Positions 1 to 64,000 of a stretch of DNA of 64,000 bases are shown one piece after another. This DNA is from Verrucomicrobiota bacterium. GTDB taxonomy: Bacteria; Verrucomicrobiota; Verrucomicrobiia; JABWAM01. The stretch covers positions 2,962 to 66,961 of the forward strand of contig JABDCI010000005.1 of the NCBI GenBank assembly GCA_013288215.1. Direction: 5' to 3'. A program made the position numbers and the translations under genes. Below the pieces are notes generated by a model, which saw only the letters and a program-made list of their open reading frames with translations, searched no databases and had not been told where the DNA came from. Numbering within the stretch: the first letter of the stretch is position 1; every line of letters begins with the position of its first letter.

Positions 1-48
1 AGCCACGAGAAGAACCCTGTTTTGAACATCAAAGTCGCCGATCTGCAT
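1..48 (-). CDS. 5' end of a further CDS running off the window (possibly a second NeuB/PseI-type synthase)
   Basis: There is an ATG at 48-46 on the minus strand, 14 nt after the carbamoyltransferase stop. The 16 visible codons, MQIGDFDVQNRVLLVA, resemble the N-termini of NeuB/PseI-family synthases. This is too short to be certain. Confidence 0.3.
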   Translation of the reverse strand, partial: MQIGDFDVQNRVLLVA

Positions 49-62
49 GGGAAATGAAGATA

Positions 63-1793
63 TTAACAATGCCCTTTTTGCAGCAAACAATCCCCCATCA
101 CGAGCGCGTCCAGGCCGGAAGAGAAAAAGGTGCGCACGGCATCCTGTGGAGAGCAGACCATGGGCTCCCCCTTCAAGTTGAAGCTGGTATTGAGAACAAG
201 AGGAAGTCCCGTGATCTTTCGGAATTCATCAATCAGCTGCCAGTAGAGGGGATTTTGCTTGCGATCCACTGTCTGCAGGCGGCCTGTTCCATCCACGTGT
301 GTCACTGCTGGAATCAGTTTTCGTTTTTCTTCGCGGATCATGAAAACTTTTTCCATGAAAGGCGTGGGAACGGCGTTTTCGAAATAGTCGTTGATGTGTT
401 CCGTCAATATGGAGGGGGCAAAGGGCCGGAACGGCTCGCGGTATTTCACCGTTTCATTGACCCGGTCTTTCATCGAGGCATCCCGGGGATCTGCGAGAAT
501 GCTGCGATTTCCGAGCGCACGGTCGCCGAATTCAAGGCGCCCCTGAAACCAGCCAATGATCTTGTCGGAAGCGACGAGTTTTGCAGCCGTCCGGGCGATA
601 TCCTTGTGGGTGGAATAGTTGATTTTGAATTTGCGCAACAGACTCCTGATTTCCTCATTGGAAAAGCCTGGTCCGAAATAGTTGGAACGCAAAATATGGC
701 ACCGAGGTTGTCCAAAAATCTGGTGATGACAATGATACGCCGCGCCAAGGCTTCCACCGGCGTCATCTGGAACCGGTGGAATGAAAACCTGTCGAAAAGG
801 CGTTTGCTCCAAGATTTTCCCATTGGCGACTGAATTAAAAGCAACGCCGCCTGCCAGCACGAGATTTTTGGAACGAGTCCTGGCGTGAAGCTGCTGCAGG
901 AGCCGGAAATAGACTTCTTCTGTGACGCGTTGTGCTGCGGCTGCAAGATCGTATTGTTCCGCATTCAGCGGTTGATCGCGCCTGTTTGGCGGTATTCCCA
1001 AATGCTGGATGAGCTTTGGAGTGTATCTTGAAGGCCTGTGGAACTGATAATGGTTGAAGTGGGTGAGATCCAATTCAAAGCCGTCGTCATTTTTCCAATG
1101 AATCAGGGAGCGCAGCTTCGGATAAAACCGGTTTGAATCCCCATAGGAACTCGCGCCCATCAATTTCCATTCATCGCTTTGAGCCTGAAAGCCGAGATAT
1201 TCTGTGATCGCAGAATAGAACGAGCCGAGACTGTGCGGGAATTCCTGCGACCAAAGAGATTGAATTTTGTTGGCCTTGCCTTTGTTGAAGGTGACGCAGT
1301 CCTTCTCTCCGAAAGCGTCCACGGTCATGATCGCCGCTTCCTCATAGGGTGAAACGAAAAATGCCGCCGCGTGGGCAAGGTGATGTGTCACATAATGGAC
1401 GCGCACCTGGGCTTCGTCGAGAAAGTGGAGAGTTTGTTCAGCAGCTGCTGCGAAATTGCCTTCCTTGAGCGCCATCAGATAGTTCGGGACACTGTAGAAA
1501 AGCTCGCCCAGGTAGCGGGGGCGCTGAGATTGAGCAAGGTTGAATGCTTCGAGATTGATCGCGGGGTTCCAGGAAACGGCGATCGCATCCAAGTCCTGCA
1601 GGCGGAGTGAAGCTGTTTTAAGCGCTTCGCGGATGCCCTGGACGGGAAAGGAGCGCGTGCGTTTCTCTCGCGTCAGCCGTTCTTCCTCGACGGCAAAGAC
1701 AACCTTGCCATCGACAAGCAGGGTGCAGGAGGTGTTGAAGCCCACCGGGCTGATGCCGAGGATTTTGCGAGAAGACCTGCGTTTGTGCTTCAT
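63..1793 (-). CDS. NodU/CmcH-family carbamoyltransferase
   Basis: 576-aa ORF. The N-terminus ILGISPVGFNTSCTLLVDGKVVFAVEEERLTREK and the motifs HHLAHAA and LNTSFN are typical of NodU/CmcH carbamoyltransferases. Confidence 0.85.
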   Translation of the reverse strand: MKHKRRSSRKILGISPVGFNTSCTLLVDGKVVFAVEEERLTREKRTRSFPVQGIREALKTASLRLQDLDAIAVSWNPAINLEAFNLAQSQRPRYLGELFYSVPNYLMALKEGNFAAAAEQTLHFLDEAQVRVHYVTHHLAHAAAFFVSPYEEAAIMTVDAFGEKDCVTFNKGKANKIQSLWSQEFPHSLGSFYSAITEYLGFQAQSDEWKLMGASSYGDSNRFYPKLRSLIHWKNDDGFELDLTHFNHYQFHRPSRYTPKLIQHLGIPPNRRDQPLNAEQYDLAAAAQRVTEEVYFRLLQQLHARTRSKNLVLAGGVAFNSVANGKILEQTPFRQVFIPPVPDDAGGSLGAAYHCHHQIFGQPRCHILRSNYFGPGFSNEEIRSLLRKFKINYSTHKDIARTAAKLVASDKIIGWFQGRLEFGDRALGNRSILADPRDASMKDRVNETVKYREPFRPFAPSILTEHINDYFENAVPTPFMEKVFMIREEKRKLIPAVTHVDGTGRLQTVDRKQNPLYWQLIDEFRKITGLPLVLNTSFNLKGEPMVCSPQDAVRTFFSSGLDALVMGDCLLQKGHC

Positions 1794-1820
1794 AAAGGAA
1801 CGGATTTCGGGGAAAGCCGA

Positions 1821-2840
1821 TTACGAGGTTTGGCTTTTGTACAGTTCGCGATACCATTTGATGTACTTTGGAAATCCGACTTCAATGGGATTCTGCGGAT
1901 TGTAGTCCAGAAGCGTGCGCGCTTTCGCGATGCTCAGCGTCCCGCGGAATGGAATCAGCTTGTCGCGTTCAGTATGCTCGACCACGGCGCCGGGGAATTC
2001 CTTTTTGACGACTTCGATCAATTCCTTGATCGCGCGGGCGTGGCCCATGGTGAGATTGAAGATTTGATTCTTTGCCTGGGGCTTGGTGAGAACCAGCCGA
2101 ATGCCTTCAATCAGGTCGTCGATGTAGGTGAAATCGATCTTCTCGTCGCCATCGCCTTCAACTCGCAACTTGGCGCCGGCAAACGCGTTTTCGATGAAAA
2201 TCTGGCCCACCCGACGGCTGACACAACGCGATCCGTAAAGAGCCGAAGGTCGGATGATCGTATAAGGCAGATCGAAGACCTGGTTATAAGCAATCACCAG
2301 TTTTTCCCCGGCCAGCTTGAGGGCGCCGTAGACGCCGATGGGATTGAGCGGATGATCCTCATCCACTTCCTCGGACTGGAAATTGCCATAAGCCATGCTT
2401 GATGAGAAATAGATGAAATGTTCGACGTGGCCCCGTGATGCATCGAGCGCATTTTCCAGCGTGCGCAGACTGTGATCGAAGGTGCTGAACGGATCCTTGT
2501 TAGAACGGTTCGCATGGGCGACTGCGGCGAGCTGGATCACGACCTGCGGCTGGACCATGCCGATGATCTTCGACACCGCGCCATAATCCCTCGCGTCCTG
2601 CACGAAGAGCGGGATTCCGGCGGCATTCAACCGATTTAACCGCTCATGGATGATTTGCACGTAAAGATCGCGTCCCACCATTGCGGAGGTGTTGGATGTG
2701 AAGGCGAGGAGGTTGTTGACCTGAAGGCTGTCCATGATGGAGACTTCGGCTCCGGATTCCTTCAGGGCCAGGGCCATGTTGTGTCCAATAAATCCTGCGC
2801 CTCCGATGAGAATGATGCGGCGTCCTTTTAATTCGGTCAT
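1821..2840 (-). CDS. NAD-dependent sugar epimerase/dehydratase (SDR family)
   Basis: It has a Rossmann motif, LIGGAGFIGHNM, at the N-terminus. The 339-aa length fits. It shows a 4-nt overlap with the upstream aminotransferase gene. Confidence 0.85.
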   Translation of the reverse strand: MTELKGRRIILIGGAGFIGHNMALALKESGAEVSIMDSLQVNNLLAFTSNTSAMVGRDLYVQIIHERLNRLNAAGIPLFVQDARDYGAVSKIIGMVQPQVVIQLAAVAHANRSNKDPFSTFDHSLRTLENALDASRGHVEHFIYFSSSMAYGNFQSEEVDEDHPLNPIGVYGALKLAGEKLVIAYNQVFDLPYTIIRPSALYGSRCVSRRVGQIFIENAFAGAKLRVEGDGDEKIDFTYIDDLIEGIRLVLTKPQAKNQIFNLTMGHARAIKELIEVVKKEFPGAVVEHTERDKLIPFRGTLSIAKARTLLDYNPQNPIEVGFPKYIKWYRELYKSQTS

Positions 2841-3994
2841 AAATGCCTTTCTACAACTTCCTTGAATGTGCCAGCGATCTCATCGATCTCCGCTTCGCCG
2901 AGGTGAGGACCAACCGGAAGCGCGATCGACGCGTCGCTGATCAATTCAGCGATAGGATAATGGGCGGCTTCATATCCATATTTATTGCGATAATACGTCA
3001 TGCGCGGGACAGGTTGAGGATAGTAGACGCTCGTTCCGATGCCTGAAGCGTTGAGTTCCAAAACAAGGTCGTTTCGATGGGAGCGGATTTTTTCGGGCAG
3101 GATCGCGCTCAGACAATAGTGGCTGCTCTTCCCATGATTAAAATGGATGTCGGGGACATGCACCCCCAGAATGGAAAGAATCTGAGCTTTCAGGCGCGAA
3201 AAATTCCTTTTCCGCGTGGCGAGGATTTCAGGAAGACGTTCGATTTGTTTGCGTCCGATGGCGGCGTTGATCTCACTCATTCGGTAATTTAATCCCAACT
3301 GGGGGACATCGTAGATTCCAGGAATTTTCCGTTCCTCAAATTTTCGATCGACGCCAAACCCGCGAACTTTGGTCACTTTCTCAGCGAGATCTTTGTGTTT
3401 CGTGACAAACATGCCGCCTTCACCGGTAGTGATATGTTTGGCTGGATAAAAGGAGAAGCATCCGGCGTCACCCCAAAGCCCGGCATGCTTGTCTTGATGG
3501 TATGTCCCGACAGCCAGCGCGCAATCCTCGATCACACGGAGTGAATGCTTGTCCGCGATTTGCATGACCTCGTCCATAGGGCATGGGATTCCGAGAAAAT
3601 GGACAACGATCAATCCCCGGGTTTTTGGACTGATTTTTTTCCTCAGGACAGAAACATCCATGTTTCCGTCCTGCTCGTTGCAATCCACGAACACCGGTTT
3701 GGCGCCCACAAGTTCGACCGCGTGAACCGTGGCCGTGTGGGTTTGTGCAGGCACGAGGACTTCGTCTCCCGGGCCGAAGCCGAGCTGCCAGCAAGCCAGA
3801 TGCAGAGCTGCCATGCAGGAACTGGTGGTCACCGCATGCGCACTGCCACCCATGAATGCGGAAAATTCTTGCTCGAAAGCTTTGTTTTGCGGACCGTGTG
3901 TTAAAACATCTCCGTCGAGTACTTCCAGAACAGCTTGCTTTTCGGAGTCGCCAATCGTGGGGCGCGCAAAAGGAATGGAGGTCTTTGTTTTCAC
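2837..3994 (-). CDS. DegT/DnrJ/EryC1/StrS-family sugar aminotransferase
   Basis: 385 aa. The N-terminus IPFARPTIGDSEKQAVLEVLDGDVLTHGP and the segment FSFYPAKHITTGEGGM, which carries the PLP-lysine context, are typical of the family. Confidence 0.9.
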   Translation of the reverse strand: MKTKTSIPFARPTIGDSEKQAVLEVLDGDVLTHGPQNKAFEQEFSAFMGGSAHAVTTSSCMAALHLACWQLGFGPGDEVLVPAQTHTATVHAVELVGAKPVFVDCNEQDGNMDVSVLRKKISPKTRGLIVVHFLGIPCPMDEVMQIADKHSLRVIEDCALAVGTYHQDKHAGLWGDAGCFSFYPAKHITTGEGGMFVTKHKDLAEKVTKVRGFGVDRKFEERKIPGIYDVPQLGLNYRMSEINAAIGRKQIERLPEILATRKRNFSRLKAQILSILGVHVPDIHFNHGKSSHYCLSAILPEKIRSHRNDLVLELNASGIGTSVYYPQPVPRMTYYRNKYGYEAAHYPIAELISDASIALPVGPHLGEAEIDEIAGTFKEVVERHL

Positions 3995-4998
3995 AAATAA
4001 GAAATGGGAACGGTGGCGCCCTTCTGAAATGCTTCATCCGCCGCGAAACAGACCTTCATGGCATCGAAGAAGCTCATGGTCTCTGACGTCATATCTTCGG
4101 ATGTTTGAATGGCCTGAACAAATCGCGGAATCAGCACGCCTTTGGATAATGGAAGAGATGCAAAGGGCAGGAGAGTGGCGGAAACATCCGGATCCCGCGT
4201 CATATGGAGTCTCGCGCCGGCGTCATCGAAAATACACGTCGCATGCGTTCCGAAAACCCTGATTACGTGATGGTGCCGATGCATGCAACCAAAATTCGCC
4301 GTTACGCGTCCGACTGCTCCGCTCGGAAATGAAAAGGTGGCCGCCATGAAATCGGGATGACGAAAAGCGCTGTCTTTTGTGCATATGCGATTCCCGACGC
4401 AGCTTGCTCTGTTGGGACGTTCGTTGAGCAGCCACATCATCAAATCGATCATGTGAACGCCACCGCCCTGGATTACCGAATAGAAGGGAATCTGCCCGCG
4501 CCATCCCTCGGTTAATTTGTGCACACGTCCGTAAAGATAATCTCCGTCCCATGCATAAACCGAGCCGAAAATGCCTTCCTGAATCTTCTGGTGCAGCTGA
4601 CGATAGAGCTCCGCTCCACGAAGAACCAGATTGGATCCCAATTGAATCTTCCCGCCATGACGTTTCCATGCGTTGTGGATGCGTCGAAGGTCCGCTTCAT
4701 TCTGGCAAAGCGGCTTCTCCAGAAAAATGTGTTTTCCGGCTTCGAGGGCGCGAACCGCCTGGGATGCATGCGCATCGTCATAGCTGGCGATTGCCACGAC
4801 GTCCAAATCGGGGATCCGAAACAGATCATCGGCCGAAGCTGTGATCGTGGCTTGTGGATGGGAGGCATGGACCTTCTGGAGTTTCTCTTCGGAAAAATCA
4901 CAGAGCGCCGCCACTTCACAGCCAGGACACTCTGAGAACGTTCGCGCCAGGGATTCGCCCACTCCAAGCCCGATGATTCCAATTTTCAGGTGTTTCAT
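3991..4998 (-). CDS. Gfo/Idh/MocA-family oxidoreductase
   Basis: MKHLKIGIIGLGVGES is a Rossmann-type N-terminus. I chose the ATG at 4998 rather than the longest ORF start at 5091, because 5091 would overlap the upstream gene, which ends at 5007. Confidence 0.8.
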   Translation of the reverse strand: MKHLKIGIIGLGVGESLARTFSECPGCEVAALCDFSEEKLQKVHASHPQATITASADDLFRIPDLDVVAIASYDDAHASQAVRALEAGKHIFLEKPLCQNEADLRRIHNAWKRHGGKIQLGSNLVLRGAELYRQLHQKIQEGIFGSVYAWDGDYLYGRVHKLTEGWRGQIPFYSVIQGGGVHMIDLMMWLLNERPNRASCVGNRICTKDSAFRHPDFMAATFSFPSGAVGRVTANFGCMHRHHHVIRVFGTHATCIFDDAGARLHMTRDPDVSATLLPFASLPLSKGVLIPRFVQAIQTSEDMTSETMSFFDAMKVCFAADEAFQKGATVPISYL

Positions 4999-5006
4999 GG
5001 AGAGAA

Positions 5007-5687
5007 CTACATTTTTTGCTTCAAGGAAACCAGCTCTTCCAGGCCGTAAGTCCAGTGAGGCCGGATCATATGTTTCAGCATCTCTTCGCATTGCTGAAAA
5101 TCAATCGCGTCATCCACCGAAAACTGCAAATGCGAGAGATCGGGGTTGTGATGAAAATTGAAAATCTGAAGCTCGTGGGGGTTCTGATAGCAATAATACG
5201 TGACGTGTTCCTGATCGTTCGGCGATGTCATTTTGGGCGCAGCTTCCAAAAATGCTGCACGTCGAAGAATTTCCACCGACTGGCCTTTTGGAAAGGATTT
5301 TGGAAAGGTGTTCGTGACGAGGTCGCAAGACTGGCTTTGAAAAATCTTCCAAGCCTGCTGAATGAGATCAATGTCCAGAAGAGGGCTATCGCCATTCACA
5401 CGCACGAAAGCATCCCAATCCTGCGTCTCCAGGGCGGAAACGAATCGTTGGGCGACGTTGTTCAAATCGCCCCGATGCACCGCGATGCCTTGCGATTTGC
5501 CCCATGCGGCGAGTTCGTCATCCGTGGGATCCGTGGAAGTCGCGAGCACGATTTCCGCGAGACAATCGCAATGTTGAAGCCGTTCCACAAGGTAATGAAG
5601 CATCGGACGGCCATTCATCGGCTTGAGGCTCTTGCCGGAAAATCGAACCGAAGACATGCGAGCTTGAATGATGGCGCCGAGCTTCAT
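5007..5687 (-). CDS. SpsF/NeuA-like cytidylyltransferase (CTP_transf_3 family)
   Basis: The N-terminus MKLGAIIQARMSSVRFSGKSLKPMNGRPMLHYLVERL matches the acylneuraminate cytidylyltransferase / SpsF pattern. Confidence 0.8.
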   Translation of the reverse strand: MKLGAIIQARMSSVRFSGKSLKPMNGRPMLHYLVERLQHCDCLAEIVLATSTDPTDDELAAWGKSQGIAVHRGDLNNVAQRFVSALETQDWDAFVRVNGDSPLLDIDLIQQAWKIFQSQSCDLVTNTFPKSFPKGQSVEILRRAAFLEAAPKMTSPNDQEHVTYYCYQNPHELQIFNFHHNPDLSHLQFSVDDAIDFQQCEEMLKHMIRPHWTYGLEELVSLKQKM

Positions 5688-5775
5688 AGGAATCCGCGGT
5701 TTTATGATGTTTCTGCGGACAGCCGCTTGCGAGAAAATTTCGAGTGATTCCCGAGTGAATGAAGGAGGATCCTTT

Positions 5776-6828
5776 TCATCGGAACATGTTCCATTTCAGA
5801 ATAGAGCCTGCCCGCACGTTGCGTGTGACCGTGCGTCCGATGACCTCTTCCCGACGGGAAGGAGGCAGCCCCGTGCCCGGGCGTTTACAGACGAGATGTT
5901 CCCTTGCGATCTTCGTTCCAGCGGGGAGGTTGATGGCGGCAACGAGGCTCTTGCGCATGACATCGGCCATGTGCGACTCGCTTTTTGCGGGTTCCTTTCT
6001 GCCGTTACCGAGTGAACGCTCGACCGTACGAATTCCTCGGACGAGCGCTTGCAGTTCCTTCGGCTCAAGAGAGGCTTTTTGATCAGGTCCAGGGAGATTG
6101 CGGCTCAAGGTGAAATGTTTTTCGATCACGCAAGCACCAAGCGCGACTGCGGCGAGCGAGATTTCGATTCCGAGCGCATGATCGGAGAATCCGATAGGAA
6201 GATTCAATTCCGATGCCATGGTCTTCATGGCGAGGAGATTGGATTCGGCAGGTTCGACAGGATGATTGCTGACGCAATGCAGAAGAATCAGCTCACAGTG
6301 GCGCGTGTTGAGGATGGTTTCCACCGCCGTCCGGATTTCTTTAAGGTCGGACATTCCAGTCGAGAGAATCATCAACCTGCCTTTGCGCGCAAGGTGTTCC
6401 AAAAACGGCAGATTTGTAATTTCACTGGAAGGAACCTTGAATGCCTCGACACCAATCTTCTCGAGCAGATCGGAACTCGCCTCGTCCAGCGCGCTGGAAA
6501 GAAAGAGAATCCCCTTTCGTTTGCAATATTGGGCAAGATCGTGATGAGCCTGCGCGGAAAGCTCCAGCCGCTTCAGCATATCGTAGTGGGATTCCAGTCG
6601 GGGCGAATGCTTGAGTTGATAGTCTGCCTTGGGAGCGCTGCGTGTGACGATGGCGTCCGTTTGAAACGTTTGAAATTTTACCGCGTCCGCTCCCGCCTGG
6701 ACGGCCGCATCGATCATTTGCATCGCCTTTCCCAGGTTGCCGTTGTGATTGACCCCCGCCTCCGCGATGATAAAACAGGGATAACCTCTGCCGATGGCGC
6801 GTTGTCCAAGCCTGACGGTGGTGATCAT
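5776..6828 (-). CDS. NeuB/LegI/PseI-family nonulosonic acid synthase with a C-terminal SAF domain
   Basis: From the internal ATG at 6828 the protein reads MITTVRLGQRAIGRGYPCFIIAEAGVNHNGNLGKAMQMIDAAVQAGADAVKFQ. The tail AGTKIAREHLVCKRPGTG is SAF-like. The upstream 89 codons of the longest ORF look non-coding. Confidence 0.85.
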   Translation of the reverse strand: MITTVRLGQRAIGRGYPCFIIAEAGVNHNGNLGKAMQMIDAAVQAGADAVKFQTFQTDAIVTRSAPKADYQLKHSPRLESHYDMLKRLELSAQAHHDLAQYCKRKGILFLSSALDEASSDLLEKIGVEAFKVPSSEITNLPFLEHLARKGRLMILSTGMSDLKEIRTAVETILNTRHCELILLHCVSNHPVEPAESNLLAMKTMASELNLPIGFSDHALGIEISLAAVALGACVIEKHFTLSRNLPGPDQKASLEPKELQALVRGIRTVERSLGNGRKEPAKSESHMADVMRKSLVAAINLPAGTKIAREHLVCKRPGTGLPPSRREEVIGRTVTRNVRAGSILKWNMFR

Positions 6829-6934
6829 AGGCTGATTTCCGCGGGGCGCATACCGGGAATATCCATAGAAGCGCCAACGGGCCTGTGCGCTTGTGGCGGG
6901 CGAACAACGGTGATGGGGGAGTGAAATTCCATGG

Positions 6935-7951
6935 CTATGCCCAAGGAAAAACTCGTTTGCGGGGGAGTTTGGTAGGTTCGAAGGCCACCGGCACATGGCC
7001 GTTTTCATGGGAAACGTAAGCGGCCACAAGGATTGACACTGTCTGGCGTCCGTCCTCGCCCGTGGGCGCGTTGCGATCGTTGATGAGCGCCTCAAGAACC
7101 GCTTTGGAAGGATCGAGCATTTCCGCCGGCCGAATTTTCAACGATTTTTCGACCGAGGGTGTGGCATAACGCGTGGTGGGAAGTTCGCGTTGCGGCTCCT
7201 CTCGCAAACTGAGGGACATGAGACCCGCGAGTTCGTCCACGACCATTTGGCCGTATGGGCCGGCATAGATCACCTTGGTTCCATGACCGAGATCGGCGCC
7301 GACCTCCATGTAAAAGCGTTTGCCGCTGCTTGTCGTAAAACGCACACATCCCGCCTGATCTTCAAATTGCGGGCCGCGTAAGTTGGGAACTTTTTCCGGC
7401 GAAAACCACGCTGTGACCTCCAGGGGTGTTTCGTTGGTGAGATAACGGAACATCTCGAAAAAGTGAGTTCCATTCATCGCCATGCCGATGTTTCCGGCGA
7501 TCACCGAAACGCTGCGAAGGCCTCCGAAGGAGTCAAGGTTCACGAGACGTTTTGCTTCGGTGTATTGCTGCATGAAGCGCATCTGGTGATTGATCGCGAG
7601 TTTGGTCTGGTGCGCCCGGCAGGCCTGGATCATCTGATCGCATTCGTCGAGTGACGTGGCCATGGGTTTTTCGCATAAAATATAGCGGGCGCCTTTTTCC
7701 GCAGAGCGGCATACGAGATTGCAGTGGGAGGGAGCTGTCGTGGCGACGATGACGCACTCCGGCCGCGCTTTACCGAGAAGAGTCATCGCGTCGGAAAAGC
7801 AGCGTTCCGCGGAAACACCGAGCTCTTCACGCACGGTTTCAAGGGACTTCGGATCACTGTCGCAGACACCCGCCAGCTCGAGGCCAAGATCGCGGACAAT
7901 TTGAATGTGACGCCGTCCCATGCGGCCAGCGCCTATAACGGCAACTCTCAT
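6935..7951 (-). CDS. Gfo/Idh/MocA-family oxidoreductase
   Basis: It has the N-terminus MRVAVIGAGRMGRRHIQI and the motif CEKPMA. It is the first gene of the minus-strand sugar cluster. Confidence 0.85.
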   Translation of the reverse strand: MRVAVIGAGRMGRRHIQIVRDLGLELAGVCDSDPKSLETVREELGVSAERCFSDAMTLLGKARPECVIVATTAPSHCNLVCRSAEKGARYILCEKPMATSLDECDQMIQACRAHQTKLAINHQMRFMQQYTEAKRLVNLDSFGGLRSVSVIAGNIGMAMNGTHFFEMFRYLTNETPLEVTAWFSPEKVPNLRGPQFEDQAGCVRFTTSSGKRFYMEVGADLGHGTKVIYAGPYGQMVVDELAGLMSLSLREEPQRELPTTRYATPSVEKSLKIRPAEMLDPSKAVLEALINDRNAPTGEDGRQTVSILVAAYVSHENGHVPVAFEPTKLPRKRVFPWA

Positions 7952-8139
7952 GTGTGAGATGTAGGTTTCCGCCTGGCTTTCAACAAATCAGTCCTTGACG
8001 GATCTCCATAAGGAAAGCAAGCCATGTGCCAAGAAACCCGCGCTTCAGCGTGAGTGATGTAAAGATCTTATATTGAGAAAAGGCTGTTCCACCTGTTTTC
8101 GAATGGACAGATGCAAGGGGTCGCTTTAAAGGATGCGCA

Positions 8140-9018
8140 GTGATGATGTCCTCTACCAAGGAAGATTCTTCCAAACTGGGTCAATTTATTCCGCTGCATT
8201 ATCACGCGAACATGTTGCGTGACAATGCGCGCATGACAGGGTTCAAGCAGGCGATTGAGAAGGTGGTGCCGCAGGGTGGAAAAGTGGTGGAGTTAGGAGG
8301 CGGCACGGGCGTGCTTTCTTTTTTTGCGGCTCATCGCGCTTCCAAGGTTTGGTGCGTGGAAAAAAATCCAGAGATGGTGCAGGCGGCACGCCGACTCCTT
8401 GCGCTCAATCCCTTTGCGGAAAAAATCGAAGTGGTCGAAGCGGATGCCATGACCTTTTTGCCATCCGAACCGATCGATGCCGTGGTATGTGAGATGTTGC
8501 ATTCCGCGCTCCTGCGCGAGAAGCAGGTCGAAGTGATTGACGGCTTCAAGCGAGCCTATGCGCAGCGTTTTGAAAAACTCCCGATTTTCATTCCGGAAGC
8601 GGTGATTCTGGCTGTGCAGCCAGTGCACCAGAATTTCAAGTTCCAAGGATATTATGCTCCCGTGCCGATGTTTTACGATCCGTTGGTTGCTTCCGACGAA
8701 ACGCAGGGACTCGGCGACCCCGTGAATTATAATATGTTTTTCTACGCTCAAGAATTGCCGAAACAATTCACCTGCGAACTGGAAATGCCGATCCATGCGG
8801 GAGGGACGGTGAATGCGCTGCGCTTTATCACAAAAAATGTCCTCGCAGCGCTCGTTGCGGAGAATTGTACGGTGGATTGGTTCAGCCAATATCTTGTGCT
8901 GCCTCTCTTTAGCCCGATTGTTGTTCAGAAGGGAGACGCAGTAAGGGTGCGTTTCCAATATCAACCAGGCGATTCCATTGAGACACTTACGCGTTCGATC
9001 GCGGCCGTTAAGAAGTAA
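8140..9018 (+). CDS. SAM-dependent methyltransferase with protein arginine methyltransferase (PRMT)-like features
   Basis: It shows HYHANMLRDNARMTGFKQAI, the SAM motif I VVELGGGTGVLS, the post-I motif KVWCVEKN, and an E-x8-E double-E-like loop in VVCEMLHSALLRE. About 150 aa of C-terminal domain follow. The start could be GTG 8140 or ATG 8143. Confidence 0.6.
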   Translation: MMMSSTKEDSSKLGQFIPLHYHANMLRDNARMTGFKQAIEKVVPQGGKVVELGGGTGVLSFFAAHRASKVWCVEKNPEMVQAARRLLALNPFAEKIEVVEADAMTFLPSEPIDAVVCEMLHSALLREKQVEVIDGFKRAYAQRFEKLPIFIPEAVILAVQPVHQNFKFQGYYAPVPMFYDPLVASDETQGLGDPVNYNMFFYAQELPKQFTCELEMPIHAGGTVNALRFITKNVLAALVAENCTVDWFSQYLVLPLFSPIVVQKGDAVRVRFQYQPGDSIETLTRSIAAVKK

Positions 9019-9101
9019 ACTTTTCCAACGACACAAAATCTCCCGTCTCTCGTTTTCCTGCCGCAAAACGGGGCAGGTGGAGGGCCTTGGACAGGCCCGT
9101 C

Positions 9102-9413
9102 TTACGAACCTTCGGGGGTCTTCGGCAGGTTTCCGACAAGGTTGCCGAATCCGGAAACAATCGCGAGGGGCGGATAGCCAACCGAGGAATGAACGGCTGC
9201 CTTTGCCTGACTCACTGTTTCGGGTCGCACATCCGGAACGCCGCGGAGCATATTCATGAATGTCTCGTACTCCTGGCTGAACGCGGATACTTGAGCGGTG
9301 TCCTGCGAGGCCACATCCGATGCCGGGGCGGCACCTTTCGGTGAAGCTCCAGCTGCGGGAGTATTATCCGAGGATCGGACGACACCTGCATTCGGTTGTA
9401 TGGGATTAATCAT
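9102..9413 (-). CDS. flgM: Anti-sigma-28 factor FlgM
   Basis: 103 aa. A Ser/Ala/Pro-rich disordered N-terminal half is followed by DVRPETVSQAKAAV, which is typical of the FlgM C-terminus. A FliA-type promoter lies immediately upstream. Confidence 0.7.
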   Translation of the reverse strand: MINPIQPNAGVVRSSDNTPAAGASPKGAAPASDVASQDTAQVSAFSQEYETFMNMLRGVPDVRPETVSQAKAAVHSSVGYPPLAIVSGFGNLVGNLPKTPEGS

Positions 9414-9437
9414 ATGTCAATACTGCCTCTATTGATC

Positions 9438-9464
9438 GGATCGGCATCCTCCAGATAAACTTGA
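9438..9464 (-). promoter_or_regulatory. Sigma-28 (FliA)-type promoter for flgM
   Basis: The minus strand reads cAAGTTT-N11-GCCGATcc (AAGTTT at 9462-9457, GCCGAT at 9445-9440). The recalled FliA consensus is TAAAGTTT-N11-GCCGATAA. The -10 element ends about 26 nt upstream of the flgM ATG. Confidence 0.6.
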
Positions 9465-9534
9465 GGAAAAAAATACACCAAAACTAGGCATTTTTTGCCC
9501 ATTTTTGGCTTAAACCAGCTTTTTCCTCAAAAAA

Positions 9535-10191
9535 TTAGGGGTTTTCTGGGATTTTAGGAGCTCCCGGCAGGGTGGTAAAGAGTTCGGAAAAGACGTATTG
9601 GAAAAACATACGGGGTGATTCCAGGATGCTTTCGCTTCGGCGATTCGGATAAGCTGCCCTAAATTCGGAGAGATAATAGTTTCGTGCTCCATTGGCCACC
9701 AGGGTGAGCTGGCTATCGAGTGTCTCATCGATGGCCCAAGGCATGGTTTGTTTCGGAATATTCCAAAGCTTCATGGCTGTTCCAAGCAAGAGAGGGCGAT
9801 GGGGAGAACATGACGTGATGCGGCAGATCAAAATTCCGTCGGCCCCTTCTTTCGCGGCCCAAGGCAGTGCTTCCTCGAGCGTGAATTCCTCTTCATTGCG
9901 GCGTGGCTGCACGTCGGCACGGGAGGGGAGGACGACTTCAAAGGCATTGGCTTTTGTCAGTTCCTGGACGAGAAGTTCGTCAATATCCCGCAGCGTCATC
10001 ACGTCCGCCTTGCCAAATGAGGGCAGAACCATCACGCGCCGTGGAAGGGCGTCCCGGCCTTCCGAACTCACGCGGAAATTTTTGGGATGAAAGTAGGGCG
10101 GCATCGTGCGATCGACTTCGATATATTCGGTGCTCACGCAACCGCAGATCAAGAGAGCGGTGACAGCCGGGATCAAGATTCGAATGTTCAT
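9535..10191 (-). CDS. Lipoprotein of unknown function
   Basis: The signal peptide carries a lipobox, ALLICGC. There is a 4-nt ATGA overlap with the upstream REC-HD-GYP gene. Confidence 0.75.
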   Translation of the reverse strand: MNIRILIPAVTALLICGCVSTEYIEVDRTMPPYFHPKNFRVSSEGRDALPRRVMVLPSFGKADVMTLRDIDELLVQELTKANAFEVVLPSRADVQPRRNEEEFTLEEALPWAAKEGADGILICRITSCSPHRPLLLGTAMKLWNIPKQTMPWAIDETLDSQLTLVANGARNYYLSEFRAAYPNRRSESILESPRMFFQYVFSELFTTLPGAPKIPENP

Positions 10192-11399
10192 ACAGAAATG
10201 AAGAGGCGTTGGGTAAGGGGGTCGGACACGTTGTGTTGTAGGATATAGTGGATCAGCTTGGGAGTCAGAATTTGACCTTTCGGCACGAGGAGAACGCCGG
10301 AGGCGCTCGAGACGTTGCAGGAGAGTTTCATGCCGGCTTCGAGTTCACTGATGAGAACTTCGCGTTCGCGCTCGGCCATTTCAGGACGGTCCTGAAGGAT
10401 GCGCAGAAAGGCGCGTCCCACCTCGGGATGAAATCGCGTTCCCAGATTATCCTCGATGAACCGGGCGGCGTCCGTGCGTTCCATGGGCACCTCGTCATAG
10501 GCGTCAGGAATCGCGAGGATCGCGGCAAGGAGAGGAAGGCGGTCTCCCGCGAGCCCATTGGGATAGCCGTTGCCGTTGAACCATTCGTGATGCGCGAGAA
10601 TGATTTCCGGCACGCCCTTTTGCTGGAGAAATTGCACGAGCTCGGAGCCTGTTTTCGGATGGGCATGAAGGGCTGCCTGCTGCGAGGGAGAGAGATCATT
10701 CCAGCCGAGCTGCTGGCAGGAGTGCGCGGAGCGGGAGACGCTGATGAGGCCGATGTCGTGCATCTCAGCGGCCATTTCGAGGCTGTTGAGTTCCTCGGGA
10801 GAAAGTTGAAATGTTTTCCCGATGGCGGTCGCCCATTTGGCGACTCGCGACGAATGGCTGGCAAGGACGTGGTCAAAGTGATCGAGCAAATCGAAGCAGA
10901 GCCTTACCGAATTCGAAAGCGCCTGTTGGAGCGCCATATTTGTCTTCTGAAGCTCTTCGTTTCCTGCAATGAGCGCCGCCTGGAGGCGCTGGTTTTCCTG
11001 CACGAGGCGGAAACGCTCCATGGCTTCCCGAAGCGTGAGTTGCACATTCTCCGCAGTGCAGGGCTTCGTGATGAAGCGGAAGATTTCCCCGTCATTGATG
11101 GCTGTGAGGGCGACCTGCGTTTCGGGGAAGCCGGTGATCAGGATGCGCAGCGTCTCAGGCCTGGAACGTTTCAATTCGCGACAAAAATCGAGCCCGTTGC
11201 CGTCGGGCAGCGCTTGGTCGAAGAGAAGCACGCTGATATTTTTGTTTTCGGCGAGGCATTTGCGTGCCGCCGCGATTGTGGAAGCTTGGAGGCTGATGCA
11301 GCCCATGTCTTGGACGATCTCGCCAAGAAGCTCGAGCAGCTGCTCATCGTCGTCGACGATCAGGACCGTGTTTTTGATTGAAGAAATTTCGGCGCTCAT
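10188..11399 (-). CDS. Response regulator with an HD-GYP (c-di-GMP phosphodiesterase-type) output domain
   Basis: The REC domain reads VLIVDDDEQLL...LLFDQALPDG...KP. The HD-GYP domain reads AAEMHDIGLISV ... HHEWFNGNGYPNGLAG. Confidence 0.9.
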   Translation of the reverse strand: MSAEISSIKNTVLIVDDDEQLLELLGEIVQDMGCISLQASTIAAARKCLAENKNISVLLFDQALPDGNGLDFCRELKRSRPETLRILITGFPETQVALTAINDGEIFRFITKPCTAENVQLTLREAMERFRLVQENQRLQAALIAGNEELQKTNMALQQALSNSVRLCFDLLDHFDHVLASHSSRVAKWATAIGKTFQLSPEELNSLEMAAEMHDIGLISVSRSAHSCQQLGWNDLSPSQQAALHAHPKTGSELVQFLQQKGVPEIILAHHEWFNGNGYPNGLAGDRLPLLAAILAIPDAYDEVPMERTDAARFIEDNLGTRFHPEVGRAFLRILQDRPEMAEREREVLISELEAGMKLSCNVSSASGVLLVPKGQILTPKLIHYILQHNVSDPLTQRLFISV

Positions 11400-12364
11400 G
11401 ATGGATCTCCAAGAGAGGCAGCGCCGTTGCCGGTTGCGGGATCGGCGCGCTTGCGGGGCATGAGGCTGTCGACAAGAGTGCCGATTTTCTGCGCTTCCTC
11501 TTGGATCTGATTCGTAACCACCAACACATCCTCTTTTAATTCAAAGTTTTCGACGAGAAAATTCCAGGCCGGGGTTTCTGTGAAAAAGCCCTGCACCGGT
11601 TCCATGTTCCCGGAGCATCCGACCTGGTGAAGGCGCGCGAGAAAATCAGCGACATTCACGATCGCACCGATTTCCTGGTCCTTCACGGCAAGCTTCCAGT
11701 TGTGATGGCAGCGCACCGCCTCATAGACCGCGGGAGGGACATTTTGTCGTTCAAGGTACCATCCACCGAGCGCTCCGTGGTCGGTGTCGAAATAGAGTCG
11801 TTCGGCCTGATGGAAACTGAGGTTTTCAGCCCGCGCTTTGCTGATGACGAAGCCGAAGCCCTCCGGGGAGAGCATCGCGATCACGAGTTTGCCGACATCG
11901 TGCAGGAGCCCGGACATGTAATCCAGCTCGGGATTGTTTTTGGCGCGTTTGAACCGTTTGCCGAGGGAGCATGAAAATTGTGCGGTGGCGATGCAGTGAC
12001 GCCAGAAATCCTCCCAGACGAAACCTGACCGATCTTGAGGACTCAACACCTCGACACAGTGGGTCGTCATGCTAAGCATGCGAAGCTGTTCGACGCCGAG
12101 AAAAAGGACTGCCTCATCGATGTCCACGACCGGCTCCGGGCGCGCGTAATAAGCGGAGTTGGCCATCCGCAAAAGACGCACGGAAAGCGATGGATCGCGC
12201 GAAATCTCCTGGCCGATCTGCGCAATGGTGGCCTTGGGATCGCTCGTGTAGGCGCCGAGTTTTTTCAGAATACCCTTCAGTGTGGGCAAATGACCCACTG
12301 AACTTTCCTTTTCCAGGCGCTTCCTCAGCGCTGGCATGAGCAAAATGGAGGATGAGGGAACCAC
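11396..12364 (-). CDS. HDOD-domain signalling protein
   Basis: LPTLKGILKKLGAYTSDPKATIAQIGQEISRDPSLSVRLLRMANSAYY and LLHDVGKLV are typical of HDOD domains. There is a 4-nt overlap with the downstream regulator. An alternative ATG start lies at 12337. Confidence 0.85.
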   Translation of the reverse strand: MVPSSSILLMPALRKRLEKESSVGHLPTLKGILKKLGAYTSDPKATIAQIGQEISRDPSLSVRLLRMANSAYYARPEPVVDIDEAVLFLGVEQLRMLSMTTHCVEVLSPQDRSGFVWEDFWRHCIATAQFSCSLGKRFKRAKNNPELDYMSGLLHDVGKLVIAMLSPEGFGFVISKARAENLSFHQAERLYFDTDHGALGGWYLERQNVPPAVYEAVRCHHNWKLAVKDQEIGAIVNVADFLARLHQVGCSGNMEPVQGFFTETPAWNFLVENFELKEDVLVVTNQIQEEAQKIGTLVDSLMPRKRADPATGNGAASLGDPS

Positions 12365-12577
12365 GGTTCATCATCTTGTAAAGCAGGAGGTATGCCAAGG
12401 AATCACAGGTGAGACAGTCTGTCATTCTCCGCTGCCATCCTCGAAAAGGAAGATTTCACGTTTCATGGGTGTGGAAAGGCAGGACAGTCCGCGTTTCCAT
12501 TTCAGGTATTAATTGCCTATTCCTCAGAGGATAGCTGTTGAGTTGACAACCTTTCCCGGGTGGGTCATTTCATCTGC

Positions 12578-13138
12578 ATGGCGCTCACCTATTCAACGAG
12601 GAAAGAAATCGGGAAACCGGCGGTCGATTTTGCTCTGAAAGGGACCGATGACAAGACGTATTCGCTCTCTGATTTCAGCGGCGCGAAGGCGCTTGGGATC
12701 ATTTTTATGTGCAACCATTGTCCGTACGTCATCGCGGTCCAGAAGCGCATCAATGCGCTCGCGAAAGAATATGCTCCCCGGGGTGTGCGCATCGTGGGAA
12801 TCAATTCCAATGATTCGATGTGTTATCAAGAAGACAGTTTTGATGCCATGAAAACCCGCGCCCGGGAAGAAGGATATCGTTTTCCGTATCTTTGGGATGA
12901 GACACAAGACGTCGCGCGTGCGTATGGTGCCGTGTGCACTCCGGATCCCTTTGTATACGAGCGCGTCGGATCCGAATTTCTTCTGCGATATCACGGCCGC
13001 ATTGACGACTCTTGGCAGGATGAAAAATCGGTCCGTCACCGAGAGCTGGCTCTCGCTCTGGACGCGATGCTTCAAGGCAAACCTGCGCCTTCTGATCAAA
13101 AACCATCCATGGGCTGCAGCATCAAATGGAAACGGTGA
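12578..13138 (+). CDS. Thioredoxin-fold AhpC/TSA (redoxin)-family protein
   Basis: It shows AVDFALKGTDDKTYSLSDF, FMCNHCPYV, and GCSIKWK at the C-terminus. I preferred the ATG at 12578 over the GTG at 12560. Confidence 0.8.
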   Translation: MALTYSTRKEIGKPAVDFALKGTDDKTYSLSDFSGAKALGIIFMCNHCPYVIAVQKRINALAKEYAPRGVRIVGINSNDSMCYQEDSFDAMKTRAREEGYRFPYLWDETQDVARAYGAVCTPDPFVYERVGSEFLLRYHGRIDDSWQDEKSVRHRELALALDAMLQGKPAPSDQKPSMGCSIKWKR

Positions 13139-13833
13139 CTTTACGCGCGGCGCGTCTTGTTCTGACCATCGCGTGCCTGGTCATGGGTTCCGTGCGAGCC
13201 TCGGATCATGCGTCCTCGGCGATCTCACCCGATGAGGCGCTCCGTCGATTGGAGGCGGGCAATGAGCGTTTTGCCAGCGGAAAAACAGAGCATCCGGCGC
13301 AGGATGCACATCGCCGGCAGGAACTCATCAGCGGCCAGTCTCCGTTCGCCATCGTGCTCGGATGCAGTGATTCGCGCGTGCCGCCGGAAATTGTCTTCGA
13401 TCAGGGGCTGGGCGAAATTTTCGATGTCCGTGTGGCCGGCAACGTGCTCGATCCAGCCACTCTTGCGAGCCTCGAATATGCGGTCGACCACTTGGGTTCG
13501 CGGCTTATCCTCATTCTCGGGCACGAAAAATGCGGTGCCGTTCAAGCGGCGCTCTCTCTTTCGAAGGGTGCCTCGGCAGGTTCGCCGGATTTGGATTCGC
13601 TTGTCCATTCGATTCAGCTGAATGTCCGCGGCGATCACCTCGATGACCCTTTGCTGCGCCAGCCGGTCCGGCACCAAGTCGACGGCGTTGCCCAGGATTT
13701 ATTAAAACGCTCGAATCTGATCCGGAAAAAAGTGGATGCCGGCGAAGTTCGTGTCGTTCGTGGAATATATGCGCTCAGTTCAGGCCGAGTGGCGTTTTGG
13801 GATGACTCCTTAGCATCTTCGGACAGCCGCTAA
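13126..13833 (+). CDS. Secreted beta-class carbonic anhydrase
   Basis: It has an N-terminal signal peptide, LVLTIACLVMGSVRA. The family motifs are GCSDSRVPPE, HEKCGAV and EYAV. Confidence 0.85.
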   Translation: METVTLRAARLVLTIACLVMGSVRASDHASSAISPDEALRRLEAGNERFASGKTEHPAQDAHRRQELISGQSPFAIVLGCSDSRVPPEIVFDQGLGEIFDVRVAGNVLDPATLASLEYAVDHLGSRLILILGHEKCGAVQAALSLSKGASAGSPDLDSLVHSIQLNVRGDHLDDPLLRQPVRHQVDGVAQDLLKRSNLIRKKVDAGEVRVVRGIYALSSGRVAFWDDSLASSDSR

Positions 13834-14270
13834 CGGTTTTCAAAGGCTTCGCCTGCGACTTCCTCGACGCCGTACCAAAAGGCGTGGGTGCGGCCTTGCT
13901 TGGATAGATCGTCGTGTTTGGCAAGTCGGAAGACGGGTCGGATGCCATTCCAATGGGCGTCGGAGGTCACCTCGAGAAGCGCCCGGTTGATCCGCAGACT
14001 TATGATTTCAAGGATGCCAAGCTCGTGGCTATGCCGTTCTCCCCAGGTAATCTCACCTTGAAGCGTTTTAAAGGCAGCCAGACCTTGTTTTCCCTTCAAA
14101 TCCAGCCAATCGACCTCTAGCAGGTAGGGGGAATGGCAGTCAGCCAGCAGGCAAACTTCAACCCGGATGCGGCTGTAATTCCAATCCTTTTCCGAGTAGC
14201 GCTGAAGAGCTTGATTGATGGCTTCCACCCACGTCTGCATGTGGGAGGGGTTGATCGGATCGACACTCAT
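13830..14270 (-). CDS. Hypothetical protein (146 aa)
   Basis: It is the only long ORF in this interval and has plausible amino-acid composition. I recognise no motif. Confidence 0.55.
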   Translation of the reverse strand: MSVDPINPSHMQTWVEAINQALQRYSEKDWNYSRIRVEVCLLADCHSPYLLEVDWLDLKGKQGLAAFKTLQGEITWGERHSHELGILEIISLRINRALLEVTSDAHWNGIRPVFRLAKHDDLSKQGRTHAFWYGVEEVAGEAFENR

Positions 14271-14335
14271 TCAAAAAATGTGAGTTTTTTTTGAACAAAA
14301 GACAAGGTCCCCTTGTCTTAATTATGGCCTTACTC

Positions 14336-14400
14336 GGGCACCGACGTTTTTGAGAGAATCATGTCTCTCACCTCCTTGGCGTACGGTGCCCGTTTTTTTT
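14336..14400 (+). terminator. Terminator-like nested hairpin with a U8 tract
   Basis: GGGCACCG (14336-14343) pairs with CGGTGCCC (14384-14391). An inner GAGAGA/TCTCTC stem sits inside. The structure is followed by gTTTTTTTT (14392-14400). Confidence 0.45.
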
Positions 14401-14441
14401 AGTTTGAACTGTTCCCGCCGAGTCGGCATTTGTCACAGGAA

Positions 14442-14464
14442 CGCAACAGAGTTGCGCCCTTTTT
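14442..14464 (+). terminator. Second terminator/attenuator-like hairpin in the leader of the response regulator gene
   Basis: CGCAAC (14442-14447), an aga loop, then GTTGCG (14451-14456), followed by cccTTTTT. It lies about 28 nt upstream of the ATG at 14492. Confidence 0.35.
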
Positions 14465-14491
14465 GTAACTTGCTCGCGGCAGGATGGTTTC

Positions 14492-15187
14492 ATGCCAGAT
14501 CTTATATTGATTGTGGAGGATGAGCCGGATGTTTCCGACTTGCTCGTTTTCACGTTTAAAAGCGCTGGATTCGCGGTGGTCTCCACACGGGATGGAGGCG
14601 AGGTGCTGAATCTCATCAAGCAAAAGCCCCCCTCGCTCGTGATTCTGGATCTCATGCTGCCTGGCATGGACGGAACCGATGTCTGTCGCGCCCTGAAACG
14701 TGATTCCAAGTTTTCCTCCATTCCCATCATGATGCTGACGGCAAAGGCTGAAGAAACGGATCGCATTGTGGGGCTGGAGTTGGGGGCTGATGATTATATC
14801 ACGAAACCCTTTAGCCCTCGTGAAATCGTGTTGCGGGCCAAGTCGATTTTGCGTCGGCATCACACGCCGCATCAAACGGGGGACGAAGTCATGCGCGCGG
14901 ATGAGTTGCAGGTCGATCTGGGACGGCACATGGTCACGATCAAAGGAAAGGCTGTCGATTTGACCGCGACGGAATTCAAACTCCTATCGATTCTCTTGGA
15001 ACGGCGCGGCCGGGTGCAGACAAGGGACCGTTTGCTCAGCGATGTTTGGAATTATGATGCAAGCATCGACACTCGAACCGTCGACACTCACGTGCGGCGC
15101 CTTCGAGAAAAAGTGGGTGCCAAGATCGCGCGGCAAATCGAAACAGTGCGCGGGGTGGGATATCGTTTTTCAGAAACCCATTCCTAG
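14492..15187 (+). CDS. OmpR/PhoB-family response regulator
   Basis: The REC domain reads ILIVEDEPDVSDLL ... LDLMLPGMDG ... KP. The winged-helix C-terminus reads TATEFKLLSILLER ... VDTHVRRLREKV ... TVRGVGYRF. Confidence 0.92.
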   Translation: MPDLILIVEDEPDVSDLLVFTFKSAGFAVVSTRDGGEVLNLIKQKPPSLVILDLMLPGMDGTDVCRALKRDSKFSSIPIMMLTAKAEETDRIVGLELGADDYITKPFSPREIVLRAKSILRRHHTPHQTGDEVMRADELQVDLGRHMVTIKGKAVDLTATEFKLLSILLERRGRVQTRDRLLSDVWNYDASIDTRTVDTHVRRLREKVGAKIARQIETVRGVGYRFSETHS

Positions 15188-15225
15188 CATTGCTCAAAGC
15201 GCCGGAGTCTGCTGAGAATATCGAC

Positions 15226-16512
15226 ATGGCCGCGCTCATCGTTTTTGTATTGGCGGTTGCAACGGTGGCCTTGATGTTGGTGAAGACCCGGCGAGTTCTC
15301 GAAACCATCTATCGCCAGATCGGTCGAAGACGCGAGGAGCTGGGGCTGCCTCCGTTGTCGGGCGAGTTTTCCATCTGGAAGGAGCCGGGCCGTCTTTGGG
15401 TGGAAATCGCGGAGTTGCAGGTTGCCGAGAAGCAGTCTGAGCTTCGCGCGAAGAACACGCAATTCGTTCTCTCCGCCCTCCTTCAAGGCATGTTCGAGGG
15501 AGTCGCGGTGGTTGATGCACAGGGGAAAATTCGCGCGGCGAACGAGGCCTTGAAACGCATTTTTGGAGCCACATCCGATGTGGTCGGCCTTTCCCTTTCA
15601 GAAGCATTTCGCAACAAGGAGATTTATGACCTCTTTCAGCGCGCGCTTCAGGAAGGACAGGTATTGCACCACACGATGGAGATTGGCACGCCCGCGCAGA
15701 GGTTGCTCGAGGTGAACGCTTCCGCGGTGCTTGGATCCGATGGAAAGGCGAATGGCACCGTCCTGGTTTTGCATGATCAGACGAGGCTCAAGCATCTCGA
15801 GAACACGCGCAAACAATTTGTTGCGAATGTATCGCATGAGATTCGGACTCCGCTCAGCATTGTGAAAGGCTACCTGGAGGCATTGAATGACAATCCTGGA
15901 CTCGATGCTCCGCAACGAAAGCAATTTATCCAGATCATGCATCGCAACACCGAGCGGATCTCAAGCCTTGTGCGCGATCTTTTGCTTCTTTCCAAGTTGG
16001 AGTCGAAGGAGGCACAGGACTCGTTTGAATCGGTGGATATCCACGCGCTGCTCAAGCAAGCATCGGAAGATTTCAAGCCGGTTTGCGCGGAACAAAAAAT
16101 CGTTTTGAACGTGACGCCCACTCTCGAAAGCTTGCGTGCACGGGGCGATCCGAGCCGGCTGCGACAGGTGATGGACAACCTCCTCGACAACGCGGTCCGC
16201 TACTCGCCGGCCCATTCCAAGATCACGTTGAGCGCGCAATCAGAAAAATCGTTGATTAAGGTTTCTGTGGTGGATCAAGGCTGCGGCATTTCGGAGACGG
16301 ATATCCCGCATCTTTTCGAGCGATTTTATCGCGCAGAAAAATCTCGCGGCCGCGCTCCGGGTTCCAAAGACTCACATGGGGGAACCGGTCTCGGATTGAG
16401 CATCGTGCAGCAGATCGTGCAGCAGCACGGCGGCCAAGTTTGGGTGGAGAGCGAAATCGGCCGTGGATCGACTTTTTTCTTCACGATCCCGCGGCTGGAT
16501 GGCTCAGGCTAG
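15226..16512 (+). CDS. PhoR-like sensor histidine kinase (TM, PAS, HisKA, HATPase_c)
   Basis: The H-box is VSHEIRTPLSIVKGY. The N and G boxes are LDNAVRYSP, VVDQGCGI and GGTGLGLSIV. A PAS-like segment reads FEGVAVVDAQGKIRAANEAL. An alternative TTG start lies at 15190. Confidence 0.9.
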   Translation: MAALIVFVLAVATVALMLVKTRRVLETIYRQIGRRREELGLPPLSGEFSIWKEPGRLWVEIAELQVAEKQSELRAKNTQFVLSALLQGMFEGVAVVDAQGKIRAANEALKRIFGATSDVVGLSLSEAFRNKEIYDLFQRALQEGQVLHHTMEIGTPAQRLLEVNASAVLGSDGKANGTVLVLHDQTRLKHLENTRKQFVANVSHEIRTPLSIVKGYLEALNDNPGLDAPQRKQFIQIMHRNTERISSLVRDLLLLSKLESKEAQDSFESVDIHALLKQASEDFKPVCAEQKIVLNVTPTLESLRARGDPSRLRQVMDNLLDNAVRYSPAHSKITLSAQSEKSLIKVSVVDQGCGISETDIPHLFERFYRAEKSRGRAPGSKDSHGGTGLGLSIVQQIVQQHGGQVWVESEIGRGSTFFFTIPRLDGSG

Positions 16513-17203
16513 TTGCCAAGAGATAGGTTCCGACGAGAAAAATCAGTGCGGAGCTTAGGATGGGAAGATAGCGTGTCCACCTTTGGGCGTTATCCCAGTA
16601 ACGTTCCATCATGCGGGCTGCTTGTTGCATGGCCACACAGGAGGCGAGGACCACCAGGCCGAGGCCCAGGCTAAAGACGGTTACAAGGAGCACTCCTCGT
16701 GCGGGGCTATGGGTCGTCCATGCCATGACCAGGACGGCAAGACCGCTCATGCAAGGAACGGCCCCGCTACAAAAACCAACGAAAAAGATTTCACGAAGCG
16801 AGGATGGAGCGGCGTGGTGATGGTGAAAATCGTGATGATGGAAAAAATGTCCCTGACAGCCATGCTCGCTCAGTTGCTCGTCGGCATGAAAGTGCGCCTT
16901 GCGTTCGCTCCAAAACATCCAGAACCCAATGGCCATCATCAACCCGGCGCCGACACGCATGCTCCATGTTTCCATGGAATCCGAGGAAAAAAGCGGACCG
17001 AGGAAGAAGCCCGCCAGGGCCATGGCGAAGATGGTCACAGTATGAGCAAGAGTGACTGTCAACGCGAAGACAAGAGCTTCCACGAGTGTGCGCCGACGGT
17101 TCAAAAAGTAGGATGCGAGCACGGCCTTGGCATGGCTTGGCTCAAGGCTATGAAGGAGGCCCAGTACGAAAGCGGACACAAGTGTGAGCGAAGGGATGGG
17201 CAT
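16481..17203 (-). CDS. NicO/RcnA-family nickel/cobalt efflux permease
   Basis: The N-terminus LGLLHSLEPSHAK is typical. The protein is multi-TM with a His-rich loop, HFHADEQLSEHGCQGHFFHHHDFHHHH. Confidence 0.75.
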   Translation of the reverse strand: MPIPSLTLVSAFVLGLLHSLEPSHAKAVLASYFLNRRRTLVEALVFALTVTLAHTVTIFAMALAGFFLGPLFSSDSMETWSMRVGAGLMMAIGFWMFWSERKAHFHADEQLSEHGCQGHFFHHHDFHHHHAAPSSLREIFFVGFCSGAVPCMSGLAVLVMAWTTHSPARGVLLVTVFSLGLGLVVLASCVAMQQAARMMERYWDNAQRWTRYLPILSSALIFLVGTYLLATSLSHPAAGS

Positions 17204-17249
17204 GACAATTCAGGATGCCCGTAAAGCAAATCATTTGCAATCGTAATCA

Positions 17250-17284
17250 AAAAGAAAGCCCTTTTCTGGAGAAAAAAGGGCTTT
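17250..17284 (-). terminator. Rho-independent terminator after ORF 17299-17799
   Basis: AAAGCCCTTTT (from 17255) pairs with AAAAGGGCTTT (to 17284). On the minus strand the stem is followed by a TTTCTTTTT run. It lies 15 nt downstream of the stop. Confidence 0.7.
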
Positions 17285-17298
17285 AAAGGACCGGGAAG

Positions 17299-17799
17299 TT
17301 ATTTCGAAGAACTAATCTTCAGATCTTTGACCCAGACGGATTTGCCTTTGCCTTCCACGATAATGACGACGACAAATGACTTTTTGCCGGTCCATCCGGT
17401 GGCGGTCTTGATCTCTCCCTTGGCAATGCCGTCGGCGCTCGAGGGAGGGACGACGATATAAATCTGAGACCAGTCGAGCGGCGCCACTCCAATTTTGAAT
17501 GCGCTTCCTTCGTCCACCTTGTTAATCATCGCTTCGAAAAACGGGGTCTGATCAAGATCAACGTCCTTCACGACGAAGGCGACCTTACCCCATGTGTCCT
17601 TGCCATTTTGAGTCACCTTAATCACTCCGGGTTCCGCCTGCTCGATCGTTGCCATAAACCCAGGATCCTGAACATTGCTATACCAACCCTGCGTCGAGGA
17701 ACAATCTGAATGCCATCCCACGAGCTCTTCCGCCATGGCGACCGATCCTGCTGCCAAACAACCTCCCAAAACCAGTCCTAACCATTTCTTCGAAACCAT
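17299..17799 (-). CDS. Small secreted protein of unknown function (paralog A)
   Basis: The signal peptide is LGLVLGGCLAAGSVAMA. By eye it is roughly two-thirds identical to ORF 18037-18540. Shared blocks include EQAEPGV.KVTQ.GKDTWGK.AFVVKD and ATGWTGKKSF.VVIIVEGKGK. Confidence 0.8.
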   Translation of the reverse strand: MVSKKWLGLVLGGCLAAGSVAMAEELVGWHSDCSSTQGWYSNVQDPGFMATIEQAEPGVIKVTQNGKDTWGKVAFVVKDVDLDQTPFFEAMINKVDEGSAFKIGVAPLDWSQIYIVVPPSSADGIAKGEIKTATGWTGKKSFVVVIIVEGKGKSVWVKDLKISSSK

Positions 17800-18036
17800 T
17801 GTATTACCTTTGTTTTTTTAAGTTTCTGATCCCGAGGTCTTCTCATGAGACGCTCATTGAAACAATAATGTAAAGGAATTCACATGTTTTTGTCAAGATT
17901 CATCAGAAAAATGTGAATGTTGACCTGTTCACAACCCCATGGGATTTTTGCTTTTACTTATTGTATTCGCATTCTGTAAACAACTTACACGAAGACGTTA
18001 CAGGAAAATTGATTAAAAAACCGGCTTTGGAATGGT

Positions 18037-18540
18037 TTATTTGGATGCCGACATAATCCGAATATTATCAACCCAGCTGGCTTTCCCCTTGCCTTCGACG
18101 ATGATCACAACGTTAAAGGATTTTTTGCCTGTCCAACCGGTGGCAGCCTTGATATCGCCCTTTTGGATTCCATCGGCACTGGATCGAGGAATCACCACGA
18201 AAAGGTCACTCCAGTCGAGCGGAGCCACAGCCACTTTAAATGCGCTATCTTGATCGACTTTATTGATTTTCACTTCGAGCATCGGCGTTTGGTCGACGTT
18301 GATGTCTTTCACGACAAACGCAATTTTGCCCCATGTGTCCTTGCCATCCTGCGTGACCTTGAAGACCCCCGGCTCGGCTTGTTCAACTTTCGCTCCAAAG
18401 CTTGGGTCAGTTTTGTTATCGTACCAGTCCTTGGTAGAGGAGCAATCATTCTCCCATCCAATGACTTCTTCAGCGATCAGGGTGACGCCGCCTGCAAGCA
18501 GTCCGGCGAATGTGAGTGTGACGAGGTGTTTATTCAACAT
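18037..18540 (-). CDS. Small secreted protein of unknown function (paralog B)
   Basis: From the ATG at 18540 it reads MLNKHLVTLTFAGLLAGGVTLIA, a signal peptide. It is a paralog of 17299-17799. Confidence 0.8.
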   Translation of the reverse strand: MLNKHLVTLTFAGLLAGGVTLIAEEVIGWENDCSSTKDWYDNKTDPSFGAKVEQAEPGVFKVTQDGKDTWGKIAFVVKDINVDQTPMLEVKINKVDQDSAFKVAVAPLDWSDLFVVIPRSSADGIQKGDIKAATGWTGKKSFNVVIIVEGKGKASWVDNIRIMSASK

Positions 18541-18611
18541 AAGAGATTCCTTTAAGAGGTTGGGATACAAGTTGTAAGACACATTTGAGCGACTGTATAG
18601 AGAACACAAAA

Positions 18612-20399
18612 TCAGGGTGCTTTCAATACTCCAATTTCCCAGAGCGAAAATCCCCAGGAGGTTGCGCGATCCTGCAAGTTCAGGCGAATATAGCGTGCCT
18701 TGACGGATTCAAAGGGGAGCACCTGAAGTCCACCGGTGAAATCCTTGATCGTGTAGATGGTTTTCCAATTCGTGTCGTCATTCGACACGTCAATCGTAAA
18801 TGCCTTTGCGCAAGCCGTTTCCCAGTCAAGAATGATCTTTGAAAACGCCTGACTTTCACCGAGGTCGAGTTTCACCCACTGACCATCCTTGTAGTCGCTG
18901 CCCCATCGCGTCGTCGAATCGGCATCCGTGAGATATTCAGCTTTGGGCACATTGCCTCCAACGTCGGCGGGGTCAATAAAAGTGGAACTCACCGTCACCG
19001 TTTTGCCTTTTGCGATATTGTCGGGAGACTTGAGCAGCTCGTACGCGTCGATCAGCTCCTTGTCTTTCCCACTCGTCGGAAGATAGCGGCCAAATTCCTT
19101 GCTGGCGGGAATTTCGGTGAGCCAAGCCCAGTCTACCTTTTTGGACGTTTCCTCCAGGATTTTATTCGCTTCATCCCCTTTGCCATCCACAAGGGCCAAG
19201 GCCGCGAGGTCGACCGCTTCGTTCTGGGTTCTGAATTGTTCGCCTTTCGGATCATATTTCTTGGCGATCGCTTTGCGCAGCTGGAATATCTTGAACGGCA
19301 GGCTGTTGTCTGAGAGATCGGCTTTGCGTCCGTTGAATTTCTCGATCATCTGTTCGGTTTGATCGAGGTACTGGGTCTTGAACTCAAACGTGGGCTCGAT
19401 CACGGAACCTTCCTGGAAATCATTCCATGTGACGATTTGCACAAGGTCGGGATTCATACGAATGGCCTTGTCCCATTGTCCCGCGTAATAGGCGCCGTTC
19501 ACGCGCGGGATGACCGGATGGTTTTGTCCCCAGGAGGCCACGCCTGAGCTGTCGAATCCGGGACTTGCACCTGCCACGACATAGTTGAGTTTCCCTTTTT
19601 TCTTTTGGTCGTTCGCGGTGTCGGCAAACCACTTCTGGTAGGCGTCATCGCCAACCCATTGGTACGCACCCTTCGCGGAGAGCCAGTAGACAGGATCGAC
19701 GTGCTCGCGAAAAAGCACCCAGTCTGTCGAATTCACCGCCTGTTTGATCTTCGCCAGCTCCATGTAATTGAAGACCGCTTCCTGTCCTGCAAATTGTCCA
19801 CCGCTCAGGAACATGAAGATGGCCGGCTTTCCGTCAACCTTGAGGTAACCCGGCGTGCTGCCGTAGGTTTTCAGGATATAGCTGAAATCCTCGATCCCAA
19901 GTTGAACGGAATCGTCTCGTGTTTTTGGATTGCGATATCCTGGAAACGCCGCTTTTTCCTCATAGCATGCGGCGAAACTGAATTTATATTTGGGGCAGAT
20001 CGTTGCCAGTTCCTGCATTGCCACGTCGCTAATCGAGCCGGGCTGATACCAATCAATGACGAAACCGTCAATGCCGGCGGCTTTGGCGCTGAGGACGTGA
20101 TATTCGATCACGTCAGGATCATTGGAATCGTAAACGCCGAGGAGGGGATAAAAGACCGAGCTGATGTCGCGTTTGCCGCTCTCCAATACTTTTTCCGCGT
20201 CGTGTGGGGTGCCGTGCAGTTTGTACGACCAATGCTCCATGCGAAAACCACCCCGATATGGCCGATTTTCAAACCAGCACATGTAGTGGGCGAGCACTTT
20301 TTTTTCAGTTTTCTTTTCAGGAACACTCTCACCGAGGACGAAGGAGGATAAACCCAAGCAGAGGGTTGATACAGCCAGCACCGCGGTTGGAAATTTCAT
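18612..20399 (-). CDS. Secreted glycoside hydrolase (GH99-like TIM barrel) with a C-terminal F5/8 type C (CBM32/discoidin) domain
   Basis: It has a signal peptide. PLLGVYDSNDPDVIEYHVLSAKAAGIDGFVIDWY and SPGFDSSG...VTWNDFQEGSVIEP resemble GH99 endo-mannosidase-type motifs. The C-terminal segment TRWGSDYKDGQWVKLDLG...ARYIRLNL...WGFSLWEIGV is discoidin-like. Confidence 0.65.
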   Translation of the reverse strand: MKFPTAVLAVSTLCLGLSSFVLGESVPEKKTEKKVLAHYMCWFENRPYRGGFRMEHWSYKLHGTPHDAEKVLESGKRDISSVFYPLLGVYDSNDPDVIEYHVLSAKAAGIDGFVIDWYQPGSISDVAMQELATICPKYKFSFAACYEEKAAFPGYRNPKTRDDSVQLGIEDFSYILKTYGSTPGYLKVDGKPAIFMFLSGGQFAGQEAVFNYMELAKIKQAVNSTDWVLFREHVDPVYWLSAKGAYQWVGDDAYQKWFADTANDQKKKGKLNYVVAGASPGFDSSGVASWGQNHPVIPRVNGAYYAGQWDKAIRMNPDLVQIVTWNDFQEGSVIEPTFEFKTQYLDQTEQMIEKFNGRKADLSDNSLPFKIFQLRKAIAKKYDPKGEQFRTQNEAVDLAALALVDGKGDEANKILEETSKKVDWAWLTEIPASKEFGRYLPTSGKDKELIDAYELLKSPDNIAKGKTVTVSSTFIDPADVGGNVPKAEYLTDADSTTRWGSDYKDGQWVKLDLGESQAFSKIILDWETACAKAFTIDVSNDDTNWKTIYTIKDFTGGLQVLPFESVKARYIRLNLQDRATSWGFSLWEIGVLKAP

Positions 20400-20570
20400 A
20401 GAAGACAGAAAAGAAAAGGACTCGTATCGATTGGATTCATCCGATAATGCGAAATACCACGGATGTCAAGCGAAGCGGACCTCTTGGGATCGATTACATG
20501 GGTGAAACCGCGTTCATAGACCATGATTTCGCCGTTTGTCTCTTTTTGAGTATTGGTTTAGGATGCATGC

Positions 20571-21434
20571 ATGCGAAGCGTTGGGTGCGCGATCGTGGTT
20601 CTTTTTTTTATCTTGTTTCCGGATTTTCGCGTCAGCGCGGAGGAGCGCAACATGGTGGTGGAAGTTTATCCGCTCGCACTTGCGGATTTTGATGCTTCTA
20701 TTGAAATCGCAAGGGGGCTCGTGTCACCTGAAGGCAAGCTTGTTGAAGATCGCCCCGGCAATCGCCTCATCGTGCTCGATTATCCGGAGAAGCAGGCGGA
20801 GCTTCGTATAGCGTTGAAGACTGTCGGCACGCCTCAATACAATGTACGCATCGAAGTAACATTCGATGACAACGGCGAAATCCGTTCCGATGCGATCGGG
20901 GTTCAGGGTGGTTTTCGTGTGGGTCATATTCAGGCTCCAAGCGAGCTTCCTCATGCTTCGGAGACCCACGTGGAAATCAATAGGCTGGAGGAATCACGCG
21001 CTGCGATTGTGCATCAGGAGCTTCTTGTGATGAGCGGATCCAGGGGCCGGTTGCGTGTCGGCACCGACGTGCCTTACGCGGATTGGTTCTGGAACTATGG
21101 CACGCAACTTGGATTGTGGAGCGGCGCGCTCCGATGGAAGGAACTAGGCGCGCAAATGGCGGTCGAACCTTATGTCCTGGGCCAGCGCATCCGTCTGCGT
21201 TTAACGCCGGAATTCAGCTACATGCTCGATGGAGAAAGCATGACCACCAGCGTGGAAAAGTTAATGACGGAACTATGGGTCCAGAATGGCGAGGAGGTAG
21301 ACCTTGGCGGAATATCAGCATCCGACCGGGAATTTTTTTCGCGATTTCTTGTCGGCTATAATCGTCTGGGTGAGAAGCATTCCCTTCGCATCAAGGTCAA
21401 ACCAACCATCGAACCCATCGGGCCGGCTTCTTAG
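20571..21434 (+). CDS. Short secretin-like protein (one NolW/Secretin_N-like domain plus a reduced secretin-like C-terminal region)
   Basis: It has a signal peptide ending VSA. VVEVYPLALADFDASIEIARGLVSPEGKLVEDRPGNRLIVLDYPEKQAELRIAL fits the Secretin_N pattern. NVRIEVTF and ELWVQNGEEVDLGGI...SLRIKVKPTI resemble secretin-domain start and end motifs. The CDS is solid, but the functional call is tentative. Confidence 0.45.
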   Translation: MRSVGCAIVVLFFILFPDFRVSAEERNMVVEVYPLALADFDASIEIARGLVSPEGKLVEDRPGNRLIVLDYPEKQAELRIALKTVGTPQYNVRIEVTFDDNGEIRSDAIGVQGGFRVGHIQAPSELPHASETHVEINRLEESRAAIVHQELLVMSGSRGRLRVGTDVPYADWFWNYGTQLGLWSGALRWKELGAQMAVEPYVLGQRIRLRLTPEFSYMLDGESMTTSVEKLMTELWVQNGEEVDLGGISASDREFFSRFLVGYNRLGEKHSLRIKVKPTIEPIGPAS

Positions 21435-21443
21435 TTCGAGGGA

Positions 21444-22451
21444 TCAATGCTTTAGAAGCCATTCTGCGATCTGGACCGCATTCAGCGCTGCGCCTTTAAG
21501 CAGCTGATCGCCGCTTACGAACATCGCAAGCGCGTTGGGGCTTGAAAGATCGTCACGCAGACGCCCAACAAAGACATCGTACTGGCCGCTGGATTCGATC
21601 GGCATGGGGAAATAGTTTTTTTCGCGGTCATCCACAAGCTTCACGCCCGGCGATCGCGACAAGATCTCGCGCGCTTCGGCGGCCGAAAGCTTTTTCACCG
21701 TCTCGATCATGATGCTTTCCGAATGCGCGCGAAACACAGGCACGCGGATGCACGTGGGACAGATCGCAAGATGAGGTTCGTGGAACATCTTGCGCGTTTC
21801 CTCGATCACCTTGTTTTCCTCCTCGTTATAGCCGTTATCTGCGACTTTTGTATTATGAGAGAACACGTTGAACGCGATCTGGTGCGGCAGCACTTCCTTT
21901 TTCGCGGCTTTGCCGTCAAGCACATCCCGAGCCTGAGATTCCAGTTCGGCCATCGCTTTCGCACCTGCGCCGCTGGCGGCCTGGTAGGTGGAGACAACGA
22001 TGCGCTTGATGCGCGCGCGCTGATGGAGAGGCCAGAGCGGCACGACCATGATCGCAGCGGAGCAATTGGGATTGGCGATGATGCCTTTGTGGCTTTTGAG
22101 GTCGTTGGGATTCACCTCGGGCACCACGAGTGGAACATCGGGGTCCATGCGGAACGCCGAAGAATTATCGACGACAATCGCGCCAGCTCTGACGGCATAG
22201 GGAGCAAATTCCCTCGAGCGAGTCGCGCCTGCGCTGAAAATGGCGATGTCGGCTCCCTGAAAGGATTCGGGCGTCACTTGCTTGACGATATGTTCCTGGC
22301 CCCGAAACTTCATTTTTTTGCCGACGGAACGTTCCGAAGCGAGAAGGGAAAGCTGGCCGACGGGAAAGCGGCGATTTTCGAGCGTTTTCAACACTTCGAC
22401 ACCGACCGCGCCCGTAGCGCCAAGAACTGCAACATGAACGGGCTGTTTCAT
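21444..22451 (-). CDS. asd: Aspartate-semialdehyde dehydrogenase
   Basis: It shows VAVLGATGAVGVEVLKTLE, DNSSAFRMDPDVPLVVPEVN and IIANPNCS, which contains the active-site Cys. Length is 335 aa. Confidence 0.92.
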   Translation of the reverse strand: MKQPVHVAVLGATGAVGVEVLKTLENRRFPVGQLSLLASERSVGKKMKFRGQEHIVKQVTPESFQGADIAIFSAGATRSREFAPYAVRAGAIVVDNSSAFRMDPDVPLVVPEVNPNDLKSHKGIIANPNCSAAIMVVPLWPLHQRARIKRIVVSTYQAASGAGAKAMAELESQARDVLDGKAAKKEVLPHQIAFNVFSHNTKVADNGYNEEENKVIEETRKMFHEPHLAICPTCIRVPVFRAHSESIMIETVKKLSAAEAREILSRSPGVKLVDDREKNYFPMPIESSGQYDVFVGRLRDDLSSPNALAMFVSGDQLLKGAALNAVQIAEWLLKH

Positions 22452-22483
22452 AGGGGAAAATAGTCATTTTCTCCAAGAAAAGA

Positions 22484-22723
22484 ATGAAGTCAACGATGAT
22501 GTATTCGACTTCGCAGTGTCTAGAGGAAACGGAGGAGATTCTTTCCAAAGTGGGTCTCAAGCTTTCGGATGCCGTAAGGCTTCTCTGTTACTAGATCACA
22601 CTGCGTCACGCCTTGCCGTTCGAATTAAAAAATCCAAATCGTGAAACGGTTGACGCAATGAATGAGCCCGTCAGCAGCTTGATCCTTTTTCGAACAGGAT
22701 CACATAGCGAGTTTTTCGAATAA
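22484..22723 (+). pseudogene. Decayed RelB/DinJ-type antitoxin remnant interrupted by an in-frame TAG
   Basis: The frame reads MKSTMMYSTSQCLEETEEILSKVGLKLSDAVRLLCY, then a stop (TAG 22592-22594), then ITLRHALPFELKNPNRETVDAMNE... This matches the DinJ/RelB pattern (..L..lGLs.SdAi.lf..q.....lPFe...PN.eT..Am.E). I recognise no intact toxin downstream. Confidence 0.45.
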
Positions 22724-22840
22724 GTCATGAAGCTATGGGATGAGAGAGTTTTGTTAAGCGAGAAAAAATGGTTGATGATCAGCCATTTTGAGAGCTTCGA
22801 GCCAGCGGCAGCCTGAAGAAACGTTCTCCGAGAACAAATA

Positions 22841-24427
22841 TCAGACTGCGGGAGGTGCATCGTCCTTGCGATAGGACCCTACGACCATTTCGCTTAGAAA
22901 CTTATCGGGCCTGTCGAGCGCGGCGGCCGGGATGATGAATTCGGAGAGACCTGTGTTTTTCTTCACCAAATTGAGTCCGAATTCGTAATCTTTGAAGATG
23001 CCGGCACAGATGTCCCGCACGTTGCGCTTTTCATGGCGGGAACGCTCGATGATGCGGTCCACGGCGTCGGGTTCGAGCTTGAGCGTGAGTCCATGCCGCT
23101 GTGCGAAACGAGCGCAAAAGTCGCGGATGCCCGCGTCGAGCACGCTCTTTTCCTGCAGCAATTCCGCGTCGAGCACATCGCGCAGCGCTTGTTCGGGATG
23201 GAAGATCGTTTCCTCGGTAATTTGAAAATGGTGAATGCCCGAGGAGGGAAGATGGAATTTGAAATCGCGGAAGACCCGCTCGCATACGGTCATCAGGCCG
23301 CGGGCGCCCGTCTGCTCCTTTTCCGACAGGTCTGCGATCGCGCGAAGGGCGGATTCCTTGAATTCCACTTCGATGCCGAACGCATGGAAGCTGCGTTCAT
23401 ATTGCCGCACGATCGAACCTTCGCTGATGCGCAGAATTTCAAAGAGATCCTCCTTGCTCAAAGGATCGCAAATGACGCGAATAGGGAGGCGGCCGATGAA
23501 TTCGGGCTCGAAACCAAATTTCACGAAATCCTGTGTCGTGGCGCTTCGGAAAAGTTCCGTCTGGACGATTTCCTCTTTCGCGTCGGGAGCGTGAAAGCCG
23601 ATGCGCGATTTTTTCAGGCGCGTCTGGATGATTTCCTCGAGGCGATCAAAGGCCCCGGAAACGATGAAGAGAATGTGGCGTGTGTTGAGCGTTTCGCGCT
23701 TGAGCTTGCCTTTGCGCTGGAATTCCATGGCGGCCTGAATTTGGGAGGGCAGGTCGCTCGGGCTGCGGAGCGGCACTTCCGTTTCCTCCATGAGCTTGAG
23801 CAAATTCGTTTGCACGCCGCGGCCACTCACGTCGCGGCCGACGATGCCCGCGGGAGTCGCGATCTTGTCGATTTCGTCGATATAGATGATGCCATATTGC
23901 GCAAGCTTCACATTTCCATCGGCTCGCTGAACAAGTTCGCGCACGAGATCGTCCACATCGCCACCGACATAGCCTGTCTCGCTGAACTTGGTGGCGTCGG
24001 CTTTTACGAACGGAACGCCGATGAGCTGTGCGATGGTTCTCACGAGATATGTTTTGCCGACGCCGGTGGGTCCAAGGAGAATGACGTTTTGCTTGGCGTA
24101 ATCAGAGCGTTTATCTGGAGATTTCTCCTCCTGTTCCGTCTGGCGGATGTGGTTGTAGTGGTCGCACACGGCGATGGACAAGGCCTTCTTGGCATCGTCC
24201 TGACGGATCACAAAGCGGTCGAGGTGTTCTTTGATTTCCTTCGGCTTGAGATGGAAATCGAAGTCCATCGGCGCATCCGGGTCGGATCCTTCAGGGCCGT
24301 CGTTTGTCGAGCCTGATTCCGGCTGCGCCATGACGGTGGAAAAGACGACTTTGTCGCCGAATTGCTGCTTCATGAATTCGGCGAGCTTCTTTTGAAGCTC
24401 TTGCTGGGTAGGGGAATCGTTGCTCAT
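22841..24427 (-). CDS. ClpX/HslU-family AAA+ unfoldase lacking the N-terminal zinc ribbon, with an extended C-terminus
   Basis: Walker A is LLGPTGVGKT. The pore loop is ETGYVGGDV. Walker B is IIYIDEIDKI. RIGF is an IGF-like element. TGARGL marks the sensor-2/small domain. The first ~60 residues contain no Cys. A second small-domain-like repeat, LKLEPDAVDRIIERS, follows. Confidence 0.8.
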   Translation of the reverse strand: MSNDSPTQQELQKKLAEFMKQQFGDKVVFSTVMAQPESGSTNDGPEGSDPDAPMDFDFHLKPKEIKEHLDRFVIRQDDAKKALSIAVCDHYNHIRQTEQEEKSPDKRSDYAKQNVILLGPTGVGKTYLVRTIAQLIGVPFVKADATKFSETGYVGGDVDDLVRELVQRADGNVKLAQYGIIYIDEIDKIATPAGIVGRDVSGRGVQTNLLKLMEETEVPLRSPSDLPSQIQAAMEFQRKGKLKRETLNTRHILFIVSGAFDRLEEIIQTRLKKSRIGFHAPDAKEEIVQTELFRSATTQDFVKFGFEPEFIGRLPIRVICDPLSKEDLFEILRISEGSIVRQYERSFHAFGIEVEFKESALRAIADLSEKEQTGARGLMTVCERVFRDFKFHLPSSGIHHFQITEETIFHPEQALRDVLDAELLQEKSVLDAGIRDFCARFAQRHGLTLKLEPDAVDRIIERSRHEKRNVRDICAGIFKDYEFGLNLVKKNTGLSEFIIPAAALDRPDKFLSEMVVGSYRKDDAPPAV

Positions 24428-24441
24428 CCTGACATTCTACG

Positions 24442-25086
24442 TCACTTCTTCGCCTTTTCCCAATCGGAGAGGAACTTGGCGAGACCGAGATCGGTGAGGG
24501 GATGCTGCACGAGTTGTTTCAGCACGGAGTAGGGGGCCGTAATGACATCGGAGCCGATCTTTGCCGCCTCGACGAAATGCATGGGGCTGCGAGCGGACGC
24601 CGTAAGGATCTGGGTCTTGATGCCATAATTGTCGTAGATCTGGCGAATGTCGCGGATCAGCTGCATGCCGTCGGTCGAAATGTCATCGAGCCGGCCGACA
24701 AAAGGACTGATGTAAGTGGCGCCCGCTTTTGCGGCGAGGAGGGCTTGTGAAGGGCTAAAACAGAGGGTGCAATTTGTCTTGTAGCCTTTTTCGGTGAGGA
24801 TTTTCAACGCCTTTAGGCCTTCGATAATCAGCGGCACCTTAATGACGATGTTCTTGTGGATTTTAGCGTAAGTTTCGCCTTCTTTCACCATCTCGTCGGC
24901 CTTGAGGGCAGTGACCTCTGCCGAGATCGGGCCGTCGACGATGGCGAGGATTTCATCGAGCAACTGACGGAAAGGCTTGCCGCTTTTGGCGGCAAGCGAA
25001 GGATTGGTGGTGACGCCGTCTAAAATACCCCACGACGCCAGTTCGCGGATTTCGTTGATCTCGCCCGTATCAATAAAAATTTTCAT
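24442..25086 (-). CDS. tal: Transaldolase / fructose-6-phosphate aldolase (short Tal type)
   Basis: It shows [38 protein letters not shown] and [10 protein letters not shown]. Length is 214 aa. Confidence 0.9.
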
Positions 25087-25209
25087 GAGAAAAAAACGTG
25101 TCGTTTATAGCTTAGCTCGGATCCTCGTGAGGGCAAATGCGAATTTGCCTCGACCACTTCCTGAATCCTTCTTAGATTAAGTTGAGAAGTCTGGCAGCAA
25201 AGTTCAATC

Positions 25210-26301
25210 ATGAAAGAATACCTGGACGGAATTCTCAAATACGCGGTGAACGTGGGTGCATCGGATATTCATTTGAAGCCGAACAAACAGCCCATTCTTC
25301 GAGTTTCGGCCCAACTGGTTCATGTGGAGGCGGATGCACCCACCGATTCGGACATGATCAAGATCGCTCAGCTGATTGTCCCGGAGTTTTTACGCGAGCG
25401 ATTTAACCATGATCGAGAGGTGGACTTTTCCTATTTCGTGCCGGAGATCGGGCGTTTCCGCACGAACATTTATACTCAGCGCGGACAAGTCAATGTGGCG
25501 ATGCGCTATGTGAAGAGTAAAGTTCCGAATTTCAACGCGCTGAATCTTCCCGAAGTTCTGAAAAAATTGGCGATGAGCGAGCGAGGCATCATTCTGGTGG
25601 CCGGCGCGACGGGCAGCGGCAAATCGACGACGCTCGCGTGCATGCTCGAATACGTCAATTCGCATGACAAATGCCACATCATCACGATGGAGGATCCGAT
25701 CGAATATGTTTTCGAGGATAAGCAGTGCATTATCAACCAACGCGAGGTGGGGCTTGATACTATGTCGTTTGGCGCGGCGCTCAAAAACGTGCTGCGCCAG
25801 GATCCCGATGTGATCATGGTGGGTGAGATGCGCGATGCGGAAAGTTTTTCGGCGGCGATCACCGCTGCTGAGACAGGCCATCTGGTCATGACCACGGTCC
25901 ACTCCAATAATGCCACGCAGACCATCGTCCGCGTGCTCGACTTCTTCCCGATGGAGGAACGTGAGCAGATATTGCGGGCGCTCGCGGGCTGTCTTACGGC
26001 GATCATTTGCCAGCGTATGATTCCCGCGCGTGAAGGTGGCGCGGTGCCGGCGGTGGAAATTCTTATCAACACGCCCGTTGTGCGCAAACTCCTGGAGGAG
26101 CAAAAACTCGAAAAGTTGTCCTCCGCTCTCGAGGCCGGCAGCGATGACGGCATGCAGTCCTTCAATCAATCCATTTATAAATTGATCAAGGCAGGCATGA
26201 TCAGTGAGGAAGATGGGGTGCTTAAGTCGTCCAATCCTGATCAACTTCGCATGAATTTGAAGGGCATCTTCTTGGATGAATCGCGCCGGATCATTGGATA
26301 A
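25210..26301 (+). CDS. pilT: Type IV pilus retraction ATPase PilT/PilU family
   Basis: It shows GASDIHLKPN, Walker A GATGSGKSTT, the Asp box MEDPIEY, Walker B QDPDVIMVGEMRD and the His box GHLVMTTVHSNNA. Length is 363 aa. Confidence 0.9.
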   Translation: MKEYLDGILKYAVNVGASDIHLKPNKQPILRVSAQLVHVEADAPTDSDMIKIAQLIVPEFLRERFNHDREVDFSYFVPEIGRFRTNIYTQRGQVNVAMRYVKSKVPNFNALNLPEVLKKLAMSERGIILVAGATGSGKSTTLACMLEYVNSHDKCHIITMEDPIEYVFEDKQCIINQREVGLDTMSFGAALKNVLRQDPDVIMVGEMRDAESFSAAITAAETGHLVMTTVHSNNATQTIVRVLDFFPMEEREQILRALAGCLTAIICQRMIPAREGGAVPAVEILINTPVVRKLLEEQKLEKLSSALEAGSDDGMQSFNQSIYKLIKAGMISEEDGVLKSSNPDQLRMNLKGIFLDESRRIIG

Positions 26302-26321
26302 GCGGCGCGCATATCTGATTC

Positions 26322-27503
26322 ATGAATTCCTTCCGTTCCCTTTCCTCGAGGTGGCGTGTCGGTTGGGAGGATTGCCTACGCGCGGGACGGTGGCTTTGCC
26401 GCGACCGATTGAGCCTGGTCACCGCGATTTGCCTTGTTTTGGCTTTCCTGGTGCAGTTTGTCGGCATCGCAGGCATCTTTTGGTCGCGCGTTTATTTCGG
26501 AGATCATTTCGATCCTAGCGTCTATCAAACGTTTGAAGAAAAAAGATCGGACGATTCTGTCAGCAAGGTTTTTCGTCAGAAGGAAGCCGAAGCCGCGCGC
26601 CGCGCCGCAGAGTCTCCCATGCAAGACTCGGTTTCTGAGACGGTGGATCGGGCGACCCAGGAGATGGACCAGACTCGCGCCCGCCGAAACGAGGTATCCA
26701 TTATCAAACGCGAGGCTGAAAAACGTGCGGATGCGTTTCTTCGCCAGGCACAGGGATCGATGGATCACGATCTTTCAGAGACCGCCATGGAGCAGATTCA
26801 GAGCGCATTGCGTCTGGTCCCGGACTATCTGCCTGCGATCCGCAAGCTCGCGGATTATTACGAAGCAAGGCATGATTATGCGCAGGCCAGATTTCAGTGG
26901 GAACGCGCTGCTGTTATTGCCCAACCGCAGACACCGGAAATGGAGGAGATCCAGCGCGATCTGGACCGGCTGACAGCGCTTTCTGCCGAAGTGAAGGGCG
27001 AATCGCACCCGGCATCCAATTTTCACGTGGAAGCGCCTGCAGCTCCGCCGAATCCCGGCCGAATTGGAACGAACGAACTTTCCGTCAAAGCGGCTACCCG
27101 GACTGATCTTCCATTGCAGGACCTGTACGACCTTTGCTTTAATTTGCGTCTTTCGCTTGCTTCACGGGGCGAGGAAGCTTCCATGGATTATAACGATACT
27201 CGTGTGGAGATCGTTTTCTATGACCAGTCGCGCACGGCAGGTGGGATGTTAATTCCGCTCAAAGTGCTGAGCACCATTGTGAAGCCGAAGCAAAACTGGA
27301 CGACGGGAACCGAGCAGGTGTTGTCTGTGAAATATTCCGTGCCCAAAGGTTATTTTCGTAAGAAAGAGCAGAGTTTTGGGAATGCCTATTCTTTTTGCGG
27401 ATATATCGTGAATGCCTATTACCGAGGCAAGCTTTTGGACGCTTATGCTTATCCTTCGGAAGTGCTCTCAAGGTATGCGCCTAAGCCAGGAGGAACGTCG
27501 TGA
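26322..27503 (+). CDS. Membrane-anchored protein of unknown function (TM, coiled-coil/TPR-like region, C-terminal beta-rich domain)
   Basis: It has a single TM, LVTAICLVLAFLVQFVGIAGIFW. A charged helical region contains a TPR-like segment, ALRLVPDYLPAIRKLADYYEARHDYAQARFQWERA. It starts 20 nt after pilT and ends in a GTGA overlap with the next gene. Confidence 0.7.
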   Translation: MNSFRSLSSRWRVGWEDCLRAGRWLCRDRLSLVTAICLVLAFLVQFVGIAGIFWSRVYFGDHFDPSVYQTFEEKRSDDSVSKVFRQKEAEAARRAAESPMQDSVSETVDRATQEMDQTRARRNEVSIIKREAEKRADAFLRQAQGSMDHDLSETAMEQIQSALRLVPDYLPAIRKLADYYEARHDYAQARFQWERAAVIAQPQTPEMEEIQRDLDRLTALSAEVKGESHPASNFHVEAPAAPPNPGRIGTNELSVKAATRTDLPLQDLYDLCFNLRLSLASRGEEASMDYNDTRVEIVFYDQSRTAGGMLIPLKVLSTIVKPKQNWTTGTEQVLSVKYSVPKGYFRKKEQSFGNAYSFCGYIVNAYYRGKLLDAYAYPSEVLSRYAPKPGGTS

Positions 27504-29800
27504 AAGTTCTTCTGCTGGACAACGATCCCGCGGCAGCCGTGGATGTCCCGGCGGCATTTCATGGGAGTGCGTTTGACGTGGTTCTCGCTGCCACCCAGGC
27601 AGACGCCCAGTTTTCACTTGAACGAGAGTTTTTTGAAATCCTGATCGTTCACGTCGACGATCAGGATCATTCGCTTGTGCCGTTTGGTCTTCGGATGATT
27701 GCAAAATATCCGCATCTAAAACTCGGTTTTCTCACCGAACATCCTTCGTTGATCGGTTCCGAGGCAGCGCAAAAGGCCCAACTAGGCGTGCTTGAAAAAC
27801 CGCTTTCGCCATCAAAATTGACGCTGATCATCGACACGGCGCATCTCCACTCGCGCCATTACAGCAGTCTCAACGACGTGCGGCAAAAAATGGCCGCGGG
27901 CGGGTTCGGCACGTTCAGTCTCGTCGACGTGATTCAGATGTGTTGTATCAGCCAAAAGACAGGATTGCTTATCGTGCGGTCCAGTGGGCGCGAAGGCGAC
28001 ATGTACGTCCAGAGCGGCGCGATCGTGCATGCAGAGGCGCCTGGCCTTGAGGGCGAAGAGGCTGTCTATGAAATGCTTTCATGGGAGGATGCGCAGTCTT
28101 CGCTGAATGAGAGCGTGCAAGCTCCGAAGATGACAATCCAAGTGGGATGGGAGCACCTCCTGATGGAGGGTGTGCGCCGCAAAGACGAGATGCTTGAGAG
28201 GCAAGATCTCCGCTCCGATGCGGGCGCAGAGCAACTTCTTGGGAAAATGGTGGGTCCCTTCCGCGTCGATCGAAAAATCGCATCCGATTACTGGGGGACG
28301 CTTTACGAAGCGTATCAAGTGGCGGTCAATCGTCCTGTGGCTCTGAAGGTCTTGAATCCCGCTTTTTATGGCGATGGCGACAAGGCACAGCAGTTCATTT
28401 TCTTCGCGAGCGCCATGGCGCGAGCGCAAAATCCGTACATTGTGACCGTCTACGAGGCAGGCCAGGCCAATGGGCTCATCTTTTACGCGCGGGAGCAGGT
28501 GGACGGAGCGGGCCTGAAGGATCGCATTCGCCGGGGTGAGGTAATCTCCGAGGAACTGGCTTTGCGCGTGATTACCAATGTGGGCGAAGCGCTGAAATAT
28601 GAGAAGGACCACAATATTCTGCACCTGCCGCTCCTGATTGATCAAATTTTGATTCCCGACACGGGGGTTCCGAAGCTTTTCAACAATGTCACCATAGAAG
28701 GTGGCGATGTGAGTCCGGGCGAGGTGGATGAGATTCATCGGTTGACGGCCATTATTCGCCAAGCGCTTCCTGCCGAACAAATGACGCCAGGTTTTCGAAA
28801 CTTCGTGGAGCGCATGGAGGGACAAGGGTTTTCGGAATGGTCGAATGTGCTTTTGGAAGCACGCGAAATGGAACTGCATCTGCGTGCGGATCGCGTCGAT
28901 GTCAGCATGAGTTCGGTGCCAGCGGCGGAACCCGAGCCACCTCCTCCCAAAAACGCGAAATGGTGGATTTTCGGCGGAATTTTTCTCGCGCTGCTGTTCG
29001 TAGGTTCGTGGGGTTATTGGTATTGGATCAATTCTTCTCCTGGCGCACAAGATTTGGAATCGATGGTTGAGGTTCCCTCGGGACCTTTTATTTACCAGAC
29101 AGATAAAATGGGATTGCCGACCTACTACATCGACAAATACGAAGTGACGATCGGCCAGTACGGAAAGTTTCTCCAAGCGTGGCAGCACAATCACGCCATC
29201 ATCCAGGAGCATCCGAAACAACGTCCCGGCAAGGACCATACACCTGGACAATGGGACCTCATCCTTTCCGCCATCGAGAAAAAGACACTGCTCAATGGCG
29301 TCAGGATTTATGAAAACACACCTGTTTTCAACGTGGATTACTTCGACGCGTGGGCTTATGCCAAATGGGCGGGCAAGCGCTTGCCCACCGAATATGAGTG
29401 GGAAAAGGCGGCGCGGGGAAAGGATGGATTTCTCTACCCATGGGGCAATGCTTTCGATCCCAAAAAGGCGAATACAGGTGCGGATTTGAGCTACAGTGCG
29501 TCGGATCCCACGTTTGGAAAAATTGACGGCTATGGAATCTGGGCGCCGGTGGGAGCGATTCCGGAGGATAAAAGTCCGTTCGGAGCGATGGATATGGCGG
29601 GCAATGTCAGTGAATGGACAGATTCCTGGGATGCCAATCCTGATTTTCCAACGGAGCAAGTGCCCGTGGTGCGCGGCGGTTCATGGGCGGTTACCGATGT
29701 GCGGCTGACTCTGCGCGATTTGCGCCAGGCTCCTTTGAAGCGCAGTCGCCAAATTGGATTCCGTTGTGCGTCCGATCTGCCGCCGGCTCGCGATCATTAG
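27500..29800 (+). CDS. Multidomain signalling protein: REC-like, DUF4388-like, degenerate Ser/Thr kinase (pseudokinase), TM, and FGE-sulfatase (SUMF1-like) domain
   Basis: The GTG start has an AGGAGG Shine-Dalgarno sequence. REC-like: MKVLLLDNDP...VLEKPLS. DUF4388-like: FSLVDVIQMCCISQKTGLLIVRS...GAIVHAE...GEEAVYEMLSW. Kinase-like: VALKVL is present, but HRD is replaced by HLPLLIDQ and DFG by LFN. The TM is WWIFGGIFLALLFVGSWGYWYWI. FGE domain: YYIDKYEVT, RLPTEYEWEKAARG, GNVSEW and VVRGGSW. Confidence 0.8.
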   Translation: MKVLLLDNDPAAAVDVPAAFHGSAFDVVLAATQADAQFSLEREFFEILIVHVDDQDHSLVPFGLRMIAKYPHLKLGFLTEHPSLIGSEAAQKAQLGVLEKPLSPSKLTLIIDTAHLHSRHYSSLNDVRQKMAAGGFGTFSLVDVIQMCCISQKTGLLIVRSSGREGDMYVQSGAIVHAEAPGLEGEEAVYEMLSWEDAQSSLNESVQAPKMTIQVGWEHLLMEGVRRKDEMLERQDLRSDAGAEQLLGKMVGPFRVDRKIASDYWGTLYEAYQVAVNRPVALKVLNPAFYGDGDKAQQFIFFASAMARAQNPYIVTVYEAGQANGLIFYAREQVDGAGLKDRIRRGEVISEELALRVITNVGEALKYEKDHNILHLPLLIDQILIPDTGVPKLFNNVTIEGGDVSPGEVDEIHRLTAIIRQALPAEQMTPGFRNFVERMEGQGFSEWSNVLLEAREMELHLRADRVDVSMSSVPAAEPEPPPPKNAKWWIFGGIFLALLFVGSWGYWYWINSSPGAQDLESMVEVPSGPFIYQTDKMGLPTYYIDKYEVTIGQYGKFLQAWQHNHAIIQEHPKQRPGKDHTPGQWDLILSAIEKKTLLNGVRIYENTPVFNVDYFDAWAYAKWAGKRLPTEYEWEKAARGKDGFLYPWGNAFDPKKANTGADLSYSASDPTFGKIDGYGIWAPVGAIPEDKSPFGAMDMAGNVSEWTDSWDANPDFPTEQVPVVRGGSWAVTDVRLTLRDLRQAPLKRSRQIGFRCASDLPPARDH

Positions 29801-29905
29801 TCTGAAGTTGTTGCGGCAGAGGAGTTTGTTTGCATTTTGGTTTGTTTGCACTATTTTACTCAAAAAGACGGTGGAAGGACCGATCTCTTCCTTAAGTCGC
29901 TCATC

Positions 29906-30748
29906 ATGGCTAAGCCCAAGCGTTCCAGCGCCGAGTACGAGCAACTGCTCCAGACGGTGCAGATGTTCGAAGTTATTGCCGAGACTCAGCCCAACGACAT
30001 TCAGTCGCTGGAAATCCTAAAAGAAGCGTATTTGAATCTCGATCGCGACGGCGATGCGGTCGTGGTGGCAAAAAAAATCGCGCAGGCTTACGTCAGTCTG
30101 GGACAATTGTCGTCCGCGATTCTCGAATATGAAGGCATTCTCCAGCGCGCGCCGGACGACCCCGACTGCCTTGCGGCACTGGGCGAACTCGAAGGCAAGA
30201 TGACGGGTCTATCCGTGGGGTCGGCTGAAATTGTGGCGGGGAAAGTTGCGGCGGAGCAAGCGCTCGCCGATGCCGAGCAGTTTGAAGACGGCAACGAAGC
30301 CCTTCTTAAATTTTTTCAGGAACAGCAGCTTGTCACGGAAAAGGATGCCAAGACCTTGCTGGCGGGAATTTCTGCGGCAGTTGCGCAGACATCGCCCGAA
30401 CGGCCTGCGCCGTCTCTCATCGCACTTATCAGTGAGCGGGGAATTGCTTCCGAGGAGAAGTGTCTTGGGTTGATCGCGGAGAAAACGCGCATTCCATTCC
30501 TTCCTCTGGGCAGCTACGAGATTGAGAGTGGGCGCGCGCAGTCGCTGGCGAAGGAGTTCAAACTCAAGCATCTCGTGCTTCCTTTTGACCAAATCAGCAA
30601 AACCCTGCTTGTGGCGACCGTGAATCCCTTCGATGCCTTGGCAAAACGGCGCGTGGAAAAAGAAGCTGAAGGGCGCGTGCAATGGTATGTCACTTCGCCG
30701 TTTGATATCACGAAGCAGCTTAAAGATCTTTATCACATTTTGACATGA
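29906..30748 (+). CDS. TPR-like plus T2SSE_N (GspE/MshE N-terminal)-domain protein without an ATPase domain
   Basis: From the ATG at 29906 it reads MAKPKRSSAEYEQLL. The TPR-like helices read LEILKEAYLNLDRDGDAVVVAKKIAQAYVSLGQLSSAILEYEGILQRAPDD. The C-terminus LGLIAEKTRIPFLPLGSYEIE...LKHLVLPFDQISKTLLVATVNPFD is typical of T2SSE_N. It ends in an ATGA overlap with pilB. Confidence 0.7.
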   Translation: MAKPKRSSAEYEQLLQTVQMFEVIAETQPNDIQSLEILKEAYLNLDRDGDAVVVAKKIAQAYVSLGQLSSAILEYEGILQRAPDDPDCLAALGELEGKMTGLSVGSAEIVAGKVAAEQALADAEQFEDGNEALLKFFQEQQLVTEKDAKTLLAGISAAVAQTSPERPAPSLIALISERGIASEEKCLGLIAEKTRIPFLPLGSYEIESGRAQSLAKEFKLKHLVLPFDQISKTLLVATVNPFDALAKRRVEKEAEGRVQWYVTSPFDITKQLKDLYHILT

Positions 30749-32448
30749 AATCCTTTGGTGAGCGCATTGCAGATGCTTTGATTGAGGACGGAGTCCTGCA
30801 AACAGAACAGTTGCAGGAAGTGATGGTGCAGCAAAAAAGTCAGGGAGGACGGCTTCTCAAGATCCTTCTGGATAAATCGTATGTGACAGAGCAGGACATG
30901 ATGGTAAGCATGGGCCGCACGCTGGGTACGCCACCCATTAATCTGAGCCGGTTGAAGGTGGTGAAGGAGGTTGCCGATCTCGTGCCCCGCGATGTTGCCA
31001 GGAATCACCATCTTCTTCCCTTCGCCAAGCTCAACAATACGCTTTACGTGGCAATGGCTGATCCGTTGAACGTGCTGGCACTCGATGACGTGCGTCAGAT
31101 CACGCATCTGGAGGTGTTTCCGATGATCACCACGGAACGCATGGTGCTCGACGCGATCGCGAACATCGACGCCCAGGCGAGCCAGGGAATGGAGGAGATC
31201 ATTAAGGACGAGTCCGTTGACATTGAAGTTTCCGACACCCCTGCGGAGGAGGAGGCCGATGTGACGTCAACGGATTCTTCCGCCGCGCCCGTTGTCAAAA
31301 TTGCCAACCTCATGTTCGCCACGGCGGTGAAGGACAAGGCGAGCGACATCCATCTTGAGTGTTACGAGCGCAGCATGAAATTGCGCTACCGCATCGATGG
31401 TTCCCTTTACGATTATCCACCGCCTCCGAAAGGCATGCAGGCTGCGTTGATTTCGCGCCTCAAAATCATGGCCCATCTCGACATCTCCGAACGCCGTTTG
31501 CCGCAAGACGGTCGCGTGCGCATCAAGATGGCGGGGCGTGACATCGATTTTCGTATGTCGTTTCTTCCCACCAAATATGGGGAAAAGGTCGTCGGTCGTA
31601 TTCTCGACAAAACATCCATTAGCGGAAGCATCGCGGAAATCGGGATGGATCCAGACTCGATGAAGATTTTCAAGGATGCGCTCGATGAACCCCAGGGAAT
31701 GATTCTCGTGACGGGCCCCACCGGATCCGGAAAAACACGCACGCTTTATTCAGCTTTGGCCGAATTGAACAAACCCCAATACAATATTGTCACGGTCGAG
31801 GATCCGATCGAATATGAATTGCCGGGCATCAATCAGGTGCAGGTGAAATCGGACATCGGATTCACGTTTGCCGCTGCTCTGCGATCGATTTTACGCCAAG
31901 ATCCGGACATCGTGATGATTGGTGAAATGCGCGACCAGGAGACGGCGCATATCGGCGTCGAAGCAGCCCTGACCGGCCACCAGGTATTAAGCACGCTTCA
32001 TACCAATGACGCTGCCAGCGCTGTGACTCGTCTGACCGATATGGACATTGAGCCCTTTCTGACGACATCCAGCCTCTCGCTCGCCTGCGCTCAGCGGCTC
32101 CTGCGCCGCGTCTGCACCTCGTGCAAGGAAGCGGTGAAGGTTCCTGACAAATTATGGGAGCAGCTGCGCATCAATCCGAAGGAAGAGGCGGCGTTTACGT
32201 TCTATAAAGGGCGCGGTTGCGATCGCTGCAAAAACAAAGGCTACTCCGGACGGTGCGCCGTGATCGAGCTGATTCGCATCAACGACGACCTTCGCAAACT
32301 CATCCTCGAGCGCACGAGTGCCGCGGAAATCAAGACGCTTGCGCTCAAACAGGGGATGCGCACGTTACGCATCAATGGTATTCTTAAGGCGCGCGAAGGC
32401 ATTACCACCCTCGAAGAAGTTCTGGCAAATACGGCGAGCGATCTGTGA
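30745..32448 (+). CDS. pilB: Type IV pilus assembly ATPase PilB (GspE family)
   Basis: It has an N-terminal T2SSE_N domain, Walker A GPTGSGKTRT, VEDPIEY, Walker B QDPDIVMIGEMRD, GHQVLSTLHTND, and a tetracysteine motif CTSC...CDRC. Length is 567 aa. Confidence 0.92.
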   Translation: MKSFGERIADALIEDGVLQTEQLQEVMVQQKSQGGRLLKILLDKSYVTEQDMMVSMGRTLGTPPINLSRLKVVKEVADLVPRDVARNHHLLPFAKLNNTLYVAMADPLNVLALDDVRQITHLEVFPMITTERMVLDAIANIDAQASQGMEEIIKDESVDIEVSDTPAEEEADVTSTDSSAAPVVKIANLMFATAVKDKASDIHLECYERSMKLRYRIDGSLYDYPPPPKGMQAALISRLKIMAHLDISERRLPQDGRVRIKMAGRDIDFRMSFLPTKYGEKVVGRILDKTSISGSIAEIGMDPDSMKIFKDALDEPQGMILVTGPTGSGKTRTLYSALAELNKPQYNIVTVEDPIEYELPGINQVQVKSDIGFTFAAALRSILRQDPDIVMIGEMRDQETAHIGVEAALTGHQVLSTLHTNDAASAVTRLTDMDIEPFLTTSSLSLACAQRLLRRVCTSCKEAVKVPDKLWEQLRINPKEEAAFTFYKGRGCDRCKNKGYSGRCAVIELIRINDDLRKLILERTSAAEIKTLALKQGMRTLRINGILKAREGITTLEEVLANTASDL

Positions 32449-32516
32449 TTTGTCTTCGCCTGCTTAAGAATTTGATTCATTTTCAGCTTCTTCTTGGCTT
32501 TAAATAGCGCAGTTCA

Positions 32517-34298
32517 ATGGCCTTCCGGCTTCCATTTTTTAAGTCCAAAGCACCCGCCCAGCCCGCGGCGGGGGCTCCTGCACTGCCACCACCGGCGACG
32601 CCTCCGGCATCTGCATCCAGCCCCAGCGAATCGGTGGTTCGCTCTCCTGCACATACGCAACTAGCCCCATCCCTTGCGAGAAAGGTTCCACCGCGCCAGG
32701 GCAATCTGGCTGCCGCTCTCCAGGCTGCCTCTCAACTTCATCCGGCCGGAACTCAATCCGCTGTTTTCAAACCGAAGGTGAGCGTCGTCGTGAAGGCCCC
32801 ACCCGCTTCGGAGATCCCATCCATTTCGCGTGTGCCGGAACCTGTGATGGAGCAATCCGCCCCGCCGCCTGTCGAAATTCCTTCGACGGTGGATATTCCG
32901 ACATCGGAGATCCTTCCTCTGCTTCCTGAAAACGTGTTGAAACTCGGCTATACCGGAGGATTTCCATCGACTGTTTCGTTGTCTGTCACGGACATTCTAC
33001 CGCAATTGGCGAAGGGACGCGTGCTCTTTTCAATGAGTACGCTCCTGGCTTCGTTTCCGCCGGATTCCATTGAGGCGTCCGTCGTGGAAAGCGGCGACAT
33101 CCAGATCAAGATGCCTCTTCATCAAATCGTTCCCCGTCTTCCTGAGAGTGTGATGCAGCTTCCCACGGGGCAGGTAAAACAGCAAATCGACTCCACGATT
33201 GAGGTTCCATTTTCCGAAAAAGGAAACAAACCCGCGGTTCCGGCGCCCAAAGAAGCCTGGTCTGGACCTAAGCAACCCGAGCCTCCAGCTCTGCCTCCAA
33301 GGCCAATGGCACCCCCGCTTTCCCCTGCAAATTCCCCTTCAGAATCGAAGAGTCCGCTGCTCAAGGACAAACTTGCCGCCGCGACAGCGCTTACTCCGCT
33401 GACATCGCTTTCGCCCTCTGAGGCGACCAGCGCCCTAACCACCTCGATCAAGCTGCCGCTGAAGCCCACCGCTTCCGCGAAGATCCCGCTTCCTGGAATT
33501 CCAAGTCCGGCGCCTCTTCCATCGCCCTCGAAGTCATCGCCCACGATTCGCAAGCCGGATCCCGAGGATCCCATGATGGCTGCGACCATCAAATTTCAGC
33601 CGCCTTCGAATCTCAGAGAGCTGCCTTCGATCAAATTGCCGCATCCCATTGTGTCTCATGCTGAGACGCCTTCGTCGGCTCCTGCACCGATCATCTCTCC
33701 GTCGACGACCACGGGCGATGCCGGATTGTTTGGCACGAATGCCATTCCTCCGGCAGCTCTTCCCATGCTTCCTCGTCCCATCATCAAGTCTGCATCTGCG
33801 ATCATTCCCGTGCCGGACAAGCCCGTCCCACTTCCCCCGGTCGAGAACAAGTTGGTTACGCCCTCAAAACCAGTCGAATCCGTCTCCCAAGGATTGCGTT
33901 CTTTACTCGACATCCCGCAGCAGGACCCCATCCGCTTGCAGGACGTGGCGGCGAAGATTCGAACGCGCCTTAATTCGTTGGGGGTGTTAGTGGCTACCGA
34001 GGATGGTTTGCCGCTTGTCTCGGCAATGCCGGCCGGCGCCGATCTCAACGGCTGGAGCAGCATTGGCACCCACGTATTCCGCAAGTTGGAGCAAGTGAGC
34101 CATAAGCTCTCCTTCGGCACCCCCCAGCGTTGCCTGTTGAGTATCGACGATTGCTGGATTACTGTTTGGCATGACCATGGGGTCTACATGGTTGTGCGCC
34201 ACGGACTCGAACAGATCTCTCCGGAATTTGAAATGCAGATCTCCGAATTAGGAAAGGCAATTGCCGAACATTGCCGCACGCAGCACGCTGCCTCTTAG
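32517..34298 (+). CDS. Proline-rich protein with a C-terminal Roadblock/LC7 (MglB/MglC-like) domain
   Basis: About 480 aa are Pro/Ser/Ala-rich and low in complexity, with three copies of an ILPxLPExV-like motif. The C-terminal ~110 aa (LNSLGVLVATEDGLPLVSAMPAG...CLLSIDDCWITVWHDHGVYMVVRH) fit the Roadblock/LC7 pattern. The stop lies 3 nt before mglA. Confidence 0.7.
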   Translation: MAFRLPFFKSKAPAQPAAGAPALPPPATPPASASSPSESVVRSPAHTQLAPSLARKVPPRQGNLAAALQAASQLHPAGTQSAVFKPKVSVVVKAPPASEIPSISRVPEPVMEQSAPPPVEIPSTVDIPTSEILPLLPENVLKLGYTGGFPSTVSLSVTDILPQLAKGRVLFSMSTLLASFPPDSIEASVVESGDIQIKMPLHQIVPRLPESVMQLPTGQVKQQIDSTIEVPFSEKGNKPAVPAPKEAWSGPKQPEPPALPPRPMAPPLSPANSPSESKSPLLKDKLAAATALTPLTSLSPSEATSALTTSIKLPLKPTASAKIPLPGIPSPAPLPSPSKSSPTIRKPDPEDPMMAATIKFQPPSNLRELPSIKLPHPIVSHAETPSSAPAPIISPSTTTGDAGLFGTNAIPPAALPMLPRPIIKSASAIIPVPDKPVPLPPVENKLVTPSKPVESVSQGLRSLLDIPQQDPIRLQDVAAKIRTRLNSLGVLVATEDGLPLVSAMPAGADLNGWSSIGTHVFRKLEQVSHKLSFGTPQRCLLSIDDCWITVWHDHGVYMVVRHGLEQISPEFEMQISELGKAIAEHCRTQHAAS

Positions 34299-34301
34299 AT
34301 C

Positions 34302-34946
34302 ATGTCGATCATTAATTACGCCAACAAAGAGATCCAGTTTAAGATCGTCTACTACGGCCCCGCACTTTGCGGAAAAACCACCAATCTGTCCTACATCCAT
34401 TCCCAGGTCGCGCCTGAAAACAAAGGAGATCTCGTCTCCCTTGCCACAGCCGCCGACCGCACGCTTTTCTTCGATTTCCTTCCGCTCAATGCCGTTGTGA
34501 TCAAAGGCTTCAAGACCAAGTTCCAACTTTATACGGTGCCGGGCCAAGTCATCTACAACATCACGCGCCAACTTGTGCTGCGCAGTGTCGATGGCATTGT
34601 CTTCGTTGCCGATTCGCAGTGGGAAAAAATGGAGGAAAACATCGAGAGCTTCAAAAACCTCGAAGAAAATCTCACCAAACAGAATCTGAGCCTCGACACC
34701 GTTCCCTACGTGCTTCAATACAACAAGAGAGATATGCCGCATGTCGCGCCGATCAATTATATGGAGTATGTTCTCAACAACCGAAAGGTGAGGGTGCAGT
34801 CGTTCGAATCCGTGGCGAGCACCGGACAGAACGTGTTTTCGACGCTGAACGCCATCTCACGGCTTTTACTCTATAAGTTCACCAAAGAAAGCGACCTTGC
34901 CAACAAACGGTCCAAGACCACCGTGTTGATGTCGACAGTTCGGTAA
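34302..34946 (+). CDS. mglA: MglA-type Ras-like small GTPase
   Basis: [29 protein letters not shown]...[10 protein letters not shown]...YTVPGQV...VFVADSQ...QYNKRD closely parallels Myxococcus MglA as recalled from memory ([29 protein letters not shown]...). Confidence 0.9.
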   Translation: [214 protein letters not shown]

Positions 34947-34960
34947 CCTGGAAACCAATT

Positions 34961-35434
34961 ATGGAAACCATCCCCTTCTTGACCAAGGAAGACGTTGCCG
35001 CCCTCGACAGTCTTCTCATGCACTATCTTGAAAAAACGAGCGGTACGCTGACGCTTGTGATCGACAAAGGTGGGACCATCATTGCGCAGCAGGGCGAAAT
35101 AGAATCCATCGACATCGTCATTGTTTCCGCTCTCGCAGCAGGATCCTTCGCGGCGACCAAGGAATTGGCCCGCCGCATCGGTGAAAATGAATTCAGCGCT
35201 CTCTATCATCAGGGTGTAGACCGTCATATCTTCATGGCCGCGCTGGATGAGCACACCGTCATCGTGACGGTGTTTGGCGACCGCACCACGATAGGACTCG
35301 TACGCCTGTTTACGGTCAACGTCGCCGCCCAGCTTCGTACGCTGCTCAATCAGCTCCGGCAGCGCGACGGCCTCGAGCCGAAACTGGTTCTTGAAGAAGA
35401 TCTTCCCGTCGTCGGAGAGAATATTTTTGGCTAA
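34961..35434 (+). CDS. mglB: MglB-type Roadblock/LC7 protein (predicted MglA GAP)
   Basis: LVIDKGGTIIAQQG, IGENEF and TTIGLVRL match recalled MglB motifs (FLVDKNGQLIS, IGENEF, SLGLVRL). It starts 14 nt after mglA. Confidence 0.85.
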   Translation: METIPFLTKEDVAALDSLLMHYLEKTSGTLTLVIDKGGTIIAQQGEIESIDIVIVSALAAGSFAATKELARRIGENEFSALYHQGVDRHIFMAALDEHTVIVTVFGDRTTIGLVRLFTVNVAAQLRTLLNQLRQRDGLEPKLVLEEDLPVVGENIFG

Positions 35435-35494
35435 CCGCCGTTCCTTTGTTGCCACCAAAAGACGCCGGGCGGCTTGGCGCATTGTTTTGTTCGG

Positions 35495-36277
35495 TCATTT
35501 ACCTCTCTGCCAACCGTTCTTCTTCGAGGATAAACGTCTGTAAAGGAGCGCCAATCCCTTCAGGGTCAGGTGCGGATCGATTTTTTCGATCTCGGCAATT
35601 CCTGAGGCAATCAAGGAACTGTGCCCGCCTGTGGCGATGATGTGAACCTTTTTTCGTGTTTTGCCCTCAAGCTCACGTTTCACGGAGCTCAGGATCGTCC
35701 GGATGAGTCCTCGATAACCAATCACAGCGCCCGCACGCATCGCTTCCACCGTGCTTTTGCCGATCGCACGCCTTGGTTCTGACAATGAAATGTGGGGGAG
35801 GAGAGCCGTATGATCGTGAAGATAATTGGTGAGCACGCGCACGCCCGGGGCAATCACGCCCCCAAGGTAGTCGCCTCGTGCGGAGATGACGTCAAACGTC
35901 ACTGCCGTTCCAAAATCCACGACAATGGCAGGCGTGCGATAAAGAGCCGCCGCCGCGACGGCATTGACGAGGCGGTCGGCGCCAATTGATTTTGGATTCG
36001 GGTAGCGAATGCCGATTCCAAGATCAAGTTTGGATGAAACGACGATGGGGTGAGACACGCCGGCTTTTTTGAGCAACCGGCGCAAGGGTAAAAGTGCGTG
36101 GGGCACGACAGAAGCAATGATCGCTCCTTCGGCCTGTTTTACGAAGGGGAGTTTTGATTTCGATCGAAGGATGTTCGCGGTCAACATTTCGACTTCCCGG
36201 ACGATTCCTTTTGATCCGACGAGTCCCACTTTTGTGGACGTGTTTCCAACGTCGATGACGAGAAATTGGGCCATCAT
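35495..36277 (-). CDS. coaX: Type III pantothenate kinase
   Basis: It shows FLVIDVGNTSTKVGL, VVDFGTAVTFD and IATGG. There is a 4-nt overlap with birA upstream. Confidence 0.9.
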   Translation of the reverse strand: MMAQFLVIDVGNTSTKVGLVGSKGIVREVEMLTANILRSKSKLPFVKQAEGAIIASVVPHALLPLRRLLKKAGVSHPIVVSSKLDLGIGIRYPNPKSIGADRLVNAVAAAALYRTPAIVVDFGTAVTFDVISARGDYLGGVIAPGVRVLTNYLHDHTALLPHISLSEPRRAIGKSTVEAMRAGAVIGYRGLIRTILSSVKRELEGKTRKKVHIIATGGHSSLIASGIAEIEKIDPHLTLKGLALLYRRLSSKKNGWQRGK

Positions 36278-37311
36278 TTCATTTTCTCCATGGTCACGTC
36301 GCCTGCAATGACTTTCTCGATCTGACCCGAGTCTGTTCTGACAAGCAGGGCACCATCGGTGTCCAGGCTGAGAGCCAGCCCGCGCAGCGGCGGCTTGCCG
36401 GCTGAGTGAACGCAGACCTGTGTCCCCACGGTTTCATCGAGCTCGCTCCATGCGTCGAGCAGCTTTGGAAAATCTGCGTCGTTCACGCTTGGACTCCATC
36501 TCTCCAGCTCGGACAATAGATCGGCGCAAAGGGAAGGACGATGAAAACTCCGCCCGGCTTCCAGCTTCAAGGAGGTGGCGACCTCGCGAAGTTCCACGGG
36601 GAAATCATTTTCTTCGAGATGGACGTTGATACCAATCCCGATGGCGACGGACTGAATCCGGCCGCTGTTCGCCGAGAGGTCAATTAGGATGCCGGCAAGT
36701 TTTTTGCCTTGGCAGAGGATGTCGTTCGGCCACTTGATTCGAAGCGGAAGACGCGTCATGCGCCGTAGCGATTGAGCCACGGCCACGGCGGTCATCACCG
36801 TGACGCGCGGCATGGAATGCATGGGCAGGGTGGGCCGCAGCAGAATGGTAAACCAGAGCCCCTTGCCAGCCGGAGAAATCCAGGAACGCGCGTGACGGCC
36901 CCGTCCTGCGGTTTGCGACTCCGCGAAGACCACAAGCCCTTCCGGATGGCCTTGAGAGCTGAGCTTTTGAACCACATCATTCGTGGATTCTGTTTTTTGA
37001 AAGACCACGATACGGTTCCCGATCAGAAAGGATTCGGATGGGTGAACTGCTCTCAACCGGGCGTGAAGATCATCGGGAATGAGCGAATCGGGGCTTTCCA
37101 TGAGACGATGGCCGCGTTGGGGGTGTTTTTCGATCACAAAGCCGAGTTCGCGCAGATCATCGAACGATTTGGCCAACTCTTTCTGCGGAATGTGATGCGT
37201 GTGGAGAAAACGCTCCTCCAACACGCCGGATCCCGAGCGATGGAGTTCAAACAGGATTTTTTCTTCGTTTGTCACCATCGATTTCGCGGGGAAGTTAAAG
37301 GTGGCGCTCAA
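36274..37311 (-). CDS. birA: Biotin-[acetyl-CoA-carboxylase] ligase with an N-terminal HTH (BirA)
   Basis: It shows QTAGRGRHARSWISPAGKGLWFT, KWPNDI and GIGINV. The start is uncertain: 37311 overlaps cbiX, and an alternative ATG lies at 37278. Confidence 0.85.
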   Translation of the reverse strand: MSATFNFPAKSMVTNEEKILFELHRSGSGVLEERFLHTHHIPQKELAKSFDDLRELGFVIEKHPQRGHRLMESPDSLIPDDLHARLRAVHPSESFLIGNRIVVFQKTESTNDVVQKLSSQGHPEGLVVFAESQTAGRGRHARSWISPAGKGLWFTILLRPTLPMHSMPRVTVMTAVAVAQSLRRMTRLPLRIKWPNDILCQGKKLAGILIDLSANSGRIQSVAIGIGINVHLEENDFPVELREVATSLKLEAGRSFHRPSLCADLLSELERWSPSVNDADFPKLLDAWSELDETVGTQVCVHSAGKPPLRGLALSLDTDGALLVRTDSGQIEKVIAGDVTMEKMK

Positions 37312-38104
37312 GGTCGCGGCACCGGTCGAGGATCACGTCCGCCATGGAAGGTTCCGATCCGATCGCATGAGCATACCAGAGCCACTGGGGGCCACACGGA
37401 AATTTCGATCCGATCGCAACGGGATTTTGCCAGGTTTCGCCCTGCTTTGCGAAGCCTATGTTCACGGGCACATCGTGGCGCGAATGCAAGCCGTCACTGA
37501 TGAAAAACGGCACTACGACGACAAAGGGGGTTCGCACCCGGGAAAGCACATCACGATCGAAAGGCGCCTGTTCCATGAACGCCGGCAGGACCGCGGCGAA
37601 AGAGGCTTCTTTCTCAAGGAGCGAGATTTGTTGAAGGAGAGCTTCCCCAGATTGTTCATTTTTGGTCGTTCCATGCCCCACGAGAACCAGGGTGACTTCC
37701 CGATGGGCGGGGATGCGTCCGTGGATGGGGCTGAGGATGTTTTCCGCCGCATGACGAAGTGAGCGGGTCATGGAGGGATGGGTGCCAACGGGAGCGCCAT
37801 ACACAATCCTGCGCGAGTCGCGGACCGTCACCGTGCCGGTAAGCTGCAGTTCACGTGGAATGACTTGCTGGGTGAAGTAACCGTCGCTCATGAAAAATGG
37901 AATGACGAAAACATCGTCGCTGACGACGAGTTGGAGCGCTTGCCGCCAATGCGGGTCCTCTCTCCAGAAGGAGGCGACGACTTCTTGGAAGATCTGACGC
38001 CGGCGAATGAACTCCGCATGGATGTAAGCGGGGCGGCTCGAATCGGGATTGCTCTTGGCGCCATGCGCGAGCAGAAGCAGCGCGCGGGAACGCGACGAAG
38101 TCAT
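37295..38104 (-). CDS. cbiX: CbiX-type (sirohydrochlorin) cobalto/ferrochelatase, two-domain form
   Basis: It contains two CbiX-like repeats, LLLAHGAKS... and LVLVGHGTTKNEQSGE...VVPFFISDGLH. Confidence 0.7.
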   Translation of the reverse strand: MTSSRSRALLLLAHGAKSNPDSSRPAYIHAEFIRRRQIFQEVVASFWREDPHWRQALQLVVSDDVFVIPFFMSDGYFTQQVIPRELQLTGTVTVRDSRRIVYGAPVGTHPSMTRSLRHAAENILSPIHGRIPAHREVTLVLVGHGTTKNEQSGEALLQQISLLEKEASFAAVLPAFMEQAPFDRDVLSRVRTPFVVVVPFFISDGLHSRHDVPVNIGFAKQGETWQNPVAIGSKFPCGPQWLWYAHAIGSEPSMADVILDRCRDLERHL

Positions 38105-38466
38105 GATGCGGACTCGATTTTCGAATCGCGTTGCTCAATGAACTTCCAGAACTTGGCGGTTTCCTCAAATTCCTCGTCGTTCTGGACGTCGAGATTGGAG
38201 CGGACAAAAAAATCCCGCAAGGTATTGCGATGCAAGACGTGGTGGACGACGAGTTGATCCGCCTGTTTTTCGAAGTAGATGCGGTAATCCTTGAACCGGC
38301 AGCGATAGATGGTGCGATTGCTCTTTCGGATTTCACCGACTCCCTTCAATCCCTCAAACTTTTCCCGGCGAAGACGCGAAAACTCCGAGACAACTTCAAG
38401 CTGTTCGAGCTTGCCGAGTTGGGAGAGCTCGGTCGCGGCGCTGTCGCTGAGCACAATTTGATGCAT
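38101..38466 (-). CDS. RelE/ParE-fold protein with an acidic C-terminal extension and no adjacent antitoxin
   Basis: From the ATG at 38466 it reads MHQIVLSDSAATELSQL...TIYRCRFKDYRIYFEKQADQLVVHHVLHRN. This fits the RelE/ParE pattern (yRlRvGdYRviY..d...l.v..i.hR). The longest ORF start at 38568 would overlap fbaB by 47 nt. There is a 4-nt overlap with cbiX downstream. Confidence 0.55.
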   Translation of the reverse strand: MHQIVLSDSAATELSQLGKLEQLEVVSEFSRLRREKFEGLKGVGEIRKSNRTIYRCRFKDYRIYFEKQADQLVVHHVLHRNTLRDFFVRSNLDVQNDEEFEETAKFWKFIEQRDSKIESAS

Positions 38467-38521
38467 CTGCACAGAGGCATTTTCTTTGAAACTTCCCGCG
38501 TCAAGAAGGGGAGGGAAAGGA

Positions 38522-39577
38522 TCAGGCAACGGCGATCTCCTTTGCGAGATAGACGTCTTGGATGGCATTCAGAAGTTTTACGCCTTCATTCATGGGTTTT
38601 TGGAAGGCTTTGCGGCCGGAGATAAGCCCCGATCCGCCAGCGATCTTGTTGATCACGGCTGTTTTTACGGCTTCCTTCATGTCGTTTTCGCCGGAAGCTC
38701 CACCCGAATTGATGAGTCCCATGCGGCCTGAATAACAGTTGAGGACCTGGTAGCGGCAGAGATCGACGGGATGGTCGCTGGTGAGCTCGGAATAGACGCG
38801 TTTATCAGTCTTTCCGTAACTCTTTCCGACGGCCATGTAACCGCCATTGTTTTCAGGGAGCTTCTGCTTGATGATGTCGGCCTGGATCGTGACGCCGAGA
38901 TGGTTGGCCTGGCCGGTGAGGTCGGCGGAAACATGGTAATCCTTGTCTTTCTTGAATTCTGGATTGCGGATATAGCACCAGAGGATGGTGGCCATGCCGA
39001 GCTGATGGGCTTCCTCGAACATCCTCGCCACCTCCACGATCTGACGGCCACTTTCCGCAGAGCCGAAATAAATCGTTGCGCCCACGGCGACTGCGCCCAT
39101 TTCATAGGCGGAACGGATCGTGCCGAAGGGAATCTGGTCGAACTTGTTCGGGCAGGTCATCAGTTCGTTGTGATTGAACTTCACAATAAAAGGAATCTTA
39201 TGCGCGTATTTGCGCGCGACGGAAGCAAGCACTCCGTAAGTCGAGGCCACGGCATTACAACCGCCTTCGATCGCAAGTTTCACGATGTTTTCACCATCGA
39301 AATAGATTGGGTTGGGTGCGAAGGAAGCGCCTGCGCTATGCTCAATGCCTTGGTCGACGGGCAGGATGCTCAGGTAGCCGGTATTCGCAAGGCGGCCCGC
39401 ACCATAAAGTTGCTGCAGGTTGCGGATAACGGGGATGGAACGGTTCGAAGGACCGTAGATACGGTCGACGACATCGGAACTCGGAATATGAAGGGAAGAC
39501 TTGGGAACCTTGGGTTTGACGGAAACGAGTTGGTCGTATTCGGCACCAAGGAGCGATTGGATTTCTTTGGAAGTCAT
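38522..39577 (-). CDS. fbaB: Class I fructose-bisphosphate aldolase (FbaB/DhnA type)
   Basis: 351 aa. It shows [15 protein letters not shown] and IIKQKLP, with overall similarity to E. coli FbaB-type aldolases as recalled. Confidence 0.8.
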
Positions 39578-39731
39578 AAAGTGGCTCGAATGAATTTGGA
39601 TGTGAAGCCAACCATGCTACGGCGTTTATTGGATGAATTCAAGCCTTGGTGGAACTTGATTGATATCGATAGTTTGCAATGATAAGCTGATCGACTCATT
39701 TTGACCACCGTCGCTGCCCGGACCTCATCAC

Positions 39732-41159
39732 TCAGCTGGCGCTGAACTCGCGTTTGATGCCGAATTTTTCAACACGCTTGCGCAGCGTGGCGCGGGTGAT
39801 GCCCAGCATGTTTGCGGCCTGAACCTGGTTGCCGTGAGTCTTTGAAAGCGCGCGTGTGATGAGCATCCGTTCGCACCAGGGAAGGAGTTTAAGCTTCGGA
39901 TCGCGACGCGCTTCCTCGAAAAGCATGTCAAGCGCATCGTCGAGAGGATGTTCCGAGGGTGCGGCGAGTGAGGGAGCGGGAGGCTTGTCGGAGGGAGCGG
40001 CGTCTTGAAAAAGGTCCTTGGATGTAATCGTGTTGGCTTTACACACCACGAAAGCGCGTTCGATGATATTTTGGAGCTCGCGCACGTTGCCGGGCCAGCG
40101 ATGGGCGGCGATTGCGTCGAGAACGTCGCGTGTGATCGAAGGAGGAGGGGATCCTTTGCGTTTGGAAAGCCGCTTGAGAAAATATTCAACGAGCAGGGGA
40201 ATATCCTCCGTTCTTTCACGCAACGGCGGCAGATGGATGCGAACGACATTGAGGCGATAGTAGAGGTCTTCTCGAAACGTTTTTGCCGCGACACTTTTTT
40301 CGAGCTCCTGATTTGTCGCGGCGATGAAACGAACGTTGACCTGGATGGTCTGGTTGGAACCGAGCCGGACAAGTTCCCCCTCCTGAAGCACGCGCAGCAG
40401 TTTGGCCTGGGTGGCCATCGGCATTTCACCAATTTCGTCGAGGAAAAGCGTGCCTTTGTCGCATTGTTCGAACTTTCCGATGCGGCGCTCCGTGGCACCC
40501 GTGAAAGCACCTTTTTCATGGCCGAAGAGTTCGCTTTCGAGCAGATTTTCCGGAATGGCGGCGCAGTTGATGGCAAGGAACGGCTGATTTGTCCGCAAGC
40601 TATGTTGGACAATGGCGCGCGCGACGAGTTCTTTGCCGGTGCCGGTCTCGCCGGTAATCATGACTGGAACGTCGCTGCCGGAGACTTGACCGATGAGTTT
40701 GTAAACCTTCTGCATCGCCTCGGTTTTGCCAATGATGCCTTCGTCATATTCCTCGCTTTGCAGGAGCGGTTGGTAGGAAACTTTCTCCCGCATGTCGTGG
40801 GAGGCTTTCAGCGCCTGGTTGATAACCTGCTGCATGCGTTCGACATCGAAGGGTTTGATCAGATAATCGAAGGCGCCGTATTTCATCGCCTCGATGGCGG
40901 TTTGTGTCGTTCCGTGAGCGGTCATGATGATCACGGGCAGGTGAGCATACGACTGGCGGATCTGTTTCAGTGTCTCGAGTCCATCCATTCCCGCCATGCG
41001 CACATCCATCACGACGACGGAAGGCGACTGTTTTGCGATCACCTTGAGGCCTTCCTCTCCGCTGGAGGCGAAGAGAAGATTCCATCCCACGGTGCTGAAA
41101 TTGCGTTGGAAAGAATAGTGAATGTCTCCTTCGTCATCGATGACGAGAACGGTACTCAT
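39732..41159 (-). CDS. Sigma-54-dependent response regulator (NtrC/PilR family)
   Basis: The REC domain reads VLVIDDEGD...[13 protein letters not shown]...KP. The AAA+ domain has GETGTGKE and the GAFTGA motif. The C-terminal HTH is Fis-type ([17 protein letters not shown]). I chose the ATG at 41159 because the upstream gene ends at 41170. Confidence 0.9.
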
Positions 41160-41169
41160 AAAACGGACA

Positions 41170-42132
41170 TCATACTGGCTTGGAACGGGAATGGGAAGCA
41201 TCGCTTCGCAGGTAACGCTCGCAGAGTTGGAGCATATCGATCGGGATCGGCGCTTCGCAGGAAACTTCCGTTTGATGGATCGGATGTTGGAATTTCAACT
41301 TCCAAGCATGGAGCATCTGCCGGCCATGTTGAGCCGGCCGAGGGTTCCCATAGGCCTTGTCGCCCACGATGGGATGCTTCATCGATGCCAAATGAACTCG
41401 GATTTGGTGCGTGCGTCCCGTGTGGAGATGGCATTCCAGAAGCGCATAGGATTCTCCCCGTTGCCTTACGATCCATGTGGTAAGAGCAGGACGTCCTCTT
41501 TCTGTAATGGCCATTTTACTCCGATGAACGGGGTGGCGTCCGATTGGTTGGTTAATACGTCCCGAGGGCATGCGCGGCGCCCCCCAAACGAGGGCGAGAT
41601 AGCGTTTTTCGACTGAGCGCGATTGGAATTGCTCCGCCAGCCGGCGGTGGGTGAGATCGTTTTTCGCGACGACAAGGCATCCACTCGTATCCTTGTCAAG
41701 CCGGTGAACGATTCCTGGACGTTCCACGCCCCCGATGCCGCTGAGCTCTCCGCGACAGTGATGGAGAAGAGCGTTGACGAGCGTGTGTTCCGCATTTCCG
41801 GCACCGGAATGCACCACTAGGCCCGGCGGCTTGTTGAGAACAAGAAGATGTTCATCCTCAAACAAAACATCGAGAGGAATATCCTCTGCAGTTGGAGACG
41901 CCGGCTTGGGATCCGGAAAGGTGACGTGGATGGTGTCGCCAAGACGGACCTGCGATTTGGGATCAGCAGGGGCTTCTCGGAGCAGGACATGACCTTCCCG
42001 AATAAGCCTTTGAAGCATGGAACGGGAGTGCATCGGGAACCGGTTCAAAAGGCAGCGATCGAGCCGGTCCCACGCCATTTCCGCTTGAAAAGTTGTCAAA
42101 GTCCTTGATGCGTAACATAAAAGGGATTGCAC
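41170..42132 (-). CDS. rluD: RluA/RluD-family 23S rRNA pseudouridine synthase
   Basis: It has an S4-like N-terminus, HRLDKDTSGCLVVAKN, and HTGRTHQIRVHL. Confidence 0.88.
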   Translation of the reverse strand: MQSLLCYASRTLTTFQAEMAWDRLDRCLLNRFPMHSRSMLQRLIREGHVLLREAPADPKSQVRLGDTIHVTFPDPKPASPTAEDIPLDVLFEDEHLLVLNKPPGLVVHSGAGNAEHTLVNALLHHCRGELSGIGGVERPGIVHRLDKDTSGCLVVAKNDLTHRRLAEQFQSRSVEKRYLALVWGAPRMPSGRINQPIGRHPVHRSKMAITERGRPALTTWIVRQRGESYALLECHLHTGRTHQIRVHLASMKHPIVGDKAYGNPRPAQHGRQMLHAWKLKFQHPIHQTEVSCEAPIPIDMLQLCERYLRSDASHSRSKPV

Positions 42133-42218
42133 GCCAATATTAAAAACTCATTGACAAATCATTTAAAAAGCTGGGCAACGCGCTGTTTTCCCCCCAGTGC
42201 GAACCAAGGTTGGACGGC

Positions 42219-43022
42219 TCACGCTCGAGCTTCTCTGGTTTCCGCGCGCAGCGAGGCGATGCGAGCTTTGGCGGCACGCCTTGCCGCGCGTGCCATGGCG
42301 AGCCATGCCACGACAAAAATGAGAGCTGAAACAACCTGTGCCAGAGTAAAGTGCCGCAAGATGTCGTGGGGCACATCTCCCCGCCAGAACTCCACGAAAA
42401 AACGGAGCATCGAGTAAAGAATGCAATAGGACCAGGCGACCTGGCCCGGATAGCGCGCGATCCGTTCGATCACGATCAGCGTCAAGACGATGTCGAGCAA
42501 GCCAACGAATTCATAGATTTGCGTGGGATGAATGGGCATGCCTGCCACTTCTGGGGGAGCTTCCGGACGCACGGCCCAAAAGTAATCACACGGTTTCCCA
42601 TAGCAACAGCCGTTCATGAAGCAACCCAGCCTTCCAAAAGCTTGCCCCAGCGCGAGCGAAGGCGACAGTGCGTCGGCGACCTGAGCGAGGGGTTTTTTCT
42701 GATATTTCGTCCAGATCACAAGGGTCGCGCAAGCAGCAAGGAATCCTCCGAAAAACACGAGGCCGCCATGTTGAATCATGACGATTTCCCGGAGATTGTC
42801 GGCAAAGAAGGAATTCCAATTCCAAATGACGAAATAGACGCGCGCTCCCGCCACACCGCTGAAAAAAAGAAGAAAGAGCAGATTGGACGCTTGCGGTTCG
42901 GACAATCCGAGTCGGAGCGCCCGTTTCTTGAACAAATGGTAGGCGGCCATTAATCCGATGGCGATGAGAACTCCGTACCAGCGCAGCACGAAAAATCCGA
43001 AATCATGGATGATAGGATGCAT
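42219..43022 (-). CDS. lgt: Prolipoprotein diacylglyceryl transferase
   Basis: It shows LRWYGVLIAIG, GRLGCFMNGCCYG and HPTQIYE. Length is 267 aa and it is multi-TM. Confidence 0.9.
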   Translation of the reverse strand: MHPIIHDFGFFVLRWYGVLIAIGLMAAYHLFKKRALRLGLSEPQASNLLFLLFFSGVAGARVYFVIWNWNSFFADNLREIVMIQHGGLVFFGGFLAACATLVIWTKYQKKPLAQVADALSPSLALGQAFGRLGCFMNGCCYGKPCDYFWAVRPEAPPEVAGMPIHPTQIYEFVGLLDIVLTLIVIERIARYPGQVAWSYCILYSMLRFFVEFWRGDVPHDILRHFTLAQVVSALIFVVAWLAMARAARRAAKARIASLRAETREARA

Positions 43023-43103
43023 GGGAAATTCAGGTTAGCTGACGCCCCGGATTGTGGCAATATCGTGGTCAGGTCAAAATAAACCTGCTACAAATTCCGA
43101 GAG

Positions 43104-45575
43104 ATGCAGAACCAGCCCAGCGAAGCCGGTCCGAGTCTGAAGCCGTGTCCTCAGTGCGGGACCATGGTGCAATTTAATTTGCAGGATGGCCGACACATCT
43201 GTCCGCAATGCGGGTACCTTCTTCCCGAACAGGTTGCCCACTACAAGCTGCTTCAGATCATCGGCACCGGCGGCATGGGGGCGGTTTACCGGGGCCTCGA
43301 TATCTCGCTCGAGCGAAACGTGGCAGTCAAGGTGATGCGCGAGGAATTCGCGAAAAATCCCCAATTTGTGGAAAGCTTTCTTCGTGAGGCGCGTGCCGCG
43401 GCTTCCCTCAACCATCCCAACGTTGCGCAAATTTATTCCTTCGGCGAGCAGGAGGGACGCTATTATCTTGTCATGGAACTGCTTCCTGGTGGAAGTCTCG
43501 ATGATCGTATCGAGAAAGAGCATCATGTATCGGAGGTGGATGTTTTGGATGTGGGAATCCAAGTGGCAAGCGGCTTGCGCGCGGCCTACGAGCGTGGATT
43601 GATCCATCGCGACATCAAGCCGGGCAACATTCTTTTTTCACAGGACGGAACGGCAAAGGTTGTGGATTTTGGCTTGGCGCGGTTCGTGACGAAGGCTGCT
43701 GCGCAGCACCAAGAAGAAGGCATTTGGGGAACTCCCTATTATATTGCACCCGAGAAGGTTTCGCAGAACAAAGAGGATTTCCGAAGCGATATTTACAGCC
43801 TTGGCGGCACGCTCTTTCATGCGTTGGCGGGACGTCCTCCTTTTGATGCCGGCACTTCGACCGAAGTCGTTCTCAAGCACCTGCATTCTCCCGCGGTTTC
43901 CCTCAAGACTTTCGCTCCCGACAGCACCGATCAGACTGCGGAAGTGATCGGGCGCATGCTTCGGCGCGATCCCGCTGACCGGCCGAAAAGCTACGACGAG
44001 TTGATCAATGCGCTGGCTTATGCGAAACGTTTTGCTCTCGAAAAAAGACCGCGTGCGGCTCTCGCTGAAGAGGACAGGGATCTTCCGATTGGCATGCTCG
44101 TGAGCACGGTGGCCATGATCGCTCTCACGCTGGCCCTTCTCGTATGGGGCTGGTATCACCGAAGCAAGATTTTCGGCGAGAGTCCGGGGTCTGCAGCGGT
44201 TTCGACAAATTCAATAACTCCGACCGCAAACACGGAAGCTGTTTCTCCTGCGCCGCAGCCTCAGGTTGCCACGCGTGACGAGTTCCTGATCGACATTGAC
44301 AACGCGCATGAGATCGCTAATCGCGAGGGCGCTTCTTCCGCCATCCCGCGTTTTGAGGACATTTTAAACCGCTTGCCCCCCAATCATGAGCTTCGACCGT
44401 GGGTCAAGTTGCACCTGGCTCGTGCCAAATTGATGACGGGCCGCGACGCTCCTGAGCTTGTGGAGCTGAGTGGCACGCGCACGGCTGACAGCTACGCCAA
44501 TGGTGTTAGCCCGGCAGACTACCCATTCTTTCTTGCGCTTTTGCTTCAAGGCAAAGTGCCTCAGGATGTATTCAGTCGTGCCATTTCAGGAATGCCCAGC
44601 TGGATGCAGGCGATCTCTCATTTCGACGCGGGCTTCGCCGCCCAAAAGCTGGACCGTCTCACAGACACTGCACGCTATTGGCGCGCTTACTCGGACATGA
44701 CGAAGGGCCCAGATGAAGAATGGGCCTTCGCGTATCAAACGCTCGCCCTCAATTTCGTGAATGAATACGAGCAGTACCAAACGATGGCGTCGGACATCAT
44801 GACCCTCCAAAATGCGGGAAGAGTCGAACAAGTTGCGACGCTCCTGAAAGAAAAGCAGGTTATCTGGCAAAATCCTTCCATTCGCACGCGCGTGGACAAG
44901 CTCACGGAGGTCAACCACGCTGCCCTTGCCAGGAAACGGGCGGACCAAGAGGAGAAAGCCCGACAAGAGGCGGCCCGACAGCAGGAGATCGACGCAGAAA
45001 ACCGATTGGTCGAAAATGCCCGCAGGCAGCGTGTCGGCTATCTCCAGGGATATCAATTCGATGCGCTTCTGGATTCCTGGCAAAAGCTTTCTTCTCAAGT
45101 GAAGTCGGATTCCAATCGCAAAGTGGTCCAGTATCATATCGAAGTGGACAAGTTGCTTGAGGAGTTCAAGCAGGTTCTGACGGAGGACATCCAGGATCAT
45201 CCTTATGAGGATCAGAATATCACCACCAAAACCAACTTGAAAATGGTCGGCATCCTTTCTGAAGTACGGGAAGAAAAGTTGATTTTCCGCACTCAATTTG
45301 CGCCAGGGCAAATCGCAGAAACTGCCTGCAAATGGTCGGATCTTTATCCCTCAACCATTTTGGAAATCGCCGAATATTATCTTGATCGCGATGAAAAAAC
45401 TTCCGGAGCGAATGCGAATGATCTGGCGCGGCGCGCGCTTATGATTGCGGTGTTCACTCGGGAATATGCTCTCTCCGAGGGCAAGATGCAAAAATATTTG
45501 GCCTATGCGATGAACGCCCAGGCTAATATTCGAAATCAAGTCGATCTGCTCTTTCCACCGGTCGTGCCGCGTTAA
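43104..45575 (+). CDS. Ser/Thr protein kinase with an N-terminal zinc ribbon, one TM and a large C-terminal domain of unknown function
   Basis: The zinc ribbon is CPQCG...CPQCG. The kinase motifs are intact: GTGGMGAVY, VAVKVM, HRDIKPGNIL, DFGLAR and GTPYYIAPE. The TM is IGMLVSTVAMIALTLALLVWGWY. About 470 aa of tail contain a coiled coil, RKRADQEEKARQEAARQQE. Confidence 0.9.
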   Translation: MQNQPSEAGPSLKPCPQCGTMVQFNLQDGRHICPQCGYLLPEQVAHYKLLQIIGTGGMGAVYRGLDISLERNVAVKVMREEFAKNPQFVESFLREARAAASLNHPNVAQIYSFGEQEGRYYLVMELLPGGSLDDRIEKEHHVSEVDVLDVGIQVASGLRAAYERGLIHRDIKPGNILFSQDGTAKVVDFGLARFVTKAAAQHQEEGIWGTPYYIAPEKVSQNKEDFRSDIYSLGGTLFHALAGRPPFDAGTSTEVVLKHLHSPAVSLKTFAPDSTDQTAEVIGRMLRRDPADRPKSYDELINALAYAKRFALEKRPRAALAEEDRDLPIGMLVSTVAMIALTLALLVWGWYHRSKIFGESPGSAAVSTNSITPTANTEAVSPAPQPQVATRDEFLIDIDNAHEIANREGASSAIPRFEDILNRLPPNHELRPWVKLHLARAKLMTGRDAPELVELSGTRTADSYANGVSPADYPFFLALLLQGKVPQDVFSRAISGMPSWMQAISHFDAGFAAQKLDRLTDTARYWRAYSDMTKGPDEEWAFAYQTLALNFVNEYEQYQTMASDIMTLQNAGRVEQVATLLKEKQVIWQNPSIRTRVDKLTEVNHAALARKRADQEEKARQEAARQQEIDAENRLVENARRQRVGYLQGYQFDALLDSWQKLSSQVKSDSNRKVVQYHIEVDKLLEEFKQVLTEDIQDHPYEDQNITTKTNLKMVGILSEVREEKLIFRTQFAPGQIAETACKWSDLYPSTILEIAEYYLDRDEKTSGANANDLARRALMIAVFTREYALSEGKMQKYLAYAMNAQANIRNQVDLLFPPVVPR

Positions 45576-45661
45576 GGTTCTCGGGAACTCCATGAGAAGG
45601 AGGATGGCTTTCTTCACCACCTGCCGTCGCGGGATGGTCTGACGTGATGCTTCCCTTCCTT

Positions 45662-47920
45662 TCAGTAAGGCAGTGGAAATCGGCGCGTGAGCTGTTTGAC
45701 ACTTTCGCGCACCTCGGCGAGCTTCGGTTCATCCTCGATGCTCACGAGCACGGTGGAAATGAGCGTTGCGATTTCGCGCATCTCGGCTTCTTTCATCCCG
45801 CGCGTCGTCACAGCAGGGGTGCCGATTCGGATGCCGCTCGTCACGAGCGGTTTTTCAGGGTCATACGGAATCAGATTTTTGTTCACGGTGATGCCTCCCT
45901 TGTCGAGGGCGATCTGAGCTTCTTTTCCTGTCACCTTTTGGTTGCGAAGATCGACGAGCATCAAATGATTGTCCGTGCCGCCGCTGACAATGCGGCAGCC
46001 ATTTTTATGGAGGCAATCGGCAAGCGTCTGAGCGTTTTTAACGATTTGCTCCTGGTAATCCTTAAATGAAGGCTGGAGGGCTTCTTGAAAGCAGACGGCT
46101 TTGGCGGCGATCACGTGCATCAAGGGGCCACCTTGGATGCCAGGCAGCACCATCGAATCGATCTCTTTGGCGAAACGTTCGCGGCAGAGGATAAGGCCGC
46201 CGCGAGGTCCGCGAAGGGTCTTATGCGTGGTCGTGGTGACGAAATCGGCATGCGGAACGGGGCTTGGATGAACACCGGTCGCGACCAAGCCGGCAATGTG
46301 GGCCATGTCGACGAAGAGCAAAGCATTCACCGAATTGGCGATTTGGCGCATTTTCTGAAAATCGATGATGCGAGGATAGGCGCTCGCGCCCACGGTGATG
46401 AGCTTTGGTTTATGTTCCTGCGCCAATTTCGCGGCGGTATCATAATCAATCCGCTCGTCTTCCTTCCGTACACCGTAGTGCACGACCTGATAAAATTGAC
46501 CTGAGAAGTTTCTGCTGAACCCATGCGTGAGATGGCCGCCGTGGGCGAGTTCCATCGTGAGGATCTTGTCGCCGGGCTTCAGGACGCTAAAGTAAACTGC
46601 CATATTGGCCTGGCTTCCGGAATGCGGCTGCACGTTGGCGTGTTCTGCTCCAAAGAGCTTTTTGGCGCGCTCGATGGCGAGCGATTCGGCAATGTCGACG
46701 AACTCGCATCCACCGTAATAGCGCTTTCCTGGATAACCTTCTGCATATTTGTTCGTCAGCACACTCCCCTGGGCCTCCAGGATGGCGGGGCTGGCGAAGT
46801 TTTCACTTGCGATGAGTTCGATGTTTTCCTGCTGACGCGTCTTTTCCTGTTGAATCGCGCGATAGATGGCCGGATCCGCATCGCGCAATACGGAGGAATC
46901 TCCCAGAGGCCTGTCCATTTTTTGGATTCGCTGCTCGTGGCGGCCACCCTCGAAGTGCGCCGTGAGCCAGCTATCAAGGATGCGCACCGCCTTGTCCGGA
47001 CCCGTCTCCATGGCTGCAAGACAGAGCACGTTGGCGTCGTTATGTTGGCGGCTCAGGCGAGCGGTGTTTTCGTCGTGCACCAGGGCGGCACGCGCGCCGG
47101 GGATGCGGTTGGCGGCCATGCTCATGCCGATGCCTGTCTTACAGATGAGCACGCCCAGATCGGCGCGCTGCTGAGCGACATCGCGGGCGACTGCCTGCCC
47201 GAAATCCGGATAATCTACGGATTCGGGCGTGAAAGTGCCGAGATCGGCGACCGGATATTGATTCTCTTCGAGATAAGATTTGAGAGCGTGTTTGAGCTCG
47301 ACTCCTCCATGATCGGCAGCAATGACAATGCTGGGTTTGTCCGTGCGTGAGCGTGAAGGTTTCGTGGAAGTTTGATTTTGCATAAATTTCAGGAGCGATG
47401 GAAGCGCGGATTGAATGGCATCCCGGCACGTTTGATACGTGAAATAGGATTGACCGATCGGATCGGGCACTTCGCGCTCAAACTCGGAAAGACCCTCTTC
47501 GAATTCCTTCACCAGGAAGAGTTTGTTGGCAGCCTCGGGATAAAGGGAAACGAGCGACCGAAAATGCGAGTGAGTCATCACAAAGATCGCATGGGCTTCC
47601 TGGATGAGCTTGTCGGTGACGGGCTGGGAGCGATGGTTTGAAATATCAAGGCCGATTTCACGCAACGCCCGCACCGCATTGTCGCTGGGGTGCTGTCCAG
47701 GATAGGCGCTTAAGCCGGCGGAAACGATTCGGATGCCGCCGCGATCTTGAACGAGTTGGCGCATTAAGCCTTCGGCCATCGGGCTGCGGCAGATGTTGCC
47801 TGTGCAAACAAAAAGAATGGTCTTCACGTATTCGGCGGCTGATCGGTTCCTCGCGCGTCCCAAAGAACGAAGCGGTTCCAGCAACCCGATAACTATTCCC
47901 TCCCATCCACTTGTCCGCAA
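45662..47920 (-). CDS. Tri-functional fusion: LMW protein (Tyr/Arg) phosphatase, ribose-5-phosphate isomerase B and serine hydroxymethyltransferase
   Basis: It is a single uninterrupted 752-codon ORF. Residues ~33-180 carry CTGNICRS (CX5R P-loop) and DP. Residues ~197-335 read [11 protein letters not shown]...[14 protein letters not shown]...FEGGRH (RpiB/LacAB). Residues ~345-752 read IELIASENF...[14 protein letters not shown]...[13 protein letters not shown] (GlyA). Confidence 0.85.
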
Positions 47921-47957
47921 GGCGAAACTGACGATTTACAGAGGGAAAATGTTTTTT

Positions 47958-48725
47958 TCAGCGCGCGCGGAAGATAAGGACGTTGCGAACGGGCCAATGA
48001 GGCGGAAGATCGATTTTGACTTCTTTCGAGTCCAAACAAAGCCCGCTTGAAGGCCCGCCATCCAGGTTTAACGCCCGGTCGATGGTCATGTCCAAGGAAT
48101 CGCACTTCTTTTTCAGGCAGAAAGCCAGGTTGAACAATGAAACCTCTGATGTGACGATCACGCCGAACTTGTCCTCCGCCTGCACGAGGACGGTGCGTTT
48201 GGCGATGGGACCGTCCGCTGGTAAAACGCCTATCACACCTCCCGGTTCGATCAAAAAAGGGCCGCCTTGGAGGGCGTTGGGAGCCGGATGATCGTTTCGG
48301 TTGAACCAATGAAGGGATGGCATGCCGCGTTTGTCGATCAACAGCATGCCGGAAAAGATCGATTTGCGGCTGGGATTGGAAACCTGTGTTCCATCGATGA
48401 CGCAGAGTCCTTCGGGTTCAAATCGGGAAGAAAAACAACCTCCGTTACACCCGAGGAAGGCGTGGTGATCATGTGTGAGCTGAGCGATGGTGGATCGACC
48501 TTCATTTTCCTCCTTTGGTTGGTCGATGATCGAAGCCACATAACAAGAAGCATTCATGAACACCGCATGGAGGGTGAAGGATTCCTCTTCGCGCTGGAAG
48601 CGCATTTTGAAGAAATGCGCTTCCAGCGAGATGGGCGTGCTCTCCAAAGTTTCGACTCTCCAATCCCCAGCACTGCAGGAGGAGGCAAAAAAGAGGCCGA
48701 GGACGACCGCTGTGCGAACATGCAT
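47958..48725 (-). CDS. Secreted phosphodiester glycosidase-family (DUF2233) protein
   Basis: It has a signal peptide, VVLGLFFASSCSA. The C-terminal ALNLDGGPSSGL motif is typical of the NAGPA/DUF2233 family. Confidence 0.65.
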   Translation of the reverse strand: MHVRTAVVLGLFFASSCSAGDWRVETLESTPISLEAHFFKMRFQREEESFTLHAVFMNASCYVASIIDQPKEENEGRSTIAQLTHDHHAFLGCNGGCFSSRFEPEGLCVIDGTQVSNPSRKSIFSGMLLIDKRGMPSLHWFNRNDHPAPNALQGGPFLIEPGGVIGVLPADGPIAKRTVLVQAEDKFGVIVTSEVSLFNLAFCLKKKCDSLDMTIDRALNLDGGPSSGLCLDSKEVKIDLPPHWPVRNVLIFRAR

Positions 48726-48806
48726 TCATCCAATATCACGATCCGGAAGCCGTCTTTTCAAGCAGCGATTCTTTCTTTTGGCGCACGCGGCTGCTATGGA
48801 GGAGTG

Positions 48807-49619
48807 ATGTTCGGAAGGTTGTCAAAATATATCCATGTGATGGGCGTCGGGTTTCAGAACACGTTTGTTTATCGTTGGAACTTCCTCCTGCGTGTCCTCT
48901 TCAGCTTCATCCCCCTCATGGGAACGTTTTATCTTTGGACAGCGATCTTCAAGAATCCTTCCGTGCAGATGGGTGGCTATGCCTTCCGGCAAATGATCTC
49001 GTACTTTCTGGCGCTTGTGCTGCTCGACTCGCTGGCCTCGCCTACGGAGGATGATTTCCAGATCGCGAGTGATATTCGTGACGGATTGATCAACCAATTT
49101 TTGCTCAAGCCCATCAATTATTTGGGATATCGTTTCAGTCTCTTCTGTTCGGCGCGGCTCATTTACACGGCGACCACCATCCTGCCGGTCCTGGCAGTTC
49201 TCTGGTATATGCGTTCCTATCTCGCCTTTCCGATGGAACCATCGACATGGTTCATGGCGGCTCTGGCGACTTTTTTTTCGGCTACCCTGCAATTTCTGAT
49301 GGCGTTTTGTTCGGCCATGATGGCGTTCTGGTTGTTGGATGTTTCCGCTCCGATTTTTATTATTTTTTCGATCGAATATCTGGCCGGGGGCCACATGTTC
49401 CCACTCGATTTGATGTCAAAACGACTTTACCAGTTGCTCATGTTGACGCCTTTTCCGTACGAATATTGGTTTCCGCTGGGAGTCTTTCTCTCTCGCTTTT
49501 CGTCGCGCCAGCTTTGGCTGGGATTTGGAATGCAGATTTTGTGGTGCTTGCTCTTTTTCGGCATCTCGAGGCTGATCTGGGGACGTGGGATCCGCAAATA
49601 CACGGCGGTGGGAGGGTGA
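48807..49619 (+). CDS. ABC-2-type transporter permease (ABC2_membrane_6-like)
   Basis: From the ATG at 48807 it reads MFGRLSKYIHVMGVGFQNTFVYRWNFLLRV. It is polytopic and hydrophobic. The upstream part of the long ORF is antisense to the DUF2233 gene. Confidence 0.7.
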   Translation: MFGRLSKYIHVMGVGFQNTFVYRWNFLLRVLFSFIPLMGTFYLWTAIFKNPSVQMGGYAFRQMISYFLALVLLDSLASPTEDDFQIASDIRDGLINQFLLKPINYLGYRFSLFCSARLIYTATTILPVLAVLWYMRSYLAFPMEPSTWFMAALATFFSATLQFLMAFCSAMMAFWLLDVSAPIFIIFSIEYLAGGHMFPLDLMSKRLYQLLMLTPFPYEYWFPLGVFLSRFSSRQLWLGFGMQILWCLLFFGISRLIWGRGIRKYTAVGG

Positions 49620-49620
49620 G

Positions 49621-50409
49621 ATGAAACGTTATCTGCGACTGGCGATCGCATTGTTTCGCTACAGTCTCACGCGCGAGATGATGTTCAAGGCGAATTTCCT
49701 CCTCTGGATCATTGTGGAGATCGCCTGGTTCGGCATCCAACTCGCATTCGTCGAGGTGATTTTTGCGAACGTCCATTCCGTGGCCGGTTGGACGAAATAT
49801 GAAATGATTCTTTTGGTTGGAACGAGTCATTTGGTGCAGCAGGCCTTTCAGTTCGTGTTCATGGTGAATTGCATGGAGCTTCCGGAAAACGTGCGCACCG
49901 GAAAACTGGATTTCGCGCTCTTACAGCCTGCGAGCAGCCAGTTTCTCATTTCCGTGCGCAAGTTCGACATTGGCGCTTTGGTGAATGCCACCATCGGCCT
50001 TGGTTTCGCGGTCTACGCGATTGGCAAATTGAATGTGCCGGTCGGGCCGGAACAGGCATTTCTTTATTCCGCTCTCGTCGTCAACGGGGTCGTGATCCAT
50101 TACGCATTGATGCTTATGATCGTCACGCTCTCCTTCTGGATTATCCGCGCACAGGGACTCGTCTATGGTTATTACAACCTTTTCCAGCTGACGCGCATTC
50201 CACGTGAAGCATTCCGCGGCGGCGTGCGGTTTTTTTTCTCCTTTGTGGTCCCGATGTTGGTGGTCGCGAACTATCCTGCCGAAGTGCTTGGACGCGATCT
50301 GCAGGGTTGGGGCATGCTCTGGGTGTTCGGACTTTCCTTTGCGCTTTTGGGAGTGGCGAGCCTCTGGTTCCAATTCGCACTGCGCTTTTACACCAGCGCC
50401 AGCTCCTAG
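49621..50409 (+). CDS. ABC-2-type transporter permease (ABC2_membrane_6-like), second subunit
   Basis: It reads MKRYLRLAIALFRYSLTREMMFKANFLLWIIVE. It is polytopic. It starts 1 nt after the previous stop. Confidence 0.7.
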   Translation: MKRYLRLAIALFRYSLTREMMFKANFLLWIIVEIAWFGIQLAFVEVIFANVHSVAGWTKYEMILLVGTSHLVQQAFQFVFMVNCMELPENVRTGKLDFALLQPASSQFLISVRKFDIGALVNATIGLGFAVYAIGKLNVPVGPEQAFLYSALVVNGVVIHYALMLMIVTLSFWIIRAQGLVYGYYNLFQLTRIPREAFRGGVRFFFSFVVPMLVVANYPAEVLGRDLQGWGMLWVFGLSFALLGVASLWFQFALRFYTSASS

Positions 50410-50419
50410 GTCGAAAGTT

Positions 50420-52282
50420 TTAGAGGGAGTTTCCGTGCTGCCGGCGCAGCAAGAGGATGAGGAAACCGAGTCCCCCCACAAGGCTGGTCAAGATTCCAAC
50501 AGGAACTTCAGCGCCATGTCCTCCGATGGAGAGGCAGCGCGCTGAGGCGTCGGCAACGGCAAGAATCGCACCTCCGGCAAACATGGAGCATGGGATCACT
50601 AAACGCTGATCTGTGCCCACGAGATGCCGTACGATGTGAGGTATAAGAAGACCCACAAATCCGATCGGTCCCGCTACGGAAACGACGGCGGCAGTTGCGA
50701 GTGATCCGCCGAGGAGCACGCGTTTCTGAACGCGTGAGACATGCACGCCGCGACCCTGCGCCACTTCCTCCCCGAACGCGATCTGATGGAGATCCCGGCA
50801 ATGCCTTAGGATGAGGATGAGTCCCAGGACCAGAAAAGGAAGGCATGCGATGACGTCCGTCCAGGACGAACCTTCCAGTCCGCCGACCATCCACTGGTCC
50901 ATGGCCCGGAGGGTCAGCGGATTTGCGATAAAACGTACAAGCATGATCGCGGCCCCGGAAATGAGACCCAGTGCGATGCCCGCGAGTAGCAGCCCCATCT
51001 TGTTTCTGCCGGCGAGCGAACTCATCCGGATTCGCCAAAGAAAAGCGACATTGGCGAGTGCAAATGTCAGCGCCCAGATTTGTACGCCGGAAAAAGGACC
51101 CCAGACGGGAGAAAGTGCGGGGAAACTCAGAGCAATGACGGCTCCGAGCGAAGACGTGCTCGCAATGCCGAGCGTGTAGGGTTCCGCCAGTGGATTGCGC
51201 AATAAGCATTGGAAGGCGGCTCCGGCGCTTCCAAGCGCCATTCCAGCCATTAATCCCAGAAAAACGCGCGGCAGTCGAAGTGCAAGAATCTGTGCAGAAA
51301 TCGTGCGATGTCCCGGCGTTGACGTGAGCATTTGGTGGATCGCCGCGGGAATGTGAATGGTTTCCATGCCGAATGCAGGAGAGAGGATGAGCCCGATCAA
51401 AGCCAGGAGGCCAAAAACCCCGACTGTCCCGATGAAACGGGAAAAAGTTAATGTTAAAAGAGCGGGCGAATGGACAAGCGGCGGGATAGGGTTCTCTTCT
51501 TCAAGCAGGGACGTTTCGATGTTTGGAATCACCTGCGGTGCGCCGGCTCCGGTCAATAAGCGGATCTCCTTCCCATAAACCTTCTCGAGATATTCGGTGC
51601 GGAAAACTTCGTGAACCGAGCCTGTCACAATGCGCTTGCCGTGATCGAGAAGCGTGACCCGGTTGGCGAAGTGCGATGCGAGCGTGAGATCATGTGTGGA
51701 AAAAAGGATCGCGGTTCCACGCTCTGCTTCATCGCGAAGAAGTCGAAGAAGACTGATCTGGTGGTGGATATCGAGGGCGCTGGTAGGTTCATCCAGGAGC
51801 ACCGCACGCGGTTGCTGTGCGAGGACGGAGGCGAGCAGCACGCGTTGGCGTTCTCCTCCTGAAAGTGTTGCAAAGTCGCGGTCGCGAAACGCCAGCGATT
51901 GCATGCGTTTCAAGCTTTGTTCGGCCACGTTCAAGTCCTCGAGGCCGGGCAGGCCGAGTCCTTTCATATGGGCATAACGCCCCATCAGCACCACTTCCAT
52001 CGCGGTCATCGAAAATTGCGGAGTCACTTGCTGCGGCAGAAAGGCGAGCGTTCGCGCGAGTTCGGTTTTCGTGAAGCACGAAAGCGGTCGATCATTCCAT
52101 TGGATCATCCCGTGGACAGGAATGAGATTCACCGCCAAAAGCTGCAGCACCGTGCTTTTGCCGCATCCGTTGGGGCCGATCAATGCGTGCACCTCGCCTT
52201 CTCGAACGTCGAGCGCATCGATTTCCAGACAAAACGTGTTCTTGTAAGAAAAGCGCACATCGCGCGCCACCAGCGTGTTCAT
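50420..52282 (-). CDS. Fused ABC ATPase (BtuD/FecE-like) and FecCD-family permease (BtuC-like)
   Basis: The N-terminal ~255 aa carry Walker A GPNGCGKST, the signature LSGGERQR and Walker B LLDEPTSALD. The C-terminal ~350 aa are polytopic with the FecCD-type motif GPIGFVGLLIPHIVRHLVG. Confidence 0.85.
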   Translation of the reverse strand: MNTLVARDVRFSYKNTFCLEIDALDVREGEVHALIGPNGCGKSTVLQLLAVNLIPVHGMIQWNDRPLSCFTKTELARTLAFLPQQVTPQFSMTAMEVVLMGRYAHMKGLGLPGLEDLNVAEQSLKRMQSLAFRDRDFATLSGGERQRVLLASVLAQQPRAVLLDEPTSALDIHHQISLLRLLRDEAERGTAILFSTHDLTLASHFANRVTLLDHGKRIVTGSVHEVFRTEYLEKVYGKEIRLLTGAGAPQVIPNIETSLLEEENPIPPLVHSPALLTLTFSRFIGTVGVFGLLALIGLILSPAFGMETIHIPAAIHQMLTSTPGHRTISAQILALRLPRVFLGLMAGMALGSAGAAFQCLLRNPLAEPYTLGIASTSSLGAVIALSFPALSPVWGPFSGVQIWALTFALANVAFLWRIRMSSLAGRNKMGLLLAGIALGLISGAAIMLVRFIANPLTLRAMDQWMVGGLEGSSWTDVIACLPFLVLGLILILRHCRDLHQIAFGEEVAQGRGVHVSRVQKRVLLGGSLATAAVVSVAGPIGFVGLLIPHIVRHLVGTDQRLVIPCSMFAGGAILAVADASARCLSIGGHGAEVPVGILTSLVGGLGFLILLLRRQHGNSL

Positions 52283-53148
52283 GGTGTTTTCCGATCCTCT
52301 TCGCTGAATTTACGAAAACAGGCCTCGAACCATTCGGCAATCTGGACCATCCGTGGTCCCGGGATCGTGGCAAAGTCCTCGGTCACGTAGACAATCCGAT
52401 GATGATGCGATGCCGGCGTGTCGGCCGTTGAAAGCCAGTCGGGAACGTCCTTTTTTCCCTGAACACTCCCGCGGAATTCGAAAATCGCATCGGGTTGAAG
52501 AGCGAGAATCGATTCGCGGCTTGGGATGAAGTAAGGAAGCCGCTGTTCGCTAAAAATATTGACGCCGTGCGCGGCCTCCATCATTTCGCTGATGAAGGAG
52601 TTTTTGCCTGCCGCCATCAAGCTGCGGCTGCTTTCCGCTTCTCCGTCGAGCAGGGCGAGCGCCTTGTAGGCTGGAAGCGACGCGCTCCTTTTGCGAACCG
52701 CATCCAGGCGCACTTGAAGCTCGGCAACGAGTGCGCGGGCGGTGTTGCCCTTTCCAAGGAGATCCCCCACGCGGATCGTCTCTTCGGTGAGCTCATGAAA
52801 ACTTTCGATCGTGACGGAGAGGCATTGGATCTCGTTGTTTTCGGCGAAGCGACGCACACGATCCATGCGTCCAAGGACGAAAAGGAGGGTGGGATGGAGC
52901 GCAAGAATCCGCTCGAAATTGGGATTGAGCAATCCTCCGCAGCGGGGTTCCGAAACCCCCTCCGGAAGCTGGCAATAGTCCGAAACGCCGACGAGCGAAT
53001 TCGTGGCGCCAAGCGCGAGTATGATTTCGGTGACGTTGGGAGTCATGCTCACGACGCGCGGGTCGTGGGGTGCCGCGCTCACTCGGGACATCAGGATGAA
53101 GGCAAAAAAAAGCGCGCCTGTCCTGCGCCAAAAATGCCCGATCTTCAT
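52279..53148 (-). CDS. btuF: Periplasmic corrinoid/siderophore-binding protein (BtuF/FecB family)
   Basis: It has a signal peptide, MKIGHFWRRTGALFFAFILMSRVSA. RVVSMTPNVTEIILALGATNSLVGVSDYC is typical of BtuF-like proteins. There is a 4-nt overlap with the downstream ATPase-permease gene. Confidence 0.75.
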   Translation of the reverse strand: MKIGHFWRRTGALFFAFILMSRVSAAPHDPRVVSMTPNVTEIILALGATNSLVGVSDYCQLPEGVSEPRCGGLLNPNFERILALHPTLLFVLGRMDRVRRFAENNEIQCLSVTIESFHELTEETIRVGDLLGKGNTARALVAELQVRLDAVRKRSASLPAYKALALLDGEAESSRSLMAAGKNSFISEMMEAAHGVNIFSEQRLPYFIPSRESILALQPDAIFEFRGSVQGKKDVPDWLSTADTPASHHHRIVYVTEDFATIPGPRMVQIAEWFEACFRKFSEEDRKTP

Positions 53149-53220
53149 AGGTTTGCGGCAACCTGCGAGCAAATCTGCATGGATGGAAGGAATTCTTTCA
53201 CACCGGACAACAAGCTTCTG

Positions 53221-53958
53221 TCATTTCAACACCGTAAGATCGCAAAACCAAAAACCGCGAGTTGTGGGACGCGGTGCTTGGGCGGGAAGTGGACAGACGG
53301 TGGAGTCAGGATGCGTTTGCTCCAGCGGACGATAAACTCGAGGGCCGATCTGAATCTGAAGTGGTTTGCGGAAGATGGGGCCGGCGTAGGCGAATGAATG
53401 ATATTCGCCATTTTCGCCGCACGGGTCGACATTGGACGGAAGATTGGAAACAAATGCTGAATCGATGTTCTTTCCAAGGCTTTCCTGGTCAAGATAGGCA
53501 TCGTTCACACAGCAGATGACGGATTGGAATTGCAGATCGATGAATTCCTGAATCAGCTTGCGCGTGTCTATTTTCCAAAGGGGAAAGAGGCCTTGCAATC
53601 CAATCTGCGCAAGGTTGGATTCGCGCCAGCGTTTCAAATCCTCGAGAAAGATGTCTCCAAAAACCACCTGTTTGACTCCCTGTTCCTGATATTTTTTCAG
53701 GATACGCGTCATTTTCTCAGCGTATTCTTCGTTTGAGCTGCGCCGGCTGACCTGCATTTTCTCGAGAGGCAGGCCGATGGCCGCGGCCTGTTTTTCAAGG
53801 AGCGCCTCGCGAATGCCGTGCATCGAAACACGCCGGTAATATTCGTTGAAAGTCGTCAGAAGCCCCACCACCTCGTATTGGCCGGAGCACAACACTTTGT
53901 GAAGGCAAAGCGCCGAATCTTTGCCTCCACTCCAGCACATAAGAACTTTTTCTTTCAT
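53221..53958 (-). CDS. Dph6/MJ0570-type PP-loop ATP pyrophosphatase (diphthine-ammonia ligase-like), paralog 1
   Basis: The PP-loop is CWSGGKDSAL. It also shows FGDIFLEDLKRWRE, FPLW and CGENGEYHSF. It lies between btuB and btuF on the same strand. Confidence 0.75.
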   Translation of the reverse strand: MKEKVLMCWSGGKDSALCLHKVLCSGQYEVVGLLTTFNEYYRRVSMHGIREALLEKQAAAIGLPLEKMQVSRRSSNEEYAEKMTRILKKYQEQGVKQVVFGDIFLEDLKRWRESNLAQIGLQGLFPLWKIDTRKLIQEFIDLQFQSVICCVNDAYLDQESLGKNIDSAFVSNLPSNVDPCGENGEYHSFAYAGPIFRKPLQIQIGPRVYRPLEQTHPDSTVCPLPAQAPRPTTRGFWFCDLTVLK

Positions 53959-54072
53959 AAGGCTTGTTCGGTTGGAGCGACGTTTTATATCCCATGGTGA
54001 CGCTTCATGCGAACATATCCCTCCATTGGGTCTTCACCCCGAGTTGAATGTTCATCCTTCGCGTCTTTGGTA

Positions 54073-55935
54073 TCAATAATCGAATTCCAATCCGGCGTAA
54101 AAAGTGCGGCCCAAGGCCGGATAACCAGCCGCTTGCTGATAGCGGTAGCCCAGCAGATTTTCGCCTTTGGCGAACGTTTTTAAATGCCGATTGATCTGGT
54201 AGTTCACATCAAGGTCAAGGCGGTTAAATTCACTCAATGTTTGCGTATTGCCCTGATCGTCAAAACTTTGGCCCGTGAAGCTGTAAATCAGGACAAGCCC
54301 CAATTCATCCAGAGCCTGCCATGTGGTGGCAACACTGGCGGTTTGCCGAGGGATGCGCGCCAGATTATTGCCCGTGAAACGGGGATCCTTGTCGGTCGTT
54401 GAAGTGAGGGTGTAAGCTATCCGAAACGAAAGATTGGTGGTGGCGTTCCAATCCGCCGAGTTTTCGACACCTTCGGTGCGAACTTTGGCCAGGTTTTGAA
54501 ACACAAATGCATTGTCCGCTGCAATCAGGTTGACAACGTCGTTATAGAAATAAGTGGAATCCACCTTCAGCTTGTTATCCAAGAGCGGTTGAGTGACCCC
54601 GACGTCGTAGCCTTCGGTTGTTTCAGGGATCAGATTGGGATTCGCTCCCGAGTTGGGGCCGAAAAGAGGCTGAAGTTCGGAGATGGCGGGCGCACGAAAC
54701 GCCGTGCCGAAGGACATGTGGATGCGGGAATCCGTGACAGGGGTCTTGAAAAACTGGCTTGCCCGGTATGTGAAGGCGTCTCGAAACCCTTCATTATCGT
54801 CGAAGCGGCCGGAAAGGGTGAAACCCCATTGATCCTCCAAACGGATATTATCCGAGAGATAAACGGCATCCGTGGCACGATTGAACACATTGTTGCCGTT
54901 GGAGGCTTCGGTCGTGGTATGGTCGTTGTAAGCTTGGATTCCGGCGACGAAAGTATTCCACTCCGCCACGTTCATGGTATTTTGCCAATCGAGCTGGAGG
55001 CTTTGGCTGTGATCGACATATTCCGCGGGAGGGGAATCAGATCGCTGGCCAATGCCGATGTAACCCAGTGTGAGTTTGCTTTGCCAGATCTCGAACGGTG
55101 TCACTGTCAAGGAGGGAGAAATCATGGTCATGCGGCGAATCAGTCTGGAGGCAGGATCGTTTGCACCGAAGCCCGTGATGCCATTGGGAGTTCCGACCGT
55201 ATAGTCGGTCCACCTGGTGACCAGATCCAGACGAGCTGTGTCGGAGATGTCATATCCGAAGCGTCCTGCAGCGGCATTTTGGCGAAAGTTATTGTTGGGT
55301 CGTTCCTGATCCGTATCAAGACGCGCATATTCGGCATTCCAATCGAATTGTTTTTCCTTGCCCTGGGTAAAGATGCGCTCCCGTCGTGTGTCGAAAGTTC
55401 CCGCCTCAAAAGAAGTGCCAAACGTGGGTTTCCCCTGTCCTTGAGGAGCGAAGAGGGAAACCACGCCCCCCTGGGCCATGGAGCCATAGAGGGAACTCTG
55501 GGGTCCCCGCAAGATTTCCAGGTTGCCGGTAAGCAAAGGGGGGAGATCGGCAAGATCGGCAATGCCATCGATGGACCGGTTGAAATTCAAGCCATCGACT
55601 TGAACAAGGGTGCGGCTAAAAGGCAGGCCACGGATGGAGATCTGTGACACGCCCCCCTGCGCACCCGTGCCGTTGTTCACTTCCGTGCCGGCTTGCCCGC
55701 GCAGGATTTCTTCGGTCGTGAAGGGATGCTGTGCCTGGATGAATTTTTCGCTCACGACCGAGATGCTCGAACCTGATTTCCACGCCTCCTCCTCGAATTT
55801 CGAGGCCGACACCACAATTTCGTCCATTTGGGCGTCTGTTTTTGAGGCGCTCTCGACGTTGTTGGTGTTTTGTGCGTAGAGCGGAAGGGTGAGGGCCGCG
55901 AAACTTAGGCCGGCATAATAAACGAAACGATTCAT
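54073..55935 (-). CDS. btuB: TonB-dependent outer-membrane receptor (BtuB-like)
   Basis: From the ATG at 55935 it has a signal peptide, FAALTLPLYA. The TonB box is DEIVVSAS. It has a plug and barrel, and the C-terminus reads YAGLEFDY. It lies directly downstream of a cobalamin riboswitch. Confidence 0.85.
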   Translation of the reverse strand: MNRFVYYAGLSFAALTLPLYAQNTNNVESASKTDAQMDEIVVSASKFEEEAWKSGSSISVVSEKFIQAQHPFTTEEILRGQAGTEVNNGTGAQGGVSQISIRGLPFSRTLVQVDGLNFNRSIDGIADLADLPPLLTGNLEILRGPQSSLYGSMAQGGVVSLFAPQGQGKPTFGTSFEAGTFDTRRERIFTQGKEKQFDWNAEYARLDTDQERPNNNFRQNAAAGRFGYDISDTARLDLVTRWTDYTVGTPNGITGFGANDPASRLIRRMTMISPSLTVTPFEIWQSKLTLGYIGIGQRSDSPPAEYVDHSQSLQLDWQNTMNVAEWNTFVAGIQAYNDHTTTEASNGNNVFNRATDAVYLSDNIRLEDQWGFTLSGRFDDNEGFRDAFTYRASQFFKTPVTDSRIHMSFGTAFRAPAISELQPLFGPNSGANPNLIPETTEGYDVGVTQPLLDNKLKVDSTYFYNDVVNLIAADNAFVFQNLAKVRTEGVENSADWNATTNLSFRIAYTLTSTTDKDPRFTGNNLARIPRQTASVATTWQALDELGLVLIYSFTGQSFDDQGNTQTLSEFNRLDLDVNYQINRHLKTFAKGENLLGYRYQQAAGYPALGRTFYAGLEFDY

Positions 55936-56063
55936 AGGGCTGATGCTCCGATTGAATGAGAGACCAGCTGGCGACTTTGCAAAGACGACAGTTGACACTC
56001 CCAATCTTGTTTTTAGCGAACAAGGTTTTTCGACGACTTCCCAAGAAGCTGCCGTATTGAGAA

Positions 56064-56210
56064 CATCGCAGCCGTTATCCTGACTTCAGGCTTCAAACCT
56101 TGCCCCCGCCTTCACTCTCGAACACGTTCGGAGTTGGCATTTGAGAGCTCGTAGCCTGTTACAGTGGCGCAACCGTTCCCGATTTTCACGGGATTCCCTG
56201 CGCTGCGATG
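56064..56210 (-). promoter_or_regulatory. Cobalamin (B12) riboswitch aptamer
   Basis: The minus strand reads CATCGCAGCgcAGGGAAtcccGTGAAAAtcGGGaaCgGttGCGCCACTGT...gtgAAGGCg...GAAGTCAGGAtAACgGCTGCGATG. It has the conserved AGGGAA/GTGAAA/GCCACTG core and a B12-box-like AGTCAGGA. The closing P1 helix is CATCGCAGC (56210-56202) paired with GCTGCGATG (56072-56064). Confidence 0.8.
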
Positions 56211-56375
56211 CATTCCGGATTTCCGGAAAAAACCTGCAAAGAACAACCGGCCCGACTCTGCCACGACTCTTCAGCCAAGACAATGGGATTTTATTGCTCG
56301 GCATTGAACTCGCGTTACCATGGATGCCATGCGAATCGAATGTCGAACCCTGATGAAAGCAGGCTCGAGGTAGGG

Positions 56376-57050
56376 ATGCCGAAACGTGTGGCGGTCTTAT
56401 GGACGGGCGGCAAGGATTCCTGTTTCGTCCTTCATCAGATGGCGGCGGCGGGAAACGAGATTCAACTTCTGGCCACCTTCGTTCCTAAAAACACCTCGTT
56501 TCTGGCGCATCCTCTTGCGATCATGAAGGCTCAGGCTGAAGCTCTTGGTGTTTCCCACCTGGAAATTCCCGTTGAAGAGCCATACCGTGAAGGTTACGAG
56601 CGGGGGCTGAGAGCACTCCAGGAAGAGCATCGGATCGATGCGGTGACGACGGGCGATATCTCCGAAGTGGATGGATTGCCGAATTGGATCCGCGAATGCA
56701 GTGGTTCCATGGGGCTGGAAGTGATCACGCCGCTCTGGGGGATCGATCGGTTCGATCACATGCGCCGCCTGATTGAAGAAGGATATGACGTGCTTTTTTC
56801 GTGCGTGAAGCATTGCTGGCTCGCGCCTGAATGGACGGGCAGAAGCCTCAATATGAAATGGCTCGATGAATTGGGTTCCGTGCGGAAGAAAAACGGGCTC
56901 GACCTTTGCGGAGAGCAGGGGGAATTTCACACGCTCGTCACTTTGGCTCCTCGTTTTAAACAACGCATTGTGCTGCAGCGGACATCCATCGAATCGCGGG
57001 CAGAATTCAGCTTCCTGCGAGTTGGAGGGGTTCATTTATGCATCCCTTAA
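56376..57050 (+). CDS. Dph6/MJ0570-type PP-loop ATP pyrophosphatase, paralog 2
   Basis: From the ATG at 56376, which has a GAGGTAGGG Shine-Dalgarno sequence, it reads MPKRVAVLWTGGKDSCFVL. It also shows TPLWG and CGEQGEFHTLV. It is divergent from the riboswitch/btuB promoter region. Confidence 0.75.
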   Translation: MPKRVAVLWTGGKDSCFVLHQMAAAGNEIQLLATFVPKNTSFLAHPLAIMKAQAEALGVSHLEIPVEEPYREGYERGLRALQEEHRIDAVTTGDISEVDGLPNWIRECSGSMGLEVITPLWGIDRFDHMRRLIEEGYDVLFSCVKHCWLAPEWTGRSLNMKWLDELGSVRKKNGLDLCGEQGEFHTLVTLAPRFKQRIVLQRTSIESRAEFSFLRVGGVHLCIP

Positions 57051-57093
57051 ACTTTTGATTGTGCAGCGGGTGGTCTATGGCAGAATGGGAGGA

Positions 57094-58086
57094 ATGCACT
57101 GCTTTCAGTCCAACCGTTTTATAAACCGAAGGTTGCTGGTCCTTCTTTGCGTCTTATTTCTGTCCTACGGGAGTTTTGCTCGCGGCGACCTGGTCGACGG
57201 CATTGCCGCCATCGTGAATCAGGACATCATCACGTTTACGGATGTGAAGAACATGGTGGGACAGACGGAGGATTCGTTGCGGAAAGCTTATTCGCCGGGC
57301 GATCCCCAGCTTGGCGAAAAAATCCAGCAGGCCTACAAGGAAGCCCTCGATCAGCTGATTGAACGTCAACTTATCATCCAACAGTTTAACAGCAAAGGGG
57401 GCAAGGTTCCCGAAACCCTCATTGAAGAAGAAATTCAGCAAACGATTGATGATCAATATGGGCACGATCGGAGTGTCTTTATCAAGACGCTTGAAGCGCT
57501 TGGCTTGGATCTTGAGACCTACAAGGAACGTATCCGAGACAAGATTGTCGTTCGTTACATGCAGCAGACCGAGGTCAGCAACGAAATCATTATTTCTCCC
57601 TATAAGATTGAAAAATATTACGAGGAGCATCCTTCGGAGTTCCAAGAGGGCGAAAAAGTGAAACTGCGCATGATTTACGTCAAAAAAGGAAGTACGGATG
57701 AAGAAACCGCGGGTGCCAAAAGTCTGGTCCAGGAAATTTTATTGAAGCTGACGACCGGGTCGGATTTCGCCTCATTGGCATCCGTTTATTCTGAAGGATC
57801 CGAAAAGAACCAGGGAGGCGATCTTGGCTTCGTCGGACGCGACAGCCTCAGGAAAGAACTTGCGGATGCGGCGTTTGCACTCGATGCCGGCCAGCTTAGC
57901 AAAGTGATTGAAACGAAGGAGGGTTTCTACTTGGTGCAGGTGGAGGATAAAAAACCTGCCAAGGTGAGTACTTTGGAGGAATCGCGCGATCTTATCGAGC
58001 GCCTGCTTATTGCTCAGGAACGCGCACGGCTTCAAAAGCGATGGGTCCAGTCTCTCAGGCGCAAGGCGTATATTCGAATGTATTAG
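57094..58086 (+). CDS. SurA-like periplasmic chaperone / PpiC-type peptidyl-prolyl isomerase
   Basis: It has a signal peptide. The SurA_N-like segment is DGIAAIVNQDIITFTDV. The rotamase domain reads KVKLRMIYV...GGDLGFVGRDSLRKELADAAFAL...GFYLVQVED. An alternative start lies at 57085. Confidence 0.8.
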   Translation: MHCFQSNRFINRRLLVLLCVLFLSYGSFARGDLVDGIAAIVNQDIITFTDVKNMVGQTEDSLRKAYSPGDPQLGEKIQQAYKEALDQLIERQLIIQQFNSKGGKVPETLIEEEIQQTIDDQYGHDRSVFIKTLEALGLDLETYKERIRDKIVVRYMQQTEVSNEIIISPYKIEKYYEEHPSEFQEGEKVKLRMIYVKKGSTDEETAGAKSLVQEILLKLTTGSDFASLASVYSEGSEKNQGGDLGFVGRDSLRKELADAAFALDAGQLSKVIETKEGFYLVQVEDKKPAKVSTLEESRDLIERLLIAQERARLQKRWVQSLRRKAYIRMY

Positions 58087-58129
58087 TCGCTCAGGGTTGA
58101 GAGGCTGACCCATGGGTGGTCCCAAGCGA

Positions 58130-59002
58130 ATGAAAACGATCGCAATCACACTCGGGGATGTGGCGGGTATTGGACCCGAGGTTGTTCGAAAAGCCTTGGG
58201 TTCTGGAAAACTTGATTCCCGCTTTCGTTATCATGTTCTCATTCCGAATGAAGCCCCTGTTCTCAAACCAGGCAAATTATCGCGGTTGGCCGCGCAATTT
58301 GCACTTCGTTCGCTCGAAGCGGGCGTCGTAGGTTGCCTGAGCGGTGACTTCATGGCCCTTGTGACGGCGCCCGTCAGCAAGGCAGGTCTGAAACTTGCCG
58401 GATTTCCTTTTCCTGGCCAGACGGAGTTCCTCGCTCATCGCACGCGCACGCGGCGCTTCGCCATGATGCTTATGGGCGGAGGATTGCGGGTGACGCTTGT
58501 GACCATTCATATTCCGATCCGAAAAATCAGCAGGCTTTTAACGCGTCGTTTGATTTCAGAAAAGATCGAGCTCACGCACATGATGTTGAAACGGCTTGGC
58601 ATGCGTCAACCGCGCATCGCGGTGGCAGGACTCAATCCCCACGGTGGCGTGCCTGGAGAGCAGGATGAAGAGGAACGCCGGATGATCGTCCCCGCGGTGC
58701 GTGCCTCCGTGAAACGGTTCGGTTCAAACGTCACTGGACCGCACTCTCCTGACCATGTCTTCTGGCTTGCGAAACAAGGGAAGGTGGATGCGGTTGTGTG
58801 CATGTACCACGACCAGGGATTGATTCCTCTGAAAATGTTAGCTTTTGATTCAGGAGTGAATGTGACATTGGGACTTCCCATCGTCCGCACCTCTCCGGAT
58901 CATGGCACTGCCTATGACATCGCCGGCAAAAACCGTGCGAATCCAAAAAGCATGATTGAGGCAATCAACCTCGCCGCGAGACTCGTCTTGTCACGTGCCT
59001 GA
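58130..59002 (+). CDS. pdxA: 4-hydroxythreonine-4-phosphate dehydrogenase
   Basis: It shows IAITLGDVAGIGPEV, TAPVSK, GQTEFLA, GLNPHGG, MYHDQGLIPLK, VRTSPDHGTA. Alternative start at 58112. Confidence 0.9.
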   Translation: MKTIAITLGDVAGIGPEVVRKALGSGKLDSRFRYHVLIPNEAPVLKPGKLSRLAAQFALRSLEAGVVGCLSGDFMALVTAPVSKAGLKLAGFPFPGQTEFLAHRTRTRRFAMMLMGGGLRVTLVTIHIPIRKISRLLTRRLISEKIELTHMMLKRLGMRQPRIAVAGLNPHGGVPGEQDEEERRMIVPAVRASVKRFGSNVTGPHSPDHVFWLAKQGKVDAVVCMYHDQGLIPLKMLAFDSGVNVTLGLPIVRTSPDHGTAYDIAGKNRANPKSMIEAINLAARLVLSRA

Positions 59003-59028
59003 AGAGATGTTCTGATTTTCCTCGAGCC

Positions 59029-59772
59029 ATGAAGCTTCTCATCGTTATCCCCGCGCGATATGGTTCCACGCGATTTCCTGGAAAACCGCTTGTGTGCATC
59101 GGGGGCATTTCGTTAATCGAGCGCGTCTATCGCAATTGTTCCGGCGTGAAGAACGCTCAAGTCGTTGTCGCGACGGATGACCGGCGCATTGAGTCGCATG
59201 TGCGGGAATTTGGCGGGGAGGCGATGATGACCTCCAAGCATCATCCCAGCGGCACGGATCGCGCCGCAGAGGTTGCGCGGCGGCATGCATGTGATGTCGT
59301 GATCAATGTTCAGGGAGACGAGCCGCTATTGCCGGCTTCCGTCATTCGAAGGATCGCCGATGTGATGCTTCGTGAAAAAAAATTGGAGATGGCGACTCTG
59401 GCTCATCCGATTACAAGATCGCAGGATTACCAGGATCCCAATGTGGTGAAAGTCGTTTTGGATCGTGATAGTGATGCTCTTTACTTTTCACGTTCGCCTA
59501 TTCCGCACTTGTGGGACGCTTGGCACTCGATGCTTGGCGTTTATCGTCATGTGGGCATTTACGCTTACCAACGCTCCTTTCTGCTTCACTATGTGAAATG
59601 GCCGCAATCGTTATTGGAGAAAGCAGAGAAGCTCGAGCAGCTTCGTGCGCTGGACCGGGGCATTAAAATTCATGTGTTAAAGACAACATATGAAGCGATT
59701 GGCGTGGATGTTCCGTCGGATGTGAAGAAAGTCGAACGTATCCTGAAAGGCGCACGCATTCGTTTGAAATAG
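59029..59772 (+). CDS. kdsB: 3-deoxy-manno-octulosonate cytidylyltransferase (CMP-KDO synthetase)
   Basis: It shows [27 protein letters not shown] and LEQLR. Confidence 0.9.
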
Positions 59773-59798
59773 AGCAGGCTCCCGCTAAGATGGAAGGG

Positions 59799-61850
59799 AT
59801 GCCCGATTTTAAGCTTGTAGCTCCCTATTTGCCGAGCGGTGACCAGCCACGCGCCATTGAGGAACTGGTTCATTCCATTGAAAAAAGGACGTTTTGCCAG
59901 ACGCTTTTGGGGGTCACGGGTTCAGGCAAGACATTCACGATGGCCAGCGTCATCAACCGCCTGCAACGGCCGACGCTTGTCATCACTCACAACAAGACGC
60001 TTGCAGCGCAGCTTTTTGCGGAGTTCCGGACCTTTTTTCCTGAGAACGCGGTGGAATATTTTGTCAGCTACTTCGACTACTATCAGCCCGAGGCGTACCT
60101 TCCTCAAACCGATACATTTATCGAAAAGGATTCGTCGATCAATGAAGAGATTGAGCGACTTCGGCTGTCGGCCACGAGCTCCCTTTTATCGCGCCGTGAT
60201 GCGATTATTGTGGCCAGCGTTTCATGCATCTATGGCCTCGGTTCACCTGAGGATTATCAGTCACTCGTCCTGCGGCTGCGCGTGAATGAGGAGATGGATC
60301 GCCAGACTTTGCTCAGCCGGCTCGTCGACATGCAATACAGCCGCAACGACATTGATTTTTCCCGCGGCAAGTTCCGCGTGCGCGGCGACGTCGTTGAGCT
60401 CTGCCCTTCGGATTCTGAAAAAGCGATCCGTGTGGAACTTTTCGGCGATACGATCGAGCGGCTAACCTATTTTGACCCGCTGACCGGGGACAAAACTCAG
60501 ACATGCGACGAAACCACTCTTTTCCCCGCAAAACATTTTGTGACTCCCTATGGCAAAATTCAGCGAGCGGTGGAGGGAATTAAAATCGAGCTCGAGAGCC
60601 GCCTGAAAGAATTCGAGAGCCAGGGCAAGCTGATCGAGGCGCAACGTTTGAAAATGCGCACGACCTATGACATCGAGATGATGCAGGAAATGGGGTTTTG
60701 CAATGGGATTGAGAATTACTCGCGCCATCTGACGGGGCGGGCGCCTGGTTCTCCGCCCTACACGCTGCTTGATTTCTTTCCAGATGATTTTCTGACGATC
60801 ATCGATGAGTCGCACGCGACCGTGCCGCAAATTGGCGGCATGTATGCGGGCGATCAGGCGCGCAAGAAGGTGCTCGTCGAGTTTGGCTTCCGACTGCCAT
60901 CCGCACTCGATAACCGGCCCTTGAATTTTAATGAATTTCTCGCGCGACAAAAACAGATTGTCTGCGTCTCGGCCACGCCGGGAAATTGGGAGCTCCAGCA
61001 AAATCCCAGTGTGATCGAGCAGATTATTCGTCCGACAGGACTCATCGATCCCACCGTGACCGTCAAACCGTTGAAAGGCCAGATCGACGATCTGCTCGCG
61101 CGCATTCGCGAGCGCGTCGAAAAAAAGGAGCGGATTCTTGTCACGACACTGACCAAGAGGACGGCCGAGGATTTGACGGATTACCTGCGTGATTTCGGCG
61201 TCAAAGTGCGTTATCTCCATTCTGAGATCGATACGATCGAACGCGTGGAAATTTTGCGCGGATTGCGCAAGGCCGAGTTCGATGTGCTCGTCGGCATCAA
61301 TTTGTTAAGGGAAGGACTCGATTTGCCAGAGGTTTCGCTTGTGGCGATTCTGGACGCGGACAAGGAGGGCTATCTGCGTTCCGAGAAATCTCTCATTCAG
61401 ACAGCGGGACGCGCGGCGCGCCACTTGAATGGCGAAGTGATCCTTTACGCCGATCAAATGACCCCGTCGATTCAAACTCTGTTGAAGGTGACTGAATACC
61501 GCCGTTCCAAACAACTTGCGCACAATCAGAAAAACGGGATCACCCCACGGAGCGTGACGCGTGCCCTTGAGGAGAGCCTCGCGATTTATCAGGAGGCGGA
61601 GAAGATTGAATCCAGCGTCATTTCCGAATCAGGAGGCGATTTCGAGATCAGCGAATGGATTTATGAACTCGAAGAGCAAATGGAAAAGGCGGCGCGTGAT
61701 CTTGAATTCGAAAAGGCGGCCCTTTTGCGCGATCAAATCGCAGAACTTAAAAAACGCATGCAGGGGAAGGAATCGGATCAAGTGGAGCCCAAGGGATCCC
61801 CAGGCAAAAAATCACGCAAGTTCACACCCAAGTTGGGTCAAAGTTCCTGA
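59799..61850 (+). CDS. uvrB: Excinuclease ABC subunit B
   Basis: It shows [35 protein letters not shown], the helicase C motifs, and the C-terminal UVR motif [11 protein letters not shown]. An alternative start lies at 59790. Confidence 0.93.
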
Positions 61851-61878
61851 CAGGCGAAAAAGACGCCCAACATTTTCT

Positions 61879-62643
61879 TCAGGGGGAGGGTTCCGGGCTT
61901 TTGTCAGAATTGGTTCGAGGAGCCTCTGAAGAGGTCGAACTCCCACCGGAGTCGGAGCTTCCCGTTCCCGAGTTCTTTGTCTCTCCTTCCGGAGCTTTTC
62001 CTCCTTCGCGTCGTGGCCTGCGGCCACGGCCTCCCCGGCTTCCGCGGGTGGCGCGGCGCGCACGCCGTTGTCGGCTGCGATTTTTTACGTCGTCAGGCGC
62101 GCCTTCGGGAACGATTTCCGGTCCGGCGACGACAATCATGTCCTCAATGGAGGCAAGCTGGTCTCCGGAAAAATCAAAAATTCCAAAATCCACGTCGTCA
62201 TTGATCTTGCCGGAAAAGGATCCAGCTTCGCTCTGGATGATCTCTTCGATGCTCATGCCGCGATGCACCTTGGCTGCAACAAAGCCGTTCACCACGCCGA
62301 TGGCGGCAAGCAGGTCGTCCTGTTCAGGTTTCACGTCGCCCTCTGTTGGATGCGAGAACCAGAGTTCGCTATCGAAGACGCGACCGTCCTCGGAAATCAC
62401 CTGGACGGAGTTGGATCCCATGTGCGGGAACGTGCGCATGAGTCGCTCCATGAGGACGGGCATGGTCTCGCTGGGCTTGACTGGACCGGAGCGCACGATG
62501 CAACCGTCAATGATGCAGATCCAAATGTGTCGCATGAGAACGCCAAGAGTAACACTTTCAGTGCGAGAATCAACAGAAGAGCGCGAGACTTGGAAGAGCA
62601 GCGGGTCCTGGATTTCCCAATCCGGGATTGTAGAGCCCCGCAT
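61879..62643 (-). CDS. Hypothetical protein with an acidic globular region and an Arg/Gly-rich (RGG-like), Ser-rich C-terminal tail
   Basis: Its composition looks more protein-like than the overlapping plus-strand ORFs. The tail reads RSRQRRARRATRGSRGGRGRRPRREGG...SGTGSSDSGGSSTSS. I recognise no family. Confidence 0.55.
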   Translation of the reverse strand: MRGSTIPDWEIQDPLLFQVSRSSVDSRTESVTLGVLMRHIWICIIDGCIVRSGPVKPSETMPVLMERLMRTFPHMGSNSVQVISEDGRVFDSELWFSHPTEGDVKPEQDDLLAAIGVVNGFVAAKVHRGMSIEEIIQSEAGSFSGKINDDVDFGIFDFSGDQLASIEDMIVVAGPEIVPEGAPDDVKNRSRQRRARRATRGSRGGRGRRPRREGGKAPEGETKNSGTGSSDSGGSSTSSEAPRTNSDKSPEPSP

Positions 62644-62704
62644 CCATCAAAGAATGGAAGCGGGGATGCTTCCGATCCGGGCATCGGAAAAAATCAGCTA
62701 TGGA

Positions 62705-63085
62705 CTACCTGTCATGATGATCGTGTCGAGAGTCACCTTTCCGTGATCGATCATCACGGTCTCTCCAAGAGCCCTGGACCCAAAACCAGCCCTCGTGGCT
62801 TCTGGCCCAGCGACCTGGAGCCCAAACGACAGTTTCTCGAGGCGGATATTCCCAGTAGCCAGAATACCATACCCAAGAATCTCCTCGCCGTATCCAGTGT
62901 CCAGACACCCAAATATAACCCGGCCCAGGCGCCGCATACATGACCTCTTCACGCAGTGGAGGCGGTGCTTCTTGGACCACCACAACTCCAGCCGGCCTTG
63001 TTTCGAACCCAATGTTGACTTCAACGGCTTGAGCGCCGCGCATTAAACCGAAGATCAGGAAGAAGAAAAAAACAAGTCGTTTCAT
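62705..63085 (-). CDS. Small secreted YXWGXW/WxxGxW-repeat protein
   Basis: It has a signal peptide, LVFFFFLIFGLMRGAQA. The Trp-Gly repeats read YIWVSGHWIRRGDSWVWYSGYW...WAPGRW...GWFWVQGSW. Confidence 0.7.
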   Translation of the reverse strand: MKRLVFFFFLIFGLMRGAQAVEVNIGFETRPAGVVVVQEAPPPLREEVMYAAPGPGYIWVSGHWIRRGDSWVWYSGYWEYPPRETVVWAPGRWARSHEGWFWVQGSWRDRDDRSRKGDSRHDHHDR

Positions 63086-63394
63086 ATGAGTTCCGGATTT
63101 TAAAGGTTTTAGCCGTTTTCACTTTGGCAGTCATACAGCCTTTTTTTTAAGTGGATTTACCTATTCATAAAATATCCGTTTGGATCGCAACTGCAATCAG
63201 GACGAGCTATGAAAGTCCAATGGAGCTTTTCCCACAAGAAGGATGGGGCAAACCTCTACAAACCCCACGGCATGCCTGTTGGGCGCTTTAGAGATGGCAG
63301 GCGGCCCGGCAAAATATCAAACATGGGGCAGGATTTCCCGCTTGAGGTTCGTCCTGCGGAAGGTTCATCGGAAAATGACTTCCGGAAGAAAATC

Positions 63395-64000
63395 CTATGC
63401 TTTGATGCCTGCCCGCTTGCGCGCTGTGGGGTTGAGCAGGCGCTTGCGAAAGCGGATCGATTTGGGGGTGACTTCGACGTATTCATCAGGAGCAATATAT
63501 TCGATTGCGCGCTCAAGCGACATTTTCAGGGCGGGTTCGAGCATGATGCCTTTGCCTTCTCCCACGCTGCGCATATTCGTCAAATGCTTCGTCTTGCATG
63601 GATTGACATTCAAATCCTCGGCCCGTGGACATTCGCCCACAATCATTCCGACATAGATGGGATCGCCGGGCTCCACAAAAAGGCGGCCGCGTTCTTGAAG
63701 CTGGTCTAGGGCATAGGCGGTGGCGATTCCTTCCTCCATCGCGACCAGTGTGCCGGTGCTGCGCGTCATGATCTCGCCAGAGTAGGGGCGGTATTCTTTG
63801 AAAAGATGGCTCATGATTCCGGTGCCGCTTGTAACATTCACGAGTTCGGTCTCAAAACCGATCAATCCGCGCGTCGGAATGTCCGCCGAAACGGTGACAT
63901 TATTGCCGTGGTGCTGCATGTTCGTGACAAGTCCTTTTCTTCCGGCGATCGATTGGAGGATGGCGCCTAGCACGTCGTTGCTGACATCGACCGAGAGCTC
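63395..64000 (-). CDS. typA: Translational GTPase TypA/BipA, C-terminal part (the 5' end lies beyond the window)
   Basis: The frame is open to the window edge. It reads ELSVDVSNDVLGAILQSIAGRKG...IPTRGLIGF...LFVEPGDPIYVGMIVGE...VNPCKTKHLTNMR...EYVEVTPKSIRFRK, matching the BipA C-terminal domains. Confidence 0.88.
   Translation of the reverse strand, partial: ELSVDVSNDVLGAILQSIAGRKGLVTNMQHHGNNVTVSADIPTRGLIGFETELVNVTSGTGIMSHLFKEYRPYSGEIMTRSTGTLVAMEEGIATAYALDQLQERGRLFVEPGDPIYVGMIVGECPRAEDLNVNPCKTKHLTNMRSVGEGKGIMLEPALKMSLERAIEYIAPDEYVEVTPKSIRFRKRLLNPTARKRAGIKA

Follow-up and report, generated by a model that had tools for sequence, protein, structure and literature searches.

In Verrucomicrobiota, genes for an MglA/MglB GTPase switch lie beside pilB, the gene for the ATPase that powers extension in a type IV filament machine, in what is probably a phylum-wide operon, as predicted from gene order and sequence. 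We think it fairly probable that MglA-GTP and MglB control the place or the timing of PilB's engagement with the pilus machine, two further products of the cluster, O4 and O6, being putative adaptors; conserved gene order lets the genome itself suggest such candidate links from switch to motor. No description of a linkage among MglA/MglB, pilB, and adaptor genes was found in the papers that could be searched. The window, by which we mean the whole stretch of DNA analyzed, comprises 64,000 nt from a Verrucomicrobiota bacterium (GCA_013288215.1, contig JABDCI010000005.1, positions 2,962-66,961, forward strand). The eight plus-strand ORFs that the original prediction placed at 25210-35434 are all present there, with domains essentially as it described:

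pilT, 25210..26301, plus strand: retraction-type ATPase, 363 aa; a lineage-specific addition to the core
O2, 26322..27503, plus strand: bitopic membrane protein, 393 aa, of no known family
O3, 27500..29800, plus strand: REC-like, PATAN, pseudokinase, TM, and FGE-sulfatase-like regions
O4, 29906..30748, plus strand: TPR plus paralogue of the PilB N-terminal (MshEN) domain; first gene of the conserved core
pilB, 30745..32448, plus strand: extension-type ATPase, 567 aa, with an N-terminal MshEN region
O6, 32517..34298, plus strand: N motif, X domain, Pro-rich linker, C-terminal Roadblock/LC7
mglA, 34302..34946, plus strand: group-1 MglA small GTPase (predicted), 214 aa
mglB, 34961..35434, plus strand: Roadblock/LC7 partner of MglA, 157 aa
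Terminator-like hairpin 3' of mglB, 35463..35479, plus strand: from a consensus scan only; 7-bp stem with 5 GC pairs and a T-rich tail

Two junctions are 4-nt overlaps (GTGA at O2/O3 and ATGA at O4/pilB), and the gaps at the others are 20, 105, 68, 3, and 14 nt. The hairpin is a possible operon end; coaX, the gene that follows it, lies on the opposite strand.

The cluster consists of two layers, a five-gene core (O4-pilB-O6-mglA-mglB) and a three-gene addition (pilT-O2-O3). Among the best 80 of at least 554 MglA relatives, ranked by similarity to the query MglA, mglB lies directly downstream of mglA in 80/80 loci, and in 46 of the 48 loci with at least 4.5 kb upstream of mglA, each from a Verrucomicrobiota species genome, pilB, O4, and O6 precede it on the same strand. 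O4 is immediately 5' of pilB in 46/46 loci with pilB, and in each locus whose upstream sequence suffices an O6-type ORF either ends 1-60 nt short of mglA or overlaps it by 14 nt. The proposed linkage of mglA/mglB to pilB and the adaptors is thus conserved in related genomes. That this adjacency reflects chance or faulty assembly and has no functional meaning is exceedingly improbable: its only support is that the related records are, without exception, metagenome-assembled genomes, and the same order is found in dozens of independent assemblies, among them the closed chromosomes OY969764.1 and OY969715.1 and contigs longer than 1 Mb. Recurrence across dozens of species-level genomes places the arrangement far beyond chance, and the constancy of the core while its flanks vary by clade argues for selection on the linkage. 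The idea that all eight genes form a single module, by contrast, holds for the core but not for pilT-O2-O3, which were seen with it only in the window's clade of four genomes (the window, L001, L002, and L086). Since the core begins at O4 in other clades, the 105-nt gap upstream of O4 may hold a promoter of its own.

The GTPase unit is separable from the motor, since three loci (L003, L004, and L083) keep O6-mglA-mglB while pilB is absent within 10 kb. These loci, the O6/mglA junction, which is the tightest everywhere, and the control of several machines by MglA in Myxococcus (known from the literature) are consistent with a self-contained polarity module that controls other processes, with O6 as its polar landmark or as a GAP/GEF cofactor; its place next to pilB would then be due to shared regulation or history and not to direct coupling. 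We regard this view as unlikely, given that the linkage is retained in 46/48 loci despite changing flanks, that O4, itself a paralogue of the PilB N domain, always accompanies pilB in the O4-pilB-O6-mglA-mglB unit, and that this unit repeatedly has a pilin, secretin, or pilT gene as its neighbor.

Alignments clearly identify MglA and MglB as orthologues of the structurally solved M. xanthus proteins, in agreement with their initial identification. Residues 1-195 of MglA align with M. xanthus MglA (5ymx, E 3.9e-70, ~60% identity by eye), with the P-loop, arginine finger, and TVPGQ all visible. LYTVPGQV pairs with the corresponding motif of the M. xanthus protein and contains TVPGQ (Thr for Asp, followed by the catalytic Gln), the G3 motif that defines group-1 MglA (Wuichet & Sogaard-Andersen 2014, PMC4316618), and DRTLFFDF, identical in the two proteins, holds the intrinsic arginine finger beside the G2 threonine. 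The coupling to an mglB gene that goes with group 1 is also seen, mglB lying 14 nt 3' of mglA; by its motifs, the protein is a group-1 MglA with an intrinsic arginine finger and a predicted GTPase. MglB matches Robl_LC7 (46.6 bits vs a cut-off of 23) and M. xanthus MglB (6h5b_B, E 1.3e-17); its 52.1 bits against NCBIfam NF052242 (Thermus-type MglB) are under the cut-off of 200, but this model is narrow, and the low score is therefore no argument against MglB function.

The two proteins that flank PilB in the core could connect it to the switch. O4 combines a short TPR region (residues ~35-95), a variable linker, and an MshEN paralogue (~133-277), matching its earlier description as a TPR plus T2SSE_N-type protein (MshEN 41 bits, TPR_14 24 bits); both domains were matched in 23/23 family members. 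The family profile aligns with residues 12-139 of M. xanthus PilB (3jc8, E 3.5e-5) and also with residues 28-162 of a second solved PilB (5tsg/6olj). The TPR is tiny, with 2-3 repeats in ~60 residues. Two motif-like repeats of O4 appear to be without the leading Arg of what we take to be the MshE c-di-GMP motif, which makes nucleotide binding by O4 doubtful. Its start is the ATG at 29906, as in the gene call of the closest relative (280 aa); a longer ORF with a TTG start at 29837 is not needed.

O6 is a multidomain protein, as are the members of its family, which range from 593 to 1,234 aa and make up 419 cluster representatives among 1.84 billion. Its N-terminal motif, MAFRLPFFKSK, is conserved in the family and is followed by the X domain of ~120 aa (residues 116-240, nt 32862-33236), the Pro-rich linker, and the C-terminal Roadblock domain (459-593, nt 33891-34295). 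The X domain, present once in the window's O6 and twice in Chthoniobacterales, has no relative in Pfam, PDB, or Foldseek searches; family and structure searches likewise gave no characterized counterpart for O6 as a whole or for O2, as had been anticipated. The Roadblock/LC7-like domain expected at the end of this Pro-rich protein is supported both by profile (E 8e-7) and by an AF2 model of residues 456-593, which has a Roadblock fold (pLDDT 91) and, in Foldseek, TM scores of 0.75-0.88 to Asgard Roadblock3 and M. xanthus MglB. Its profile does not align with that of the cognate MglB (hhalign probability 0.3%), and D-G-L is invariant across the O6 family where the cognate MglB has D-K-G-G. The comparison with MglC (7ct3) gives E 0.95 only, which is no significant sequence similarity.

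The window was predicted to be devoid of structural pilus genes, and this is borne out: no prepilin motif was found in it, and no PilC or PilM among the ~40 larger ORFs scanned, and the sole secretin-like ORF, of 287 aa, is a borderline match. The associated claim that the module is regulatory and motor-related rather than structural fits the window but not other clades, in which a prepilin cassette or the gene for a secretin lies next to the core. In Chthoniobacterales, a prepilin-type Verru_Chthon cassette (families A-D of TIGRFAMs, in the order D, B, C, A), absent from the window, adjoins the core divergently in at least 23 loci. Its proteins have prepilin-type N-termini, score at or below the family cut-offs (B 51.2 vs 51.4, the others weak), and score best against GspH, GspJ, GspK, ComG, and PilV-type minor (pseudo)pilins. 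In one locus (L085), the gene for a full-length secretin of 702 aa adjoins the core.

The identities originally assigned to the two ATPases are upheld. PilB matches T2SSE (441.9 bits) and MshEN (60.9 bits), and its translation contains a tetracysteine, CTSC...CDRC (CxxC...CxxC). Its best full-length model is the PilB equivalog TIGR02538, at 640.6 bits under a cut-off of 675.65; GspE TIGR02533 follows at 595.8 bits, under 630.25, and the MshE-type c-di-GMP motif is near threshold (35.7 vs 38). Because PilB falls below both equivalog cut-offs, the filament type can be assigned only tentatively, and the ATPase could power a type IV filament with a role other than motility (for example, a pseudopilus like that of a T2SS, an adhesive pilus of the MSHA kind, or a pilus for DNA uptake), with MglA/MglB positioning or timing secretion, adhesion, or uptake instead of twitching. 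The sub-cut-off scores and near-threshold motif fit this alternative, as do the (pseudo)pilin affinities of the Chthoniobacterales cassette and the effect of Thermus MglA on pilus localization, not formation (as cited in PMC7519303). We nevertheless consider it rather unlikely, as PilB is the best full-length model of the ATPase and the operon of the window's clade also carries a PilT-family retraction ATPase (TIGR01420, 426 bits); moreover, GTPase gating of an assembly ATPase would be unchanged, the output and not the logic being different.

For the favored reading, in which the GTPase gates PilB, we posit that MglA-GTP would mark the site or time of PilB docking at the pilus base, while MglB would turn MglA off elsewhere. 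O4 could serve as an effector-adaptor whose small TPR module binds MglA-GTP or O6 and whose PilB-N-like domain either pairs with the PilB N domain or fills the site at which PilB docks on the base of the machine. O6 could be a scaffold, its Roadblock domain pairing with MglB or binding MglA, as Roadblock dimers do, and its X domain(s), Pro-rich linker, and N motif tethering the complex to the membrane, the pole, or the motor.

In the window's clade, the same switch would also control retraction, through PilT. This protein scores 426.2 bits with TIGR01420 (cut-off 319.1), which places it in the PilT/PilU family, and 167 bits with T2SSE; it has the T2SSE core only, without an N-terminal MshEN domain. 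Only L001, L002, and L086 yielded a true pilT orthologue 5' of the core, and O2 homologues are confined to the same loci (63%, 34%, and 37%, respectively). The earlier view of O2 as a TM/TPR-like protein is retained for its one clear TM/hydrophobic segment (residues 25-57) but not for the TPR, as no Pfam or NCBIfam family is matched significantly (TPR_2, E 0.058). O3 is laid out as a REC-like region (2-109), PATAN (134-230), a pseudokinase (256-393), a TM segment (~488-512, with the hydropathy peak at residue 488), and a periplasmic FGE-sulfatase-like domain (536-757), an architecture also present in L081 and L086. Its DUF4388 and FGE domains proved to be as described, with 70.4 bits for PATAN/DUF4388 (PF14332, cut-off 25, residues 134-230) and 155 bits for FGE-sulfatase in Pfam. 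The kinase match (Pkinase, 36 bits) covers the N-lobe only, and in an alignment with a canonical kinase from the same window HRD is replaced by HLP and DFG by LFN, in line with a pseudokinase and not an active Ser/Thr kinase. The proposed REC domain is recovered by hhalign (95.6%, E 1e-8) but is invisible to Pfam and has His51 at the position of the phospho-acceptor Asp; this position is not conserved in L002, and K100-P101 are conserved. O2 and O3 may form a trans-membrane pair that feeds a periplasmic signal into the motor, since the cytoplasmic PATAN is the domain type that binds PilB1 in Synechocystis.

Myxococcus xanthus, in which MglA and MglB steer type IV pili, has the same GTPase type (P-loop, arginine finger, TVPGQ) with a Roadblock partner, MglB. 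There, too, the pil genes are associated with a TPR protein and with another protein that has a Roadblock domain. The TPR protein SgmX relays the action of MglA-GTP to T4P, possibly via PilB (PMC7519303), and the Roadblock paralogue MglC binds MglB and RomR (PMC4719450). By locus tag, mglBA (MXAN_1925/1926) is remote from the pil cluster, in line with the original prediction; its statement that the adaptors are encoded elsewhere is only partly right, because sgmX (MXAN_5766) and mglC (MXAN_5770) lie beside pilQ (MXAN_5772) and near pilT (MXAN_5787), a precedent for TPR and Roadblock proteins next to pil genes. In the window, by contrast, mglA and mglB are within the putative pilB operon, with A before B. 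O4 (280 aa) fuses 2-3 TPRs to a copy of the PilB N domain, whereas SgmX (1,060 aa) has TPRs only, and O4 is possibly a functional analogue of SgmX, not a member of its family. O6, with 593 aa, several domains, and a new X domain, differs from the single-domain MglC (~120 aa) and shares an Asp-Gly signature with the MglC-type clade (D26-G27 of MglC; McLoon et al., PMC4719450). RomR, RomX, FrzS, and Frz genes were not seen in the window.

Other systems offer partial parallels. To our knowledge, Bdellovibrio has no MglB. Group-1 MglA influences T4P formation or polar localization in Bdellovibrio bacteriovorus and Thermus thermophilus, and Bdellovibrio MglA has a TPR partner, Bd2492, according to studies cited in PMC7519303. 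In MshE/PilB c-di-GMP binding and in FimX-PilZ-PilB, the MshEN region at the N-terminus of the assembly ATPase is the center of regulation (PMC11580455); the PilB studied here resembles the c-di-GMP binders in its near-threshold motif, but a free-standing PilB N-terminal copy is fused to a TPR in O4, and neither PilZ nor FimX was seen. According to bioRxiv 2021.06.11.447907, response regulators with PATAN interact with the motor of the pilus, and PATAN is found together with GspE_N proteins; PATAN genes are also known as neighbors of mglA/mglB and of genes for GspE_N-domain proteins. Cyanobacterial PATAN-REC regulators (PixG, PixE, and others) bind PilB1, and O3 likewise has PATAN and a REC-like region and is encoded beside pilB/pilT. 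Unlike these regulators, O3 has the REC-like region before PATAN, does not conserve the acceptor Asp, is membrane-anchored, carries a pseudokinase and a periplasmic FGE-sulfatase-like domain, and, as part of the cluster, belongs to the window's clade only.

The control of type IV pili by MglA is a leading model of bacterial cell polarity, and here the MglA switch lies in line with pilus motor genes. The eight plus-strand ORFs of the original prediction (25210-35434: pilT, O2, O3, O4, pilB, O6, mglA, mglB) were all reproduced by ORF listing and translation, and the junctions match those it gave. Two are start/stop overlaps, GTGA between O2 and O3 and ATGA between O4 and pilB; the other five are gaps of 20 (pilT-O2), 105 (O3-O4), 68 (pilB-O6), 3 (O6-mglA) and 14 nt (mglA-mglB). 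The cluster is real and conserved. The nearest MglA proteins come from Verrucomicrobiae and Verrucomicrobiota MAGs, and a scan for MglA using one genome per species recovered at least 554 relatives; neighborhoods were taken from the 80 best, and genes around mglA were counted by tblastn with the eight window proteins. These 80 are labeled Verrucomicrobiota, including Verrucomicrobiae, Chthoniobacterales and "Spartobacteria," with the exception of two short contigs binned as Planctomycetota. The latter (loci L038 and L051, binned as Phycisphaerae and Pirellulales) encode an MglA 82% identical to that of the window plus a Chthoniobacterales-type O6 and are probably mis-binned Verrucomicrobiota contigs.

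Among the 80 loci, mglB directly follows mglA on the 3′ side in every one, and O4-pilB lies upstream on the same strand in 46 of the 48 that have at least 4.5 kb of upstream sequence; the predicted linkage of mglA/mglB to pilB and the adaptors is thus kept in related genomes. Between the end of pilB and mglA lie 1.9-3.8 kb, and this interval is in every case taken up by a single long ORF of 580-1,234 aa. It is of the O6 type, and it stops 1-60 nt short of mglA or shares 14 nt with it. L003 and L004 are the two exceptions; they, and L083 as well, have the O6-type ORF and mglA-mglB, with pilB absent within 10 kb. The idea of a single eight-gene module fared less well: outside the window, only L001, L002 and L086 have true orthologues of pilT, O2 and O3 ahead of the core (L086 with 37, 46 and 76% identity to the window in O2, O3 and PilT, respectively), so that the five-gene core, O4-pilB-O6-mglA-mglB, is phylum-wide and the remaining three genes are a clade-specific extension. 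Since the unit begins at O4 in other clades, the 105-nt gap 5′ of O4 may hold a promoter. Promoter and terminator scans gave no signal above shuffled sequences, except for a hairpin just 3′ of mglB, and an Rfam scan found no riboswitch near the cluster.

Housekeeping genes flanking the core vary among clades. The Chthoniobacterales genes that lie divergently upstream of O4 encode proteins with prepilin-type N-termini, which score best as Verru_Chthon cassette proteins D, B, C and A (a TIGRFAMs protein set) and as GspH-, PilV-, GspJ- and GspK-type minor pilins, as in this Verrucomicrobiota locus:

L082, 985-5261, minus strand: Verru_Chthon cassette (D, B, C, A), all with prepilin-type N-termini, divergent from O4-pilB-O6-mglAB

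A cassette of this type stands beside the core in at least 23 loci and is absent from the window; in locus L085, a gene for a 702-aa secretin occupies its position. Retention of the core despite changing flanks, together with repeated adjacency to filament genes, argues for a functional linkage that has to do with a type IV filament. The arrangement suggests that the minor pilins of the filament driven by the core's PilB come from the cassette, and the unexplained Verru_Chthon cassette becomes tied to a pilus-type ATPase. The window itself, as predicted, contains no prepilin motif, no PilC or PilM among the ORFs scanned, and no full-length PilQ. Its sole secretin-like ORF (20571-21434, plus strand, ~4 kb 5′ of pilT) encodes a 287-aa protein with a hydrophobic, signal-peptide-like N-terminus; this borderline candidate matches Secretin_N/Secretin weakly (27.4 versus 27.5 bits) and the PilQ model at 29.7 versus 284, and is far too short for PilQ.

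The motor and switch proteins are readily assigned. In profile scans, PilT reaches 426 bits with TIGR01420 (cut-off, 319), and PilB matches T2SSE and MshEN, the domain of the PilB N-terminal region, and scores slightly under the TIGR02538 cut-off (640.6 versus 675.65 bits). The MshE-type c-di-GMP motif of PilB is near threshold (35.7 versus 38 bits); by our reading against the MshE motif, its first repeat is a good fit and its second is degenerate, and the O4 counterparts of these repeats appear to lack the leading Arg. A REC plus HD-GYP protein of the c-di-GMP phosphodiesterase type, then an HDOD-domain protein, is encoded ~13 kb 5′ of pilT (10188-12364, minus strand); it scores 254.7 bits with a NosR-family model, under the cut-off of 400, and could be relevant to the PilB motif. 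MglA gives Arf/Ras-type matches and MglB a Robl_LC7 match in profile scans, and a search of solved structures pairs them with M. xanthus MglA (E 4e-70; P-loop, DRTLFFDF and TVPGQ kept) and MglB (E 1e-17). Exact-sequence look-up of the window MglA returned no record.

The two adaptors of the core have architectures of their own. Both ends of O4 are conserved in its family, and all 23 sampled members match TPR_14 and MshEN. The family profile matches consensus TPR proteins across positions ~57-106, and it matches the N-terminal region of two solved PilB proteins, that of M. xanthus (3jc8, residues 12-139; E 3.5e-5) and a second one (5tsg/6olj, residues 28-162); O4 is thus a short TPR module joined to a free copy of the PilB N-terminal region. 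Calmodulin/EF-hand matches to O4 residues 28-70 were dismissed as chance, the motif not being conserved across the family.

O6 found no family in profile scans. It begins with a conserved motif (MAFRLPFFKSK in the window, MTIPFLSYFKK in Chthoniobacterales), followed by an X domain of ~120 aa (one copy in the window's clade, two in Chthoniobacterales), a Pro-rich linker (23% Pro in the window protein) and a C-terminal domain with an invariant D-G-L. The last is a Roadblock domain: its profile matches archaeal Roadblock proteins (E 8e-7), and its AF2 model (pLDDT 91) superimposes on Prometheoarchaeum Roadblock3 and M. xanthus MglB with TM scores of 0.75-0.88. With hhalign, the O6 Roadblock profile does not align to that of the cognate MglB, so a plain duplication of MglB does not account for O6. 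The profile reaches MglC at E 0.95 only, and the domain bears the Asp-next-to-Gly signature reported for the MglC-type clade (PMC4719450). For the X domain, there is no Pfam match, the best PDB sequence hit has E 1.2, and Foldseek returns nothing below E 3; its AF2 model, of moderate quality (pLDDT 69.5, core 80-90), is a series of strand-helix units. An exhaustive profile search identified 419 O6 cluster representatives among 1.84 billion, with full-length members of 600-1,040 aa, and two profile searches of a 5.8-billion protein set matched mostly short fragments. A cluster look-up of O6 relatives gave no taxon names. The fragments arise at least partly because public gene calls often break the Pro-rich ORF, as in L081 (7636-9975) and L083 (~8150-9990), where only a C-terminal piece of 144-248 aa is called and antisense ORFs are called over the remainder; most databases therefore show just a small Roadblock fragment, and the family is under-counted and given at the wrong size in them.

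Of the two membrane proteins of the extension, O2 found no family in profile scans; it has one clear TM segment, and its TPR-like match is not significant. O3 combines PATAN/DUF4388, a protein-kinase N-lobe and an FGE-sulfatase domain. Its description as a pseudokinase is borne out (HRD to HLP, DFG to LFN) by alignment with a canonical 823-aa Ser/Thr kinase of the window with intact HRD and DFG (43104-45575, plus strand, 8 kb 3′ of mglB). The putative N-terminal REC of O3 has no Pfam REC match even at E 5 and needed profile-profile comparison, which gives 95.6% probability for receiver domains; in that alignment the place of the acceptor Asp is taken by His51, a position not conserved in L002.

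The cluster is an MglA-type system for pilus polarity in which two adaptors have new architectures, one domain lacks an assignable fold, and all interactions are inferred. In Myxococcus, the TPR protein SgmX mediates the stimulation of T4P by MglA-GTP, possibly via PilB, and MglB keeps MglA-GTP from the other pole (PMC7519303); MglC binds MglB and RomR (PMC4719450); and the route from MglA-GTP to PilB is still given as direct or indirect, unresolved (PMC7519303; PMC11580455). We posit that MglA-GTP would license PilB docking via O4 and O6 and that MglB would end the signal. In the window's clade, PilT would be part of the unit and the O2/O3 membrane pair could provide input via PATAN; the type IV pilus motor is a reported interaction partner of PATAN response regulators (bioRxiv 2021.06.11.447907), and PATAN genes are found together with those for GspE_N-domain proteins and with mglAB. 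A bolder and rather doubtful reading holds that O6 represents a small-GTPase regulator of a new class, with its Roadblock domain tethered to a previously unseen ~120-aa fold, and acts as a GEF, a landmark or an effector that physically couples MglA to PilB; that O4, a free PilB N-domain with a TPR, is a direct gate on motor docking; and that the five-gene operon is a minimal, possibly ancestral, MglA-controlled pilus polarity system. If true, it would explain, in a compact and genetically tractable system, how MglA-GTP activates PilB.

A 2014 survey found group-1 MglA neighborhoods to be variable, mglA not to be near partner genes in studied species, and only group-5 MglA, in Methylacidiphilum, among Verrucomicrobia (PMC4316618). 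The present loci extend the range of group-1 MglA to Verrucomicrobiota. Searchable literature yielded no relevant paper on an mglA-pilB operon or on MglA in Verrucomicrobia, an absence that is not proof; as far as that literature goes, the mglAB-pilB operon is undescribed. The original prediction placed the genes of the Myxococcus adaptors elsewhere, which is only partly right: by locus tag, sgmX (MXAN_5766) and mglC (MXAN_5770) adjoin pilQ (MXAN_5772), near pilT (MXAN_5787), and TPR and Roadblock proteins beside pil genes therefore have precedent. The novelty relative to Myxococcus lies in the switch being inside the operon and in two adaptors of other architecture. The phylum-wide placement of mglAB beside pilB, with just two adaptor genes among them, offers concrete candidates for the MglA-GTP-to-PilB link and suggests an old connection between MglA and pili that is no specialty of the myxobacteria; for structural work, it offers a new conserved domain, X, and the new TPR/PilB N-domain architecture.

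Elsewhere in the window, a single 752-aa ORF (45662-47920, minus strand) fuses a low-molecular-weight phosphotyrosine phosphatase or ArsC-like domain (residues 35-177), ribose-5-phosphate isomerase B (198-335) and serine hydroxymethyltransferase (345-721). A block at 50420-57050 has a cobalamin riboswitch (56054-56252, minus strand, 52 bits) ahead of a TonB-dependent receptor, a periplasmic binding protein and a fused ABC ATPase-permease, with two Diphthami_syn_2 paralogues (53221-53958 and 56208-57050) in and next to it.

Follow-up and report, generated by a model that had tools for sequence, protein, structure and literature searches.

A conserved Verrucomicrobial membrane protein combining an outside-facing sensor, a dead kinase and a PATAN domain

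The 64,000-nucleotide stretch of Verrucomicrobiota DNA analysed here (the window) was found to encode, within a run of pilus and Mgl genes, a conserved Verrucomicrobial membrane protein that combines an outside-facing sensor with a dead kinase and a PATAN domain (Table 1). This protein, referred to as the target, descended from a common Hanks-kinase/TM/FGE-sulfatase receptor architecture. The whole activation segment is gone, and so are the αC acid, the glycines of the G-loop and two Asp residues, the catalytic one and that of DFG; an N-terminal receiver and PATAN domain are present. We infer that it probably relays signals from the envelope to the pilus motor without acting as an enzyme. No description of the target protein was found in the literature.

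Table 1. Coordinates of the target, its domains and the surrounding gene run (positions in the window)
Feature	Position	Strand	Evidence
PilT-like ATPase (363 aa), which opens the run	25210..26301	+	PF00437 E 5e-49
Membrane-anchored TPR/β-sandwich partner, 393 aa	26322..27503	+	ORF listing, locus comparison, AF2
Target gene: REC-like/PATAN/mini-pseudokinase/TM/FGE-like protein	27500..29800	+	ORF, Pfam, 22 orthologs, AF2
Target, pseudo-receiver, aa 1-115	27500..27844	+	Profile vs PDB, AF2
Target, PATAN/DUF4388, aa 134-231, short form without α-clip insertion	27899..28192	+	Pfam, AF2
Target, mini-pseudokinase, aa 251-470	28250..28909	+	Pfam, BLASTP, MAFFT, ortholog alignment, Foldseek
Target, single TM helix, aa 488-511, N-in/C-out	28961..29032	+	AF2, hydrophobic window
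Target, periplasmic FGE-sulfatase-like domain, aa 520-760, without catalytic Cys pair	29057..29779	+	Pfam, alignment
TPR + MshEN (PilB-N-terminal-type) protein	29906..30748	+	PF05157 E 1.5e-10, TPR_14
PilB-type extension ATPase (MshEN + T2SSE)	30745..32448	+	PF00437 E 1.9e-132, PF05157 E 1.2e-16
593-aa protein without Pfam match, syntenic between PilB and MglA	32517..34298	+	tblastn
MglA-like small GTPase	34302..34946	+	Arf/Ras Pfam matches, motifs
MglB-like Roadblock/LC7 protein	34961..35434	+	PF03259 E 2.9e-12
Terminator-like hairpin downstream of the final gene	35463..35479	+	Consensus scan, weak evidence alone

Architecture, topology and N-terminal domains

The target ORF (766 aa, GTG start) occupies exactly the interval 27500-29800, and the multidomain architecture proposed for it in the initial annotation was borne out by the ORF call, Pfam and an AF2 model (mean pLDDT 81.7), the order being receiver-like, PATAN/DUF4388, kinase-like, one TM helix and FGE-sulfatase-like. 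The AF2 model, the flank charges (0 inside, -3 outside) and the ranking of hydrophobic windows also agree with the topology that had been suggested, in which the receiver, PATAN and pseudokinase are cytoplasmic and the FGE domain lies outside. The single TM segment was recovered as an AF2 helix; the stretch at aa 488-506 is uncharged, Trp/Gly-rich and has a KD value of 1.49. Of 22 family sequences, 20 have their top hydrophobic window at this alignment position and the other two (P0010 and P0012) their second.

The N-terminal domain was shown by profile comparison with the PDB to resemble the CheY-like receiver 3crn (E 7.8e-15), and was modelled by AF2 as a (βα)5 fold with β3 at aa 47-51. Its receiver-type residues comprise D7-N8, T79 and K100-P101, with His51 at the acceptor position (end of β3, ILIVH). 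The earlier receiver assignment therefore holds for the fold and the KP pair, but not for the candidate acceptor Asp in IVHVDD, as D53 and D54 are out of register and the acceptor Asp of 3crn aligns to H51; the domain is accordingly a pseudo-receiver. The acceptor position is variable within the clade of the target, whereas most members of the wider family carry the canonical set (DD..D..T/S..K), the receiver of the target's subclade having lost its phospho-acceptor. Since a His, not conserved in the clade, takes the acceptor position, an acceptor-Asp mutant would be uninformative.

The following domain matched PF14332 over positions 2-120 of the 122-position profile (aa 134-230, E 1.8e-19). 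DUF4388 is PATAN itself, and the suggestion that it is related to PATAN-type domains co-occurring with motility regulators agrees with published data: in cyanobacteria, PATAN alone binds the N-terminal region of PilB1 and PilC's N-terminal domain, is membrane-localised and suffices to reverse pilus-driven phototaxis, PilT not being bound in this sole experimental precedent (bioRxiv 10.1101/2021.06.11.447907). The mglA and mglB genes recur close to PATAN genes (PMC4316618). The cyanobacterial PatA-type (PATAN-REC) regulators PixG, PixE, LsiR and PatA likewise pair a CheY-like receiver with PATAN/DUF4388; their site of action is the inner membrane, on the type IV pilus motor, and their orphan members work without phosphorylation, with PATAN alone as the output (bioRxiv 10.1101/2021.06.11.447907). 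Unlike these regulators, the target has the reversed order (REC then PATAN), a His at the acceptor position and a short PATAN domain without the α-clip insertion, is integral to the membrane, contains a pseudokinase as well as a periplasmic domain, and belongs to a Verrucomicrobial rather than a cyanobacterial family.

Kinase-like and FGE-sulfatase-like domains

The Pkinase profile matched aa 258-393 over only positions 5-139 of 263 (E 6.7e-9, 36 bits vs a cutoff of 31.7), and the best Foldseek matches were PknA, PknB and PknI of M. tuberculosis (TM 0.56-0.66), so that, with the AF2 model, the kinase fold is seen to persist. Kinase motifs were compared by BLASTP against the canonical kinase of the window, by MAFFT, in an alignment of 22 orthologs and in the AF2 model. 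The second kinase (43104-45575) was confirmed as canonical, with GxGxxG, VAVK, αC Glu, HRD, DFG and APE all present. In the target, the β3 Lys of VALKVL (K283) is kept, as reported initially, and is invariant among the 22 orthologs; ASDYWG replaces GxGxxG, leaving only the last glycine, and the αC helix (aa 293-308) carries F302 at the Glu position, consistent with the degenerate G-loop and unrecognisable αC Glu described before. The replacement of HRD was similarly upheld: HLPLLIDQ (H375 to Q382) aligns to HRDIKPGN, placing Pro377 at the HRD Asp position, with the catalytic-loop Lys and Asn missing and His375 nearly invariant among the orthologs.

Loss of DFG was also confirmed, although LFN is not its equivalent; the true register, N395-N396-V397, is shifted by two residues, and lies 13 residues from Q382 (the catalytic-loop Asn position), the same distance as in the canonical kinase of the window. 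Asn395, at the DFG Asp/metal-binding position, is invariant in the 22 orthologs. The reported absence of APE extends to the whole activation segment, the P+1 loop and αG: the αF-like helix at 408 follows N395 after only 12 residues, and the corresponding count is 13-17 in the family vs 33-40 in canonical kinases. BLASTP, MAFFT and ortholog alignments thus support a catalytically dead kinase, and, as judged from these alignments, kinase death is a family trait and not a sequencing quirk. The pseudokinase N-lobe exhibits the highest mean pairwise identity of all domains (75%, vs 63% for the FGE-like domain, 63% for PATAN within the clade and 31% for the receiver, which is the least conserved), which indicates selection for a non-catalytic function.

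An atypical active kinase or nucleotide-transferring enzyme with non-canonical residues, like some former pseudokinases, appears very improbable: the catalytic base (Pro377 stands in its place), catalytic-loop Lys/Asn, αC acid and all but one G-loop glycine are missing, together with αG and the substrate-binding platform (activation segment, P+1 loop and APE). Moreover, about a quarter of the wider family, and the majority of PATAN-less sister-group proteins, have another residue instead of the β3 Lys. What speaks for such an enzyme is the conservation of the N-lobe, K283, Asn395 and, nearly, His375, together with wider-family members that keep DFG or its Asp (P0136, LCDFGL; P0152 and P0146) or an acidic αC residue. 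The invariant β3 Lys and Asn395 still allow for nucleotide binding or atypical activity.

Hanks-type receptor Ser/Thr kinases of the Pkinase-TM-FGE-sulfatase type, in which the FGE-sulfatase domain is C-terminal and extracytoplasmic (e.g. P0025-P0036; 'Proteo1' in the bacterial STK atlas), share the topology and the type of outside domain, and are related in sequence in the kinase and FGE parts, but they keep the catalytic motifs and the full C-lobe, whereas the target has lost the HRD Asp, DFG Asp, G-loop, αC acid, activation segment and αG, and gained an N-terminal REC-PATAN. Membrane-associated dead Hanks-type domains are also found in the bacterial pseudokinase families CP1, DYD, ActPs1-3, DLHK and GLW (including M. 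tuberculosis MviN), among which the activation loop is attenuated in ActPs3/MviN and αG is absent from ActPs1 (bacterial STK atlas). The VAIK Lys is substituted in all or part of the members in each of the seven described families, in contrast to K283 in the 22 orthologs, and none is described with a PATAN domain. The atlas mentions FGE-sulfatase only for a canonical family, and Verrucomicrobia are unmentioned in its main text.

The C-terminal domain is a strong FGE-sulfatase match (PF03781, aa 536-757, E 4.1e-45) with many invariant residues among the orthologs (RLPxExEWE, GNVxEWT and GFR), and the NCBI name reads 'SUMF1/EgtB/PvdO family nonheme iron enzyme'. Match, motifs and name would suit an enzyme modifying a periplasmic substrate (e.g. 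pilin or the partner), with the cytoplasmic domains only regulating or localising it. However, the fate of the catalytic Cys pair, a point raised in the initial annotation, argues otherwise: in alignment with human FGE (1y1e), Cys336 is replaced by Val and Cys341 falls in a 5-residue deletion, so the domain is no FGE enzyme. The DinB-type N-terminal domain of EgtB/OvsA is missing as well, matches spanning only their C-terminal FGE-like part; among solved structures, CalU17 and SUMF2 come closest; and the invariant motifs are fold-defining, being common to non-enzymatic members such as PorK/GldK. An enzymatic role is thus considered improbable. SUMF2/pFGE is not known to have FGE activity. SUMF2/pFGE (an ER protein), CalU17 (a biosynthetic-cluster protein) and PorK/GldK (T9SS ring) share the fold and structural motifs without the Cys pair, but are soluble or lipoproteins, whereas the domain of the target is a signalling ectodomain.

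Genomic context and proposed role

Placement of the target in a pilus/MglA cluster was substantiated by PilT, PilB, the MglA-like GTPase and the MglB-like Roadblock protein lying on the same strand at close spacing, the eight genes of the run being tightly packed or overlapping; no pilC, pilin or pilMNOPQ genes were found in the window. The TPR-MshEN gene, which overlaps the PilB start by 4 nt and keeps its synteny in L085 and L086 as well as at the P0004 locus, likely starts at ATG 29906 (280 aa, matching orthologs), the ORF listing giving TTG 29837. The 593-aa protein has a Pro/Ser/Ala-rich N-terminal region and a conserved C-terminal domain of ~130 aa, gave no Pfam match, and has ends conserved in L085 and L086 (tblastn). 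The MglA-like protein carries a GKT P-loop, TVPGQ and NKRD, and is 87-97% identical in syntenic loci.

The gene directly upstream, which the initial annotation did not mention, shows translational coupling to the target: the two overlap by GTGA, and an AGGAGGA Shine-Dalgarno lies at 27489-27495. The encoded partner consists of an N-in membrane anchor (aa ~31-55, flank charges +4/-3), a long coiled coil, TPR-like helices and a C-terminal β-sandwich (AF2 pLDDT 66.6). Partner homologs lie directly upstream in every homolog locus examined with visible upstream DNA, among them L081, L082, L083, L084, L085 and L086 and the PATAN-less sister-group loci L003-L006 and L009. Judged by gene order, this gene, and no pilus or Mgl protein, is the most conserved genomic partner of the target.

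Clustering at 50% identity gives a small family of 34 clusters, of which every named member is from Verrucomicrobiota; sister-group proteins without PATAN include some from Akkermansiaceae, Prosthecobacter and Chthoniobacterales genomes. The 22 aligned orthologs are 34-74% identical to the target. Related genomes preserve the linkage to PilT, PilB and MglAB. The PilT-partner-target order was observed in all seven Verrucomicrobiae-clade loci with visible upstream DNA, and is strictly kept in orthologs down to ~50% identity, whereas the full PilT...PilB...MglA-MglB run occurs in four of eight close loci, with only PilT adjacent in the other four. The latter loci sit uneasily with a pilus-motor reading, as PilT was left unbound by cyanobacterial PATAN. 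No pilus or Mgl genes were found in the 2.5-10 kb flanks available for the distant PATAN-bearing orthologs L082, L083 and L090, and the sister proteins that lack PATAN but share the partner gene have none nearby either; the pilus link is therefore clade-specific, and the conserved core function may be non-pilus.

A somewhat unlikely reading takes the partner and the pseudokinase-TM-FGE protein as a general two-gene module across Verrucomicrobiota that monitors an envelope or glycan feature (e.g. peptidoglycan or surface polysaccharide) with various outputs, the pilT/pilB/mglAB adjacency in one clade being secondary, i.e. gene-order history or one of several outputs. Such a module would fit the constant presence of the partner, also in sisters without nearby pilus genes, the secreted ~300-aa protein and Amidase_3 cell-wall amidase shared downstream by L082 and L083, and the precedent of M. 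tuberculosis MviN, which the bacterial STK atlas cites as a pseudokinase of the membrane with a part in envelope biogenesis. Against it stand the strict PilT-partner-target order, the tight packing of the eight genes on one strand, and the fact that PATAN has so far been experimentally tied only to the pilus motor.

An analogy, and no more than that, is offered by MasABK of Myxococcus xanthus (kinase MasK, membrane protein MasA and lipoprotein MasB), in which a protein of kinase fold and its envelope partners form a membrane complex. MasABK is encoded next to mglBA, genetically linked to mglA and affects type IV pilus motility (PMC3546991); MasK, however, is described as a protein kinase rather than a pseudokinase, and lacks PATAN, REC and FGE domains.

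The scaffold or receptor role put forward in the initial annotation is thus partly supported, by the dead kinase, the FGE-like domain's lack of the Cys pair, the topology, the PATAN identity and the clade linkage, but not as regards the acceptor Asp or PilT as a PATAN target. With about even confidence, we favour a non-catalytic, single-pass TM signalling scaffold, a bacterial 'receptor pseudokinase', that would pass a cue from the periplasm to both the MglAB module and the pilus motor. The FGE-like domain would bind an envelope or extracellular ligand, probably with the co-translated partner, and the conserved pseudokinase N-lobe would relay the signal by a conformational or dimerisation switch with no enzyme activity. 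PATAN, as the output, would bind PilB at the latter's N-terminal MshEN-type region, the separate TPR-MshEN protein and/or PilC. Together with the MglA/MglB polarity switch encoded alongside, it could thereby bias pilus extension vs PilT-driven retraction. Signalling in the clade of the target would then be phosphorylation-independent.

Domain architecture and membrane topology

The ORF listing of the window, Pfam and structure prediction agree on the multidomain protein proposed in the initial annotation: a single 766-aa ORF with a GTG start spans exactly the interval 27500-29800 on the forward strand. Pfam searches identified a DUF4388/PATAN domain at aa 134-230 (E 1.8e-19, 70.4 bits against a cutoff of 25, with the profile covered at nearly full length), a Pkinase match at aa 258-393 (profile positions 5-139 of 263, E 6.7e-9, 36 bits against a cutoff of 31.7), which reaches from the N-lobe only as far as the catalytic loop, and an FGE-sulfatase domain (PF03781) at aa 536-757 (E 4.1e-45). 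An AlphaFold2 (AF2) model, for which 22 orthologs served as input, had a mean pLDDT of 81.7 and resolved the segments listed in the table. The significant PF14332 profile match places the central domain among PATAN domains; the protein is not of the PatA type, as its receiver (REC) precedes PATAN and is followed by a pseudokinase, a transmembrane (TM) helix and an FGE-like domain. The segment at aa 488-506 is Trp/Gly-rich and uncharged (KD 1.49), and the same aligned position ranks first in hydrophobicity in 20 of the 22 family sequences and second in the other two. The flanking charges agree with an N-in, C-out topology.

Coordinates of the domains of the 766-aa protein, of the genes around it and of further features (aa, residues of the protein named; other positions refer to the window unless a locus is named)
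Feature	Position	Strand	Remarks
Receiver-like (beta-alpha)5 domain	aa 1-115		766-aa protein, AF2
Disordered linker	aa 115-136		766-aa protein, AF2
Compact PATAN domain	aa 137-231		766-aa protein, AF2; without alpha-clip insertion
Kinase N-lobe	aa 254-332		766-aa protein, AF2
Reduced kinase C-lobe			766-aa protein, AF2; alphaD, alphaE, short catalytic-loop region, helices 408-422, 430-440 and 447-470
Helix ahead of FGE-like domain	aa 488-511		766-aa protein, AF2
287-aa protein	20571-21434	+	Secretin match below cutoff
PilT-like ATPase	25210-26301	+	gene 1 of run
393-aa partner	26322-27503	+	gene 2 of run
766-aa protein	27500-29800	+	gene 3 of run
TPR + MshEN protein	29906-30748	+	gene 4 of run
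PilB	30745-32448	+	gene 5 of run
PilB N-terminus	30745-30850	+	first ~30 residues, RIADALIEDGVLQTEQLQEVMVQQ
593-aa protein	32517-34298	+	gene 6 of run
MglA-like GTPase	34302-34946	+	gene 7 of run; GKT, TVPGQ, NKRD
MglB-like Roadblock protein	34961-35434	+	gene 8 of run
Canonical kinase, 823 aa	43104-45575	+	zinc-ribbon-like motif at aa 13-37
752-aa ORF	45662-47920	-	three in-frame domains
Low-molecular-weight phosphotyrosine phosphatase	aa 35-177		in 752-aa ORF
Ribose-5-phosphate isomerase B	aa 198-335		in 752-aa ORF
Serine hydroxymethyltransferase	aa 345-721		in 752-aa ORF
Secreted ~300-aa protein + Amidase_3 amidase, locus L082	12406-13344		3' of the homolog of the 766-aa gene
Secreted ~300-aa protein + Amidase_3 amidase, locus L083	7835-8704		3' of the homolog of the 766-aa gene
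cNMP-binding + PATAN protein and Pkinase genes, locus L088	2111-5403	-	P0013 locus

A profile built from the first 120 residues matched solved receivers with an E value of 7.8e-15, and the AF2 pattern is that of a (beta-alpha)5 domain. The CheY-like fold of the initially proposed receiver therefore holds. Its acceptor does not: an Asp in IVHVDD (D53 or D54) had been put forward, but alignments to solved receivers and to canonical family members (e.g. P0020, LLITD) place His51, the last residue of beta3 (ILIVH), at the phospho-acceptor position. Close orthologs carry A, R, H, S or L there, and most members of the wider family either have the canonical set of receiver residues (DD...D...T/S...K) or carry Glu in the acceptor's place. 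The 766-aa protein has D7-N8 (the first alone being acidic), T79 and K100-P101, of which the clade conserves P101 only. With a mean pairwise identity of 31%, REC is far less conserved than any other domain. Judged by its acceptor residue, the domain is a pseudo-receiver and not a phosphorylatable receiver.

The FGE fold of the C-terminal domain was evident from both the PF03781 match and matches in the PDB. The catalytic Cys pair, whose retention had been left open in the initial annotation, is missing: in an alignment with human FGE (1y1e), Cys336 is replaced by Val and Cys341 falls within a 5-residue deletion, and no conserved Cys was found at the catalytic site in the ortholog alignment of the 766-aa family. 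The closest solved relatives are CalU17 and SUMF2/pFGE, and the domain is predicted not to be an FGE enzyme. An enzymatic role for this fold is improbable, because the catalytic residues are missing. Matches to EgtB, OvsA, PvdO and PorK/GldK were limited to the shared FGE-like fold, so that the NCBI name 'SUMF1/EgtB/PvdO family nonheme iron enzyme' is a fold label that conveys no function, and this misleading database name can be put right.

A reduced kinase fold

The register of the kinase-like domain was derived from BLASTP against the canonical kinase of the window, a MAFFT alignment and the ortholog alignment, all three of which were concordant. The bilobal kinase fold is kept, with Mycobacterium tuberculosis PknA, PknB and PknI as the best Foldseek matches (E 1e-12, target-normalised TM 0.56-0.66). 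The region is degenerate as initially described, with the Lys of VALKVL retained: the beta3 (VAIK) Lys corresponds to K283, which is invariant among the 22 orthologs, while the G-loop GxGxxG reads A-S-D-Y-W-G (the final Gly alone retained), the alphaC Glu is replaced by F302 and there is no APE. The catalytic loop HRDIKPGN reads H375-L-P-L-L-I-D-Q382, in which Pro, Leu and Gln replace Asp, Lys and Asn, and alignment revealed no HRD in any of the 22 orthologs. The D-F-G position is occupied by N395-N396-V397, with Asn395 invariant in the same 22 sequences. The earlier assignment of LFN to this position was two residues out of register, as the spacing of 13 residues between Q382 and the pseudo-DFG is the same in the canonical kinase.

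Reduction of the domain extends further than the initial annotation, which had rightly called it dead, recognised. N395 is separated by 12 residues from the alphaF-like helix at 408, and the stretch from pseudo-DFG to alphaF measures 13-17 residues in the family versus 33-40 in canonical kinases of the same alignment, indicating that the activation loop, the P+1 loop and APE have been deleted. Furthermore, no alphaG was found in the AF2 model. Two of the three catalytic-triad residues are lost in all 22 orthologs, whereby the domain falls under the definition of a pseudokinase (a kinase fold in which one or more of VAIK-Lys, HRD-Asp and DFG-Asp are missing), and the G-loop, alphaC Glu, catalytic loop, DFG Asp and activation segment/alphaG of an active Hanks-type kinase are absent. 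On sequence grounds, the kinase domain of the 766-aa protein is catalytically dead. Atypical kinase activity is highly improbable, because the catalytic residues are missing and the substrate-binding platform has been deleted. In the Verrucomicrobiae clade, no part of the protein is better conserved than the N-lobe (mean pairwise identity 75% versus 63% for PATAN and FGE), and its conservation despite a dead site argues for a selected, non-catalytic function.

The second kinase of the window possesses all canonical motifs, as stated initially, and carries a zinc-ribbon-like motif (PF11781-type match) ahead of its kinase domain. It is a candidate active partner of the pseudokinase, but nothing connects the pair. 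Elsewhere in the window, a 752-aa ORF encodes three unrelated in-frame domains, a phosphatase, an isomerase and a hydroxymethyltransferase, which appear to be fused; the corresponding genes are separate neighbours in some bacteria.

Distribution, gene neighbourhood and the partner gene

A word-indexed search for the same architecture among 5.8 billion proteins retrieved ~24 full-length proteins with 34-74% identity to the 766-aa protein (22-sequence alignment), the named members belonging to Verrucomicrobiae and Chthoniobacterales. When aa 130-480 served as the query of an exhaustive HMMER search, 1.84 billion representatives clustered at 50% identity yielded only 34 clusters at E <= 1e-30. 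Among the 40 top representatives, Pkinase was present in 34, FGE-sulfatase in 27, DUF4388 in 26 and Response_reg in 22. The short activation stub is universal among these top representatives, most of which carry Asn at the DFG-Asp position and retain an acidic alphaC residue, Asp or Glu (FIADAS), and the beta3 Lys; the latter is substituted in about a quarter of the wider-family representatives. The DFG Asp is lost throughout the wider family and the sister group except in a few proteins (P0136, with LCDFGL, P0146 and P0152), and P0131 retains Asp at the HRD position. The subclade of the 766-aa protein is the most degenerate: its members lack the receiver acceptor, the glycines of the G-loop and the acidic alphaC residue.

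Homologs without PATAN, encoded in Akkermansiaceae, Prosthecobacter, Terrimicrobiaceae and Chthoniobacterales genomes, form a sister group that possesses the same mini-pseudokinase with a variable beta3 Lys. A scan of GTDB species representatives returned mainly unrelated FGE-domain proteins; the relatives recovered were the sister proteins (loci L002-L010) and a truncated ortholog (L001), none of which had pilus neighbours.

The 766-aa gene lies within a same-strand run of eight genes (table). The partner gene overlaps it by GTGA, with a Shine-Dalgarno sequence (AGGAGGA) 5 nt upstream of the GTG, and the stop of the TPR-MshEN gene overlaps the PilB start by 4 nt. A consensus scan detected a terminator-like hairpin 3' of mglB, which is weak evidence alone, while promoter matches were no commoner than in shuffled sequence. 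No pilC, pilin or pilMNOPQ genes were found within the window, the remaining genes of which are housekeeping.

Several genes in and near the run merit separate mention. The TPR-MshEN protein, of PilB-N-terminal type, stands alone and keeps its place upstream of PilB in related loci; it could mimic the PilB N-terminus or compete for PATAN or c-di-GMP. The PilB N-terminus itself, RIADALIEDGVLQTEQLQEVMVQQ, resembles by eye the 24-residue c-di-GMP-binding motif of MshEN domains, a candidate match with, as one deviation, Ala instead of Gly at position 3. The 593-aa protein, syntenic between PilB and MglA in L085, L086 and the P0004 locus, has no Pfam match; its long N-terminal region is rich in Pro, Ser and Ala and probably disordered, and its C-terminal domain of ~130 aa is conserved. 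Its C-terminus looked like Roadblock/LC7 by eye, an assignment that found no support in Pfam (no match), BLASTP against MglB (insignificant) or the PDB (best E value 0.59). The 287-aa protein is 63% identical to its counterpart in L086 and encoded ~4 kb upstream of pilT with housekeeping genes between; its Secretin match (E 3e-6) scores 27.4 bits, just short of the 27.5-bit cutoff, and it may represent a diverged piece of a secretin-family protein. In the P0013 locus (L088), a gene for a cNMP-binding and PATAN protein (358 aa) adjoins a 739-aa Pkinase gene on the strand opposite to the ortholog, representing a second, split PATAN/kinase pairing in that genome.

The full run also occurs at the loci of P0003 (74% identity), P0004 (54%) and P0008 (51%), while P0005, P0010, P0012 and P0013 keep PilT, partner and target alone, and the distant P0020, P0022 and P0024 keep only the pair of partner and target. 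Co-location with pilT, pilB, mglA and mglB was thus observed as the full run in four of the eight close loci and as PilT only in the other four, with no pilus/Mgl co-location at any of the three distant or nine sister-group loci. Linkage to pilus and Mgl genes characterises a single clade.

The partner itself is more widely retained. HMM searches detected its homologs with E < 1e-96 at close loci, with 4e-9 at L083 and with 6e-3 at L082 (both distant PATAN-bearing loci), with hhalign probabilities of 94% and 80% for the latter two, respectively, and the PATAN-less sister genes of L003, L004, L005, L006 and L009 likewise have a homolog immediately upstream. As a partner homolog is found upstream of 766-aa homologs wherever the upstream DNA is visible, the conserved core is a two-gene module. 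The word-indexed search retrieved only five partner homologs, the distant ones being visible by profile methods alone. An Arg-rich N-terminus (+4) precedes the partner's strong TM segment (KD 2.63), behind which the sequence turns acidic, and by these flanking charges its bulk should be periplasmic. In its predicted fold (AF2 pLDDT 66.6), a long helix or coiled coil and TPR-like helices are followed by a beta-sandwich at the C-terminus. The best structural match of the latter was Amuc_1102 (PDB 7dsz), from a pilus-like gene cluster of Akkermansia muciniphila (E 2.6e-4, TM 0.43), which, given the weak match and the model pLDDT, is kept only as a lead.

In L082 and L083, two of the three distant ortholog loci, the target gene is followed by genes for a secreted ~300-aa protein with a signal-peptide-like N-terminus (35% identity between the two loci) and an Amidase_3 cell-wall amidase. 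The ~300-aa gene was considered as a diverged TPR-MshEN gene and rejected, being that of a distinct secreted protein common to both loci. These neighbours hint at an envelope-related role of the ancestral module. The main rival to a function in pilus control, namely a general envelope-sensing role of the two-gene module with the pilus link as secondary, is rather unlikely in our estimation.

Proposed function and significance

PATAN, the same domain as DUF4388, has been characterised in Synechocystis, where the domain alone binds the N-terminal region of PilB1 (aa 1-366, including MshEN/GspE_N-type domains) and PilC's N-terminal domain, does not bind PilT1 or PilT2, is membrane-localised and is sufficient for reversal of pilus-driven phototaxis (bioRxiv 10.1101/2021.06.11.447907). 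Such binding of PATAN to PilB and PilC is known from the Synechocystis proteins only. Homologs of mglA and mglB recur in the neighbourhood of PATAN genes (PMC4316618), and the Myxococcus MasABK complex, a kinase-containing membrane complex whose genes adjoin mglBA, influences pilus motility (PMC3546991).

The anatomy and topology of the 766-aa protein, the disappearance of catalytic residues from the kinase, receiver and FGE domains, a kinase that is dead family-wide, the coupled partner gene and the clade-level PilT/PilB/MglAB linkage are established, and from these we infer, with about an even chance of being correct, that the protein is a phosphorylation-independent transmembrane scaffold that conveys an envelope cue to the pilus motor together with MglA/MglB. 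The ectodomain and the partner would sense an envelope or extracellular cue, which the pseudokinase would pass on by conformation or dimerisation; PATAN would dock on PilB, the stand-alone MshEN protein or PilC and, together with MglA and MglB, bias extension versus retraction. The scaffold or receptor of the initial annotation is partly supported, being plausible and consistent with precedent, but that account overlooked the most conserved partner and the restriction of the pilus link to one clade.

The components are already known, i.e. PATAN pilus regulators, receptor kinases with FGE-sulfatase ectodomains and pseudokinases with trimmed activation loops (MviN/ActPs3). No description of a REC-PATAN-pseudokinase-TM-FGE protein with an obligate partner gene, placed among pilT/pilB/mglAB, was found in the searchable literature, and the literature on PATAN with pseudokinases and on FGE-sulfatase with kinase function contained no such architecture and no ectodomain ligand. 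In the 2025 bacterial STK atlas, the VAIK Lys is substituted in all seven pseudokinase families (CP1, DYD, ActPs1-3, DLHK and GLW). Compared by text description only, the present family differs in keeping K283, the atlas text ties none of the seven to PATAN or Verrucomicrobia, and at this level of comparison the 766-aa family is absent from the atlas. With its retained beta3 Lys, conserved Asn at DFG and drastically trimmed C-lobe, it represents a bacterial pseudokinase type that the atlas does not obviously cover and, whatever its pilus role, a compact model of non-catalytic kinase-fold signalling.

A broader reading can be offered tentatively, as a possibility we do not favour strongly: the partner and pseudokinase-TM-FGE genes may constitute an unrecognised transmembrane signalling device, so far seen in Verrucomicrobiota only, in which the dead minimal kinase would act as a ligand-operated allosteric or dimerisation switch and the PATAN branch would gate the pilus motor ATPases and MglA/MglB directly, without phosphotransfer. 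If true, it would be the bacterial equivalent of the receptor pseudokinases of eukaryotes and would transmit an extracellular cue directly to pilus polarity. To our knowledge, routes from surface or extracellular cues to the type IV pilus motor and MglA are known in few model systems, namely the chemosensory pathways Chp, Frz and Tax, the PATAN proteins studied to date are soluble, and the motility of the phylum Verrucomicrobiota is essentially unstudied. With its outside-facing domain and its conserved periplasmic partner, a PATAN protein that spans the membrane would link the envelope directly to the motor, independently of phosphorylation.

Follow-up and report, generated by a model that had tools for sequence, protein, structure and literature searches.

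The polarity switch formed by the GTPase MglA and its partner MglB is understood almost solely in Myxococcus. Targeting to the pole there depends on RomR, RomX, MglC and further proteins specific to the lineage. More generally, Roadblock and longin platforms serve small GTPases as GAPs or GEFs. Proteins of the Roadblock/LC7 superfamily (Pfam PF03259, Profilin-like clan) have an alpha-beta-beta-alpha-beta-beta-beta fold and pair as homo- or heterodimers via the edge of the beta-sheet and helix alpha2. RomR, which consists of a REC domain, a Pro-rich linker and an acidic C-terminal region, serves as a scaffold for polarity and brings in a Roadblock protein. MglB, a stand-alone protein of 130-180 aa encoded in the same operon as MglA, has both GAP and GEF properties (PMC13408092). 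MglC (M. xanthus; PDB 7ct3) is the second, non-GAP-type Roadblock protein of the module, a single domain of ~120 aa that contacts MglB by way of a conserved acidic FDI surface and whose gene carries no fused targeting region; as a Roadblock dimer it stands between RomR and MglB, a contact that is broken by MglA-GTP (PMC10329633). The coupling of one MglA with two Roadblock proteins is an already catalogued pattern (PMC4316618). Eukaryotes tether a small GTPase of another family to a landmark by means of stacked Roadblock dimers (the Ragulator/LAMTOR-Rag system), with lipidated LAMTOR1 as the membrane anchor.

Here we describe a gene, referred to as X, from the genome of an uncultured Verrucomicrobiota bacterium (GCA_013288215.1), located in a 64,000-nucleotide stretch of contig JABDCI010000005.1 that was analyzed as a whole (the window). 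Like MglC, X is a second Roadblock protein accompanying MglA and MglB. In contrast to MglC, it is 593 aa long and joins a peptide, a folded module and a Pro-rich linker to its Roadblock domain.

Gene order and reading frame of X

X is encoded by the ORF at 32517..34298 (+ strand, 593 codons) and is flanked by pilB and mglA-mglB. Upstream lie a gene for a TPR+MshEN protein (29837-30748, +; Pfam MshEN) and, directly before X, pilB (30745-32448, +; Pfam T2SSE, 1.9e-132); pilT belongs to the same cluster (ORF 25210-26301). The TAG stop codon of X (34296-34298) is separated by 3 nt from the ATG of mglA at 34302, so both the frame and the spacing given in the original prediction were correct. The mglA gene (34302..34946, +) encodes a 214-aa ortholog of M. 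xanthus MglA (PDB 5ymx/6h17, E 4e-70), with TVPGQ and the intrinsic Arg context seen in the alignment. The true MglB gene, two genes downstream of X (34961..35434, +), encodes the canonical Roadblock GAP partner of 157 aa, which matches PF03259 (2.9e-12), PDB MglB 6h5b (1.3e-17) and, below its cut-off, NF052242 (7.7e-14). A terminator-like hairpin follows at 35463-35479. The order TPR/MshEN-pilB-X-mglA-mglB was found again at other loci.

A public gene call began at M111 (P0001, 483 aa) and is N-terminally shortened. The ATG at 32517 is the true start: the N-terminus MAFRxPFxK is invariant across four homologs. No transmembrane segment was detected in X (at most 11 of 19 residues are hydrophobic in any window), which is predicted to be a cytoplasmic scaffold protein. 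Searches of Pfam and NCBIfam with the whole protein matched no family.

The C-terminal Roadblock domain

The C-terminus of X had been proposed to be a Roadblock/LC7 domain, and structure prediction bore this out. AlphaFold2 modeled residues 458-593 (33888..34295, +), ~135 residues in all, with a pLDDT of 89.8 and a pTM of 0.83. The elements follow the order alpha-beta-beta-alpha-beta-beta-beta-alpha (H17-28, E32-37, E42-45, H53-74, E81-86, E89-96, E99-105, H112-135) and include an extra C-terminal helix of the MglB/LAMTOR type. The top Foldseek matches were Asgard Roadblock3 (9jue, E 7e-8) and M. xanthus MglB (6hjm, TM 0.76/0.83), accompanied by 1j3w, 3kye and the LAMTOR2/3 chains 1veu, 6ehr and 5x6u. 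At E<=1e-3 the comparison with PDB gave 120 matches. The 50 best of them consist entirely of Roadblock, MglB, LAMTOR and dynein LC7 chains; MglC is not among these 50. To Ragulator/LAMTOR-Rag the relation is one of fold only.

At the sequence level, X alone yielded nothing at E<=1 against PF03259, and phmmer with the C-terminal domain alone against PDB gave only an E of 0.57 to a Roadblock protein. The X-family C-terminal profile, by comparison, matched two solved Robl_LC7 proteins in PDB (7f8f at 1.7e-5, the other at 4e-5), and 14 of 33 family members matched PF03259 at E<=0.01 (best 6e-8). Because the profile and the members match while X alone does not, the homology of X to Roadblock/LC7 proteins is supported only transitively, through its family.

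X shares with MglB (6hjm, 6h5b, 1j3w, 3t1q) the fold, including the C-terminal helix, and an operon with MglA. Unlike MglB, it is multidomain, scores below NF052242 and PF03259, and falls in a separate clade: the tree splits X-Roadblock from MglB with 100/100 support along a branch of 4.4 changes per site, and hhalign of the X C-terminal profile against the neighboring MglB gave no real match (probability 2%). The same sub-groupings recur in both halves of the tree, in which the domain of the present X forms a long branch (2.34). On this phylogeny, the X domain is an old paralog of MglB; the split together with the parallel groupings argues that X and MglB have long been inherited together and that X is not a recent duplicate.

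The original prediction had also described X as a possible MglC/RomR-like hybrid, a description that found no support. No NCBIfam or Pfam family matched X, MglC 7ct3 reached only E 0.16 against the X-family C-terminal profile, and the X domain differs from MglC in its extra C-terminal helix and in structural matches led by Asgard Roadblock and MglB. Its likeness to RomR, a long Pro-rich disordered linker, is one of layout only, since X has neither a receiver domain (no Response_reg in the Pfam search) nor an acidic helical tail. X belongs to neither the MglB nor the RomR family and apparently not to that of MglC either, so the term hybrid denotes functional analogy rather than homology.

N-terminal peptide, folded module and linker

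X begins with a conserved peptide, MAFRLPFFKSK (32517..32549, +), in which M1, A2, F3, P6, F7, K9 and K11 are invariant in close homologs. The family consensus is M-[KTR]-[ILF]-P-F-[FL]-x-x-[FS]-K-K, and 46 of the 85 long representatives that begin with M have 'PF' within residues 1-7. This peptide is probably a short docking motif. Two conserved islands (32691..32795, +), PRQGNLAAALQAA (residues 59-71) and QSAVFKPKVSVVVK (80-93), stand out from the Ala/Pro-rich N-terminal region, with invariant columns at P59, R60, G62 and L64-L68, and at Q80, S81, A82 and F84-V88.

About 480 residues of X had been considered low complexity. This is accurate for residues 1-115 (20% A, 18% P, 13% S) and for the linker at 241-457, and wrong for residues 116-240 (32862..33236, +), which constitute a conserved, folded module of ~115 aa that the earlier picture of the N-terminal half had missed. 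AlphaFold2 modeled it as four strand-helix units with a mean pLDDT of 83.9 (91-95 over model residues 11-70) and a pTM of 0.66; it terminates in a conserved PF motif (IEVPFSEKG). The short 'ILPxLP' motif does occur three times, as originally noted, in EILPLLPENVLKL (131-143), DILPQLAKGRVLF (159-171) and QIVPRLPESVMQL (203-215). According to the model, these copies are strand-helix units of one module rather than linear repeats lying in disordered sequence, and they exceed chance because the module is recovered phylum-wide and also among the top family representatives (123 of 152). The module has no match in Pfam, and Foldseek against PDB found no fold match (best E 8.3); as modeled, it would be either a new fold or an unrecognizable one. 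No source names this module, which merits a family entry of its own.

The Pro/Ser/Ala-rich linker (33237..33887, +; 24% P, 13% S, 12% A) varies freely in length in the alignment of homologs and contains one conserved island, LSPSEATSALTTSIKLPLKP (residues 298-317; 33408-33467, +). No relevant tandem DNA repeats were found in it. The linker is dispensable for the fold: P0002 (402 aa) differs from the near-identical P0003 (634 aa) essentially by the loss of ~231 linker residues.

Distribution and gene neighborhood

An exhaustive profile search recovered 1511 relatives, with 428 cluster representatives at E<=1e-10, while word-indexed homolog searches returned only 4-5 relatives and thus badly under-represent the family. 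A locus search with one X-family alignment identified three Verrucomicrobiota MAGs. X and its homologs are conserved from the first to the last residue at 38-49% identity. The family architecture comprises an N-terminal M-x-I-P-F peptide, one to three modules, a linker that varies, in many members a ComEA-type HhH domain, and the Roadblock domain. Module and Roadblock domain occur together in the same 123 of 152 top representatives, as they do in X, and at all 20 loci inspected in the phylum, one of which (L034) carries them in two stop-to-stop frames that overlap, not in a single frame. The HhH domain (HHH_3) was detected in 16 of 33 members, at values down to 5e-20; it is an optional feature, absent from the present X and its close clade. 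Its presence in half of the members suggests DNA binding.

Among 401 Verrucomicrobiota genomes, MglA is found in 30, the X Roadblock profile in 27 and the module in 24 (E 1e-6 down to 1e-44), in this sample only within X-type reading frames. X is present in 26 of the 30 MglA genomes and two-domain X in none of the 371 that lack MglA, an association whose apparent strength is inflated by the kinship of the sampled genomes. Two further candidates (G243 and G372), partial matches to the Roadblock profile with neither module nor MglA, were rejected as members.

X homologs had been expected next to mglA, and X indeed adjoins mglA-mglB at 17 of the 20 loci (seven co-directional, ten divergent) and in all four close homologs. 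No mglA lies within 9 kb of X at the other three (G370, G352 and G223). Every linked locus contains a canonical MglB. The pilB gene is immediately upstream of X at four loci (L015, L016, L030 and L031) and 3' of mglB at two more of the 20; only about one third of the loci show pilB adjacency. Genes for pilB, TPR-MshEN and PATAN proteins turn up again in the neighborhood of X in distant classes. MglB is the only Pfam-level Roadblock gene besides X in five genomes, of which four are 94-100% complete. The proposal of two Roadblock proteins serving one GTPase therefore fits the gene content, although the pattern itself was already on record (see above).

A literature search found no paper on the X architecture. 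The only names given to family members by any source are 'competence ComEA-like helix-hairpin-helix protein' and 'predicted regulator of Ras-like GTPase activity (Roadblock/LC7/MglB family)'. Each of these captures one domain and not the architecture, and X has no HhH.

Proposed role of X and alternative explanations

The analysis establishes the domain anatomy, the Roadblock fold, the family conservation, strict co-occurrence and linkage with mglA-mglB, groupings that parallel those of MglB, and frequent linkage to pilB. With reasonable though far from full confidence, we propose that X acts as an adaptor: by docking on MglB/MglA, it would tether the polarity switch to the type IV pilus motor. 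The physical contacts, dimerization and N-terminal partner that we infer for it would be the following. Presumably dimeric, as Roadblock proteins are elsewhere, the Roadblock domain would dock on the MglB dimer and/or MglA, just as MglC binds MglB in Myxococcus and Ragulator engages the Roadblock domains of the Rag proteins. The N-terminal peptide and the ~115-residue module would bind a cellular landmark, for which PilB, the motor that extends the type IV pilus, or its cytoplasmic platform is the likeliest candidate, and the long, length-variable linker would act as a flexible tether joining the two ends. The GTPase switch could thus be kept at or freed from the pilus machine depending on the nucleotide state of MglA. 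An equivalent role, joining MglB to a landmark protein under the control of MglA-GTP, is played by MglC (PMC10329633), and by analogy we propose it for X. More speculatively, X may be a single-chain replacement of the RomR-MglC arm whose module and M-x-I-P-F peptide recognize PilB directly, with MglA, MglB and X forming a minimal three-protein switch hard-wired to pilus extension; we regard this version as possible but doubtful.

The structural matches of the Roadblock domain could also be read differently. Its MglB/LAMTOR-type C-terminal helix, its greater proximity to MglB (6hjm) than to MglC, and the tight 3-nt coupling to mglA would all suit a catalytic-type regulator of the MglA nucleotide state (a second GAP, a RomY-like co-GAP, or an exchange/release factor) whose N-terminal part only localizes the protein; moreover, GAP or GEF activity toward small GTPases is found in Roadblock and longin platforms. 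MglB, as noted, combines the two (PMC13408092). We nevertheless consider such a regulator unlikely: the canonical MglB in every linked locus means that a GAP is already present, the X-Roadblock domain is very distant from MglB in both the tree and the hhalign comparison, and the conserved N-terminal module and peptide favor a second binding function. A role as a DNA- or nucleoid-associated positioning protein, or in another pilus-independent output of MglA, is less probable still. It would treat the pilB neighborhood in the class of X as a lineage-specific accident, and it draws on the strong HHH_3 domain of about half of the members, which the adaptor model leaves unexplained, as well as on the non-adjacency of pilB at most divergent-type loci. 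However, the present X and its clade carry no HhH, pilT resides in the same cluster, and the pilus-related neighbors recur in distant classes.

Lastly, two thirds of X are of low complexity, no Pfam family matches it, and its public call was shortened, as might be expected of a spurious or decaying ORF that lies in GC- and Pro-rich DNA and resembles Roadblock proteins by chance. We give this explanation virtually no weight and reject it: it is refuted by conservation over the entire length and across the 428 cluster representatives, and two confident AlphaFold2 domains and conserved synteny also stand against it. By all these measures X is a real gene.

Significance

Across Verrucomicrobiota, the X family emerges as a conserved third partner alongside MglA and MglB, with a new domain and a testable layout in which a tether joins a putative landmark-binding end to a Roadblock end. 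As an adaptor, X is a candidate for the missing link that would connect the type IV pilus motor to the MglA/MglB switch. It would add a further case of signaling via stacked Roadblock domains, comparable to eukaryotic Ragulator-Rag, and it bears on how MglA is anchored in phyla beyond that of Myxococcus.

Gene structure and domain organization of X

X is encoded by an uninterrupted 593-codon frame (32517-34298, + strand) between pilB and mglA. Three bases separate the TAG stop of X (34296-34298) from the mglA ATG, in line with the 3-nt gap described in the original prediction. The 214-codon mglA (34302-34946, + strand) is orthologous to M. xanthus mglA: its product matches PDB 5ymx/6h17 (E 4e-70), and the alignment includes the TVPGQ switch-II motif. 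Directly after mglA comes a canonical mglB (PF03259 at 2.9e-12, PDB 6h5b at 1.3e-17), followed by a terminator-like hairpin (35463-35479). X truly starts at the ATG at 32517, since its first eleven residues, MAFRxPFxKxK, are invariant among four homologues with 38-49% overall identity; a public gene call (P0001) begins at Met111, internal to the conserved frame. No hydrophobic span long enough for a membrane helix was found along X. Two ORFs on the - strand (33122-33592, 156 codons; 33656-34120, 154 codons) run antisense to the Pro-rich part of the gene and look like by-products of composition bias (GC skew about -0.18), not genes. The source genome is 52.6% complete.

Based on composition and conservation, X was divided into five parts: a conserved N-terminal peptide (residues 1-11), an Ala/Pro/Ser-rich stretch (12-115) with two conserved islands (59-71 and 80-93), a conserved module (116-240), a linker (241-457) that is 24% Pro and contains a single conserved island at 298-317, and a C-terminal domain with a Roadblock fold (458-593). 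The original prediction of about 480 low-complexity residues thus holds for the 12-115 stretch and the linker, but not for the module. The three recurring motifs it described are present (131-143, 159-171 and 203-215) and, in the AlphaFold2 model of the module (28 sequences; pLDDT 83.9 overall, 91-95 at model residues 11-70), correspond to helices of its four strand-helix units, which precede a poorly ordered tail bearing a conserved PF motif. Together, according to this model, the motifs make one pseudo-repetitive globular domain. Pfam contains no model for the module, and in a Foldseek search of the PDB nothing scored below E 8.3.

AlphaFold2 predicted the C-terminal domain (seven-sequence alignment; pLDDT 89.8, pTM 0.83) with the secondary-structure order alpha-beta-beta-alpha-beta-beta-beta-alpha. 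Foldseek comparison of this model with the PDB retrieved Roadblock3 of an Asgard archaeon (9jue; E 7e-8, TM 0.74/0.83), M. xanthus MglB (6hjm; TM 0.76/0.83), Thermus MglB (1j3w), a Streptomyces Roadblock protein (3kye) and LAMTOR subunits, bearing out the proposed Roadblock/LC7 domain. The window's X searched alone gave no Pfam match, owing to the long branch of its Roadblock domain (2.34). The family profile reached 1.7e-5 and 4e-5 against solved Robl_LC7 proteins but no better than 0.16 against MglC, and 14 of 33 family members reached PF03259 at E<=0.01 (best 6e-8). Together, the predicted fold and, transitively, these sequence matches make the Roadblock assignment sound.

The X family

With the C-terminal domain as query, an exhaustive profile search yielded 1511 cluster representatives at E<=1e-3, of which 428 remained at E<=1e-10; almost all span 400-900 residues and carry the Roadblock domain at their very C-terminus. 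Of the 152 best representatives, 123 carry one to three module copies detected by a local HMM, the remainder being mostly short fragments. The N-terminal peptide follows the consensus M-[KTR]-[ILF]-P-F-[FL]-x-x-[FS]-K-K, with "PF" inside the first seven residues in 46/85 long representatives starting with Met. Linker length is labile: the homologues P0002 (402 aa; L010:6615-7823) and P0003 (634 aa; L006:8001-9905) are almost identical except for a clean deletion of ~231 linker residues, either a natural length polymorphism or low-complexity DNA that collapsed during assembly.

A strong ComEA-type HHH_3 domain lies between linker and Roadblock in 16 of 33 sampled members (E down to 5e-20; for example L002:409-2136 and L005:562-2649, both - strand); no HHH_3 or HhH domain was found in the clade of the window's X. 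The adaptor model set out below does not account for a cytoplasmic DNA-binding motif inside a polarity scaffold. Relatives with organism titles come from uncultured Verrucomicrobiota, and names in any source are automatic ("ComEA-like HhH protein", "Roadblock/LC7/MglB family regulator").

Linkage and co-occurrence with mglA and mglB

Close homologues share a gene string encoding a 386-aa protein, a REC-PATAN-kinase-FGE protein, a TPR/MshEN protein, PilB, X, MglA and MglB. The string was seen for four close homologues, in all of which mglA adjoins X; the short contig of P0004 starts in the gene upstream of X and confirms X-mglA-mglB only. The window's string opens with a PilT gene (25210-26301). 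The conserved ~390-aa protein at the string head, upstream of the REC-PATAN-kinase-FGE gene, has no Pfam match on record (window 26322-27503; 386-aa counterparts in L006, L007, L010 and L011).

Among twenty Verrucomicrobiota loci excised and scanned, X is co-directional with mglA-mglB in seven (TPR/MshEN-pilB directly upstream in four, a PATAN gene in between in one) and divergent in 10 (pilB after mglB in two); in the other three, mglA is not within 9 kb. PATAN/kinase-like genes stand directly beside X in several distant classes (L029:8675-10375, between X and mglA; L026:6946-8796; L017:12113-13258; L018:6412-7494), which may make PATAN proteins a fourth recurrent partner. One close relative carries a Tad-like pilus cluster (RcpC, FHA-T2SSE ATPase, two T2SSF; L010:10926-15298) ~2 kb downstream of mglB.

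Across 401 Verrucomicrobiota genomes, the X Roadblock profile matched 27, the module 24 and MglA 30. Profile, module and locus scans combined placed X in 26 genomes, all with MglA; these counts are descriptive and no statistical test, because the genomes are related, yet they span >20 families. No two-domain X occurred in the 371 MglA-less genomes, and the module was not found outside X-type frames in this sample. G243 and G372, with partial Roadblock-like matches and no module, were rejected as carriers. MglA without X was confined to four genomes of one family (f12: G123, G342, G354 and G369), whose more distant MglA (54-56% identity) probably belongs to a different cassette. A 2014 survey listed "Group 5" as the only MglA in Verrucomicrobia (PMC4316618). 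Since the window MglA is of the Myxococcus/Thermus type, the phylum also carries Group-1-like MglA, in 30/401 sampled genomes.

In a maximum-likelihood tree of 21 X Roadblock domains and 18 MglB proteins from the same loci, the two groups split with 100/100 support and 4.4 changes per site along the separating branch, and sub-groupings recur in both halves (L017+L018; L015+L030+L016; L027+L028; L026+L029; L019 with L022/L024/L025). By these sequence comparisons, X is an old paralogue, co-inherited with MglB, rather than a recent duplicate. MglB is the sole other Pfam-detectable Roadblock gene in five genomes (four 94-100% complete); the locus is therefore a "two Roadblock, one GTPase" module, as originally proposed, a pattern previously recorded in other MglA groups (PMC4316618).

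A possible role for X

Roadblock dimers serve as platforms both for small GTPases and for one another. In M. xanthus, the MglC dimer sits between RomR and MglB, and MglA-GTP disrupts the contact (PMC10329633). We consider it probable that X is an adaptor whose Roadblock end would dock on MglB and/or MglA, whose N-terminal peptide and module would bind a landmark, and whose Pro-rich linker would serve as a flexible tether. The best landmark candidate is PilB or its platform, given the recurrence of pilB, TPR-MshEN and PATAN genes near X. MglB combines GAP with exchange properties and is sequestered by RomR (PMC13408092).

That X instead regulates MglA directly as an enzyme seems unlikely to us. 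A DNA- or nucleoid-linked role, to which the HhH domain of many family members would point, or another role independent of pili, is less likely still, and an artefactual ORF is refuted by conservation to the point of being hardly conceivable. For the adaptor model, MglC would by analogy be the closest known protein in function, and the layout of X recalls RomR and MglC in one chain. The MglC/RomR-like hybrid first proposed would therefore be a likeness of function and layout rather than of family: X falls outside the MglB family, gave no Pfam match to the receiver domain typical of RomR, and showed only the weak profile match to MglC. Our literature search found no published description of this architecture. 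X is a real, conserved, uncharacterised MglA/MglB-associated scaffold, which adds one new domain, the module, to a known type of polarity module.
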